DNA from: Yuukianura sp. NJ FZ-2021
Lineage: Eukaryota
Reading direction: 5' to 3'
Assembly (NCBI GenBank): GCA_046563655.1
Contig: CM102283.1
Coordinates: forward strand, 7,564,001-7,628,000
Length of the DNA: 64,000 nucleotides
Part shown: positions 1 to 64,000 of the stretch, piece after piece
Layout of the letters: every line of letters starts with the position of its first letter
Numbering within the stretch: the stretch's first letter is position 1
The notes under the pieces: model-generated
The model's database searches: none
The model's input: the letters and a program-made list of their open reading frames with translations, nothing else
Told to the model about the DNA's origin: nothing
Program-made: the position numbers and the translations under genes

Positions 1-124
1 AAATCTAAAATTAATTAACCACAAATAATTGATTTCCAAACAGCTACAACAACAAAAAATCCATTGGTCTTTGAGCAACTTTTTAATAAATCCAACATTA
101 AAAATTCAGTTGTTTACGCCTTAC

Positions 125-200
125 TTCCGGAATGAGTTGGAGCCGAAGATGACAGGACCAATAGGACTAGCAGGAGGAACTGCAGTACTCCAGTCTTCAT
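125..200 (-). CDS. First (signal-peptide) exon of a secreted-protein gene continuing beyond the left window edge
   Basis: ATG at 200 gives MKTGVLQFLLLVLLVLSSSAPTHSG, followed by a GTAAG donor at 124. The rest of the gene was not identified in the window. Confidence 0.5.
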
Positions 201-722
201 TATTCACTTTTTGGCTACGTCATTAATTAATTGGTAATTAGCAATTAACTAATTAAGAATTAAATTGAAAAGAATTTGTTTTTGTTCTGACTTTGGGTTT
301 GACTAAAAGCTACCCAAACTCCAAAGTCAGGCTAAGAAATTCACTAAAGTGTAACTTCCTTATTTATGACAAATTGAAATTTTCCAAAAAATTGTTTTTT
401 TCAAAGACCATCACACCATCTAACTTTCTACAGAAGGCATTTGGAAAAAGTGACGATTAGGCTGAGAAATCCACTAAAGTGTAGTAACTTCCTTATTTTC
501 AAAAATGTTTTAAAATTTTTTAGAAAAACACTCTTACGTTTTGACGTTTCTTGAAAATTCAGGTTAGGATAAGTTGTTTCTCATCTCATCATTGTACGTC
601 TTTGGTAAACCCATTTCGTTTAATTCAAGTATTAGCGAACTCGAATAAGTAATGCATAATTTATTCAGTTTTTTAATTGTTAGAAGTAAGGTTGATGCTT
701 TCGTGTAGTGTGCGGGTGAATA

Positions 723-1528
723 TTAGACGTTTGCAGTGCATTTCCAAACCAAAATGCCCAGGTTTCCATTGTAGAAGACATTGACAAAGTGAAGCGCGTC
801 GTGGGAAATTTCGAACCCAAAGCATTCTCCGACAATTGCATGCCAACCCGGTCCGTAGATTCGATCCAAATTCTCTTTGATGCTTTTACAAGCAGCCTAC
901 AATACGAAGAGTATGGTTGAATACACAGGAGAAAATGACGAGTACGCGAGCGTAAAAGAATAAACTATAATAAAACTTATAATAAATACTTTTACCACGT
1001 AATCACCCAAGTTGTGCTCTACGGCAGCTACGACGAAGTCCGTAATGTCCGTTTTAGTGTCTTCCGGCAGGTCCACGTTCTCAAAAAGAAAACGAAAGTA
1101 ATCAATTTTAAAAAATTGTAATTCAACAGTGTTGCTGGATGGATGAAATATTTCTGCCACTCTCCTCGAAAGTGGTGGATATATCCGGATTTTATTGGTT
1201 TCTCGGACGAAACTCAATTTCGTCCATCGGAAACTGGATTTTATCCGGATTTATCCAGTGGATACAACCTGGACGAAGTGTCAAAAAAGTGGATATCCAG
1301 CAACACTGTTTAAGATATGATGAAAATTGTACTAACCCGGACGATTGCGTAAGTCGGCATGACCGGTTCCTCGGCAACCACTTCCCCTTCGGCATCAACG
1401 TCGCCTTCCTCGGCGGCAGCGTGAGTATCTGACGTGACGCTTTCATTATCCCCTGCTTCTGCGGCCTCCCCCTCTTCTTCTTCTCCTTCCTCGCCGGGTT
1501 CCAATGGGTCAATATCCTCAGTTGACAT
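723..1528 (-). CDS. DNAL4: Axonemal dynein light chain 4-like (LC8/DNAL4 family) with acidic N-terminal extension; 3 exons (1528-1337, 1079-996, 896-723)
   Basis: Spliced protein ends AACKSIKENLDRIYGPGWHAIVGECFGFEISHDALHFVNVFYNGNLGILVWKCTANV*, matching the DNAL4 pattern (W-H-x-I/V-x-G-E-x-F-G-F-E-I ... V-W-K-C). GT-AG introns keep the frame. Confidence 0.85.
1127..1308. mobile_element. MITE-like element in DNAL4 intron 1
   Basis: 14-bp perfect terminal inverted repeat CAGTGTTGCTGGAT / ATCCAGCAACACTG, with internal ATCCGGAT/GGACGA repeats. No clear target-site duplication. Confidence 0.6.
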
Positions 1529-1715
1529 CTTCACAGACGAATTTTCCTGTTGAATGAGCGAGGTATTCAAGAACTACTAAATATGGACGCGGAGGAAACA
1601 GGAATGCGACTGCGCAGCTACACGTCTCGGAACAGACAAAAATTGAGCAGAGATCCGCTCCGTGTGTGGAATCAAACACACAAGTTATAATTTAAATTGT
1701 GTTTCAACAATAGCA

Positions 1716-1730
1716 GTTGCCATGGGAAAT
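1716..1730 (-). promoter_or_regulatory. Candidate RFX X-box upstream of the ciliary dynein light chain gene
   Basis: Minus strand ATTTCC-CAT-GGCAAC fits RYYNYY-N1-3-RRNRAC and lies ~190 bp upstream of the DNAL4 ATG. Confidence 0.5.
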
Positions 1731-2137
1731 TCGGTTGAGCCAAAATTAAGACATTGGATTTAGACTTTTCGTGGAGACCGAGTATTCATTTCAATTTTAG
1801 ATTCAATGAGTTAAAATGTTATTGTACTTTCTATGTACCTTTCTATGTCCCATGATTTTTTGAAATTTCGAGATTTACCACAACAGTCAAAGTCCACTGA
1901 TTTTTTTAAACTTGATCTAAATTTTGCTTATCTAAATCTCGTGAGGCCATTGTCGCATTTTCCACCTGCCAAATGCATGGTGATAAGATGACTTTGGAAT
2001 GGAGATTAAATTCACCTGTTCACTCCAAAGTGAATCAGTAATCACTAACAGGATAAACAGCATTAGCAACTAGTTTTAAATTTATATAAAAGCATTTTCG
2101 TTCAAAACGTTCAATTTTCAAAATTAAGAATTTCGAA

Positions 2138-3575
2138 ATGAAAGGTTTCATTTTTGCAGTAGCTTGTTTTGGACTTGTTCTGAGTATATCGGCCTCGGCC
2201 GTGCCAAGTGACAATGGTAAGCTCGACATTTTTTTTACTTTTACTTTTCAAAATTTTTAAAAAGTTAACAACTATACTGATAATTTTTAGGATCTACTCA
2301 GCGATTTCTTGCGGAAACGTTAGTTCAAAATTTGAATCAAGAAATCCAACGATTAAATTTCTCTAACATTCCGGATCCACTGATCCTAGAAGATTTTTCA
2401 ATCGTTTTCAACCAGCTCAAATTTAACATTGGAGAACTATTTCCATTTCCAATTCCTTCAATTGACTTAGGTCTCGACATCGATTTGAACGGAAACGTCA
2501 GTGTTTGGTAAGTTTCAAAATTCCATGAAATTTGGACTAAAACTTACAATAATTTAAAATTTAATTCTATTTTGTACTTTGAATTTTTCATTGTTTCGTT
2601 TTTTAGTAACAATCCGACCATTACTGGTCTGTCTCTGACTGAATTCAGTGTGAGTCCAAAAATTGTGAGTCACGTGCTTACTGAAGTTCTGCTTGGAATC
2701 TACACGGAAACATTAACGTTTACGGGAGATGACAACATGTTCATCACTTATACTCAGGGTGGTAACGCTCCAAAAGATGTCAGAGGTGAAGGAAGTTTTG
2801 ACCTCGAAATGATCGGAGCCAAGTTTATGGCATTATTCAATGTTAACATCAATGACAAGAAATTTAACATTTCGGAATTGGATTTACACTTTGGATTTGA
2901 CTGTTTTGCACTCAATATGATTGGCACAACGGTGGATAACGTTGAACCAAACTGGCAACAGTTTAGCACTGGCTTTAAAAAGGCGGTAGATACTTTTTGG
3001 AGTGAGATCAAACCGGCATTGGAAGATTTGCTGCAAGGCTTCATCAATTTAATTGTTTGGGTACGTTGTATTATTAAGTTTCGCCACCAACATTTAAAAA
3101 AATTGAAGAATTTAAAATTGACTAATTTATTGCTTGTAGCCTTGCGAATTAAGTGAGCTCTTGGCAGGAGAGTGTAAGTCATATTTTTTAAACAGATCAA
3201 CGTAAACAAAAAAATTAAAACAGAAATTATGCAAAATACGAGCTTCTTTTTATTTTTATTTTTTTTTTAAATTTTGTGATTGGTTTAAAAATTTCAGTTG
3301 ATTGTTTGCTATTGCCCCGGAAGAGGATAGACGAAGTTTTATCACAGTTAGCGGAACATTTCAAATCCAATTCTGCTTTACCACCAACATGTCCAGTGAA
3401 TGTACCACAAATTCCGACACAACCAGAAGCCATTTGCGACATGAGTGAATTCATCGACGACGTTCCAACGCATGAACCCAGTGGATCATATGCATCTGCG
3501 GTTCAATTCAATTTCACCTTTGCCTTCATTCTGATGTTGCTCACCGTGTTTTCAAAAAAATTCTTGCTTTTTTGA
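2138..3575 (+). CDS. Secreted JHBP/takeout(TULIP)-like protein, array gene 1; 5 exons (2138-2216, 2291-2507, 2607-3060, 3140-3173, 3298-3575); hydrophobic GPI-like C-tail
   Basis: Signal peptide MKGFIFAVACFGLVLSISASA; IPDPL and NNPTITGLS segments recall JHBP/takeout; 34-bp Cys micro-exon; tail FTFAFILMLLTVF. Confidence 0.7.
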
Positions 3576-4153
3576 AAAGCCGTTGTCGAAATTTTTCTAA
3601 AGTTTCACTGAAAATACACGTTAATTTATTTCTATGTAAACTTCAATAAAATATAAATGCTACAAACATAATTGAAAATCTCTACTTTATTTTTGTGTAC
3701 ATAAAATTGCAAAAAATTAATTGCTAATTTCTAGCCCTGTAACAAGCAAGCACGGAACAAGTCATGAAGCTTACAGCTATCATAAATGTTTGCTTTTGAT
3801 TAAATTTTTAGTTAAAATTTTTAGAAATCAAAATTTCGAGGTTTTTCCGACAATTCTGCACGGTTTTGAAGTGGGATTTAATCACGGTCAACAATCTAAC
3901 CTTGAAACTCACCACCGACATGAATGTCACTCAAAAACTAGTAATCTGCTTTGATATTAAAAATTTATGGCGATTGGAATAACAATTTGAAGTGATTCCA
4001 GGTGCGAAATGCTTGCTTAATTTCTAATTCTTCAGAAATAAGGTTCTGGATTATCCTAATAAATTTTAGCACTTTCACACCTAAAGTAACAACTTAAAAG
4101 CCAGCCTTTAAAGTATTCCAATAATTTGAAACAAAGTTCAGGATTTTTCTAAA

Positions 4154-5573
4154 ATGGCAAATTTGGGGTTCGCTTTTATTTTGGCCTTGGCTTGTCTATC
4201 ATCGGTTTCTGCTGGACGGAGGATTCCAAATTTGAGTGGTAATTTTTTCAAAATACAAAAAAAAAGTGTTGCTATTTTTCAATTTTATTTTTGAAATTTC
4301 CTTTAAAAAATCTCTAATTTTGGCAGAAATCGAATCGGAACTGACCACAGGTTTGTTGAGACAATTTTTTGGCCACTTCAAGGGCGTCCATGCGCAGACT
4401 CCAGATGACTTCATCTTGGACGACGCAGTTGGAGGAATCCAAGCCAACTTGATTCCGATTTTGCCGCCACTCCCGGATCCGCTTTACCTCAACGACACCG
4501 AAGTCGTCATTCCAGAAGAAAATGCTACGATCGTTTTCGGATATTCTTCGTCATGGTAAGCCTATCCGCAAAAGTTCCATGCTAGTGCTTCGAACAGAAA
4601 TGTTTCGAATGGAATTGTTTCGAAAAATAATTCCTTCGAAACGCTCATTTTTATGCCTCACCCTAACTTAATGCAGCCTAAAATAACTTAACTTAAACTA
4701 GCTTAATCTAATCCAAATTAACTTAATTTAAGTCTTAAACCCTAAACAATTTGTGTCCCGAAACATAAATTTTTCGAAACAATTCACGTTTGAAACAATC
4801 CTTTCGAAACAATTGCGTGCCCCATGCTCATACACAATTTCATAACTTTTTTTCTTTGTTTCAGGAACTCCAATGTTACTGGACTGTCTCAGTTGCTTGA
4901 CAACTTCACTCTGACCCCAACCCCTGACCACGAATTCCTGTTCAAATATACCATTGACATGCCAACTGTGAAGATCATGGGAATTCACGATACTGTCATG
5001 ACATTCATGCCACTCCAGGCACAAATCAACAGCACTGGAGACTACTCAATTGAATTTACTACTGCCCACGTTGGAGTAGCAATCAAGGTCAAGATTCTGT
5101 TGGAGAATGCTGTAGAGGTCACGAGTGCTTCCCTGGACATAGCATTTGATGAACTCGAAATCTTTACAACAGAAACAACTATTGGGGGTACACCAATTCC
5201 ATGGCCAATCTTTAACAGAGTGATTGATGAGAAATTCGAAGAATTCTGGGCTGCAAGCAAACCGAACATTGACATCCTGGTGGCATTTGCTCTCAATTTC
5301 GTTCTAGAGGTAACCAGAATTGTTGAAACTACTTAAAATATAAAAAACTTGTTTTGAAATTTAAAAATTTTGAATACTATAATCGCTTGATTTACAATTC
5401 TTATTGCAGGATTGCCGATTCACTGATATTATCTCAGGAAACAGTAAGTTTCATAATTTAAAAAAAAACAATTTTGAAATTTTTGAAATTAATTTTATTC
5501 TTGTTTTCTAGTTGAGTGTATCGTCGGTACTCCAGAAGAAGGAGAACCCACTTTCTACGGACGTAAACACTAG
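4154..5573 (+). CDS. JHBP/takeout-like array gene 2; 5 exons; short C-terminus without hydrophobic tail
   Basis: Signal peptide MANLGFAFILALACLSSVSA; LPDPLYL and WNSNVTGLS; micro-exon DCRFTDIISGN; last exon IECIVGTPEEGEPTFYGRKH*. Confidence 0.7.
4584..4821. mobile_element. Foldback/MITE-like insertion in intron 2 of array gene 2
   Basis: Arrays of TTCGAAA-type motifs at both ends around a (CTAAC/TTAAC)-rich core, flanked by duplicated CCATGCT (4577-4583, 4822-4828). The intron is ~310 bp versus roughly 70-125 bp in paralogs. Confidence 0.5.
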
Positions 5574-5702
5574 TAAAACTGCCATTTTCTCAAAATTTGA
5601 TAGAATTCCAAACTATAAATTCCATAAAAAATTCCCTTTTTGCTTCTAAATAAAATTCGGCTGGCTTTAACTTTTTGACAACCTTAAAAGTTCATTATTT
5701 AG

Positions 5703-6348
5703 AAGTTCGTCCCCAAGTCAAAATTTTAGACATTCCTGAGAATTAGGAGTTCATCCCCAAGTCAAAATTTTAGACATTCCTGAGAATTACGAGTTCGTCA
5801 CCAAGTCAAAATTTTAGACATTCCTGAGAATTACGAGTTCGTCCCCAAGTCAAAATTTTAGACATTCCTGAGAATTAAGAGTTCGTCCCCAAGTCAAAAT
5901 TTTAGACATTCCTGAGAATTAGGAGTTCGTCCCCAAGTCAAAATTTTAGACATTCCTGAGAATTACGAGTTCGTCCCCAAGTCAAAATTTTAGACATTCC
6001 TGAGAATTAAGAGTTCGTCCCCAAGTCAAAATTTTAGACATTCCTGAGAATTAGGAGTTCGTCCCCAAGTCAAAATTTTAGACATTCCTGAGAATTAGGA
6101 GTTCGTCACCAAGTCAAAATTTTAGACATTCCTGAGAATTACGAGTTCGTCACCAAGTCAAAATTTTAGACATTCCTGAGAATTACGAGTTCGTCACCAA
6201 GTCAAAATTTTAGAAATTCCTGAGAATTACGAGTTCGTCACCAAGTCAAAATTTTAGACATTCCTGAGAATTACGAGTTCGTCACCAAGTCAAAATTTTA
6301 GACATTCCTGAGAATTACGAGTTCGTCACCCAGTCAAAATTTTAGAAA
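5703..6348. repeat. 44-bp minisatellite, ~14.7 head-to-tail copies
   Basis: Unit GAGTTCGTC(C/A)CCAAGTCAAAATTTTAGACATTCCTGAGAATTA(G/C/A), repeated with no spacers. Confidence 0.95.
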
Positions 6349-7104
6349 CAAGTTTAATTTTCAAAATGTAAGTTGAACTGGAGCAAACGATTTTCTTGAA
6401 GTCTTTTGCAGCTAAATTTTGCAAACCTTTTCAATACGGTTTCGGTTTCATATTATTTGACTCACCTTGTCAAATTATTGTGTCAAAACTTGATGAATTC
6501 AAGGAGGACATTTTCTGTTGATTGGTTCAGCCTTTTCGGTGTTCAGTTTTTTTTATTGCGTTACTTGTTTTTGAAGAGCCTGAAATACCCAGTCTTTTGA
6601 ATTGGTGTCAATGTCAAATCAACATGTCAAATCCATTGTGAATATTGATCTTTTGGATGTTTCCAAGTGACATCGAATTAACCTGTTAAATATTTCTGCT
6701 AACACTTCCAATTTTCTGGGCGTGGCATCCGACCAACTTCAAAAAATTTTCATTTTGTTAGAAACTTAGCATTCTACCATTAAATACCGCGTAATCTAGA
6801 CAGACTAGAAGAATTTCTAAAAATTTTAACAGTGTTTTTTGAACACTTACTTACTGCTGTGACCTTTGACCTTCACAAGTGTGTCGAAATTTCCTAAAAT
6901 AAAGTTCAACTTTGATACAATACACATGTCAATTTCGATTTAAATTGGTGATAAACATTTGTCAAAATACTTCAAATCTTTGACGCTAATCACTATTCCA
7001 AAATGTGATAACTATTTCAAAATTTTTAGCATTTTTAAAGTTTATAGTGCTATAGACTTTGCAGGGGAAACTTTATATCCGAATTTTCCAAAAATCGAAG
7101 CAAA

Positions 7105-8604
7105 ATGTCGTTTTCAGCGAAAGTACTGGCAGTACTTTTAGTTGCTACTGTTGCAGTTTGTTCAGGTCAAAATGAAATTGACTCTGTCCAACCTGGCTCA
7201 GCTACTGGTAACTTCTAACAAGTTTCATTAAAAAATTTTTTTCTTTCACAAAATTGTTTAAAAAATTTCGACTTGAAATTGGTCGTTTTAGATTCGGGAT
7301 TGAAAAATTATGTAATTTCTAAACTTTCAGAACTCCAAGAAAAGTTGGGGAAAATTTTGGCCCTGAAATTTATTGACTACTATTTCAAAAATGCTGAACT
7401 TAACACCGATGCTGCCAATCTTTTTCCAATTATTCCGCCATTTGAAGAAGACGTCGCAGCATTGGCCGACATGGCACTAACTATTCCAGAAGATTCAATT
7501 CTCTCAGGATTAATTTATGGCAACGTTTCGTTTTGGTAAAATAGAATTAAAAAAAATTTTTTTGAAAATTTTGAATTTTGTATTAACTTTTACTTTTGTA
7601 TGTCAGTCAAGTGCAAGCCAGTGGACTCACGACTATTTGGAATGACCTCGGCGGACAAGTCGATGAGCCTGGTCCTTCTGGAAGCATAAATTTCACATTG
7701 ACAATTGGCGATCTAAATTTTGACGGACTCGACGACATTTTGGTCCACGTTTTAGAAGGAGTAGACAAAATTACTGCCAATGGAAATTTCCATTTTGGGA
7801 TAAATGGACTTTATTTCAATGCGATTTTGAATCTGGCTAACATTGACATTTTTAGTAAAATTGACATAACTGGAGCTAGTTTGGACATGACTTTAGGTGG
7901 ATTGGAAATCTACTTTGAAAATGCAACTGAAAATGATATCCCAGTTCCAGAGGGGGATTGGCCCGAAATTAGTCAAAATGTTACTACCGCCGTTACGCTG
8001 CTCTGGAAGAATACGCTGGATCCAATTCTGGAATGGCTTCTGCCAGGGCCAATTGGAAACTTAATTTCGGTACTAATCAAAAGCACTCCAAATACATGTT
8101 AATTCTTATCATTGATTTCAAAAAACGAAAGTGTTTTTTCTTTAAATTTTCAGGAATGCAGATTGGTTGACTTTGTTTTTCGCAACTGTAAGCTATTTTT
8201 AAACTATCGGTTTAATTTTTTTTAGATTTGGAAAAAATTTCCTCACATTTTCAATGTGTAAAATTTTTGTTTATATTTTTTGATTTGTAGTTACGTGTAT
8301 TGGAGCACCAGCTGGAACCGACGGAATCCAGAAATTAATTTTGGACGAAATGGCGGATCTTGTACAGGTTTCGGATTTGGCTTCATGCCCAGCCTCAGCT
8401 CAAACGACTTCGAAAGCCGAGAAAGTTCAGAATTCAACAAATAACAACGCAACGGGTGCGAAAAAAGGTGATGGACCGCGCATGAGCAAACCAGCCTCTC
8501 ATAGAAGCGATTCCAAAAAATCTGGTGCCAACTTTCCAGTTCCACCAATGGCGCCAATTGCCTCTATTCCATTTTTCCTGCTTGCTTTCAATGGTGTCGA
8601 ATAA
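7105..8604 (+). CDS. JHBP/takeout-like array gene 3; 5 exons
   Basis: Signal peptide MSFSAKVLAVLLVATVAVCSG; exon 2 ends GNVSF(TG|); micro-exon ECRLVDFVFRN; C-terminus PIASIPFFLLAFNGVE*. Confidence 0.7.
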
Positions 8605-9081
8605 ACTAACGAAAGTTGGGGTATTCTCTTGACCATCATATCAATTGTACATGAATTAATTGCGATTTTTGCGAATTCTGAACAACTTGCAAAAGTAAAG
8701 TTACTTAAGATTAGTTAGCAGTTTTACCTTCTACACATTGATGTCTGAGATGATCATGTATAAATTATGGTTTTTACCAGTTTTAATGGTGTGCCAATGT
8801 TGTCCAGGTTCCAGAAATTGGACAATCGGTGATTTGTGAAACGATTTAATAACAACCCTAATCATACAGGATGTGACACTCAAGTTAGACAATACTCGTA
8901 CGTCGTTCGTGTGTAATCAGATGAAAATATGACGATAAAAACAGTGTTAAAAAACGAATGACAGGAGAAAACGAATACACTTCACTCAACCTTTATAATT
9001 CACGGAGTTTTTGCTGACACTTTTGACCTTTGACCGTAAATTGGAATTATTTTGTTTGTACATTATAAATCGATACCAAAA

Positions 9082-10526
9082 ATGCAGTTTGGAGTAGGAG
9101 GGTTCCTTTTGTTGCTAGTTTCAACAACGGCTGCAGCCAAATTTGTTCCAGAAAATTTGCCAGAAATTTCAAATTTTGATTTGCTAGACTTTCCAGAGCT
9201 AAATCAAGGTAACCGTTTTAGGATAGAAAAAGAGAAGAAGTTTTTTTTTTCAAAAATTAGAAATTTAAATTTTTTTTAACAGAAATACCAACCAAATTGG
9301 GCCGAATTTTGTCTTTGGCTTTCATCAACTACCTCACTAGAGTCGAAATTCCAAAAAACTTGGACACAGAAACCAATGGAGAACCTTTGCGCCCAGTCTT
9401 TCCGCCATTTGAAGACGACGTTATGAACCTTGCCGACGTTCATGTTCACATACCAGAAGCGTCTAATCTTTCCAAATTGATTTCGGGCGACATTCACTTC
9501 TGGTATGAAAACGAAAAATGTAAAACATTCGAAATTTAAAAATATTTATTAAACTTTTTGTTTCGTCGCAGTAACTCTTCAATCAGTGGACTTATGAACA
9601 TCACCAACGACCTCAGATTTAACCTCAGCTCGCTTCCGCGGGCGAAATTGAACTTTGTCCTTTACACTGGAGCACTCCATATCAAAGGTCTTCAGGACTT
9701 GGACTTTAATCTCCACGTACGACAAGGCAAGAACCATGATTTTATGTCAAGTGAAGACTACTTCTTTGAAATTTCCGGCATCACGTTGGACATAACAGCT
9801 GAAATTGAAAATATTTGGACAAAATTGAATGTGACTAAATTTAAAATTGAGGAAGCTTCATTTGATCAAATTCGAATGAATTTTCAAAATGCTGTTTACA
9901 ATGATGGAGTACTCAATGATCGGACTTGGGCAGCATTCAGTGTAGCAGTTTCAAAAATGTTAAATAGCATTATAAGTCATCAGCTTGTTCCGATCCTGAA
10001 CTTAATTTTGCCACCAATTGTTCACGACTTGATGGACGTAAGTTTTGAATAAGATTTTTTTTAATGTAATTTTTATTTAGCAGTTTGTTTCTATGTACTT
10101 ATTAAAATAATGTTGGAATTGTAGGAGTGCCATCTATCGAACATCATCGTCGGAAATTGTAAGTCGCTCATTGGGTTCCAATACGGAAAGTACCAATGAA
10201 AAAGTGTAAATACTTTTCAACATTTCTTTCGTTTTTGGAAATTTAAAAAACGAATCGTTTTGTAATTATTTGTAGTTTCCTGCGTCGGAGCTAACTCGAC
10301 TGCCAGTTTGAGTGAACTAATTTTGATGGAATTGTCACCATTCATCACCGCAAATGGCAACTCCACCGTCTGCCCAGTACCAGGCAATGGAGGTGGTGAT
10401 TTGCCGGTTACTACGCCTGTGCCAGAGTTCCCGGTAACAATTCCCGGCATTCCAGGAGGGATCAACACAGTCATTGTGCTTAACGACGTTAATTTCACCA
10501 ACGTCAGCTTCAATGTCGTCGGTTGA
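9082..10526 (+). CDS. JHBP/takeout-like array gene 4; 5 exons
   Basis: Signal peptide MQFGVGGFLLLLVSTTAAA; same intron phases as paralogs; micro-exon ECHLSNIIVGN; close paralog of gene 5. Confidence 0.7.
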
Positions 10527-10896
10527 AGATTATGAGTTTTAACAACGGTCATAACTTCCTTCCAACGTTAAAGTTCTTTCTTCAAGAATTGGTTTAAAAA
10601 ATCCTGTGGAAAATTGGCTCGAAACTAAAATAAAAGCATTCGACACTTAATGAAGTGGTTCCAGATGCGTATCAAGTTATGGGTAGCTACATTAATAGAA
10701 ATTGAGCCTGTCAGTCCAAATTAGTGATAAAAACCTAATCAGAATTTTTTTTTGGAAATCCAAAATTTTCAATTGCACTTGAACTATTTTTCGCTTTCGA
10801 TCAGCTCAATCAGTTAAAGGAAAACTGAAGTTGGATAGAAATCATTAGAGTCCAGCCTTTCCTAACTGAAATTCATCGAAAGTCAAAATTTCAAGA

Positions 10897-12365
10897 ATGG
10901 AGAAAATCCTGATTTTGATTTTTGCAACGGCAATTTGCATTTCCGCTGCGCAGATCGCAAATTCCGATTTTGAGTTTGATTTGTCGAAGTTTCCAGAGCT
11001 AAGCCAAGGTAAATTTTTGAAGTGCTAATTTTTGCAACACACAAACTTTTTTTTTCTAAATTTGAAATTTGTAACAGAAATTCAAACCAAATTGGGCCGA
11101 ATTTTGTCCTTGGCTTTCATCAGCTACCTCTCAAGAGTCGAAATTCCACACAATTCGGATTTGGGAGTCAAAAGTTTACCTGATGTGGATGCAGTGTTGC
11201 TTTCTGGACTTCAATTTTTGAATTTCGAAGAAGGCGGGCAGTCTCTGCGACCTGTTATTCCTGGATTCGAAAATGACGTTATGGAACTTGCAGACGTTCA
11301 TCTTAACTTTCCAGAAGACTCTGGCATTTCCGAATGGATTACGGGATATATGCATTTCTGGTATAAAAACGAAAAACGAATCTTAAATAAAATAAGAAAG
11401 TTGAACTTTTTCTTTTGCCGCGCAGTGACTCTTCAATCAGTGGACTAACGACCATCACCAACGACCTCCGATTTAACTTCAGTTCGCATCCGCGGATGAA
11501 ATTGAACTTTGTCCTTAACACTGGAGCACTTCGTATAGAAGGTCTGCAGGACTTGGACTTTTTCCTCCACTTCCTACCGAACAGCGCAGGTCATGATTTC
11601 ATGTCAAGTGAAGACTTCTTTTTTGAAATTTCGGGCATCACATTGGACATAACAGCTGAAATTGAAAATATTTGGACCAAATTCAATGTGGAAAACTTTA
11701 AAATTGAGGAAGTTTCATTTGACCGACTTCGAATGAATTTTCACAATGCTGTTTACAATGATGGAACACTCATCAGTGATGAGAGATGGGTAATAGTCAG
11801 CATTGCATTTACACAATTGTTAAATTACCTTCTAACTAATACGCTTACACCAATCCTCAACTTTATTTTGCCACCAATTGTTCACGACTTGATGGACGTA
11901 AGTTATTTGAACAAGTTTTTCTAGAATATTTTAAAATTGTAAAAAATTCACAAAACTTTTGAAACATTTCATATTTCAGGAATGCAGACTTTGGAACATC
12001 ATCATTGGAGAATGTAAAAGCAATATTTTTTCTTGCCCAATTTTTTAAAAAAGTAACAACACACCAATTTCTGATTTTTTCTTGCTATAGTTAGCTGTGT
12101 TGGAAAGGCACCAGAAAATGAACCAGCAGGACTACTTGACCATGGCCCTCACGAAATGTTGAAAAGCGAAGTTTTGAATTTCCCGGGTTTTTCGAAATTT
12201 GGAACTTTTTCTGACAGTGACATTTGTCCCATTACCAATTTGACTCTAACCCCAGAAACCACGACGGTGGCACCACCAGAAAGCACAACACCGGCCGCAG
12301 GCGCAGAGTTGAAAGCCTCCATCGTTATTTCTTTTGCGTTTCTTGCTTTGTTGATCAAATTTTAA
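10897..12365 (+). CDS. JHBP/takeout-like array gene 5; 5 exons; Thr/Pro stalk and GPI-like tail
   Basis: Signal peptide MEKILILIFATAICISAA; exon 3 is highly similar to that of gene 4; tail PETTTVAPPESTTPAAGAELKASIVISFAFLALLIKF*. Confidence 0.72.
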
Positions 12366-13024
12366 ATTGTACATTTGTTCTGTCTTTCTTCACAAAATTT
12401 AAATTGTTCAAATAAATTTGGCCTCATTTGTTCAAAATGTCTTTTCAAAAGTTACGCTTAAGTCACATTAAGCTGATTTAGCATGTGACCTGCTGGATCC
12501 CTACTTGATGATGACCTTCTCAAAATTTAGTCGGATTAATCAAAAAGCTGAAGTACTCAAAAACAATTATATTGTAAAAAGTTACAAATAAATTCTGTTC
12601 AAAATGATAACAAAAAGCTTTTAATTTTTGATTGATCGCACCTGGATTTTTGATGAAAAAAAGCAGCGACATTGGACTGGACTTGGACACGGGCTAATCT
12701 GGAAGTTGAAAGTTTATCGATAATTTGCGCTGATGGTCACGATGAAATATGTGGCCATGATGATCAGTTGGATGGACACTTCAGAGGTGTGAATCTTCGC
12801 ACTTTTGCTAGGTGTCGAAATAGTTACTAAAGCTGTGGATAAGCATTTCTGGTTTCATCCAATCAAAATCGAGCTGGTTTAAAGTCCTCCAGATTTGGGA
12901 TTAAAATTTGTCATTGCCGAATTGAATATTTTTTGGTTCCAGAAAGTACAGTTGCTGAATAGGAATTGGTTGACGGAAGTTTTCAGTTTTCAGCATCGGA
13001 AAAATTCAGAAAGTGAATTCAAAA

Positions 13025-14488
13025 ATGGCCGCCGTTAAGTACTTCATTGCTGCATTTTGTTTGGTAACTACTGCCTCAGCGTCTCTTAAAAACTTAAAGC
13101 TTGTTCAAACTTTAGCCAATTTTGATCCGAAGAAAATTCCTAATGGTAAGAAATCAAAGACGAGAAGAAAATTTAAGATTAAATTTTATGTTGTTGTTTT
13201 TTTCCAATTTTATTTTTCTTTCAAAAACAGAAGTCATAGAAGAAGTTGCGGAATTCATTGGCTATTCACTTCTTCGCCATGTTCAAGACAGCATAGTTCC
13301 GGCTCTAAAATATTCAAATTTGACTTCCGACGGTTTCAAAACTTCGAACAAAATTGAAATTAACGTGGCAGATCCTCTGAGGGACAACGATATTCCGCTG
13401 AACAGTGCTCATTGGACAGAAGTTGCTGGTGGTCCTTCCAGCGGTCTCTTTGTTGGAGATATTCAATTCTGGTAACATTTTGAGAAAAAAAATCCGCCAA
13501 AATCAAATTTTTTTCGCGATTATTTGCAAAATGTCCAACTTGTCTTGTTTACAGCGATCCAATGGCAAGTGGATTTGCAAGCCTTGCAACAGACTTTGTT
13601 TTATCCGTGGATTCTTTCATTCCAATTACAGCTACAGCTAACCTTGACATATCTGCAACCCTGGACATTCATGGAAGGCACTCTATTGGAGCAGCAGTAC
13701 TTTTTGAACTCCTGCGCATTAAGAGTTCTGGTTACTTTATTGCCAGAATACGCAACACAGTTGTGAATGTCAATTTGAAAATTGACATTGATGAGTTATA
13801 CCGGTTCCGTGTGTACCAAACAGCGCTTGATATTGACCTAGAGCGAATTGACCTCCACGCAGACAGCACTGTTTTAAATGACCAAACTCTTGACTGGATT
13901 ACATTGAGTCAAGACATAACGGACATTTTCAAAGACCTTTGGCCAATTGTTAGAACACTCATCAACAAATTCTTGAGTGCTCCGCTGTCTAGAGTAATCA
14001 GCAAAGTCGTTGGGGTAAGGTTAAAATCAAAAGTTTTTCAAAAGTTCACAAAATTAAAAGCTCAATTTCCAACCTGGTCAAGGTTCAACTTGTTATTTTT
14101 CGTTTTTTAGAGATGCGGTATTGATGACATTTTGGAAATATTAACTGCCGGAGATGGCGAGGGTAAGTCATTCGAGATTCTTAAACAAACAGTTCGGTTT
14201 GAATTTTAAAAAATTAACTTTTTTCACTGTTTTTAAACAGTGCCGGCATGTTTTAAAGACAAACTGGCATCGCCGCCTAGTCTCCCAATCATTTCAAAGT
14301 GGTTGTCATCCATCGGAACCATGGCCGACTATGAAAGTTGTAACATCCAGTACGACCCACCACCCAAACCGGTCGTTACGACTACTCCTGCGCCAACAAC
14401 ACCGGAACCCTCTGCAGCTCCTGCGCAGTTCCCGCTTACAACCGTCTTTGTAACACTCATTGTGTCATTGGTTGCCATTTTTAACTAA
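13025..14488 (+). CDS. JHBP/takeout-like array gene 6; 5 exons; Thr/Pro stalk and GPI-like tail
   Basis: Signal peptide MAAVKYFIAAFCLVTTASA; VADPL; short exon RCGIDDILEILTAGDGE; tail TTTPAPTTPEPSAAPAQFPLTTVFVTLIVSLVAIFN*. Confidence 0.72.
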
Positions 14489-15035
14489 AAAAACACAAAA
14501 GAAACAATAAAAGATTAAAAACGATTCGTTTTTCGTTTTAAAATTGTTTCTTTTCACACACAAACGTCATCACGTTTTTTCTTTGTCGGTTTTGGATGTT
14601 TTCTCCAATTTTAAAATTATTGCTGCGGTGTTTCTGAATTTGCAATTTGCAACAGAAATGAAAAATATCACGAAAAGTCAATTAAAAATTAGTGCATGAT
14701 TCTATGCTTAAAAAAACTCAATTGAAGAGTGCAATTTTAATTAAAAATGGTTTTCAATAGAAAGCCAAAGGTTGCGAAATTTTGACCCCACGCTTTTGAC
14801 TTTGACGCTTAAGTGTTTATCACAAGTTATCACAAAAATCCCGAATCTGAAATCTAAAAGCACTTGAATACCATATTAGCACACATGTAGAATCTCCTAC
14901 AAAAAAAATCAATTAAAATCGCAAATATTTGAACAAGTCACCTGAGGGTTTAATTGTCATCTAAATTGGGACAAGAGGACATACGGCAAAATTTTTAAAC
15001 TAATTTGCTAAAATTTGGCAATTTTCAACTCAAAA

Positions 15036-16430
15036 ATGCTTTCTCCAATTTTTGCATTTTTGGTAAGTCTATCCGTTGTGACGATTGCAAGCGGCGTGGC
15101 TCCAGTTGTAATTCAATATGGATCAGCTCATAAAGGTAACATTTTAAATGTAAAAATTCATATTTTTTTTTTATTTTGAAAAAAAAATGTGTTTTGCTTT
15201 TAGATGCAGCTGAAATTTTGAGATTTATGAAAAATGGAGGATTGACGGCAGGAGATATTGGTCCAATTGAATTTCCAATTTCAATTATCCCAAAGCTATT
15301 TCCAAATTTGACAGAATCGGATCCATGGGCATTTCAAGACAAATCATTCAATTTTAATTCCAATATTCTGCGAGGATCGCATTCGTACTGGTACGGTTTC
15401 AAAAATTTCCGAAAAAGGCTTGACGTCACTAAATTCCGAACCACTTGAGAAATTCTGAAAAACAAAAATTCCAAGTTTTTCAAAATCTCCTTTTAATGTT
15501 ACAGGGCTAGCAGAGCAGTCGGGCATTCCGGAATTGGCGAACAGTTGTGGATGACACTCGTCGAGGGAGAAGATGCGATCCGATTGAAATACGTGATCGA
15601 TCTTGCGTCGTTTACGCTCGACGGATCCTACTTATCTGACCTTGAAATTCTAAATGGCTTCATCTATTTCAGTGGAGATGGACTGTACTCTACAAGTTTC
15701 ACAAATACAACGATTACAATTGAAGCCAAAGTGACATCCACGAGTACTCCATCTATCATTCTGGACAACCTGGAATTCGGACTTAGATTTAGACAATTGG
15801 ACATGTTTGCACAGAATGCTCTTGTCAATTGTGAAACCCCAATTTGGTCAGAAATTGGATACGAATTGGCACTTATTGTTGAAACGTTTGCTCCGGTTGC
15901 GTCTGTCAGAGCTCTGGCACCACTGCTGACACCAGTTCTGAACAGAATGCTAGCCGTAAGCTCCCCAAAATTAAAAAAAAAAATGTTCAAAATACTATAG
16001 CTCATTCGAACAATTTTTTTAAAATAGGACTGTGACCTGGAAGAAATTATTTTCGAAGGCGACAGTACGTGAAGTTGAAATCTGAAAAAAAAAATAATGA
16101 AAATGTTCAAAATTTCGAAATGAGGCTGAGTTCTTCAAGCAATTTTTTTCTGTATTTACAGTGAGCTGTATAAAACCCGGAGCAGGAGAACCGCTGAAAT
16201 CAGCGATTCAGGAGGCAGCTGTAGAAATTTTGAGTTTGTTCGTGGCAAACCGGCCGAGACAAAGCGCCAAAAGCATGAATCCGTGCGTTCCGGAACCGAA
16301 TCAAGAAGTACCGAGCGGAACCGAAGCCGGAATTGGCGGAATCGAAACGACCCCGACCGAAGGCAATGGTGGACGACTTGTTTCCAGCGTCATGGCAGTT
16401 GTACCTCCAGTGCTTCTTACTCTGCACTAA
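15036..16430 (+). CDS. JHBP/takeout-like array gene 7; 5 exons
   Basis: Signal peptide MLSPIFAFLVSLSVVTIASG; ESDPWAF; LDGSY...SGDGLYS; micro-exon DCDLEEIIFEGD; hydrophobic end LVSSVMAVVPPVLLTLH*. Confidence 0.7.
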
Positions 16431-16861
16431 AAACTGCCCAAAATTGAGCAAAGAAATCAGAAATCATAAAACTAAATCATGAGTTTACATTGTTTACAAA
16501 TCTTGAAATTTGATGCAAAGTTGATTGCAGAAAGCTAAAAATGCGGTTTCCTCAATACAATTTGACCCATTACGTCGGAATTCGTAAAAAACAACAACAA
16601 AAGTTAACCTTGTGCAACCTTTGATTCTAAAAATGTTTTCCGATCTTACTTTCATAAGTAGGTAGGAACGTAATTAGCACTGTGTTAATTAAATTTAAGT
16701 GATTCATTAAAATTCTGTGGTTTTCCAACCTTCGTTAAACGCATGATGGATAAAATAGTCCAGTTTTTGCCGCATGCAAAAAAAAATGAGGTTACGGTAG
16801 AAGTTTTTGAAAATTTTGAATCAGTCTTTCCGCGTCGTCGGCGAGTGTCTAAACGTCAAAA

Positions 16862-18171
16862 ATGGCGTTTTTAGTAGAACATGCTTTGGAAATCATAGGT
16901 GACGGCAAGTATCGTAGAACGTATTGGGACGATGACATGTTTGGTGTCATTTGTTTCACATTTCTGCTACCAATCATTTGTATTCTGGGTATACTCGGAA
17001 ACTGTTTGAGTGGAATCGTTTTACTTCAGAAGGAAATGCGGTCGGCCGTGAACTGTTTTTTCCTTGGATTGGCCGTGTCTGATGCAGTATTCCTTTTGGG
17101 GCAGTTACAAGGCTACGGAGTCTACTGGATTGCAAAGTATCACAGGTTATGGCCAGCATATCGGTTCCAGTATGATCCAATTCTCACGCCATATATTAAC
17201 TTCATTTGTGTAGCAGGTAACAAATCTGAAAAAAATGAAAGCATGACGTCACTTGTTTGAACTTTTAAAAGAATTGTTGACATTTTTCAATTACAGGGCA
17301 AACGAGTGTCATTTACTTCACGTTGGCCATCACGGTCGATCGTTTCATTGCAGTTTGTTTTCCACTTCAAGCAAAGTACATCAGTTCCTGGAGGCGTGCT
17401 GGAATAATTTCGGTAGCCATTTTGCTTCTGTCCATGGCCGCTGGACTGCCGTATGTTTTAGGACAAGAAGCGTTTCAGATATCAGATGAAGAAGCGGATA
17501 CTGTTCTGGAACGAGACAGTAAATCATGTGTAAATGAAACCACAATTACGGTTTATGCTTATGGATATTCTGAATTTGGAAAATCAAGTTACGTACAATG
17601 GTACTTCGTCTGGGGCCAAACTGTCTTCCACTCTGTTCTTCCATTTACAGCCCTCAGTATCCTGAATCTCATAATTGCTATCCAGGTAACATGGAGTGAC
17701 ACAAACGCTGAAATTGGTGCTACGCACGTACAGTGACTAGTCTTTTGTTTGTAGATTCGTAAAGCAAGTAAGCACCGTGACGAGATGTCAAGTACACAAC
17801 GTTCGGACGTTTCCGTAGCCAAAATGCTTCTGTGTATAGTTGCGGTGTTTGGACTTTGTTATTTTCCGGCTGTCCTTGGATCCAGTGTTAGTTGCATTGC
17901 GAATTCGTTTGAGTGGAGTATAGAAACGGAGTTGCAGCTCCATCGCATCCGGTCACGGATTTGGTACATTTCGGAAGTTGCTTTTTGTATAAGTTCAGCC
18001 AGTGACTTTATCATATACTGTGTCATGGGTAATCGATTCCGCGCATGTTTGATTCAAATGGTCCTAAACTGTGGACGAAGGAAGGGAATACAAACGGTGG
18101 GTAGTCGTATAAGGAGCAGGAGGAGTTTCAAGCATGAATGTAGTACAACTGAAACTAATTTTAATAGTTAA
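16862..18171 (+). CDS. Class A (rhodopsin-like) GPCR, FMRFamide/peptide-receptor-like; 3 exons (16862-17216, 17297-17685, 17755-18171)
   Basis: TM1 GILGN, TM2 LAVSD, TM3 ITVDRFIAVCFPL, TM6 FGLCYFP, TM7 SASDFIIYCVMGNRFR. Confidence 0.85.
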
Positions 18172-18196
18172 ACTGTTTAAAAACTGATAATTTATG

Positions 18197-19497
18197 TTAC
18201 GTTGGGGGTAAATTTCTGTATTTGCTAGTCCATTTTTCACTTGTTAGCCAAAGTCTTAAGGCGGAATCGTCGTCTTCTCCGGCTGGAGCAACCTGGACCG
18301 GTTGACAGTCGCTAAAGAAAAAAAAACCGAAACAAGTTGAATAAAAATTGCTAATGATAAAAGGAAAGGGAGAACTGGGTACTGATTACCTAAAGTATTT
18401 TCCGGTAACATTTTCCAGTGAAGGTTCTAGCGCGACGTAAATTGAAGTATACGAGCCTTGTACTGATGATTTTAGGAATAATCGTAGAAGCGGTGCTACG
18501 AAGATTGAGCCTAGGAAGCTATTGAACATTCCGCTGTGCCTTCCGAGTTCTGTGTAGACAACTCCCGGATGAAGAGCATTTACGGTAACTCCAGTTCCTG
18601 TTTCAAATGTTTAAATTCGTCAGTTAAGTTGGATCGTTTTAGATAAAAAATTGTTCAAAAGTTATTGCGTCACCTGCTAATCGCTTGGCAAGTTCCCTCA
18701 TGAACAGTATATTGGCCAATTTGCTTTGGGAATAGGCACCAGCTGGATCGTAGGACTTGTCAGAGTTCAAGTCATCAAAGTTGATTTTGCCTCTGGTATG
18801 TGCCAGACTAGAAACAACCACGATTCGACTTGGAACCGATGCCTTGAGGTAATCCAACAACAAATCAGTCAGTAGGAAGTGTCCCATGTGATTAACACCG
18901 AGTTGTAATTCAATTCCTTGTTTAGTTGTCATTCTAGGAGTCCACATCACACCGGCATTGTTTACTAAAATATCCAGTCTGGTCTCTCGGGATTTGAATT
19001 CTTTGACAAAGTTTTGAATTGATTCGAAATCCGCAAGGTCACACTGTCGGCAGTACACATTCCTGTTTAGAGTTTCAAGAATAATGTCCTTTCTCGCCTA
19101 GAACCAAGCAAATAAAGTATTAAGTCATCCTTAATACCCCATTGTGTTTTGGCAACATTTTGTGATTGAACTTACGATTGCACATTTACCCATATCACGA
19201 CAGGCCATGTAAACAGTTGCTCCGCGTTTAGCAAAATCTCGTACAGTTTCTCGTCCAATTCCGGTGTTACTTCCAGTGACAATTATAACTTTTCCAGTTG
19301 CTTTTATCTCTGGTCCGAGCACCTTTGACCTCCCTACGATCAGTTCTCTAACACACAAAGAAATCAATATCAATTTAGTTTTTTTATGTGTTTATGATTG
19401 ATTGATTATGAATTACTTACCTGATTAGCACTGATCCACCCACCAATGTTCCTAACGCTGAGCCGTAAACGAAAAAATTAGGTATTTTATACCTCAT
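18197..19497 (-). CDS. Retinol dehydrogenase 12/13-like short-chain dehydrogenase/reductase; 5 exons
   Basis: TGSNTGIG cofactor motif, LVNNAGVM, NHMGHFLLT, VSSLAH, catalytic YSQSK, C-terminal ALRLWLTSEKWT. Confidence 0.92.
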
Positions 19498-19629
19498 TTT
19501 ATTCAAATTACGAACACTTTTGATCAATAATTTAAAGAAAGTAGTAAAACAGAAAACATAAAAACAACAAAAAATGAGAAAGATTTTTAACGTAAATATA
19601 CTTCCAGAGTTAACTTTCACTTTCACCAA

Positions 19630-19867
19630 TACAGTAGAGTTTCCCACTTATTCCATTTGCCAAATACAAAACAAATTAGAATTGCACTACACTGGGGTTA
19701 GAAAGTTACATGAGTCTGAGGTTAAATTGCCATTGGCAATTCCCCCATTTGCCATTGCACGCTTCATTTTGCCAGGTCACCGCCAATGTAACGGGTGCGA
19801 GTTTTGTATTTGTCAATTGAATTTGTTTTGGATTTTGCACATGGAATAAGTGGGAAACTCTACTGTA
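19630..19867. mobile_element. Tc1/mariner-pogo-type MITE just upstream of the SDR start
   Basis: TA|CAGTAGAGTTTCCCACTTATTCCAT ... ATGGAATAAGTGGGAAACTCTACTG|TA: 25-bp perfect TIR that continues imperfectly to ~50 bp, with TA duplication. Confidence 0.85.
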
Positions 19868-20141
19868 CATAGTTAGCTATTGGACTTTCGAAAACTGGGT
19901 TACCTTACAACAGGAACAGAGTGGAAGAGTCGTTAATCGCGTACGGGCACCCAAAAATTAATTAAATAAATAATTATGAAATTAATATTATTATATACAT
20001 ATACACATTTCTATACAAAGTATGTGTTTACCATTTGTTTGTTTATCAGAATTAATTCTAATTGGTTGCAATGAAATTTGAAATGAAAAGTTAATTAGCT
20101 ACAATAAACAACAAGAAACAAGAATATGTGAAATTAATATC

Positions 20142-20441
20142 AAAAGTTCCCAACTAGCTAGAAGGAAGATGAGCGTACCAAAATATCCCTTAAAACTTTG
20201 GACCTTTTTGACATTTTTTACCAAAATTACACTTCAGAGGTATAGGGGTCGGAGGTCATCGAAGATGAAAAAATTTGATTATATTTTCTTTGAAAAATTA
20301 TATTAAAAGTTCCCAACTAGCTAGAAATGAGCTGACTGTACCAAAATGACCCTTGACCCTTTGGACCTTTTTGACATTTTTTACAAAAATTACTTTTCAG
20401 AGGTATAGGGGTCAGAGGTTATCCAAGTTGAAAAAATTTGA
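20142..20441. repeat. Two imperfect direct copies of a ~163-bp unit
   Basis: AAAAGTTCCCAACTAGCTAGAA...CTTTGGACCTTTTTGACATTTTTT...CAGAGGTATAGGGGTC occurs at 20142 and at 20305. Confidence 0.85.
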
Positions 20442-20854
20442 ATTTTTGCTAAGGCAGTAGACTACATCCGAGATCGTGTGGTACGGTACATGGCCTGAAC
20501 GGAGAGGAAAAGCGAGACCAATTTAACTGACAACCAGGTCAGTTTCTTCGTCGCGGAACTGCTAAGGTATGCATTACAAACAAATTGCAATAATTCATAA
20601 TTCTATCATAAGCACAAGCAGGAACACATTTGAAAAAGTATATACTACTATACTTTCAGCTCTCCTTTTTTCAGAGAATTCCAAATTGACAACAAAGGCA
20701 CGAGGCAGGATTCGATCCGAATTAAACCGACACCAATACGCCTGGATTTGGCATTTTTTTCTGCTGTTCTTAGAAGCAGATCATTGGCGGTGGTGTCGAC
20801 AAACTAAATCCGCCTGCAGCTCAAACACATCATAATTCAAATACTGACAGGTTA

Positions 20855-21380
20855 TGTAATGATGTGTTACTGTTATGCTTAGAACACTTTCACTGTATTT
20901 ACTTAAGATGTTACTAAGAGGGAGTCTAGAAGGAGACTGAATAATACTGGACCCTTGAAGATAAGGTGGGTCAAGATGTCCACTACATTTTCAATTCCTC
21001 CTCTTTTTAGTTGTCCCTTTTTACTTTTCTTATGTTATGTAACTGACCCCTAGTTGCTAAGTGCCTTTTTCTGTCTTAGGGTAGGTTAGTATAGCGTAAA
21101 GTTGACTTTCCTTCCCGGCCTTCCTTCGCTGGCCCTTAAAAAGCGTTGATCTGTCACTGAACACTTCAGTTGTGGTTCGGACGCTTAAGTTGGACCACTA
21201 CTAACACTTTGCAGCCAACTGAATCCAGGCTCGCGTGTGCCCCCCTTAAACTTAAGGTAACCCATGTTTGTTATCCTTCCCACTAAGTTAAGTTACTTGA
21301 ATAAAGACTTTCTCTCTTAACGTATTTCAACGAAGTAGTTGTTGACCATTTATTACGTGAAAGGGCCACGTAACATTACA
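20855..21380 (+). mobile_element. Candidate solo LTR
   Basis: 526 bp bounded by TGTAATG...CATTACA (TG..CA, 7-bp inverted ends), with AATAAA at ~21300. No matching target-site duplication seen. Confidence 0.4.
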
Positions 21381-22588
21381 ATTCCCGTTCGATTATTTTA
21401 AACTTTCAACACAGTCCACTCGTTCATCTCAAACCAAAACGGAAAACAAGGAAGATTACGATGACGTATTTGATTCGGATGTGGGTAGTCCGTCTTACAT
21501 TCCAATGACAGAAACGTATAACTCAGACGTCGAAGACACCAGCTATCCGTGTGATGAAGAAGCAACCATAACAGTAGAAGGTCAAGTCAATGGTCATACG
21601 GAAACAGAAGCCCAGAAAAGCGGGAGCGACCTTGACCTTCCGTTGACGGCCTCGAACTCAATCGTTGCCGTAAGTGGCAATTTTAGTGCTTTGCAACGTA
21701 ATACACCGTCCAACATTACTGTGTACGCAGAAGGCTACCCTGAATGCATCTATCAGGAAATTTTAGGTAAATGTTACATATGTTAGGTCCTATTCAATCT
21801 TCTAGTAAAGTGATACTGTAATTTATTTATATGTTCTATGGTTCGCATTTGCAAGAGGGCTGGGAACAAGGGTCTTGCCAATGAGTTACCAGTCACCATT
21901 GACAGTTTTACCAACTACTTTGGTGTCAAGGGTTTCGAAAAAAACCGGCCCAAAATAAGTAGGCTGTAACTTTACAAAAGTTACATTATTGCGACATCAA
22001 TTTTTAATCATCCTCAATTTACACAAAGAATACCCATTTCTGTTGCAAAGAACATCTTTCCTAACGCAAAGCAGAGGTTAGTCTTACGTTAGTAAAATCC
22101 CAATTTTTAACCTGTAGTTATACATAATTTCTTTGTAGCAAACCAGCGAACTTCTAGAGACCTAGTAAACCAAAGGCTCCAATAAAAGCAATCCTTCCTG
22201 CTGCCGTTGGATCTACCCTCTACGGTTTGACGGAATTAGCGCACCTGGTAAATGGAGATTCAAGCAAAGTGTGCCTTGTTACGGGGAAAAGCTGAATGTT
22301 AAAACTGGACATGAAGTACAAAAGAAAGATGACGCTGTCTTTAGGCAAGAAGATGATGAGCTGTACTTTAGCAGTGAACACGCTAAGTTAGATTAAGTGA
22401 TATGTGAATTAATAGCTTACGATTGTCAAGAATCCGTAGGCATTTTCCTGTGATTGTGCTGACAGATCTCTACATGATGCACCATCTTCATCACCCACTC
22501 GAGAAGCGAGAGGATTTGCGTCAAAACTCTTCCAAGTGGTAGGGAAGCCAATTCTTTGTGGCCTGGGAAAAAGATTTAAAAAACCGTA

Positions 22589-22975
22589 AAACATTTAAGC
22601 GTTTTTTCAATTAACTTTTTACTCAACACAGAACGTAGTTATAAAGTAGCGATAGCTACTTTAACACCTAACTGTCTGTCTGTCCATCGGTCCATAAAGC
22701 ATTTAAGCGTTATTTGAATTAACTTTTTATTAAACAACACAGAACGTAGTTATAAAGTAGCGGAAGCTAATTTACGGTCTTGTCTGTCTATCTATCCATA
22801 AAGCATTTAAGCGGTTTTTCAGTAAACTTTATACTAATCAGCACAAAACACAGTCATTAAGTAGCGGAAGCTGCTTAATTGTCTTGTTTGTCCGTCTGTC
22901 CATCTGTCATTCAAACATGTATTTCAACGAAAATGAGGTTGCTGTTAAGTAGCGGAAGCTACTTTACCATGTCCT
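22589..22975. repeat. Three to four degenerate ~105-bp tandem units upstream of the polymerase pseudogene
   Basis: Recurring CATTTAAGCG, ACACAGAACGTAGTTATAAAGTAGCG(G)AAGCT and (CTGT)n/CCAT tracts. Confidence 0.8.
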
Positions 22976-23260
22976 ACTGTCGTTTGCTCATTTTGTATGA
23001 AAAGCGTTTTACCCAGGAAAACGTGGCGATTAAGTCGCGAGAGCTATTTACCAAATTCCGGAAACGCTTTCATCATACGTCTCAATGGGCAAAAGTGACT
23101 CGACTTTTTGGACGATTTTAGCATTTTAAAGTATTGAACTATGTATTAAGGTTAGAACCAAATGTTATTTGTCTTTTAATTATTTCTAAGGATGTCGTTA
23201 TTCTGGATATTTATCGGGAATTGAAGTGTCCGCCGTGTAATCAATCGCTTACCTGTCGAG

Positions 23261-26140
23261 ATGAGGCAACAATATTTCTATGACATTCATCCAGACTTTT
23301 TCTCAATTCAATCACAAGATGGATGTCTACGTCCATCAAATTTAAAGCCCATCGAAGTAGTGTTAAACGTTACATCTCTAAAGGTCGTCAAGGAATACAA
23401 GGCAAAATTTGACGAATTCACATGTGAAGATGGCGTTGACGAGCGAGATTTTTTTAAGCGCGTTTACTCGTCATCTGTTAGCCGGATCAAAGAAGATCGG
23501 AAAGAGTGGAAAAACATAAAAATTTTCTTCTCCATGATGTGCCGCTTCACGAAGACTCAAATGGACGGATCTGTCGAAACAAACCGTGGCTGTTTCATAT
23601 CATATCGACATCTCGTATACACAGAAGAAAGCCTTCCAAAGGTCTGGACGCTTATGGCCCACTAAATGTCCAACCAAATTGAGCACTTAACCTAACCCAC
23701 CGCTGCAGGATTGACAAGTTGGTCAGAACATATGCTCCCCACGCTTCAAAAGTGAGCACACAAGGAATCGAATTTCCGATGACGACGCAGCAATTGTCAT
23801 TATTTGAAAAGATCAATCCTCGTATCTCACTAACAGTTCTGGGCTATGACAAGCACGGCCCTGCAGCCCCGCCACGTACTCAGCAAAGTAGTCGTCAGAA
23901 ATCAAGCACTAACAACGGAGAAGAATTGGACTTGTTCAAGCACATGCAAGACAACATATCTATTCTCTACAATTCAAAGGAGACCAAACCTATTCATGTC
24001 GATCTAATGTGCCTCGCGCAAGGTAACAATTCACATTTCATCCTTATTCGAAATGTCGAATCGCTCATGTCGTCCCCCGATCACAAAGGCTCTAGACACA
24101 TTTGTCGCAATTGTCTTTCAAACTTTACACTTGCAAAAACGCTAAAAGAACATATTCCATACTGTGCTGCATAGGGTCTTCAAAAAGTCAAATAGCCAGA
24201 GGGGGATAAGTGCAAGTTGAAATTTGACAAATGGGCTCACACACAACCAATTCCATTTCGCTTTTACGCTGGTTTTGAAGCGTTTCTTAACAAATTTGAT
24301 TCTACTTGTGAACACGCAGTCTGTCGCCAACGGCACAAAGCACAAATGATGGGATCAAAAGAAAAAGAAGTCAAAGAAAATCCCCGTCGCAAGAATATTC
24401 ACAAACCTTGTGGATATGCATGGGTCTGCGTTGACTTTAACGGTAAGGGTCGTTATGGAGAATGCTATCACACAACAGACGACGATGAAGACGGGCTGCT
24501 CACTTTGTTGAAACCATTCTCAGATATTCCAAGACTCTTCAAAAGGAAATTGACGAATATGAGAAGATTGCTCCGAGAATGCTGGATCAAAACATAACCC
24601 GAGAGCAGCATGAAGCTTCACAACGCGAAACAAAATGCTGTTTTTGTGAAAAAGCATTTTTTCATGGTGAAACAAGAGTGCGCCACCATACACACCTTCC
24701 ACCTTTCAATTACATCGGTATGGCACATCAATCCTGCAATCTTGAAGCTCAGATTAAAAAGGAATTTCCAGTGTTCCTGCACAACTTCTCCTCCTACGAC
24801 GTCCACTTCCTGGTACAATCAATGGGGAAGCTGACAGAGGACAAAATCATCAAGAATGTTGAAGTTATTCCAAACAGCAGCGAGAAGTACTTGTGCAAGA
24901 CCGTTACTCCTGAGTATTCGGGATATGCGGAGGAAGAAGAAGACGACGAGGACTAGGTCGGGAATGCGAGAAGAAGAGAAAAGTACAAACTGCGATTTAC
25001 AGACAGTCTCGGCTTCACCCTCAAATCCCTAGACGGTCTGGTTAAGGTAATGCGTCAAGATCCAAATGCTACCTTTCCAGTCACCCGCCAAGAATTCCAG
25101 CAGGAAATCGATAATGGTGCCAACCTCCATCTCCTCTTCCAGAAAGGCGCCTACCCATATTCACTCATGAAATCCTGTGAAGACTTTGAGATGGACAGCC
25201 TACCACCAAAAGAGGCGTTCTTCAATGACATGACCGAAACGCCAATCCAGGACGCAGTCTACAATCACGCAAAGGACGTGTGTGTGTGAAAGCTTCAAAA
25301 TCAAAAACATGGGCGAGTGGTATGACCTTTACGTGCGTCTTGACGTTTCACTTCTGGCTGACGTGAAGGAGGGAGTTAGAAAGGTCATGATGGACAGCTA
25401 CGGATTGGAACTTCCAATCCGTCATTACCATTCTCTTCCAATGATGGCCATTGATTGTGCTCTAAAGAAGTCTAGAATTGTCCTAGAGTTAATCAGCGAC
25501 CCTACGATGCATTGTTTTTTTAGAGAATTCAATCAGGGGTAAGAAATTATATTATTAAAAATAATTGAAATTGTTGAAAACTAACGACTTCTTTTTAAGT
25601 TAGGCGGCTTCGTGTGCGTGGGATCTCGACGTTCTGCAACTGCAAACAATCCTTACATGGCTGACGAGTATAATCCGAAGAAACCCATCTATTATATCAT
25701 TTACATTGACGCGAATAATTTATACGTTTTGCCAAGGACTTCTGGAAGCTGCTGAACAACTCCGCTTTCGGAAAGACAATCGAGAAAGTCCGAAATCGAC
25801 AGCATGTGCGCATTGTCACAACGGTTGAGAAGGCGCTTTACTATAACAAGAAGCCAACGGTTCAAAACGTGATTCCCATAAACGAGACGACTTGTGTCTT
25901 TATCATGAAAAAACTTCAAGTGACACTAGCCAAACCAATCTTCACAGGAGTTACGGTACTTGAGCTGGCCAAGAGCGTCATGACAGGCTGGGCATGCAGG
26001 CAAAGTATGGAGACAAGTGTCGTCTGATATATACCGATACTGGTAAGTACAAACTACTTTTAGTTTTTGTCAAAATTCATTACAAAAACCAGAATTTTTT
26101 TTTCCTTGCAGATTTATCACATTGAAACCGAGGATGTGTA
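23261..26140 (+). pseudogene. Decayed Polinton/Maverick-type protein-primed family B DNA polymerase with endonuclease-VII-like insert
   Basis: Ordered motifs across frameshifts and stops: FEKINPRISLTVLGY; HICRNCL; CCFCEKAF...RHHTHL...GMAHQSCNL; PVFLHNFSSYDVHF; RFTDSL; QKGAYPY; LPPKEAFF; IKNMGEWYDLYVRLDVSLLADV; YIDANNLY; KLLNNSAFGKT; KPIFTGVTVLELAK; YTDTD. Confidence 0.88.
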
Positions 26141-26731
26141 GTCGAGGATGTGTGTTCGAAATTTCTATACAAAAATTTCATTACTTGTTTTTTCGACTTT
26201 TCTGTTTTTGATATTTTCTGTCGACATTTTTGTTTTTGATATTTTTTATATTCTCTCATTTTGTCATTTCCCCTCCCTTGTAGTACTAGTGCGCACAGGC
26301 AGGCTCGAACCCCTACGAAGGGGCAATAACAGAGTGATTTTTCTTTTTCAAAAATAAAAAAGTTGAAAAGTGTTCAAAAATATCACGAATTTTTTTTTTT
26401 GCCTGGGGTGTTGGAAATCGCCAAGAAAAAATCATTTTGTCATTGAGTTTTTTCCCCTCAAATACTGAGGCTGACTAACCCCTACGAAGGGGCAATTCCA
26501 TATATAGTGATGTCGAGTTCTACACCAACTACTGAAAATTCGATTTTTTTTCGACATTTCAAAGTTGTGCGTGACCAATAGAGGGTCAAAAACTTCAAAA
26601 ATTCAAATACTTAGCGAATTAAACGTTAAAATACCATGACATAACGTGACCTTAAATGATATTTGATCAAAAGAAGCTAAGGTCAAAGTTTAGAAATCGA
26701 AACCCAGTTTGAGGCTTCCAGATAGTCTCTT

Positions 26732-28463
26732 TCAAGATGTACATGATCCGCCATTTTGTGCAGCAGTGACCGAATTTAACGCATCGACTGCTCCCATTCC
26801 ATATTCGTTGTTAGGGTATTGTAATGTTCCAAATCGAGAATTTGCAACTTCACAAATATTACTCGGACGATTTAAGCCAGTTTGGCGACATCCGTTGAGT
26901 AAGTAGGTTTTCAATTGATTAATGTTCCGACTACTGCTGGGGCACGCTGAGATTATAAGAGCAGCAACTCCTACAAGGAACCAATCAAATCCATTCTACT
27001 GTAAAATTAGCTAGATAAGTTAACTTCAAATGTTAATATATAAAGGGCTACGGTATACTGATGCGGTTCAATTTTACCTGCGACATGGGGTGTAGCCATA
27101 CTGGTACCGGAAATTGTATTGGTGGCAACATCACTCGTGTACCATGCACTGGTTATGGCAACGCCTGGAGCAGCTACATTCGGTTTGTATAGAACCGGCG
27201 GGAAAGTTAAATCAGGGGCGGACGATAGTGCTCGACTGCTGAATGCTGCTAGAGTATTGGTATTGTCAAAGGCTCCCACGGATACAACTGTTTCGTATCG
27301 CCCAGGAGACCCACTTGATCCGCATGTTGGACCAGTATTTCCATTGGCAAAGATTGGCAAAATATTCATCGCTTGCCAACAAATCACAACGGATTCGTAG
27401 AACGTATCCAGTCCAGGGCCACCCCAACTAACATAACAAAAATTACAGAATTTAATTAATTAAGTAGTGAAATTAAGCAAAAACTGGAACCTAACCTGTT
27501 ACTACATAGGTGTGGCTTCATTTTACATCCGTTGGTTTCCGTGTCAGGGCAAACGATCCACTGACCACATGAAACCAAGTCCGATTCTGCGCATGCGTTC
27601 GACTGACAACCCTTGCATGTTAACCACTTTGCCCCAGGGGCAACTCCGATTCCATTCGAACCCACAATTGTGCCTATAATTTCAAAAACGATTTGAAACA
27701 CTAAATTTGAAAATGGCGCATAAAATTTTATAGTGTACCCATCGTATGTGTGCCATGCCCAACTTGGTCATTTGGTTCCTTAGTGTTGTTGGCTGGGTCC
27801 CACCAAAGTCCAAGATAATTAGCCTTCAAATCCTTATGCGTCCATCTTACACCAGAGTCAATCGTAGCAACGATGACCCCTGACCCAGTGATTCCTTTGT
27901 TCCAAACGGCTGATGCCCGGACGGAGTCGATTCCTGAAAAATTTGTTGTATTTTTGAAAATTTTCTGCAAATTTTGAATTTTAAGATCAAGAAAAGAATG
28001 GTTTACCCCATGAAGCTGCAATTTTAGTTGTATTTGAAGCTGCAATTGGATCCAAAGTGAAAACACGTTCTTCGGTGATGGCAGTAACAGCATCATGATG
28101 CTGCAAAATTGAAACTAGCGCCGCGTTGCATTGCGGTACATAAACCGAATTCGAAATCCAGAATGACTTGAAATTTCGAATTCCTAGGATATGCAAAAGA
28201 TCATGAATTGGTTTTTGTGTTTCCTTTGCATGTTGCTTCAGTTTACGAATTAATGCAACAGTAGATTCAGATGTAGCTTTTGTGACGTCACGGTCACGTA
28301 CCGCTTTCTGGCAAATGTCCATAGCTCCACCGATTGATACAAATACGTTTGCAACGCCATTGTCAGCCAGTTTTTGTTTCAAAGTTTCTCGAAGTTGAAC
28401 AATTCCTAGCGAAGTTTGAAGTATACCCGAAATTATAACGATTTTGAACAAAACGTTCCACAT
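26732..28463 (-). CDS. Secreted S8 subtilase A, bacillopeptidase-F-like; 5 exons
   Basis: Signal peptide plus propeptide (SFWISNSVYV). Catalytic triad motifs IDSGVRWTH, GHGTHTMGT, GTSMATPHVAG; also GIGVAPGAKWLTCKGC and C-terminal YPNNEYGMG. Confidence 0.9.
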
Positions 28464-28649
28464 TTTGAAAATAATTTGGACTTGTTACTGCTTCGGTTGC
28501 TTTTCAAAAACTGGGACAAAAAAATTCAAAAATAGGATTTGAACAAAGGCGATTTTATTTGAACTGGGAGGAAATTTTGGATTCTTTTTTTAAATCTTTT
28601 GTTTTCGGTTGAACAAAGCACCAAAATTTGGTTCTCTGAATTGTGTATT

Positions 28650-30720
28650 TTAACTTGTAGCCTTCACAAGTGAGTTTTTGGCGTTTAGAATCCCTTGTCC
28701 AAATTCATTGTTTGGAAATCTATAACTAAACCCTTGAACTTCACAATTTATGTCATAAGGCCTGTGGACGTTTTGCGTTGCTCCTTGAAGTAAAGCGGAT
28801 TTGACCTGGTCAAAGGTCATTTTTCCCTGAGTTTCAAACATCAGAGCAACAACTCCTGTTACGTGAGGAGCAGCCATGCTAATAAAAAAAAACGAAAATT
28901 TTTACAAAAAATAAATTATGAAAAACGACACTTTTAGTCATAAAAGTCACCTCGTTCCAGAAATTTTGCGGTAGTCGTTGTCTCCAGTATGCCAAGCACT
29001 GAGAACGCTTTCACCTAGAAATCCAATTACAAAAAATTAAGCTTTTCAGGCACTCTTCATCTAACGATATTTACTATATTGTATTACGTTATAAAGTTAA
29101 CTTTAACTAACCAGGAGCGGAGATGTCTGGTTTAATTTTTCCACCGATGATACCCAGCAAACCTCCAGTAGGTCCTCTACTGCTGAATCTCGAAAGTTCA
29201 TCCTTGGCATTGAATGATCCAACGGAGATGACACTGTCGTAGTCACCGGGCGAAGTGGCAGTACGACACCTTGGTCCACTATTTCCAACGGAAAATATTG
29301 GAATGATTCCAGCAGAGCGCCATGCGGCAATCATTTTGACATAAGAGGGGTCATTCCCCACCGAATTTCCCCAACTGGAATGAAACAAGGGAAGATTAAA
29401 TGTGACATGAAGATGCTTGATTACATTTAGATTAGTAGTAGAGTAGTGTCTTTTTAACCATCCTTAACTGACTTAATTACCTTAATAAATTCTTACCTGT
29501 TGTTAATTATCATTGGAGCTTTGGAGCAATCAGCGTCGCTACCATCAGGTTTCGTTGGACACAAAAAGAACTGACCACAACTGAGGAGGTCAGACTGTGC
29601 ACAAGCCCTAGTTTGGCACCCTTGAAGTTTCAATTTAATACTATTTTATACAAATTACGATAATTCAGTAAAAACAAATCCTACCATAAAGCCTAGTTTT
29701 GCTTGAAAATTTGAGCTGATTTTAATTTTTCTATAATTATTATAATTGTAACTTATTAAAACTCGTCTTACCTTTGCATGACATCCATTTAGCATGCGGC
29801 GCAACGCCAATATTTTTTCCAACAATTGTTCCTGTAAGTACGAAATTTTTAGACTGTGATTATATTCTGGACATGTATTTCATAATCTCGACAACTTTTT
29901 ACACATATTTATAAAATTACGAAATTTAGTAGAATCAAAGTAGAATTAATTATGACGTACCCATCGTATGGGTTCCATGACCAATGCCGTCATTTGGAAA
30001 CGGCGTCTCTTCAACTGGATCATACCAGCCATGGTCTCCACCCACATAACTATCGGCCAATTCAGCATGCGTATGTCTAAAAATGTTACAATTTTTCAAA
30101 ATCAAAAAAGTTGCTAAGGTTTTAAGTTTTTTTAGTTCTAATAACCTAACTCCGGAATCAATTGAGCCAACAATGACAGGTTTGGAGCTTTTCTTAAGTG
30201 ATTTTTGTAGTCTCCTTGCTCCTGGAACGTCAATTTTCTCCATGCCCCAAGTATACTCGTCATCATCAAAAGTTGCCACCTTTGGTTCCAGTGGTCCAAA
30301 TCCAGCAAAAGATTCTTCCTGGATGAATCCAATGACTGATCCAAGTGTTTGCAGCAGTACAACCAGTGGTCTGGTGGCTCCCTTGCAATAGATCTGATTC
30401 GTGATCCAGTACTGCTTGATAGTCAGGTCAGTTCCAGTGGTAGCTACGAATTTATTCAGGACGTCCATCACGATCTGCTGCGTTCTGTTGGCAAGGCCTT
30501 TGAGGTCATTCGTCAACGACGTAATATGAAGTCCACGGTCGCCCAACGTTTGGTCCAAGACGTCATTCAAAATTTGTTCTGGTCCTTCGGCCAAAGTGAT
30601 GAAAATATTAGCACTGCCCTCTGTGGACAAAATGGAACCGAGGTTGCCTAGCAACGGAACACTTTGGACTCTAGATACAACACCGAAGGACAAAAACAGA
30701 ATTACCACAATCTTGGACAT
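28650..30720 (-). CDS. Secreted S8 subtilase B, bacillopeptidase-F-like; ~7 exons
   Basis: MSKIVVILFLSFGVVSRVQS; IDSGVR|HTH; GHGTHTM; SWGNS; KPDISAPG; SGT|SMAAPHVTG; FPNNEFGQG. Confidence 0.9.
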
Positions 30721-31575
30721 TCTGGATACCAGATTTTCAAGTAATGCTAAACAACATAAAATGTAATACAAAGTTACACTTTTTATAATGCAAAACAATT
30801 TTAGTTATACAAAAAGAAATTAAATTAAGGTTCTGATTCATTAACCTCAATTATTGGAGAAGCAGCAATTTTATGCCATTTTATACCCAGTTTCCAGTTA
30901 TGCTAATTCTGAAAACAACAAAAACATACGCAACTTCACTCAGAATGCTGAAGTCACGCATGCGGACATCGCAGATGATACATCGAGGGACAACGCAGAT
31001 ACATACACTTTGTGCGTCACTAAAAACTTTTTGAATTTTTAGAGTTAACTTTGTTTTTGTGTTGTTTTTTTTTAATAGAATTCGACACGTCTCGAATGAT
31101 TTGAAAAGACAACAAAAGACCTTTGACGTCCAAATTCTGAATTTGTTGACACCAAAATTCAAAAATTGGACGTCACTGGTCTTGTCGTTTTGAAGAGTCT
31201 TAAAAGGTTTTTATTGTTAATGTTAATTTAAATTTAAATTAGAAAGTGTGAAATAGTGAAACGTAGTTTTGATTTTGATCGAATGTTTTTGCTCCGTCAC
31301 TGTTTTGCTTTAAATGGGAAGTCCATATCATCTTTTGACCACCGAAGTTTGAATTATACTCGAAATTGCAACAATTTATCAACAGCATTCAACATATTTT
31401 GGATTTATTGTGATATTGTTACTCGTCACTTTTCAAAAACTGAAACAAGAAAATCGAAAATGGCATTTGAAAATAGGTGATATTATTTGACCTAGGGAGA
31501 AAAATTATTCTTTTTTAAATTTTTTGTTTTTGGTAGAACAAAGCACAAATTTTTGTGTTTTCTGCATTGTGTATT

Positions 31576-34500
31576 TTAACTTATAGCCTTCATAAGTGTG
31601 TTTTTGGCGTTTAGAATTCCTTGTCCAAATTCATTATTTGGAAATCTAAATTTAAAAAGTTGAGCTTCACAAATTCCGCCAGAAGGCCTTCTGCCGTCTT
31701 GTGTTGCTCCTTGGAGTAAAGCGGATTTGACTTGGTCAAAGGTCATGTTGCCTCGAGTTTCAAACATTAAAGCAACAACTCCTGTCACGTGAGGGGCAGC
31801 CATACTAATAAGAAGAAAAAAGGTGTTTTTTGTCAAAAAGTGTTGTTAAGTAAAAATTACATTCAAAAAATGTTCTACCTGGTTCCCGAAATTTTCCGAT
31901 AGTCGTTGTCTCCGGTGTGCCAAGCACTGAGAACATTTTCTCCTGAAAATTATATAAAAAATGTTAAAAACTTTACTTTTTTTATCGATCTTTTTTTTAA
32001 ATTAAAAATTTAGTTAAAAATTTAAAAGTTTAACCTGGAGCAGACATATCTGGCTTAGTTCTTCCGCCGATACCCAGCAAACCTCCAGCAGGACCTCTAC
32101 TACTGAATTTCGAAAGTTCATTTTGGGCATTAGAAGATCCAACGGAGATGACATTGTCGTAGTCACCCGGCGAAGTGGCAGTTCCACACCCTGGGCCAGT
32201 ATTTCCAATGGAAAATATTGGAATGATTCCAGCAGAACGCCATGCCGCAACCATTTTAACATAGGTGGGATCATTCCCCTTCTCGTTTCCCCAACTAAAA
32301 TAAAATTTTGAAAAAGATTTCAAAATTTTGAAATAATGTCACGGTCAAAGACATTCGTCATTTTCTTTTTGTCCTAAAAGTAAATTCCTATTGTTGGACT
32401 TTGTAACGCCTTGATGAAAGTAAACTTGTGACTATTTTTTTAGCCACAAACGTCATTCACCTCGTGAATTTCTTTAAGTTTTTTCAAGTGATTGATCAAA
32501 GGACAAGATTCCTTTTTTTTGCTTTCTTTACATTGCTGTCCTTCATTTCAATACAATTGCAAACTCATCACCTTTATTCCTATAAATAAAAAGGTGGTTA
32601 GGGAGAATTTTCACACTGTAATTCTGAAAACAAAATTGCGACTTTTCTGCATCAGGTTTGCAGTATTTCTGGTTTTGAATTAAAAAAAGATCAAATGAAG
32701 TCGAGTTGTGGTTTCAAAATAATTTTCTTAATTTTTTTGACATTGCCAATTAGCTACTGTCAACTTGAGTATGTTGCAACTTCGACACCTCGGATTGTTA
32801 GTACACTTTGCATGAGCGCTAGATATCGACCGGGAGTACCATACAAATTTTTCGATTGCTACAATTACGCTCCTGTAAGATACTTTCAAAGCACAAACGT
32901 TGATTTTAACGTTGAAGTTGAAATTAATTTGAACTAACTTTTTTGAAACCGAATTTTACAGGGGAAACCCGTTTTCGTAAAATGTCAAAAACGATTTTTC
33001 GGCGGCGTCCTCGACAATTTATCAACAATAAGCTACTCCTGTCCTCGTGTTTGGCTACTCCCTCCGGTAACTACCTTTCCAAAAACTTATTTCGCATTAA
33101 TATATAATATTCTATAAATATATTATATTAATAATATATCAAACTCGAGTATATTGGTCTGTCACTAATGTCGTAATGCTTTGCCTTTGCAGTATATTCT
33201 ATGTGTCGCAAACGGATTGAGAGCAGCAGGACTCGACCCGGTTAGCACTGTTGCAAAAGTTAACGTAAGTGCCTCAAATGTCAGTCAGTTAATTAAGTTT
33301 AAAGCTAACTACATAATCAGCGGTATAATTAAGTTAGGTTGATGGACATTGATGAATTGAAAACTTTTAAATATTTGCAGATGTGTCAATCGAAAGTAGT
33401 CGGATTGGGGTAACTTTGCTTGTGTTCGACTCGAATTTTGGAAGTTGAAATTGAAATGAAAAAATCAACCATCTAACCATTTATAACTGAATTAAGTAGT
33501 TAAGACAAGTTTTAATTATAACCTACCTGTTGTTAATTATCATTGGAGCTTTGGAGCAGTCAGGGTCACTACCATCAGGTTTCGTTGGACACAAGAGGAA
33601 CTGACCACAACTGAGGACGTCCGACTGCGCACAAACTTCAGTTTGACACCCTGGAATTACAATTTAATGTAAAATTACAATAATTTAGTACAAAAAAATT
33701 CTAGCACAAGCTTAAAAACTTAGTCTTGTTTGAACCAACATTTGAAATTATTTTAATTACTACTAACAGTAACTTATTAAAACTCGTCTTACCTTTGCAT
33801 GTCAACCACTTTGCATTCGGCGCAATGCCAATATTTTTTCCCACAATGGTTCCTGTAAGCACAAAACAAGTTTTTAGAAGGTTCGTATATTCTGGACAAG
33901 AATTTCATAACATCGACAACTTTTGACAAATTTTTACAAAATTACGAAATTTACGTCAACGTAAATTACGTAATTAAGGGTTAATTACATTAATAACTTA
34001 CCCATCGTGTGACTTCCATGACCAATGTCGTCATTTGGAAACGGCGTCTCTTCAACCGGATCATACCAACCATGCTCTCCACCAACGTAACTATCGGCCA
34101 ATTCAGTATGCGTGTGTCTAGAAAAAGTTTTCAAAATTTTCAAAATCATAATTTTTTTTGATTTCTTACCTTATTTTTGATTTTTTACCTGGCTCCAGAA
34201 TCAATTGAGCCAATGATGACCGGTCCGTGGTTACTCCTAAGCGATTCTTGCAGTTTCCATGCTCCTGGAACGTCAATTTTCTCCATGCCCCAAGTATACT
34301 CTTCCTCAGTATAAGTTGCCACCTTTGGTTCCATTGGTCCAAATCCAGCATACAATTCTTCCTGGATGAATCCAATGATGGATCCAAGTGCTTGCAGCAG
34401 TACGACCAGTACTCTGGTGGCTCCTTTGACATAGATCTGATTGGTGATCCAGTACTGCTTGATAGTCAAGTTAGTTCCAGTAGTGGCCATAAAGTTATTC

Positions 34501-34793
34501 AGGACGTCCATGACGACCTGCTGAGTTCTGTTGGCATGTTCCTTGAGGTCATTCGTCATTGACGTAATTTGACGTCCACGGTCACCAAAAGTTTGGCCTA
34601 AGACGTTATTCAAAATTTGTTCTGGTCCATCAGCCAAAGTAATGAAAATATTGGCACTGCCCTCTGTAGACAAAATGGAATCGAGGTTGCCTAGCAACGG
34701 AATGCTCGGAAGACCTTGTGCAATATTCGGAATATTTTGGGCTCTGGATGCAACAGCAAGGAACAAGAACAGAATAACCACAAACTTGGACAT
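31576..34793 (-). CDS. Secreted S8 subtilase C, paralog of B; ~7 exons, with one intron enlarged to ~1.2 kb (about 32297-33527)
   Basis: MSKFVVILFLFLAVASRAQ; IDSGAR; GHGSHTM; KPDMSAPG; SMAAPHVTG; exon structure collinear with B. Confidence 0.85.
32695..33413 (+). CDS. Nested 129-aa small secreted six-cysteine protein; 4 exons (32695-32874, 32962-33066, 33193-33264, 33381-33413)
   Basis: Signal peptide MKSSCGFKIIFLIFLTLPISYC. Three phase-0 GT-AG introns join an uninterrupted ORF ending MCQSKVVGLG*. It lies antisense within the subtilase C intron. Confidence 0.75.
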
Positions 34794-35235
34794 TCTGACC
34801 TTCAAGTAATGCTAAACAGCAAGTCAAGACTAGGATTTTTTGGGAAAGTTCCACACTTTTTATAAAGCAAAATTTTTTATAGTTTTGAGAAAAGGAATTA
34901 AATTAAGGTTCTGATTCATTAACCTCAATTGGACAACCAGCAATTCCGTGCGGTTTTATATCCAGTTTCCAGTTATGCTAATTTTTAGCAACAAAAAACA
35001 TAAACTTCATTTAAACTGGTAAAATCACGCATGCGCACAAATGATTCATCGTTGGACAAACCTTGTGCCTCACTAAAAACTGTGTGAATTGTTTAAATTA
35101 CTTTGTTTTCATGTTGCTTTTCACAAGAATTTGACAAATCTGAATTATTATCTGAAAAGATGACGAACCCTGTGACGCCCAACCTTGAAATTTTCGTGAC
35201 AAAAATGCTCAAAATATTGATTTTGTTAACATTAC

Positions 35236-36219
35236 AGGCATTCGGGAAGTACCAATATTTTTTCCAACAATTGTTCCTGCAAGTTTTTAGACGGCGATTA
35301 TATTCAGGAAGTGTATAATAAGCCTCGACAAGTTGTCGGTCGAAAACTTTTTACGAATATTTACAAAATTACGAAATTTACGTCAAGGTAAATTACGTAA
35401 TTAAAAGTGGATTTAATTATGACCTACCCATCGTATGGGTTCCATGACCAATGCCGTCATTTGGAAGCGGCGTCTCTTCAACTGGATCATACCAGCCATA
35501 CTCTCCGCCAACATAACTATCGGCCAATTCAGCATGTGTATGTCTAAAAATGTCAAAATTTTCCAAAATCAAAAAATTGAAAACTTTGGAAGTTTTTTTT
35601 CTTTTAGGTCTAACCTAACTCCAGAATCAATTGAGGCAACGATGACAGGTCCGTGGTTACCCCTAAGCGATTTTTGTAGTTCCCATGCTCCTGGAGCTTC
35701 AATTTTCTCCATGCCCCAAGTATACTCGTCCTCAGAATAACTTGCCACTTCTGGATCTATTGGTCCAAATCCAGCAAACGATTCTTCCTGGATGGATCCA
35801 ATGACTGATCCAAGTGCTTGCAGCAGTACAATCAGTGGACTGGTGGCTCCCTTGACATAGATCTGATTGGTGATCCAGTACTGCTTGATAGTCAGGTCAG
35901 TTCCAGTGGTGGCCACGAACTCATTCAGGACGTCCATGACAACCTGCTGAGTTCTATTGGCAAGGTCTTTGAGGTCATTCGTCATTGACGTAATTTGACT
36001 CCCACGGTCGCCAAGCGTTTGGTCCAAGACATTATTCAAAATTTGTTCTGGTCCTTCGGCCAAAGTGATGAAAATGTTGGCACTGCCCTCTGTGGACAAA
36101 ATGGATTCGAGGTTGCCTAGCAACGGAATGTTTGAAAGACCTTGGGCCAAATCAGGAATAATTTGGGCTCTGGTTACAACAGTAAAGGACAAAAACAGAA
36201 TTACCACAAACTTGGACAT
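35236..36219 (-). pseudogene. 3'-truncated S8 subtilase D
   Basis: Exons 1-2 are near-identical to B/C (IDSGVR, GHGTHTM). Exon 3 diverges after GTIVGKNIG at ~35250 and runs into the upstream region of gene C. No catalytic-Ser exon. Confidence 0.8.
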
Positions 36220-36807
36220 TCTGGACGCTAGGAGTTCAAGTAACGCTAAACTGCAAGTCCAGACTAAATATTTTGGAAATTCCACACTTTTTATGAAAAA
36301 AGTTTTTCATAAAATCTTTTTTACTTTTACAATGAGATATTAAATTATGGTTCTGATTCATTAACGTGAATTGGACATCCAGCAATTCCGATCGGTTTTA
36401 TATACAGTTTCCCGTTATGCTAATTTTTGTAAACAAGAAAAACAACACGTTCACTCAGAATGCTGACATCACACATGCGCACATTCCAAACGATACATCG
36501 TGGGAGAAGGTTGATTTACCTTGTGCCTCACTAAAAACTATGTGAATTTTTTAAATTACTTTGTTTTCATGTTACTTTTCACTAGAATTTGACAAATCTC
36601 GAATGATCTGAAAAGACAACAAGATCATTGACGTCCAATTTTTGAATTTTGTGCCAACAAAAAATTGGTTTGGAGAGAATTAAAAGGTTTTTATTGTTAA
36701 TGCTAATTTAAATTTAAATTAGAAAGTGATAAATAGGGAAACACAGTTTGGATTTTGTTCGATTGTTTTGGCTCCTTCACTGCCTTGTTTCCCATGTGAA
36801 GTCCGTA

Positions 36808-39800
36808 TCATCTTTTGACCTGCGTGACCTGCACAATGGGAATCTTCATTTTTTGGTTGACCTTTGACCTCTGTTGTTGGTCAATTAAGGGCTTGATGGA
36901 AGGAAGGATAAGGGATCCGGCACACAACGTGGCCCCACTAAGTCCAAATGATGTCGACTCAGAGCGAGTTAAGGGCTGTGAAGAGCTGTTCCCGCTAATT
37001 GCTTTTTTGATTTTGTTTTTTAACCAATTGGCTCCTGAAATTGTGTTGCGGGCATTTTGAATATGGTAGAACGGTGAGTCATCGGAATTGAGTCGTTTCA
37101 GTTCCATACTTTGGCTAGCCTGAGAAATTAACCACAATTGGACATTGTTAACTTTAACTAACTTAAGTTAATTGAAGTTAACCTAATCAAGTGGAACTTA
37201 CTGGAAAAGTTCGATGGTTGTTTGAATTTAAGTCGGCTGGTGGACTGCCGACGGATTGACAGTGATTGTCACGCGCAGCTCGGACGATCACTTCTGCGCA
37301 TATGTGTCTCCCACACAGTCGAGCCCATTCCATAGGCGTCATGTTTCGACTGTAATCTCTGATGTATGGTGAAGCTCCTGAAATGCACCAAAACTAGGGG
37401 TCGAAATTCGTCGTGGTTTTTCCCAAATCCGAATTCCGAATTTATCCGAATTTCATCTCGGCAAAATCCGAATTCAGATTCGGATTTCATTTTTTTAAGA
37501 AATTAGCCCCTTACGTAATAGAAATGAAAAAATAACACTTTTATTTATAATTGAACACTAACTACCCGTTTATGTTGAGCTTGTTAAAAAGTATTGAAAC
37601 TCAGTAGTGAACACTACGACTCTCGGTAAATGAGAGAACCTGAAAATATGAACGAAGAAAGTGTCATCGCTTAGGCGTGCTCGTATTTTATTACAAAAAT
37701 ATCCGGCAGATGAAAATGATCTCTCCGCTTCAACTGTTGTTGGTTGGTGAAACAATTTTTAGGAAATTGTAGCAGAGCTGCAAATGTAGTCCCCGGTTAC
37801 CACCATTTTCGAACATGGTCATTTCCTTCTTAATTGTTGCCGTTAAGTCCTTTTCACCAGATTTTTTTTAATCGATGAGCACGCTTTGAGATGCCATCTA
37901 ATGCCTGATCGAGTTTTGATTCCAGTTCAGTACGTAAGCGTTTGTTCTTTTTTGCTAAATTCTGGGATTCTTCAGTTACTTCAATTTCTTGCTCTTAAAA
38001 TTTAAATTCGCGCCTACATCTATTTAAGTCTCAAATTCGTCTGAATCCGAATTCGCATGATGTCAAATCCGAATTCCGAATTATTCGGATTCGTCAAAAA
38101 TTCGGATTTGAATCCGAAGTTAAAATCCGAATTTCGACCCCTAACCAAAACATAAACTTTTTGATTTTTTTTTTTTTCGAAATTTTGAATTCTTTAAAAT
38201 CAAAATTTACCTGCAACAATTAAACTTTTTGCAACACGACTTCTGCCCTGCAGAGCTGCTTTGTGCAATGGTGTGAGGCCTGTTGAATTTCGACAGTTGG
38301 GGTCAATGACCCCTTCGAATTTAAGAAGCAGCAAATCCACTGCTGTTGATTGGCCTATAAAAAATCAGGCCACAAAAACTTGAAATTTCAATAAAAATTT
38401 ATTTTTAGTAATATAAATATATAATTTGTGTAGAAATTAATAATTACCTGCTTGAGCTGCATAATGTAAAGGCGCATTTCCGTCGTTGTCTCCTAAATTC
38501 GGATCTAATCGTCTTAATTTGCTCAGTTCTTCAATAATTGTAACGTTCCCAAACGCACAAGCAAAGCTCAGGGCCGTCTACAAAGAAAAAAAAATGAAAA
38601 GTTAAGAACATACTCTAAACAAAAGTTATACGGACAAGTGACAAAAATTGCCAATTCGATTTTTTTCCGGCTCCAAAAAGTAGTAAACAAAAATACATTT
38701 TGCAACTTTTCAAAAAAGGAATTAGACTTTTTCCTAATTAAAACTCATCAACACAACAAGACTCGTGAGGAAAATTTTTCGTAAAGATGTTTTAATTAAA
38801 AATTGTGTCATGTTTGAATATGTATTGTGTTCAAAGTTTTTTGAAAAACATTGACATGTTTTGGCCCGCTTTCAAAAAGATTTGAAGCAGGAAGTTCAAA
38901 TGTTATACTTTTTGTCTACGTAGCAAAATTTTTCCTTGTCAAAGTAATTTCTGGGTTTTGATTTCCAACGATTTGCTTTTGTAGTTTAGAATTTCAATTG
39001 AAAGTTAAACATTTTAGCTGACACTGGATCTTGTGGAAATGTCGAATCAGCGTCAATCCCACGGTTGAGTCCGAAAGCCTAACATATTCTTTTTTCTATT
39101 TAGTTAACGCTCCAGTTTTAAATATGTTTATCCTTTCATACTTTTAATGACTGTCCGTTTTTTCCTAAAGTCATTCCGTCTTTAAGTTACATCAGTTTCA
39201 TTCAATTGTGATTCAAGTCAACAGGGCGTCCAGAAACCACTCCAGAATTAATTCTAAATCTTCAGTTTAGAGAATTTTGAATTTGAAAATTCAGTTTTTC
39301 AAAATGGCAAATCCTCAATCAAATCACCTTGCTTGTCTAATGTGTCAAAACGAATTGAAGAGAATCTACACCTCTGATCCACTGAACCAGTTACAACCAA
39401 TAGTTACTCCCTGCGGACACATTTTTCACAAAAAATGCTTAGAGGCAGTTGTACTGCGTCAATCTGTTGGAACCGTTGACCCTCGACTGCTGGACACACA
39501 TTTTGAAGCGACATGCGTACTATGCAAAACCAAGTTTTCAATTGACAAGTCTCTAAAGGTCAACTCCAACACTCCGCACAGAAGGCTAAGCGATTCCGAA
39601 CAGTCATCGCAGCATCATGTCGCAACTGACCAACTTTTGCAACAAGCTACCCAGCCTGGCGTCGATCAGCCGCCGCAGCACATTTACGTTTCGACAGACG
39701 CGGCAGCTGCAGAAGTAAATGGCCTCCGAGCACTTGTTCAACAATTGGAAGAAGAAAAACAAGCTTTGGAAACGTGTTTACGAGATGCAGATTTGGAGAA

Positions 39801-42800
39801 AGATGTTTTTGCGGCCAGATTACAAGAATTTCGATTTGAAATTTTTGAAACTATTTCAAAAATGGATCAGTTTTTGGAAAAAATTGCAATTAAAGCGTCA
39901 CTAGCTTCAGCAGCTTCTGAAGTGCCCAGGGCAAGGTCATCAGTTGAACAAGCTCAGCAACTTTCGGGCTTAACAATTCAAACTGGTGGATCCACTAACG
40001 CGGGTAATTTTTTTTAAATTGAGAGTTTTTGAGCCAAGTTTAAAAAGCAAGTCTAAAAATTAGCTCATATTTTCAGATACTGCAGATGAAATTGTGGTGG
40101 GTGCAGTTGCATCGGCGCAGTTGCCATCTCCAGCGCCATCTACATTGTCAATGTACTCAACCGTCAGAGGAAGCAGGACCGTATCGCGCCAAGGTAGTAC
40201 AGCAACTACAACCAGTTCATACCACACTGCTGCCACGTCAAGCAGTACTGCCAGCAGTGGGAATCGCTCCAGTTCCTCCACTGTGTCATTTCCAACTACT
40301 GGCCCCACCCTACAAAATGGACTAGCAAGAAATTTCACTCAAAGCTTCCCATCTCTTCATGAACCGAGATCCAATCGTAGGAGCAGAACTGTGTGGCAGA
40401 AATTTTCAAATTTGATGAATCCGGGCAAAAGTCGTTAGGATAAATTCAAGGGTCAAAGGTCATTCGTAACGTAATCAAAGGCCCAAGCTTGTAGCATTTT
40501 TCTTTACAAAATTATAACTTTGTTGAAAACAAAAACTATAACGAAAATTGATTTTTTAGATAATAGAAAAATTAGAAAAATAGAATTTTGAAATTAATTT
40601 TTTCCAAAGTAATTTTTTAGGTACTGGGCATATGAAAAACGGAAAACAGAAATGTTGAAAAAACACAATCTTATGGTTTGTTTAATAACTTGAAATTTTG
40701 TTTGCATTGTAAATAAAACAAAATGCTGTAAACTTATCTGCTTCCTTGTTTTTTTTTACAACTTTTAAGAACAGACATGATTGGCGCTTCGAAAATATTT
40801 TTCGGTGTCACGTATAATCATTGTATATTGTATAAACTTTTATGACTGAATGTTATTGTATTTTTTACTAATCGTTGGTAATACCATTGTTCTTTTTGAA
40901 ACTGGACACTTCAAGCTAAAAGCGGTAGCTTGCGCGTACAAGTTGTCGCTGTCCTTGCATTAGCGTTAAGAGAAAACTCTCTTACGCTAAAGCCAGCTCA
41001 TACGCGAATTAAAAAACACAAATACTCTAATATGTCTTCTGGAAAATTTCTGTCCAATTCGGTTTTAAGGAACAATTTGGTTCCTACTAGCAGTTTTTAA
41101 TGAAATACGAAAAATATTCATTGACACTTTGAGTGGATCTCACGACACTGTGTGGTACATCTCATTATACTTAAGAATTGGCATTAGAAAGGATGGAAGG
41201 CGTCTTTCGCGAAAGTAAGGGTAGCAGAAATCATTATTGTTTGGAACAATGTTCTAACTTTTGTTCAAAATGTTTTGAGGCGTCTATCAAGAAGGCCACG
41301 TTGATGTCGACATTGGATTTCCGAACATGGATGATATTCGTATTCGCGGGAGTTTTCCACGTATTAAGCCACGAACTGAGCGACCTGAATTGGATGGAAA
41401 AGAACTCAAAACCCTCGAGTCGAAACTTTGGAGCTGGGCAGATGAATACTTTGACCTGTCAAAACGGCCCCAATACTTCCAAAATCTCGCCGCAGCTACT
41501 ATCTCACTAGTACCTTCCATCGAGCCTTGGACATCATTGGACAGTGACGTGATGGACCTCGAAATGAAATTTGTGTTTTGGTGTAGCCTGCTTGACGACT
41601 ATATTGAGGAATCTCCACCTACTGCTGCGAGGCTGATTCGAGAGCAAAACGAATATTTTGAGCGACTGTGGTGTCAAGATGTCCACCCTTCCACCCTTGC
41701 ATATCCAACAGAATTCTGCGACCTCTTTGCTCCACTTTGTGATTCCTTGGTTTATATTCGTGAGCGCATGCGATTGTATCAAGGATTTGAGCATGGATTT
41801 CCTACGTTCATTTATTATCGTACGAGGTACGACAGGGCCACTGAACTCATTTGCTCCATTCGGAATCAACAGTTTCTCAACCTAGACATGTTCAGATACT
41901 GGAGAAATATTGTATTTTATGTTGAGGGGATTACATTAACATTTGCTATGTTACATGACATTTTGCCAGGAAAGGTAATCTTGGAATCACCTTATTTGCT
42001 GAGACTATTTGAGGTTGCAAATTCGTATGGATTTTTAGTCAATGACATTTTTGGAATCAAGAAGGATTTTGAAAAAAAAGAACAAAATATTATATTGTTC
42101 AAGCTAAAGGGGAAGCTGGACCAAACGGATCTGCAGAAGGAGCTGAACATATGTATGGAACAAATTGTTCAAAAACTAAAGGAAGACGTTGTTGAGTACC
42201 TCGACCTTCGAGGTAGACTTGTTAATTTGTATCCATCAAACTCAAAATTGCTAAAGTTTTTAGACCTGTTGGACAACTTCATGGACGGGCAATTACATTT
42301 GTATGTGCAAAGTCCTAGATATATACTGACGCCTACGGATTCAATCAGTTTGAAACGTTCGGTTTGAAACGCTTCATCTAAGATTCCGATTTGGTGATTA
42401 GAAACTCTATGCTTCTTAAGCAGACTTTCAAAAACGCTTTTGTCATCACGTTCAAGAGGTCAACACTATTCAAACCAAAAAAGGATTTCATATTTTCAGT
42501 TCTTAGATTTCAAAATTTTCATTTCAAAAAAGTTTCGGATGTTATTAGAATGCCCAAATGCAAATAGTACGGTTGAAAAGTTGGGAAACGTAAAATTTTA
42601 GTTACCAAAAATAAAAGTTCATGTAAACTGAAATCTTTAATAAAAGCTCTAAATGTTTATGTCGCTAGGTTTTATCTTTTACTGTTGACAGATTTTTTTT
42701 AAAGTTAAATTCCTCGATGCAAACTAACGTTAAAGTTAGACGCCTTTTGTCTTGTGGAGTGATTCATAGCACTTTATTTTTCATGAAAGGCAAATGCAAT

Positions 42801-45800
42801 CAAATAGTGGCCCATTTTTAAACAAAGGACTTTAAGTTTTTAGTTTCTTGTTCAGTAGTTAAATGTGTTCGGTACAGAGTGGACGGAGCCCTGCTTAGAG
42901 CAATATTCAAACAAAAAAGTTCATTTTGACCTATGACCTTTGACCTCTGTGGTACAAAACCAACCTAACTTAAAATGTTTCACTGTGTAATTTGCATGAA
43001 TACTCAAGATTTTCAAAAGAAACGCAACGCTTCGCCGATTTCTACTCCATGTGGTAAGTTCCAAGCTCTAAATTATTTTTCCAACATTTTTAATTTTGAC
43101 CTGATCAAATTTCGATTACGAACATAACAGGTCTTAAGTAGATTCAAATTTTGAGCTCGAAAATTCTAATTTCTCAAAACTCGTAACTTTCTGTCACCTT
43201 TCGGTACGAATTTTGCAGCTTTTTTCAAGTTTCCCAAAATTAAGCAATTGACCTTCCATTTCAAATTTTCTCATTGACATTGATATGGTAGTGGCCCAGT
43301 TTTTTTAAAAACTTTAAAAAACCAAAACTTTTTCGGTGTGTTTTAAGGTCATGTTTTCCACCGACGCTGCCTCACGCGTTGGATAATTTCCAAGCGAACC
43401 TCGTCTGCCATGGATGAAAACCGGGTCAGAGGATTTGAACAGACGACGTGTCCAAGTTGCAATTCGCGGTTCTATGAAGAGCAATGCGTGCAACTCTTCA
43501 TTGTCGAGCCGGAACAAATTGACAAATCAGCACAAACAGATTTTAACGTAGAAAAAACGGCCAAACCGGAACTCGTTGAAGATGAACCAAAAATTCCTAC
43601 TGAAAATTATGAACTGGCTATGGAAAAATTGGAACTGGAGATTCAGTTGACCGTAGTCAAACAACAAGCAGAGAAATTGCAAACGACTGTCATCAATTTA
43701 CTTGATCACTATGTCAATACAGCAATACGATTGGAATTGGCTGAGAATATTATTGCTTCCCACAAAATTGGTAAAAAATACAACCATTTTCACAGTTTCA
43801 ACATTTTCAAAAATTTGAAATTTTCCCGCAGATTCTGTTTTGGCCATTTCCAAACTGATGATGGATGCGGGACTTTGGAACAAACGAGGTTTCGAACAAA
43901 GAGTGAAAAAACGGGGCATTTGGAGAAAAATTTTCAAAACTGTTTTGCGACCGGCGTCAGCTTAAAAGTTCCCGCCCTCAACCTTGAACTTTCAAAACTT
44001 CATGTCCAAAATTTAAATTTTGCACAACAAAATTAACATTTTTTTCATAACTATTACCATAAATTTTGTTAAAATGACCCTGGCTCTTAACCTTGAATGT
44101 TTTGTTTCTCAAAAAGTCATTTGTTTTAGTCGTAACTTGAAAGTGCAGAGACGTAACTTGACCTTTAAATTTCTCTGCAGAAAATGCTTTTCTAAAATTT
44201 TAGAGATTAGAAAAAAGTAGAGTTGGTCAAAAAGTGGTTACGTGCCAAAGTCCATTTGCTTAGGGATTTAGTTTAGGTTTTCAAAATGTCATGTGACTTT
44301 TGTACTTCACTTGGATTTTGTCATCGTAAATTCCATGTGCATGTTTAAGTCACACTGAAAAGAACGTTGCGTGTTTCCCGCCGTCTCCTGACACATTTCA
44401 GTTTCATTTGTTAAGGAAAACATTGAAATGCAATATTTTAATTTCAGCATTTGAACAAACGCGCCTTGAATTTTTTTGTTGAAAAACTTATTACGTAATA
44501 CTAAAACAAAGCAGGGGGGCGAGAACAAATGCTAAAGCCAAGAATTACAAAAGATTTAGAACACAAGAAACTTTTGCGTAACACTTTTGAATCACAAGAT
44601 TTTGAAACAAAAGTTTTGGCTTTGTGTAGGTTTTAAAATTTCTTAAAATAAATTTTCACTTTGACCTTGACTTTTGTGAGGTTCAGCTTTTTTGAAATTT
44701 TGAAATTGTCTAGCACATGACTTAAGTAATTTTGATGTTAGTTTCTTTTTTGCTACTCCATAAAAGTTTCATCATTTTGAAAATAAACATTTTGTAAACG
44801 TGTAAATGGAGCAGAAACCGCATGAGCTTAAAAGTCAGGCTTTGGAATTTTTGTTTCATTTCAGACAGGTTTTTGGGAAGAGAGCCAAATGGAGTAGCAG
44901 ATTTTGAAAGATTTTAAAACAAGGTTTTAGAACAAGATTTTTTAAAGAGTGAGAATAACTTACGCGTCCTGTTTGATCTTGGAAGTTAACCAGAGGAGCC
45001 ACTTCGGTAGAGCCCATGCAACACATTTTGCGCACTAATTCTTTTACTTTTCGTTCGTTATTGGACTGACAGGAGTCCACAAGGGCGAAGCCAGTAATGA
45101 ACTCATTTTGACGTGCACTTTTCGATTGAAGTTGGGAATTTGTTAAGTTTGGCTGAGGACCCTTGACATGTCCATTACTCACGGTTGACATTGTGTCTTC
45201 TTCGTCGAACTGAAACAAAACAAGTAAAAACTTAGGTTTCAAAAGAATCCAAGGTCTTTGAGTTTCGAAAACCGAAATTTCGGATTCCTTCAGGTTGCAA
45301 AAACCAAAATTCTGGAATTCCTCAGGCTCCTAAGCAACAATTTCCAAATTTCAAAGCATTCCGTGGATACAAAACCAAAAATGATAAAATTCGGCAGGTA
45401 CAATGCAAAAACGTAAAAAATTTCCACGGACAAAAAAAACAGAATCTTGTAAATTCCTTAAACACAAGCTGAATGCAACGGAATTATAAAATTCTACAAA
45501 CTGTATAAGTAAAAATAGCAAAATTTGAAAAGTTAGAGTAATTTTTAAAAAAAAAAATGAAGCTAAGAGTACTTATTTTGGAAAAAGTTTTCCCAGAAAA
45601 TAGCTTACTATTTCGACTTCGTTGATATCCAGTGGAAGACTCAGGTTTCGTTCAATTTTGGAACTTTTCAAATCTTCTTCCGCCGTCGTTTGTTCTGAAC
45701 AAATCTCCAAGGAATTTGAATTTCGAAACTTTTGTTTCTTCAAATTGGATTGAAACTCTTCATCACTTTCACCTACTGATTCCGCTGCTTTCATCTCCGT

Positions 45801-46054
45801 CCAGAGTCCACATTCCTCTAACTCCTCTGACTTTTTTCTATTTGAACAAGATTTTGAATAGCGCAAATAAGGGTTTGCGTACGTTTTGATCAAATCTGAC
45901 TCTGTTGTTGATGACACGAGGACTCCGCGGCGGTACGTGAGTCGAATGGGGGGCTTTGTTTGGGGGACGGTTGTGATTGGTTGTTTTAAAGAATAGTCGC
46001 CAAAGTCTTCACTACCTCCGACCGTCAGGAATCCGAAACTGCAACTGACTTTCT
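36808..46054 (-). CDS. ANKRD33B-like ankyrin-repeat protein; exons ~46054-45609, 45209-44964, 38577-38448, 38353-38211, 37377-37202, 37119-36808; 5' end uncertain
   Basis: Spliced repeats DQTGRTALSFACAFG...DNDGNAPLHYAAQAG...RNSTGLTPLHKAALQGR...AGASPYIRDYSRNMTPMEWARLCGR, which resemble the ANKRD33/33B pattern. Confidence 0.8.
37395..38143. mobile_element. Non-autonomous hAT transposon (749 bp) in an ankyrin-gene intron
   Basis: 16-bp perfect TIR TAGGGGTCGAAATTCG; perfect 8-bp TSD ACCAAAAC (37387-37394, 38144-38151); subterminal ATCCGAATT repeats; internal hAT dimerisation remnant PTTVEAERSFSSAG on the minus strand. Confidence 0.95.
39304..40438 (+). CDS. RING-finger/coiled-coil protein (TRAIP/RFWD3-like architecture) with Ser/Thr-rich tail; 2 exons (39304-40003, 40077-40438); nested in the ankyrin intron
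   Basis: CLMC...TPCGHIFHKKC...CVLC RING-H2 pattern, then heptad LRALVQQLEEEKQALE. Confidence 0.8.
41327..42367 (+). CDS. Intronless microbial-type class I terpene synthase (346 aa)
   Basis: Asp-rich LDDYIEE (~41594); effector Arg region YWRNIVF; NSE/DTE-type NDIFGIKKD (42041-42067); C-terminal SPRY (RY at 42317-42322). Alpha-domain-only size. AATAAA near 42610 and 42639. Confidence 0.85.
   Translation: MDDIRIRGSFPRIKPRTERPELDGKELKTLESKLWSWADEYFDLSKRPQYFQNLAAATISLVPSIEPWTSLDSDVMDLEMKFVFWCSLLDDYIEESPPTAARLIREQNEYFERLWCQDVHPSTLAYPTEFCDLFAPLCDSLVYIRERMRLYQGFEHGFPTFIYYRTRYDRATELICSIRNQQFLNLDMFRYWRNIVFYVEGITLTFAMLHDILPGKVILESPYLLRLFEVANSYGFLVNDIFGIKKDFEKKEQNIILFKLKGKLDQTDLQKELNICMEQIVQKLKEDVVEYLDLRGRLVNLYPSNSKLLKFLDLLDNFMDGQLHLYVQSPRYILTPTDSISLKRSV
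42975..43987 (+). CDS. Second RING-finger/coiled-coil protein; 3 exons (42975-43053, 43348-43770, 43832-43987); nested in the ankyrin intron
   Basis: Spliced MFHCVICMN...STPCG|HVFHRRCLTRW...TCPSC RING-H2, then coiled coil MEKLELEIQLTVVKQQAEKLQ. Confidence 0.78.
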
Positions 46055-49000
46055 CTGTGTGAGAAAAAACACGGCACGGTCACGGTTTTTTAGTGTTTAC
46101 GCGCAAACCCAAAAGGCTTTTGCTTATTTGACTTCTCTTGGGAGAAAAACACTGTGAGTTTTTTTTTCTGTCGAAAATTACTTTTTGTGCAGACCGGAGA
46201 AAGTCCTTTTCAAACTCAATTTTTAGTTCAATTTTGTGTATGTTGTTGCTGGAGGGTCAAAAGCAAAAGTGAAAGTGGTATCAGAGACAACACTTTCTCC
46301 GTATCCCTTTTTCAAAAGAAAAACGTGTAAGAGACTCATTCCGAAATGGAATTCCGAAAAAAACAAACAGAAAAGTCGTAACATACACAATTTTTTTTTT
46401 ACAAATAGGCCAAAAGTTAATTTTTTGCAAAGTTGAGCCTGTTTTTTTCTTGCTTTTGGCCTAGTTTACTTTATAACTTTGGATTGCTAAACCTAACATT
46501 AGGTTTAGACACAAAAGGAACTACCAGGAACCTGTTGTACCACGCGGGAATGGCATTGAACGAGTTCTCTAACATTTCAGTTTTGTAACATGAGAAATTG
46601 CATCTGTTTTGAACTTTTCGTTTTCTTTTTTGTTTTTTTCATACTTTTTTTTTAAAAAATGGTTCTGGAACCTGGAATTACAGTTGATCAATTTTTTTGA
46701 AAATGGAAAGAAAAAGCAGGCTTTCTCTGGAATTGGCTTTCAGAAGAACATAAAATGAGTTTCACTGAACACCATACTTTGGCATTTGAAATGACCATTA
46801 CACAAAATCATCAAAATTACTCCAAATATCATCTACAATTTGTTTTTGAAGTTTTAGTTTTTGAAACATTGCACACTTCAGTAAGTATTCAGATGCGCAT
46901 CAAAAATTTAATACATGTGGAAAGAACTTTGAATTTCAGTAGAAAGTCAGTTCAAACTCAAAGGATTTCCCGGAATTATTAACGGAAACAGAATGAATTC
47001 TCTGAAAGGATTCGAATGTAATTAAACCGAATCAGAATTTCACAGAATTTTGAGCCTGAAATGCAAATTTGATTTCGCGGATTTGTCAAAGCTTAAAAGT
47101 GACCGCCTCTGTGACGTCACAGGCCGTTTGAACATGAACCCTCATAGAACATGGTCAACTTTTTTTTTCTAACTTGTTGAGTGGCTATACTGAAATTGAT
47201 TTTTTGATCAAACCCAAAATCCCTTGTGAATATAATCTGAAAAGCTTGGAAAGTCATTTCAGATTGCAACTTTTTACTTTCACCGACTAACAAGAACAAA
47301 CATCTGCGATCCATTTTTATCCAAAAAACAAAGAAAAAAGAAAAAGTTGTTAAAAAGCAAGAAGCTTTTAGGTCGTTAAGCGCCTTCAGTGTTTAGGCTT
47401 TCACAAGCGCTTTCTTCCAAAATTTTTATGTTTTTAAGCTCTTTTTTATGGTTGTTGACCTCTGATGACCATAGCTTAGCCATTTTCCCAAAAAATGTTT
47501 ACTTCGCCAAACACGTTTTCTCTTTTTTACTTTCTTTTCAAACCATTAGCGAAACACCGCCTTTCGTCTAACCTCATTGCTAAGTCTAGCGCACGTAAGC
47601 AGCAAGCCAGGATTACAAACTTTCCTTATGCATTAGATTTCATAACCTTGAGGCTCCAGAGAATTAGCTTCTTAGATCTCATTAACGTAACTTTTGCTAG
47701 GCCGTTTATGCCATTTCCAGGAAGAAAACGAAACTTTTCTAAACATTTACTTTTGTTTAAAAGTAAGCCTTGGATGTTGTGGTACTTTCCAGGAAAATAT
47801 TGCTGGAAAAAGTTTGAATCTTGAGAAAGAGAAAGCTAGGGAAAGTTGTATAACTCCATTAAAAACAGAGGCACGTCCAAGACGCTGTTTTTTAAATTCT
47901 GGGAAAAAAAGTGAAGTGTAAAAGACAAACTTTTTTGAAACGAGCTGCACAGATTTTTAAAACTAGAAGCTGTTGCTTTCTGCTTTCTCTCATTAGTAAC
48001 TTTGCTAATTAAAGAGTTGCTTCATTTTGAACAAATCAGGAGCGGAAAAGTGATGCTTTTCTAGTAAAAAGTTAATAAGCTCCTTTCTTTTGAAAAAAGT
48101 AGGAAATGAGGCAATTAGACAAAAAAGTTATACGAGTTTTCGGAAATTAAAAGTCATAACGTATCCGATTCTACATGTTGCATGGAAGTAACAAGGTTAA
48201 GGTCATTAGGTTTTAGATTAACCTAGCATGATGGATGATCTGAGCCAAGACAAAAAAGTTAGAGCTTAGAAAATTATAAATGGAAATTTAATTAACCTGC
48301 GTCAGCAACATTAGTGGTAGGTGTGTGCGAACTCCAGTTTTTTCCTGCGACAGAGAAAATAGAATTTCCGTGCTTAAAGTCAAGGTTAAAGCTAAAATTG
48401 ACCTCTGTAGGAGTGGCAACCTTGTTAAAGAAGGCGTAATTCGTAGTGCTAATAAGGTTGTTTGCAAAAAATGTTGCTTAGGTTAAGCTATGTCACGAGT
48501 GCGAGTTAACGAGTTAATGAATACGTTTTTTTTTTGTTAATTGGCTTTAGCAAAAACTAATGTCATCTCATGACGCAAAACTACGCTCACTTTTCTCTAA
48601 AGTTTAAAATTCCAAGTTCGAAATTCGACTACAAACACTTTTTTGAACTCAAAGTTTCAAAAAATTTAACGTTTCATGTTTTGCCTTCCGATGGTAATTC
48701 ACAATGGTGTAAAAACAAGAAAACGTCAATTAAAATTTTCTTCAATTTAAAAAAAAGTTCAAAATCAAAATCTCAAAAAAGTGAAGAAATTGAAATGAAA
48801 GCAGACTAAAAAAATTTTCAAAAATAAAAGTTCGAAAAACTTTAAAATGGAGAAAACTTTACAGGAATGCGTGACTAAACATGTTTAAAGGAAAACATGA
48901 ATTTTTGAAATTTCCGCAAATTAAAAACTTTTCAAACAAAACACGAAGTTTTTTGAAATTAAAATTCAGCTTGACATACCAATTTTGTTGTTGTTTCGTC

Positions 49001-50338
49001 CCATTTGTAAATGAAAAATGAGGACGCCTCGTCGGTTCTCTTGTTTTTCAGCCTTCGAAAAAAACAAATTGCCAAAATTTTGGCGTTTCTAAACTGAACA
49101 CAGGAAAGTTCTGGAAGCCAAAACGCGAGAGCACTACTTATAGTCTAGTCTTTTTAAAATTTCATTCTTTAAATTATGCATGGGCAATTTAGTGATTTGG
49201 AGCACCGGAGAGGTAAGCAACTTCACTGCTCATGTGCATAGCCGTCACGCCTATGTCCAATTTCTTTTTTTTATGGAACATTGTGTCTCAAGTGGTCTAG
49301 AGATACAAACTTTAATCTTCTGACTTCACTTTTGTTCTAGAAGAACAAAAAAAGCTTTTAAAAACTGACTATCGCTTTTTTCTTTTAGTCTTTTTAGCAC
49401 TCTCGGAATTTCGCAGTCTAGAATAAATTGGAACTTGCGAAAAAACAAAACAAAAGAGAAACAGAATTCTTCTGGCAGACAACCTTTGACCTTCAACGTT
49501 CCTTCATTTAAACCTTGATTTTGAAACAAGGCGCTAAAATTTGAAACCTCAAGCCAAATTTTATGACGATTTGGTTTGATGAAAGAGTGTTTGTGCTGAG
49601 CTAGAAACAAATTAAGAAAGTTTCTCCTATTTTGTTTAAAAGATGTGCAAAATGATGTATTTATAACTTCGCGACGCCGCGTTTGTCGCACTTGCCAAAA
49701 TTAGTCGTTTGCCAATTCCTTGTAATCAATGAAATGACACACAGGAAGGACGCAACAGGTTTTTTTTGGAAAAATATTTTTTTGAAAGTTGGCTCATTTC
49801 GAAAGGACATGGATTAAATCACGTCAGCAGTTTGTATACACAAGGATCTAAACTTAGGACTCCAATTCATATGATACCATTTTCACTGCTGCTGAACTAA
49901 AACACAAATAAACTCAAGTTGTATCTTGTGACCAAATTTTTTGAAGATTACGCATAATTCTTATTTAGAATGCAAAAGTTCCATATGCACACAGTAAGGT
50001 CAGTGTTTCTTAAGCTCACAATCAAAGTCAAAACTGCAACGTCGCTAGTCGGTCATAAAATTTACAAAGATAGAATGTTTACAAGTTACAAACTTTTTCC
50101 AAGAAAAACCATAATTTTTTTCAAGAAAAACCAAGTTTGCCCCTTTACGCTTCCAAATTGAGCGTACCGCGAAACACAAATTTTTTGGCATAGAGGGTGC
50201 TGCATAATCTCTGCATCATGAAAACTTTTCGTTTTATGAAAAGTTGGGCGACAATTTTTTTGAAAAAATTTCAAAAAATTTTCCCGCATGGTTAACAATG
50301 AAAAAGTTCAATTTCTCGTCACTCGTCCACATTAACAC

Positions 50339-50509
50339 TACAGTAATACTTCTGATTCGAACATTTTGGTACCGTAAAAGTTACTCAATTCGACTCTAGG
50401 CCCTTGGATGGTCCACCATGTTAAGTACATATTAGAACATTTACGGTATTTAGGCGGGAAAACTTTTAAACCAACCAGAGCGAGTTTCCAAATTAGAACT
50501 TTTACTGTA
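50339..50509. mobile_element. Nested pair of small TA-flanked MITE-like elements (outer 50339-50509, inner 50370-50448)
   Basis: Outer ends TACAGTAATACTTCTGATT / AATTAGAACTTTTACTGTA (16/19 inverted match); inner ends TACCGTAAA / TTTACGGTA. Confidence 0.5.
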
Positions 50510-50688
50510 ACTCTATGTAACTTAATCCAACCCGCTTCCGTAGAAATCCCTCAGTTACATTTGATTTGACCACTTTAGTCTGTTCCTGAGGCTGGGTCTG
50601 GGAACACACGCTACAAAGTCCTCCCTAACTTATGTTCTATTGTTTTGAAATGGCTCAATTGAGAGAAAACGAATGAAATGGTGTTGGA

Positions 50689-50751
50689 GACCACCCAAGA
50701 GGGCCCTTGGGATCCACTTCCCAGACCACACACGAAGACTCTTGGGTGGTC
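50689..50751. promoter_or_regulatory. Cluster of Ci/Gli binding sites (candidate Hedgehog-responsive enhancer of patched)
   Basis: GACCACCCA at 50689-50697, GACCACACA at 50724-50732, TGGGTGGTC at 50743-50751. Confidence 0.7.
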
Positions 50752-52860
50752 CCCCTCCTCTCTCTCACAAAAACATACTAATGTTTAGTACTGTTCATAA
50801 GCCCCACTTAAGTCCCACCAACGCCCCACCAATAATCCAACATTCTGGAAAAAATATACAGATTCTATCTCAATTCTGACTCAGAGGATCCACCCAAAGC
50901 TGTTGATTCGGTCACTAGATTTCATTTTTTCCAAAAGCTTTTGCATGAAAGCTCTTTTTAAAAAAGTTTTTTTAGTACAGTTTTTTATGTGGGCGTTTTG
51001 TCCAAGTAATCAAGCGGAGATGTCGACGCAGAAAAACAAGAGAAAAATTACAGTGACATTTTTTAGTGTTTTGGAGATGCTACGTTGGGCGTCATTCATG
51101 TCATGATGACATCTTCATTCTTTCATGTCAATTTAGAATTTGAAAAAAAAATTGAATGAAGATTTTGAAAAAAAAAAACAGAACTGAAATTTAATGAAAT
51201 CCGATTGAAAAACAAATTTCCAGTTGGAAAAGGTGGGGGAAATTAATGCTGGACAAGCATTGTGCGGCTTAGGAACTTGAGACGTTGTAAAAATTTTGTA
51301 ACCTGGTCAGAAAATTTTGAAATTTTTTAAAAATGTTTTTTGTTTAGGTTGAGTTCATTAGTTAACATTTCCCTCCCAAAGCTAATTGCTTGGGCTTGAT
51401 TGAGGCTGCCTAATCGTCGGAACAAAAAACAGGGAAGAAGAACAAGGCGATAGTCAGAGTGATGATGATTGGCGGTTATAGTTTGAGATTGAAATTTTTA
51501 AAAATTCCCACCCACTTGCTCAAGATCATCATCATTTCCTCAGCAGAGAGTGTTACGCACCCACCAGTACTCCATTCCAAGGGTCCCCAGCTCACTTTTC
51601 ACAATTTGAGGTAGAACTTTTGGATTTTCAAAAAAAATTTACTCAAGCAAATGAAGACAACAAAACTGGCAGGACGAAGGAGCTCAATTCACTAGTGCCC
51701 ATTAGACAGCAGCACCGTGCAGTCCGCACTTTTTCAAAAATATTTTCGAAAAACGAAAAAGTTTGTTTCAAATCTCCCGCTTCCGTCCAAGAGTCTGTCC
51801 AAAATCAGTTGACAAGCGGAAGTTGATTTGAAACTGTTCAAGCATGCTACCGGTGTAGCATTGTTAAAAAAAGAACAGTAGTTTATTTGAACAGTATCAG
51901 TTGATTAGTAAGAGCCCTTCAAGTACCCTCTCAACAATTTATTTACACTAGAAGGGCCGCGGCGGCCAGAAATTCAAAGGGTGACTCCAACATAACATTG
52001 GTTTCCGCTAGCTTACAAGTCAAGTGACACTCGAGTGGTGCACCGCGCCGTCACCGCCGCCAAAGTTCTAAAGAATGACAACATTTCCGCTGCCGACAAA
52101 GTCCTTCACTGACCCCACTAAAACAATGAACAACCGAAATTCAAAGGCTTCCGCTACATCCAGATTCCGAGGAATCGTCAAGACCCTGCTGGTAAGAACA
52201 TCAAGGTCAATGACCCCTATTCAAAATTTCATGATTTATTGCTCTTCTTTTCAAAATGGTTTTTGAAAAAGTTTTTTAAAACAAGTTGTTTGAATTTATA
52301 CTCAGCCATGACCTAAATTAAGTGTTACTTTGAACGAAAATTAAGGCATTTCCAAGGTCCTTGACATTTGAATTCTCATTTTTCAGCTAACTTCAATGTA
52401 ACTTTTTTGAAACAAATTTTGAATTTTTGTATTGTTCTTTTTTTGAAAACTGGAAGTTTCGAAGCACATGTTAGGAAGTTTTTGTTGGTCATAATGACAG
52501 GGCAGGGCATACTACTGAAGTGTCGGCTTGTCAAAGTGTTCTGAAAAGGAGGACACGGTTCATTAGGTACAATGAATAGAAAATTGAACAAAGGATTTTT
52601 GAAGTTTTGAGCTTTGGCGCGCTCTTTTCAAGTCGCCAGGAAATGGCAAATGGGAGTACTTATCACAAGAAGCCATTTTGAGTCCAAACCACCTCTCAGT
52701 GAAGAGCTTTTCAGAATTTGAATGAAATTGGATTGGAATGGCTGATTTTATTTAAGTTTTAAATTAGAAACCGAAATTAACCCACGTGACTTTCATTTTA
52801 TGATCTTCCGTTTGATCCATTTTATGATCCGAAAAAGAGGGGGCAGGAACCTCGTGGTTT

Positions 52861-52974
52861 TACCGTAAAAGTGCTAATAAGTCCCGGAGCTTCTGTTTTA
52901 TAAACTGCTAATTCCGGTAACATTGGAGACCAGGCTCCTATCCGAGACCGGCTTTTATTAGAAGTTTTACGGTA
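52861..52974. mobile_element. Small TA-flanked MITE-like element
   Basis: TACCGTAAAA...TTTTACGGTA termini, with further imperfect inverted pairing (CTAATAA/TTATTAG, CCGG). Same terminus as the 50370-50448 element. Confidence 0.6.
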
Positions 52975-54639
52975 CATTGAGAACTATAAATCTGCCTCAA
53001 AGTGTTGGAAGCACGCGCGCCTAACCTAACTCTTGAAAACTCAAATTACAACTTCAAAAAAATAAAAGTTGCACTCACGGAGGTCAACTTTTCAAAAAAG
53101 TCATAAATAGTTACCATCAGTCACAGAAGTCACAGAAGGGGCCCTTGACAGCTTGTTCTAACTTCTAAGGGACCCTTGAGCTCCCAAAATTGACTTTGTA
53201 AGCCTAACTTTTGTAACCTAACTTTTGAAAAGCAGGAATAAGGTTGGCCTAACCGTAGATTAGATTGTTCAGGGTCTCCCTTTGGTCAGAGAGTGCCCTT
53301 AAGTGAACCGGGCGCCTTGTCAACTGACTTTTAAAATCTTTATTCAAAATTCTTTTGGGTGAAAAGTGGACATTTGAACAAAAGATTTGTAACAAGGGAT
53401 CCAAGGGCTCCTTTTCTGGCCAATGTTCAAGGTGACCTTAAAGTGACCCCCGGGGGACTTTGACTTTTCTGTCTGAATTTGACTTTGTCTTATCCCTTCT
53501 CCCCATTTCAAATTTTGGTTTGTTCAGAACACTTAAGAGACGGATCTTGTCGCTTTTGAAACAAATGGAAAATGGAGACATGATTCTGGAATGACAGGTT
53601 TCCACTGCCTCCAATTCCTTGGACAAGATTTGATATGCTCAATTTGAACAATTGAGACGTTTTGAACTTTTTTTTTCAAGATTTTCAAAAAAGCATTGTT
53701 CACTTTTGAGAAAGAGGAAAGAATAGAACAGTTTTGATTTTCCCAGGATTTTGATCTCTGGGAAAAACTGTTGGTTTAAGAAGCTGATTTCTCAGGGCGG
53801 GGGTAAATTTTTCTTCTTTGAAAAAAAAATGTTTGAAAAAGTTTGTAGTAACCCGCTGTTTTTGAATACAAATTGAAGTTCTACGCGGGAGATTTCTGGG
53901 AAAATTCAAAAAATTTCCGCCATTAGTTTCCAAAATTGGAAAAACTGACTTCGCTGATTGCTTTTTCAGTAAAACGTGCTTCTGAATTTATATAAACTAG
54001 AAATGACAATTTTTCTTCTAACTTTTTGATTCCAGCGGCATTTGACCTTTGACCTTTCAGGAAATTCTGGCGTGATTAATATTGATCTCATAATTGATTA
54101 CGTAATGGTGTGACTATTTTTAAATTTTCATAATGGTGTGATTTTTTGAAAATGTTCGGTTGACATTTTGATGCTAGCATTCAAAGTCACTTTTGTTTGA
54201 CCTAGGTTCAAAGAGACCTCACACGCTTTGGCTCTTTGGTTTCTTCCGGAACCCATTTTGAATTCATGTTGTGGACAATGGGATTGATGACATAAATCAA
54301 GCGTCAGCACAAAGAATACTTGTACTGGGAATCCATTTCGCTTGACACTTGACAACTTCGCTTCTTGGATAACAATACTTGACTAATGTCCAATTCTCAG
54401 AGCAACTCTCATCTTGAATAACATTGTATTAGGTCATTCCGGATTCTAAAAATGTCTTCGCCAAACGTCTACTGACCTCTCTAAACATAGCTTTCTAGAG
54501 AAAAATTTCATTTCGAATACAACTCAAACTGTCCAAAATGAAAAGTTGCTCAAAATTGCCAATTCCAGCACCACGCTGCCTTTTTGTGGAACTCCACCAA
54601 AAAGTTTTAATTTCAAAATTTTGAAATCCTTTTACTTCC

Positions 54640-54687
54640 AAGCCGTTGAAAATCAAATGCAATCTTGTATTTGATTTTCAACGGCTT
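54640..54687. repeat. Near-perfect 48-bp palindrome
   Basis: AAGCCGTTGAAAATCAAATGCAA-TC-TTGTATTTGATTTTCAACGGCTT: 23-bp arms with one mismatch. Confidence 0.9.
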
Positions 54688-55350
54688 TTCAAAAAAGTTT
54701 GATTAGATTTTCGAAGTTATTTTTTTGGAAAAGGAGTAACTTAAAACTGAAGCATCGAATCTAAAAAAAAGTTAGGCTTTTGTGGATTGAGATCTTGAAA
54801 AGTTAATCTTTGGAAGGTGAGAAAAGCCGACTGTAAAGTTAAGCCAATTTCCTTAAGCCTCTACTCCGGAGGTGTGAAGAATGTTGAGAGGAGGTCAAAT
54901 GTCATGAAACATTTTTCTTGTAGGTTGAAGGCAGAAGGGGGTCAGTAGTGGTGGTAGACTTTTAAAACCTTTGGACATGGAGGGATTTTCAAATTTCTGT
55001 ACCTTAGACTTGGACAGGTTCGTTTTTTGTGAATAAGGCATGGAGAGCTTAGCTTGACATCTCAATTCCCATTGGAATTGAACAATGGAAATGGAATCAT
55101 CAATGACAATGGATACAAGAAAGTACCATTTTACTTACGAAGTAGTACTTCAGGTGTGAGGGAAATTTAAATTACTTTTTTCCATTTCGAAAAAGCCGGG
55201 GGTCCGAATTTTTCGATTTTTTAAGACAAATTGACCCCTGCGTCAAAACGGCAATCTGAGTACAAACTTAAAGTAAAATTCAAACCAACAAACTTCAAAC
55301 TGAGAAACCAAAACACGTTTTTCTAATTGACTGCTGCGTTCAATTTGTTC

Positions 55351-55565
55351 AAAATTTTCAAATTTCCCGCCTGACATTCACTCCACAATCAAAATTTTCA
55401 AATTTCCCTCCCGCACATTCTGCAACCAAAATTTTTCGAATTTCCCGGCCATAATTTTTTTAACTCAAAATTCTCAGTTTCCCCGCCTTACATTCTTCAT
55501 CAAAATTTTAAATTTCTTTCCCACTCACAAAATATGAAATTTCGTGCATGTATTTGCCCCGCCTT
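55351..55565. repeat. Degenerate ~38-40-bp tandem repeat, 5-6 units
   Basis: Recurring AAAATTTTCAAATTTCCC(G)CC core. Confidence 0.65.
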
Positions 55566-56028
55566 CCAGAAGAATGTTGCAGGTTACAAAGGAATGTTGA
55601 GTTCCAAAACAAGTTGGAGTTGTTATCGTAATTTATTTTCTCCACTTCCATGATAGATGGAGCTCCGAGGACTCCGCTTAGTTACAAAAAAAAAGTACTG
55701 GGAAAGAGCATCGTTGTTTTTTTTTGTGAATGTGTTGCTGATGAAGTTGTTTTGTTTCGAATGTTCAAGTGGAAATGGATTTTTGGCTAATGAAGTTGTT
55801 TGGGCCGGTCCAGTGCACTTACAATTTGTCTCCATGGATTCGCTGTGTGTGGTCGTGTATGGTGACGTGAATTGCCTAATGTTTGGGCCGTTGATGACTA
55901 GATTGTTGTTGAAGCGTTGCGAATAAGTGAATAAATCCCAGCAGTATTTCCCCAGTACTTTGAGTATACTGGGCTGTACATGATCTTCTTCACTTTTGTT
56001 ATTGTTATTAAGCGGAAGAGGATCTTCT

Positions 56029-56037
56029 TGGGTGGTC
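56029..56037 (-). promoter_or_regulatory. Consensus Ci/Gli site ~1.7 kb upstream of the patched ATG
   Basis: TGGGTGGTC, which reads GACCACCCA on the minus strand. Confidence 0.6.
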
Positions 56038-57771
56038 TTCTGCCAGAGACCTCCTGCCAAGACACAGTCCTTCACCTCGTAGGCCCAAAACCCATAGCAT
56101 AACATACAGATCTTACCCAGCATCCCAAGATCTGTAATGAGGATGTCCTAAACCTGTGCTGTTCAAGTGCATTTTTACTTTGAAATTCTGAAAAAAAAAA
56201 GTTTGAGGATATCCTCAACCTTCAGAATTCTCAGTAACCAGCATCTTCGAGAACGTACCAAAAGCATCTTAAGCAGAATCTTGGGAATGAGTCAAAAATC
56301 CTTAGAATATTGTGAGCCCTTATAAGGGCCATGTCCCGCCGTTTCCCCTTACCCATGGACGACGACCTGTTGTGTATAACCTTCCTCCAAGGCAAAATGC
56401 TCCCTTTACGACTAAATTTTTATGGTATCCGATTGATTTTTGTCGGAGACTGGAGCATTAAGTGGTCTCCAGATTTTGGAAAAAAGCTTTTAGCAATAAT
56501 TATTGCTACATAGTTGATTGCAGATTGAGAAGCTTGATGATTTTTTAGTAAAAGTTGTGCTGCGTGACTCAGGCTGAAGACGTTTAAGGGAATAATGACT
56601 TTCTCCATTGCTTATGACTCAATTTGGCTCGTTGTTTCTCGGCTGGGTGTCAGTTCTCTGGAATATCTTCATTAGGATCATCAACAAACAAGTTCCCTTC
56701 ACTTGAAACAGACTTGGAGCCCTTAAGGGTACCTTTAATGTCTCTTTTCCAAAAGGTTCCTCCTCTGAAGCAGGGCGATTCAAGGGAAGATTTCATTTTC
56801 AACTTATTCCGACGCCAGGGTTAGTCACTACCAACATCAGTCTCTACACGGGTACTGTTTCACTACCTAACTTAAACAAGAAAGCTTGAAGAAAAATACG
56901 CTAATATTTGTATTAATATTTATATTTTGGTAAACATAATAAGTTTTAATATCGGTCAGGAAATCAGGCAGCGAAAATGTGAAAGAATATTTTCTTCTAA
57001 TTACTTTAGACTGTTGAAAGCACCGGTTAGACAGCTGAATTAAGAGAAAAAGTTGTTCATTACTACATATTACCTGCTACTGCTACATTAATGTACCCTT
57101 AAGATATGGTAGGTACTTTCAAGTACCCTAATGCTGATGTTGTACATGGAACAAAATTTACCCCCGTAGTGTCGAACCCTGGTAGAGTGAAAATGTTTTT
57201 TGCCCCTTTTTGGTGGGATGGAGATGCGAGATCCCTCAGAAATTGTCAGGACAACCCAACTTTCTTCATTCCATTCAAACATTCTTAGCACTCACTACAA
57301 ATTGACATCTCAATCTCAGCACAACCAATACCCCCACGTTGTTCATCTACAGTACTCACTCACAGGTCAAATAGCATATCACTTCACAGTGACCACATTT
57401 CAGTCATACGCTGGGAATGTACCCGGTTTAGTAGCTAAACTTACTTTGCTTCGCTTGAGTTCTTGCCCTCAGAAACAGTCTAGTGCGTTGTAAATTCCGT
57501 CAGGTTGTTTTTGTTTTCGATTCGGATTCTGATAACGTTAGGCCTTGTTTTGTGTACTAAAGTTGGTTGGTGGCATAAATTTTCAGTGAATTCTGACTAC
57601 TTGCCAGCGAAGGGACGGCGGAGACATGAAAAATTTTGACCGGAGGAGAAGATGATCAGTGTACCATTAAAAATTTACAGTATTTTCGAGTCATCATGAC
57701 TTGACCCCTTGAATCCAGTGGCAGCAGTATTTTGTAATTAGTGGATTAGGTACATTAGTAGTCGGTGAATA

Positions 57772-60700
57772 ATGAAAGTGCCTAATCCCCCTGAACCTTA
57801 TCCAGCATGGTCTGATGCACATCTTGCACTGAAGTACATTAATAAGGTTTGTAGAATTAAGCGATTGTTTGGTTTGATTACAACTAAAATACGGAGTACT
57901 ACGTGAGCGGAGAGCTTCAGATTAAGCAAATTTTTATTTTATTTTTTTGTTTACTTTGCAGGGGAAGGCTCGTGGATCCCGAACGGGACTTTCGGTCCGA
58001 GGAGAATCGCAGAAACGTCTGGGACAAGTAGGATCTGGAGTACGAGCTAGAAGATGGCTGTTCGTTATCGTAGGAATCGTTTCATTAGGCATCCTATGTA
58101 TTTTTACGCAGAAGATTAAGCTTGATACAACATTGGACTCTCTATGGACACCAGGTATTGATTACTTTTGATTTGTGTTTTCCTGTGGAGAGTACGACTA
58201 ATTCTCTGATTTTTGTAGATTCTGGAAGACTTCAGCAAGAGTTGATGTACGTTTCAAAAGCTACGGGTTTCTCCAACGACACTAATGAAATACTAATTCA
58301 GACACCAAAGAAAGATGGCCATAGATCAATTCTCACTGCGAAAGCCTTGTTGGAACACTTGGAAGTTCTTCAGAAGGCCGTCGGAGTCACAGTTGACAAA
58401 TATGATCTGTAAGTTACGTTTCATTTTGGTGAACAATGCAATAATGAAAATTAAGTTGACTTTTGCTATGCTCGTAGGACATGGAGATTGAAAGATATTT
58501 GCTATGCTCCAAATATTCCTACTTTTGATATCCAGTTCATCGACGAGATTTTTGAGAAGATTTACCCATGCGGCTTTATTACGCCGTTGGACTGCTTTTG
58601 GGAAGGTGCTAAACTCCTCGGGCCAGACTTTCCAGTTCAAGTCCCTGGATTCCGTGGCATCAAGTGGACTAACCTAAATCCCGAAGAACTGCTAAGGATG
58701 AGCAGAATGTTAGTAAGACAAGGGAGCATCAACGTTCAAGGATTTCCATTTGAAACGCTGGAAGGATTCATGAAACGTTCGGGAATTGGGAGTGGATATC
58801 AAGAAAAGCCATGCTTGAATCCTCTCGATCCAGAGTGCCCAGCAACAGCACCAAATAAGGGATCCACGACACCTCCCGATGTGGCTTCAATTCTGGCTCG
58901 TGGTTGTTATGGTTTCGCTCCACGGTTCATGCACTGGGCTCCAGATCTTATCATTGGAGGTCAAGTGCGTAATAAGTCCGGAAATCTTATCAAGTATGAT
59001 CAAATTATTTTTCGACATCCATGTTGCCAGTATTTTTTTAAAAAAGGAAGTTGAACAATATTATTCTGTTTTTAGAGCTGGCGGTCTTATGTCAACGGTG
59101 CAACTAATGTCATATTCAGAACTTTTTGAATATGCCAAAGGCACTTGGCGGCTAAATGGACTGCAAGATTGGACTGTTGAGAAGGCCCGAGATGTGTTGG
59201 ATGCTTGGCAAACTAGATTTGCCGAGGAAGTGACTCGACTGACTTTGGATGTTGACGAAAGAAGTAACCAGTTCAACTTTTATTCGTTTACGGCTGCTGG
59301 ATTAGACCGAGTTGTAGAAAGTGCTTCGCAGTTTTCTTGGTTCTGGGGTGGAATTCGTGTTACAGGTGATTCAGAAACTGAAAAATACGAAAACTGTTAA
59401 ATATCTTTTGAATTTCCTAACTTGGCAACTTTTCATTTCATAGGTGTCGCTCTAACTACGAGTTTAGTTGGAGTCTCACTCAGCGGAGACTACAAAGAAT
59501 GGAAAACACGTTTTGGTCTTCTCTTCGGCGGCTCCATTGTTTCGTTTCTTGGGACCGTAGCCGGTTGCGGACTATGTGGTTTAGCCGGAATTCCGTTCAA
59601 TGTTGCCACCGGTAAATCTCTTAAAAGCTTTGATTTTTAATGTCTTCATCCTCAAAAATGCTCATAACAAGGAAATAATAGTCTCTCGTGGTGATCCCTC
59701 ATTAAATGTGAATTACAAAAGGCATAACCGGTTTTACCCGCAACAAAACCAAGCTTCAACCAGAGAGTCTCTCTTTCATCCAATAAGCAAACGATATCTT
59801 ACATTGTAATATTTAACAACCAAAATATTTCTTTTTGTTTTCTTTACAGTTCAAGTACTTCCGTATCTGGTAATCTCCATTGGGTCTCAAGTCTCCTTTC
59901 TACTTCTTTTCTCACAATTAAATGGAGGATGTGACGTGAAGGCGACGTTGAAACGGCATGGGTTCTCAATTGTTTTGGGAGTTCTCACGATTGCAGTTTT
60001 TGTTGGAGCTGGTGGATTGTTTGCAATTCCGGCCGTCCGATCACTAGCTTTAGAAGTGAGTTTTTTTCCCTTCATTTTATATAATTTATGGCAGGAAAAT
60101 GCAAGTTTTTTTTATTATAATTTATTTCCTTCAGGGTGCCATTTTGATAATGGTGAGTTCCTTGGCGTTGCTGCTGATTTTTCCAGCGATTTGTGAAATA
60201 GCGTTAAATGGAAAGAGAAGATCAAGCAACTCTACGCCACAAGTATCAAATAATATTCCGTTCGCTGGATTGACAACCAATAAGACTACTCCTGTTCCAC
60301 TTTATCCATTGAACAACAATCTATCAGCTAGGAGAGACGATGGAGAGGTTGAGGCTGGAAAGACTGAAGAATCGGAGAAAACGAACAGACCGAAAACGTG
60401 GATCGACGTTTACTTTTGGATCTTGAGCTCAAAATGGTTTACGGTAAGTAAAATATTGTATTGTAATTAGTCAAATTCTCAAAGGCAGGACTTTACTGAA
60501 ATCTCTTTGTTTATGTAGAGCATAGTCTTCATCCTCTACTTGTTATGGCTGGCATTTTCGGGACTCGGAGTGCTCCATCTTCGTCTTGGACTGCCAATCA
60601 CGGATGTCGTTCCTTCAAATTCTTCAGAATGGGCGTTTCTTACGGCGCAGACGGACCTGTTCCCGGTCTATCACATTCGAGCAGTCACGAAAGCCAATTT

Positions 60701-62908
60701 CGATTACCCAAATAACCAAAAGTGAGTTAATGACAGGCCGGTCTTCTTTATGAATTAGACTCTAATTTATATTTTTGTTACAGGTTGTTACATAAGTTCC
60801 ATGAGACGATGAGCTCTCTCGGTTGGATAATTGGAGACGACAATGGCGGGAAACCACCAATGTGGCTTTCAGTATTCCGCCAATGGCTTGTGAGGTTGCA
60901 GCGAATCTTTGACGAAGAATGGAAGCAAGGTTTTCTGGAAAGAGAAGGTTGGACAGCCAATGCCAGCGCTGATGGAATCCTAGCTTGGAAACTGGCTGTA
61001 CAGACAGGACATGCGGATCATCCTGTAGATGTTACGCAAGTTCCGAGTAACCGATTGGTCGATAACGAAGGCATCATAAATCCCCGTGCATTTTATGTGT
61101 ACTTGTCTGCTTGGGCGTGGAACGATCCTTTGGCTTATGGTTCCACAGCGGCTAACTTGAGGCCAGAACCGAAGAATTGGATTCATTTACCGGATGACAA
61201 GGAACTGAAAATTGCCAAATCGTATCCAATCAAGTATGCGGAGATTTCTTACACTCTGAAGACTACAAGAGATGACGATGCGGGTAGTACTGGTAAGAAG
61301 CAATAATTTCGGAATGAAAACTTGGAATACAAAAACGTTTTTCTTACGAAGTTTCGTTTTCTATTTTCAGAAGCACAAATACTTACTTTTGTCAGAGAGA
61401 TTCGCAAAATCTGCTCGTCGTTTGAAGCAAGAGGACTTCCAGTATTTCCGTGGGGAACGCCATTTCGTTACTATGAGCAGTACCTCGACTTACCCCTTGA
61501 CTCTGGCGTCGTGGTTGGAGTAGCCACTGGAATGATTCTCGTCATGTTGTTCTTCTCACTTGGATTTTCTCTAAGACCAGTCGGAGTAGTGGCAGCAGTC
61601 GTGGTAGTAACGATGCTTGAAATTGTTGGAACGATTGGGTGGCTCGGCATTGGGCTCAATTCACTTCCGGTGGAAATTGCACTTTTCGGAGTCAGTTTCG
61701 TTGTGTTCTCAACAATTCAATACGTCGTGGTAAGACTAAAAACGTTAAGATTTACTCTTGAAATTTTGAAGGCTTGAGAACATTTTTAATTTTTAATCGT
61801 TTTTTGTTTGTTTATGCAGGCTTTCTGCTGCGTTCCAGGAAAAGTTGAAACACGAAGATGTCTTGCGTTCTCGCTTATCGGACCTCCTTGTGTTCAGTCT
61901 CTTCTGTCGATATCCCTGACAGCTTTAATCCTTTACTCTCCAGACTTCATCTTCATCTTTACACATTTCACATTACTGATCTCCATCTCAGCTCTAATTG
62001 CAGTGGTCAACTTCCTGTTCCTCGTTCCACTGCTGTTCAAGATTTTTAAACCCAAATGTTGGTTGACCGGGACAAGTACGGAAGATCCAGCAATTTTGAT
62101 CCCGCTTACCCCTTCACCTCCACCAAAGAAGTCAAGCTCCAGACTGAGCAGTAGAAACGGATCTTCCGGGAGGTCGAGCAGTAGAAATTCGAGAAGTAAC
62201 AGCTACCATCAACCTCCGCCGTACTCTGCAAGAGGTTCCAGTTCCTCAAGGTCGGCTGGTTACAGTAGGAACTGTACACATAATCGGGCTCCAAGTGAAA
62301 ACAGTCTGTCTACCATCACTGAAGAGCCAACTTCGTGTGCTACGAGAAGGTACGTTGACATTGACAAAGCTTTGATTTCTATGCTGGTGCTTGCTTATCT
62401 TTTACTACTGTTGACTTCAAGACGAGTGCTGTCTGTACCTGGCTAACTAAAAGTGCTGGAGTGACCAATGGTGTGGTGTGTTTCATGGACATTGCTGGTG
62501 ACATGCTTCTTTCTCTTTCGCTTTTGCTGTATTCCTGTGCACATTGACCATGAGAATTAACAGTGTTTTGTTTGTTTTTTACACAGAAGTTCTGAAATAG
62601 TCGTTCAACCGCAAGTAGTCGTTGAAACTTTCGGCGGAAACGGAGACAACGGCTCCATGACAAAGACTAAAGTCTCGGCTAAGCTAAAAGTCGAAGTTCA
62701 CTCTTCGTTACATAGCAATCCTCAGTCAAGCCTGCATTTGTAAGTGAATAATCTTTTAACATAAATTATTTGGAGTGTACAGGAATAAACATCTTATGTA
62801 ATCTATTGCTATAATTACAGAAGTGAAAATTCAGGCACCTCCGCCTCAACGTCAAGTTCCAGTTCAAATTCTTCATCGCCTTCTTCCTCAACGTCTTCCT
62901 ACGAATGA
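57772..62908 (+). CDS. ptc: Patched family Hedgehog receptor, multi-exon (~14 exons), with divergent transmembrane core
   Basis: N-term WSDAHLALKYINK|GKARG; ILIQTPK; WRLKDICYAP; ITPLDCFWEGAKLLGP; GYQEKPCLNPLDPECPATAPNK; NFDYPNNQ; ASADGILAWKLAVQTG; GIINPRAFYVYLSAW; GTPFRYYEQYLDL; C-tail PPPY, LSTITEEP, VQPQVVVET. Confidence 0.92.
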
Positions 62909-64000
62909 ACTAACCAAACGTTGTTACAAGTTCCCCTGTTAGCAAAATCACAAATTATAGATGGTCCAGTTTTATTCAGAAAGGATCAGAAGTCAAGACT
63001 TTTAATATTTACATTAGTAGACTAATCACTGAACAATTAATGTCATATTTAAATACCAGTTCCCATGTACCCGGGTATTCCACGGGTTATTGTCCATATT
63101 TTAGCACTCTGTCCAGAAATGTCTTTTTGTCAACGACCATTGACCATATAAGGTGTTAATGAGTGCCTGCTAGCTTTATCCTCATGAATTGAAGTTAACC
63201 CTACAGTAATTAATTGTACAAAACACTAACATAACATCCTACCATGTTACAGACTGACTCAAACCCGTCCGGAATCAACTAATATTTGGGACCAAGTTCA
63301 GCACAAGATGAAAATCTGAATTTAATTCGGGACGACGACAAGGAATGTGTTCATAAAAACAATAATTGTCTTGTTAATTTAAAGTGTGAAAACACATTTA
63401 CTAATTAAGTAGAGCTAGTCTGAGGGACGATAATTTTTGTAATCGTGTGATTCCAATTACTAAACAACTTAAAATGCCTTTATGAAACTAACTTGCCAAT
63501 GGAGAGTAATAACTGGAACAAAATGGTATTATACACTTCGTGTTTAAGTGGTTGCTAATTTTAATGTAGAAAACAAGAAATGATATTATCAACCATGCAG
63601 TAGCCTCACTAGTATTACTAATATTTGTTTTTTAGGCAAAATTTAATCCAAGGATGGTTAAGTTGTTAATCGGGATTAACTTTGGCTTAACTGAAGCCGC
63701 GTTTTGCTATTGCCCCCACACAGTATCAAATAAAATGGAAATGAAGCTTGCCTCGCCTATAACTTGAGACAGGAAAATGTAACACTTTATTACTTTCAAA
63801 GGTCAACGTTCAAATGATTCCATTTGTGTGCTTAAGGCATTAAAATTAGCAAATTGATAATTGATGTGTGCAAATGGTAAGTTCAAGCAATTTTTCCTAA
63901 TATACATAGAGTATTTGTGGAAGGTCAGACGACAAGGGACAGTGAATAAAATTATTATTGCAAAAATTTATGTAACTAGTAAATAAGTGGATGATTTTAA

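Follow-up and report, generated by a model that had tools for sequence, protein, structure and literature searches.

Core genes are described as intronless in intact vertebrate Mavericks, at least in the accessible part of PMC8097293, which also scored Genewise 'introns' as insertions, and the accessible part of 10.1101/2022.07.12.499685 describes the core genes of nematode Mavericks in the same way. The premise of the original prediction examined here, that protein-primed DNA polymerase (pPolB) genes are usually reported as uninterrupted ORFs, agrees with these two sources as far as their accessible text goes. In surveys of Polintons, Mavericks and adintoviruses, genes are usually taken to be uninterrupted ORFs and interruptions are counted as decay; if whole lineages have real introns in their core genes, such surveys would recognise too few intact elements and assign wrong dates to their decay. 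The adenovirus DNA polymerase, also a pPolB, is expressed from spliced E2B transcripts, and its mRNA needs the host spliceosome; there, leader exons lying upstream are spliced onto a coding body that is otherwise continuous. Among other mobile elements, Penelope-like retroelements with introns were reportedly described by Arkhipova and colleagues in 2003, and some invertebrate Polinton genes may have been given exon annotations in Repbase-era descriptions. The literature searched yielded no description of an intron-bearing Maverick polymerase. Here we analyse a polymerase locus in a 64-kb stretch of DNA (hereafter the window) that is likely a dead pPolB copy of a multi-copy Maverick/Polinton family, its gene split by short, presumably host-spliced U2-type introns gained within the lineage.

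A decayed pPolB gene interrupted by two GT-AG segments

The polymerase was traced with a profile built from 32 full-length homologs, which matches it in colinear order as a series of pieces whose reading frame changes (Table 1); tblastn with the full-length homologs gave the same pattern. In-frame stops interrupt the copy twice and frameshifts at least four times, and it has an internal deletion of ~150 codons and a 3' truncation; profile positions 773-922 are missing, as is all that lies beyond ~1040. Its readable motifs are Exo III (YDLYVRLDVSLLADV), IRGG, DANNLY, KLLNNSAFGK and YTDT/D, where the slash, here and below, marks an intron position. Pfam assigned no polymerase family to any of the nine window fragments; since the intact relatives L002 and L006 were equally blank, this result is uninformative.

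Table 1. Positions of the polymerase pieces, introns and breaks within the window.
Feature	Position	Strand	Details
Decayed pPolB gene	23384..26152	+	Colinear pieces with changes of frame between them, profile 50-1030
Polymerase piece	23384-23653	+	Profile 50-136
Polymerase piece	23716-24168	+	Profile 221-342
In-frame stop	24172..24174	+	Most paralogous contigs have another letter at 24173
Polymerase piece	24196-24525	+	Profile 352-445
Polymerase piece	24498-24908	+	Profile 433-557
In-frame stop	24954..24956	+	Every contig listed at 24955 has another letter
Polymerase piece	24987-25280	+	Profile 559-650
Polymerase piece	25282-25527	+	Profile 650-729
Frameshift in T-run	25515..25521	+	...PTMHCF (frame 1) versus LENSIR (frame 2), immediately 5' of intron 1
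Intron 1	25539..25603	+	65 nt, phase 1, GTAAG...CTAAC...TTAG; upstream of polymerase motif A
Polymerase piece	25603-25728	+	Profile 733-772
Internal-deletion junction	25726..25728	+	Profile jumps from 772 to 923 (773-922 missing)
Polymerase piece	25728-25988	+	Profile 923-1009
Polymerase piece	25994-26041	+	Profile 1015-1030
Intron 2	26043..26111	+	69 nt, phase 1, GTAAGT...TTGCAG; within motif C (YTDT/D)
Last polymerase homology	26112..26152	+	41 nt (...IYHIETEDV), in a different register from the exon upstream of intron 2
Start of a different, more abundant repeat	26153..26302	.	Ends the polymerase homology; from contig ends and depth

The original prediction placed two phase-1 spliceosomal introns in this gene, and both GT-AG segments (introns 1 and 2 in Table 1) are confirmed as genuine features at exactly those coordinates. 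Intron 1 interrupts the conserved I-R-G/G-F motif, with GTAAG starting at 25539, CTAAC at 25581-25585, 19 nt from the 3' end, and TTAG at 25600-25603; its ends (GTAAGA...CTAAC...TTTTTAAGTTAG) show the donor consensus and pyrimidine-rich 3' end of a U2-type GT-AG intron. Its excision restores ...ENSIR-G/G-FVCVGSRRSATANNPYM...YIDANNLY as predicted, with the profile continuous from 733 upstream to 733 downstream and an exact alignment to L006, the closest relative. Intron 2, with GTAAGT starting at 26043 and TTGCAG at 26106-26111 (ends GTAAGT...TTTTTTTTTCCTTGCAG), likewise has the U2-type donor consensus and pyrimidine-rich 3' end. It splits the second Asp codon of motif C, and its excision gives the predicted ...LIYTDT/D; the donor is exact, the upstream exon stopping at profile position 1030, the T of YTDT. 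Neither site is interrupted in any of the 32 full-length homologs, and L006, which reads ...DTDSLIYHVETQDLY at the intron 2 site, aligns residue for residue over both. Flanks that fail to join colinearly had been set in advance as a possible refutation, and by the profile, the 32 homologs and L006 the flanks do join. The unspliced reading gives stops and ~22 residues found in none of the 32 homologs.

Both segments also stand out in composition, with GC contents of 0.185 (intron 1) and 0.261 (intron 2) against 0.42-0.49 in the coding pieces around them, where none of 2131 windows of 65 nt has a GC content of 0.29 or below. GTAAG occurs three times in 23384-26152, and two of these occurrences open introns 1 and 2. 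The third, at 24443, was rejected as an intron donor, as it lies within overlapping profile pieces and the profile has no gap there. Self-splicing group I or II introns were likewise rejected: Rfam gave no match at E ≤1 in 23000-26600, and 65-69 nt is far too short. The claim that the introns are host-sized was borne out by 15 introns inferred in neighbouring subtilase genes of the same window, which span 65-151 nt (7 of 15 at 65-74 nt), have GC contents of 0.12-0.32 (mean 0.236; exons 0.457), are T-rich before the final AG and show GTTAG-type donors in 4 of 15 cases; introns 1 and 2 match them in both size and GC.

Two local breaks complicate the reading of the window copy. Intron 1 makes sense there only with the extra T-run frameshift just upstream, and downstream of intron 2 the copy reads only D-L-S-H-stop. 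The L006 counterpart of 26112..26152 reads ...SLIYHVETQDLY, and paralogous contigs carry a short extra stretch right after 26111, of a length that restores the register between the two exons. As ...IYHIETEDV is out of register in the window, the acceptor side of intron 2 is supported by the paralogous contigs and L006, not by the window copy alone.

A third intron, of phase 0 and directly behind motif A (DANNLY), is probable, with the GTT at the internal-deletion junction as its remnant. Paralogous contigs continue with unlike sequence on either side of 25724-25728; one continuation after 25728 is very AT-rich and, joined to the window GTT, starts like a GTTAGT donor.

Paralogous copies in public DNA contigs

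DNA contigs from four public runs (X1-X4; two samples, two studies) were compared with the window copy at a likeness of at least 80%, which returned 255, 232, 33 and 110 matching contigs, respectively. Single sites are covered by 7-9 contigs, in likeness classes from <90% to ≥99%. Hundreds of contigs indicate a multi-copy family, and a mobile family fits this better than a single domesticated gene; the once-domesticated pPolB offered as an alternative in the original prediction thus found no support. The paralogous contigs are mostly shorter than 1.4 kb and none joins both introns, and no intact full-length family member was seen among the contigs of the four runs. Loose ends 'before 26153' occur in three to five contigs of each run; at 26089-26302 the summed depth goes up, and 26188-26243 holds a 28-nt tandem pair.

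Related copies without the two segments had been named as counter-evidence, and the same-family paralogs keep both: among the six joints listed, none skips intron 1 or intron 2. One paralogous contig (X1 record 8) runs across intron 1 without skipping it, and another retains intron 2 with three single-letter length differences inside and in register on both sides. This support amounts to one or two contigs per intron per run, with X1, X2 and X4 representing one sample; the second sample contributes X3 record 22, which is near-identical to the window locus and hence not independent. The paralogs differ from the window copy at both stops, at 25279, at 25515 and next to 25982 and 26111. Because they differ at the stop and frameshift sites, including a length difference at 25515 in some of them, those breaks, the T-run frameshift among them, are specific to the window copy. 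As the paralogs keep the segments while lacking several of these breaks, the introns predate the decay of the window copy.

Phylogenetic placement and genomic context

A word-index protein search recovered one relative (P0001) among 86 candidates, and an exhaustive protein search recovered 2696 relatives at E ≤0.001, none above 44% identity. In the polymerase tree (FastTree, LG+gamma, 448 columns, 80 of 81 rows kept), the window polymerase pairs with L006 (support 0.99) in a clade with L005 and L001-L003 (support 1.0), and so groups with Maverick/adintovirus-type contigs. L003 and L005 carry an rve integrase, an A32-type ATPase and an adenovirus-type protease, and L002 carries the ATPase. Among viral contigs there was no close relative of L006, only three distant ones (30-33% identical).

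Relatives at 35-60% amino-acid identity lack both segments: all five of the window's clade read through both sites, and site 1 is open in 79 of the 80 fetched loci. The intron-bearing state at these two sites was seen only in the window genome's own family. Because paralogs in register over the sites still carry the introns, the comparison shows a lineage-specific gain of introns 1 and 2 rather than a post-decay insertion. Together with the colinear flanks, the intron-keeping paralogs support the predicted origin from an intron-bearing Maverick/Polinton-type lineage.

Of the genes that the original prediction proposed to look for, integrase, ATPase and protease were found in the relatives L003 and L005 and not beside the window copy. 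No rve integrase was detected among the 97 ORFs of at least 90 aa in the window, nor any capsid, packaging ATPase or adenovirus-type protease gene, which leaves a lone polymerase fragment; tblastn with 280 ORFs from the relatives' contigs gave no match outside 23000-26300 of the window. In a search for TIRs and target-site duplication, no long inverted pair was found flanking the fragment in 19500-27500, and missing TIRs are expected from the truncation of the copy at ~26152.

Origin of the introns and alternative readings

The observations are most readily accommodated by a family of multi-copy Maverick/Polinton (adintovirus-like) elements in an arthropod, probably springtail, genome, whose polymerase gene would be split by introns at I-R-G/G-F, at the second Asp codon of motif C and probably behind motif A. 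These introns would have been gained once the lineage had separated from its closest known relatives, whose genes are uninterrupted at these sites. We infer from sequence that introns 1 and 2 are spliced and that intact, active copies exist; such working copies would need nuclear transcription and splicing by the host spliceosome before the polymerase is made. The window copy would have inherited the introns and later decayed through its stops, frameshifts, ~150-codon deletion and 3' truncation.

Heavy decay, the lack of the segments in all outside relatives, and the further breaks that adjoin both of them (the T-run frameshift and the out-of-register exon after intron 2) could suggest AT-rich insertions into an already dead pseudogene that are merely intron-like. 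We consider this highly improbable: both segments are present in paralogous contigs that are in register and are skipped by no contig, removal of the exact GT..AG segments restores colinearity to the residue, and their size and GC resemble those of host introns, so that two independent accidental insertions are very unlikely. Although GT and AG are frequent dinucleotides and this gene shifts frame many times anyway, a reading without any intron, in which GT...AG pairs arose by chance in a frame-shifted pseudogene, is scarcely credible given the colinear profile, the ~22 residues absent from homologs, the lack of comparably GC-poor coding windows and the two of three GTAAG occurrences that fall at the donors.

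Other readings accept the introns and differ over their source. Intron gain is typical of genes long resident in a host genome, and no integrase, capsid, ATPase, protease or TIRs lie beside the window copy, as might be expected of a decayed duplicate of a domesticated single-copy host gene derived from pPolB; we regard this as very improbable, since the many divergent contigs at single sites mark a repeat family and the contigs of the nearest relatives hold the full Maverick gene set. Real introns could also have been made by intron-generating transposons (introner-like elements) inserting into the family's ancestor, and introners occur inside Maverick-Polinton-like viral elements of dinoflagellates, according to the accessible part of PMC12166617. 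This is very improbable here: introns 1 and 2 are unlike each other, lack terminal repeats and lie at the host's minimum intron size, and no further copy was found in the 64-kb window or the 80 fetched loci, where matches were low-complexity and of at most 20 nt.

Implications

Beyond the favoured reading of a dead copy from an intron-bearing family lies a broader one, which we hold to be evenly poised: that a Maverick/adintovirus lineage of springtail-like arthropods gained several introns in the catalytic core, its nearest relatives being intronless, and thereby tied its replication to Pol II transcription and host splicing. If so, the lineage would have moved from a virus-like way of life to a long-term one in the germline, and the presence or absence of introns would be a simple marker for endogenous versus exogenous forms. 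Intron-bearing core genes need nuclear transcription and host splicing and suggest long residence in one host lineage; such introns may also provide a testable marker for the existence of a particle-borne form. The window locus is only a fossil, valuable as independent testimony to the age of the introns within the family. On the broader reading, and given that metagenomes hold a second, independent clade with introns, Polinton core genes would have gained introns recurrently, and surveys of uninterrupted ORFs would have missed this.

Comparison with known systems

The window polymerase belongs to the same family as the pPolB of animal Mavericks/Polintons (adintovirus-like, eupolintovirus), with Exo III, I-R-G-G and motifs A, B and C recognisable. 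Unlike the Maverick core genes, intronless in the accessible accounts, it is interrupted by short introns of spliceosomal type, including two at catalytic or conserved motifs; and compared with a complete Maverick/Polinton, it is a lone dead fragment without other genes or TIRs. The metagenomic pPolB clade (L029, L030, L041, L043, L044, L060 and L063) carries GT-AG, AT-rich, intron-like interruptions of ~96-131 nt, and shares with the window family the intron-like interruption of a Polinton-type pPolB at a fixed position common to relatives. It is separate and distant from the window in the tree, however, and its interruptions lie at profile ~1073, at ~1111 in some loci and at 1016/1018 in L044, all in phase 0; the window copy ends upstream of ~1073 and ~1111. 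In contrast to the adenovirus polymerase, whose coding body stays continuous, the introns of the window polymerase cut the catalytic core. Penelope-like retroelements are likewise invertebrate mobile elements with spliceosomal introns in their own genes, but they are retroelements with a reverse transcriptase, whereas the window element is a DNA element with a pPolB.

Two AT-rich segments interrupt a decayed polymerase gene

A word-index protein search returned 86 candidates, among them one relative, P0001 (1172 aa, PF03175 + PF02945), and an exhaustive search 2696 relatives at E ≤0.001 (189 at ≤1e-10), the top identity being only 44%. A polymerase profile built from the 32 matches of at least 1000 aa aligns with the protein-primed DNA polymerase gene at 23384-26152 as a colinear chain of pieces whose frame shifts repeatedly. 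Pfam reports no polymerase family on any of nine window fragments and is equally blank on L002 and L006, intact relatives from metagenomes, which makes the blank uninformative. However this copy is read, no polymerase can result from it. No other Maverick element genes were found in the window, nor did 19500-27500 contain inverted repeats flanking the polymerase fragment.

Features of the polymerase gene and its two segments (window coordinates)
Feature	Position	Strand	Remarks
In-frame stop	24172-24174	+	polymerase gene
In-frame stop	24954-24956	+	polymerase gene
Frameshifts	near 24500, near 25280, T-run 25515-25521, near 25990	+	polymerase gene
Segment 1	25539-25603	+	65 nt; GTAAG at start, CTAAC 25581-25585 (19 nt before end), TTAG at end
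Internal deletion	at 25728	+	profile 773-922 absent, ~150 codons between motifs A and B
Segment 2	26043-26111	+	69 nt; GTAAGT at start; T-run then CCTTGCAG at end
End of polymerase homology	~26152	+	another repeat begins there

The original prediction had described two phase-1 introns here, and the sequence confirms their positions, lengths, ends, phase and restored motifs: with segment 1 excised, the gene reads ...ENSIR-G|G-FVCVGSRR...YIDANNLY, and with segment 2 excised, ...LIYTDT|D. The profile is continuous over segment 1, the upstream piece ending and the downstream piece beginning at position 733, and in the alignment I-R-G-G and D-T-D-S are free of insertions in all 32 full-length homologs. 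L006, the closest relative, is uninterrupted at both sites (...STMYCFIENSIRGGYCAPGALRAAIANNPYMQDEYNE... and ...RLMYMDTDSLIYHVETQDLY...), with which the window exons align residue for residue, and reading through segment 1 introduces two stops and about 22 residues found in no homolog. Weaknesses of the window copy are that the LENSIR exon end lies one frame off the preceding PTMHCF, and that the polymerase-like IYHIETEDV after segment 2 does not share the donor's register.

The segments have a GC content of 0.185 and 0.261, respectively, against 0.42-0.49 for the polymerase coding pieces, in which none of 2131 windows of 65 nt reaches a GC of ≤0.29. GTAAG occurs three times in 23384-26152, twice at the start of a segment; the third, at 24443, was rejected as an intron donor, the profile being without a gap at that point.

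Approximately four tandem copies of a ~104-nt unit (22584-22966) precede the first polymerase homology by about 400 nt, and by summed contig depth the repeat family already reaches 23200. At 26153, another repeat of higher abundance begins (26153-26500); it contains a 28-nt tandem pair (26188-26243) as well as a 20-nt direct repeat, exact and with a small palindrome (26308 and 26477).

Introns of the neighboring genes

The window also encodes a rhodopsin-type GPCR, a short-chain dehydrogenase, a tandem S8 subtilase array and two open frames with haemolymph juvenile-hormone-binding-protein (JHBP) domains (4794-5333 and 13484-14107, +), which support an arthropod host. A 362-aa open frame (41279-42364, +) carries a microbial-type terpene synthase C-terminal domain (PF19086, E 1.4e-5), a possible horizontal acquisition in this animal genome. 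The array (26747-36114, -) comprises at least four bacillopeptidase F-like genes with several short introns each. The best homologs of these genes come from oomycetes (Pythium) and bacteria, together with a single protein from the springtail Orchesella cincta, which is the best animal match; this pattern suggests that the family was horizontally acquired and gained host introns later.

By combining a profile of 12 subtilase homologs with a scan for GT..AG pairs that preserve the reading frame, we delineated 15 introns with an exact fit (65, 68, 69, 71, 72, 73, 74, 92, 97, 107, 122, 129, 142, 149 and 151 nt). GTAAGT, GTAAGA and GTTAGT are among their donors, most have a T-rich stretch ahead of the final AG, and their mean GC is 0.236 (range 0.12-0.32), versus 0.457 in the subtilase exon pieces. 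Both polymerase segments fall within the length and GC ranges of these host introns.

Paralogs retain both segments

In the four public sequencing runs listed with this stretch, all of them DNA runs (X1-X4; two samples, two studies), 255, 232, 33 and 110 contigs match 23200-26400 with at least 80% likeness. All likeness classes from <90% to ≥99% are represented and single sites are covered by 7-9 contigs; the polymerase family is therefore multi-copy. One 284-nt contig (X1 record 8) covers 25444-25713, departing from the window by 27 letters plus 16 gap letters, and thus represents a diverged paralog containing intron 1. Intron 2 is covered by one contig in X1 and one in X2, with three single-letter length differences within it. 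Paralog sequences depart from the window copy at each of its stop codons, at positions 25279 and 25515, and next to 25982 and 26111; directly behind 26111, the paralog stretch has a length that brings both exons into register. Both introns are therefore older than the decay of the window copy. Intron-less family copies would have spoken against the original prediction; same-family contigs instead keep both segments, and none of the six joints listed deletes either. The other sample contributes X3 record 22, which is the window locus itself in near-identical form and not independent support.

Paralogs extend past 25724-25728 in both directions with sequence unlike the window's, confirming the internal deletion in the window. 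Behind 25728, one of these continuations is strongly AT-rich and, with the window's GTT, begins like a GTTAGT donor after DANNLY, while in another contig coding-like sequence continues at 25724. A third, phase-0 intron probably followed directly after DANNLY, its three letters GTT being left in the window.

Intron gain across related polymerases

A metagenome scan yielded 80 loci with related polymerases, none with an intron at either window position. At site 1, 79 of these are one open piece over profile 715-750 and the remaining locus has a single stop; at site 2 (profile ~1030), 58 cover 1015-1045 in one piece, six reach the site in broken form, owing to stops or frameshifts in five and to an intron located elsewhere in L044, and the rest fall short. 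In the polymerase tree (448 columns; 80 of 81 rows retained), L006 is the window's partner (support 0.99), and the two fall in a clade that also includes L005 and L001-L003 (support 1.0). Because all five clade relatives have a single open polymerase frame, the introns are, on this phylogeny, a gain of the window's own lineage. Of the element genes that the original prediction had proposed looking for in full-length relatives, L003 and L005 encode an rve integrase, an A32-type ATPase and an adenovirus-type protease, and because of these the window polymerase is, by sequence comparison, of the Maverick/adintovirus type. On L005, an adintovirus-like contig, an inhibitor-of-apoptosis protein (IAP; BIR + RING; 6918-7667, +) adjoins these genes.

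Seven loci (L029, L030, L041, L043, L044, L060 and L063) have in common an AT-rich phase-0 GT-AG interruption at profile ~1073, just ahead of the G-K-F-K-D-E region. Further exactly fitting GT-AG interruptions occur at ~1111 in L029 and L044 and at 1016/1018, 13 residues before motif C, in L044; L030, L041 and L043 have gaps at ~1111 with no exact GT-AG solution. As these loci form a clade separate from the window's, together with L031 (support 0.775), which stops short of position 1073, introns would have been gained at least two times in this Polinton-type polymerase family.

Interpretation and comparison with known Mavericks

Colinear flanks, paralogs that keep the segments and the clade together support the original reading of a copy from an intron-bearing Maverick/Polinton lineage. 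In working family members, nuclear transcription of the polymerase gene would be followed by removal of the short introns by the host spliceosome, and until then the regions of IRGG, motif A and motif C could not be translated into a single protein. Such splicing is the most likely mechanism, inferred from anatomy and conservation. The window locus is a fossil polymerase copy.

Other origins appear improbable. Late insertion into the polymerase copy is contradicted by the paralogs, and a domesticated single gene fits poorly with both the copy number and the clade. Introners are disfavored because both segments lack further copies in the window and the 80 metagenome loci. Chance GT..AG pairing is at odds with composition and colinearity. 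Self-splicing RNA is likewise a weak explanation in view of segment size and the lack of an Rfam match in 23000-26600.

In the literature searched, we saw no Polinton polymerase described as containing introns, although founding papers or reviews may include an earlier mention; in PMC10748475 and PMC8502044, term searches gave no passage about introns of Polinton or adintovirus genes. The relevant passages of a vertebrate Maverick study describe the ORFs of intact elements as intronless, 'in agreement with' Kapitonov and Jurka 2006, and count Genewise 'introns' as insertions (PMC8097293). For nematode Mavericks, the corresponding text of a preprint reports intronless core genes, with introns confined to cargo genes (10.1101/2022.07.12.499685).
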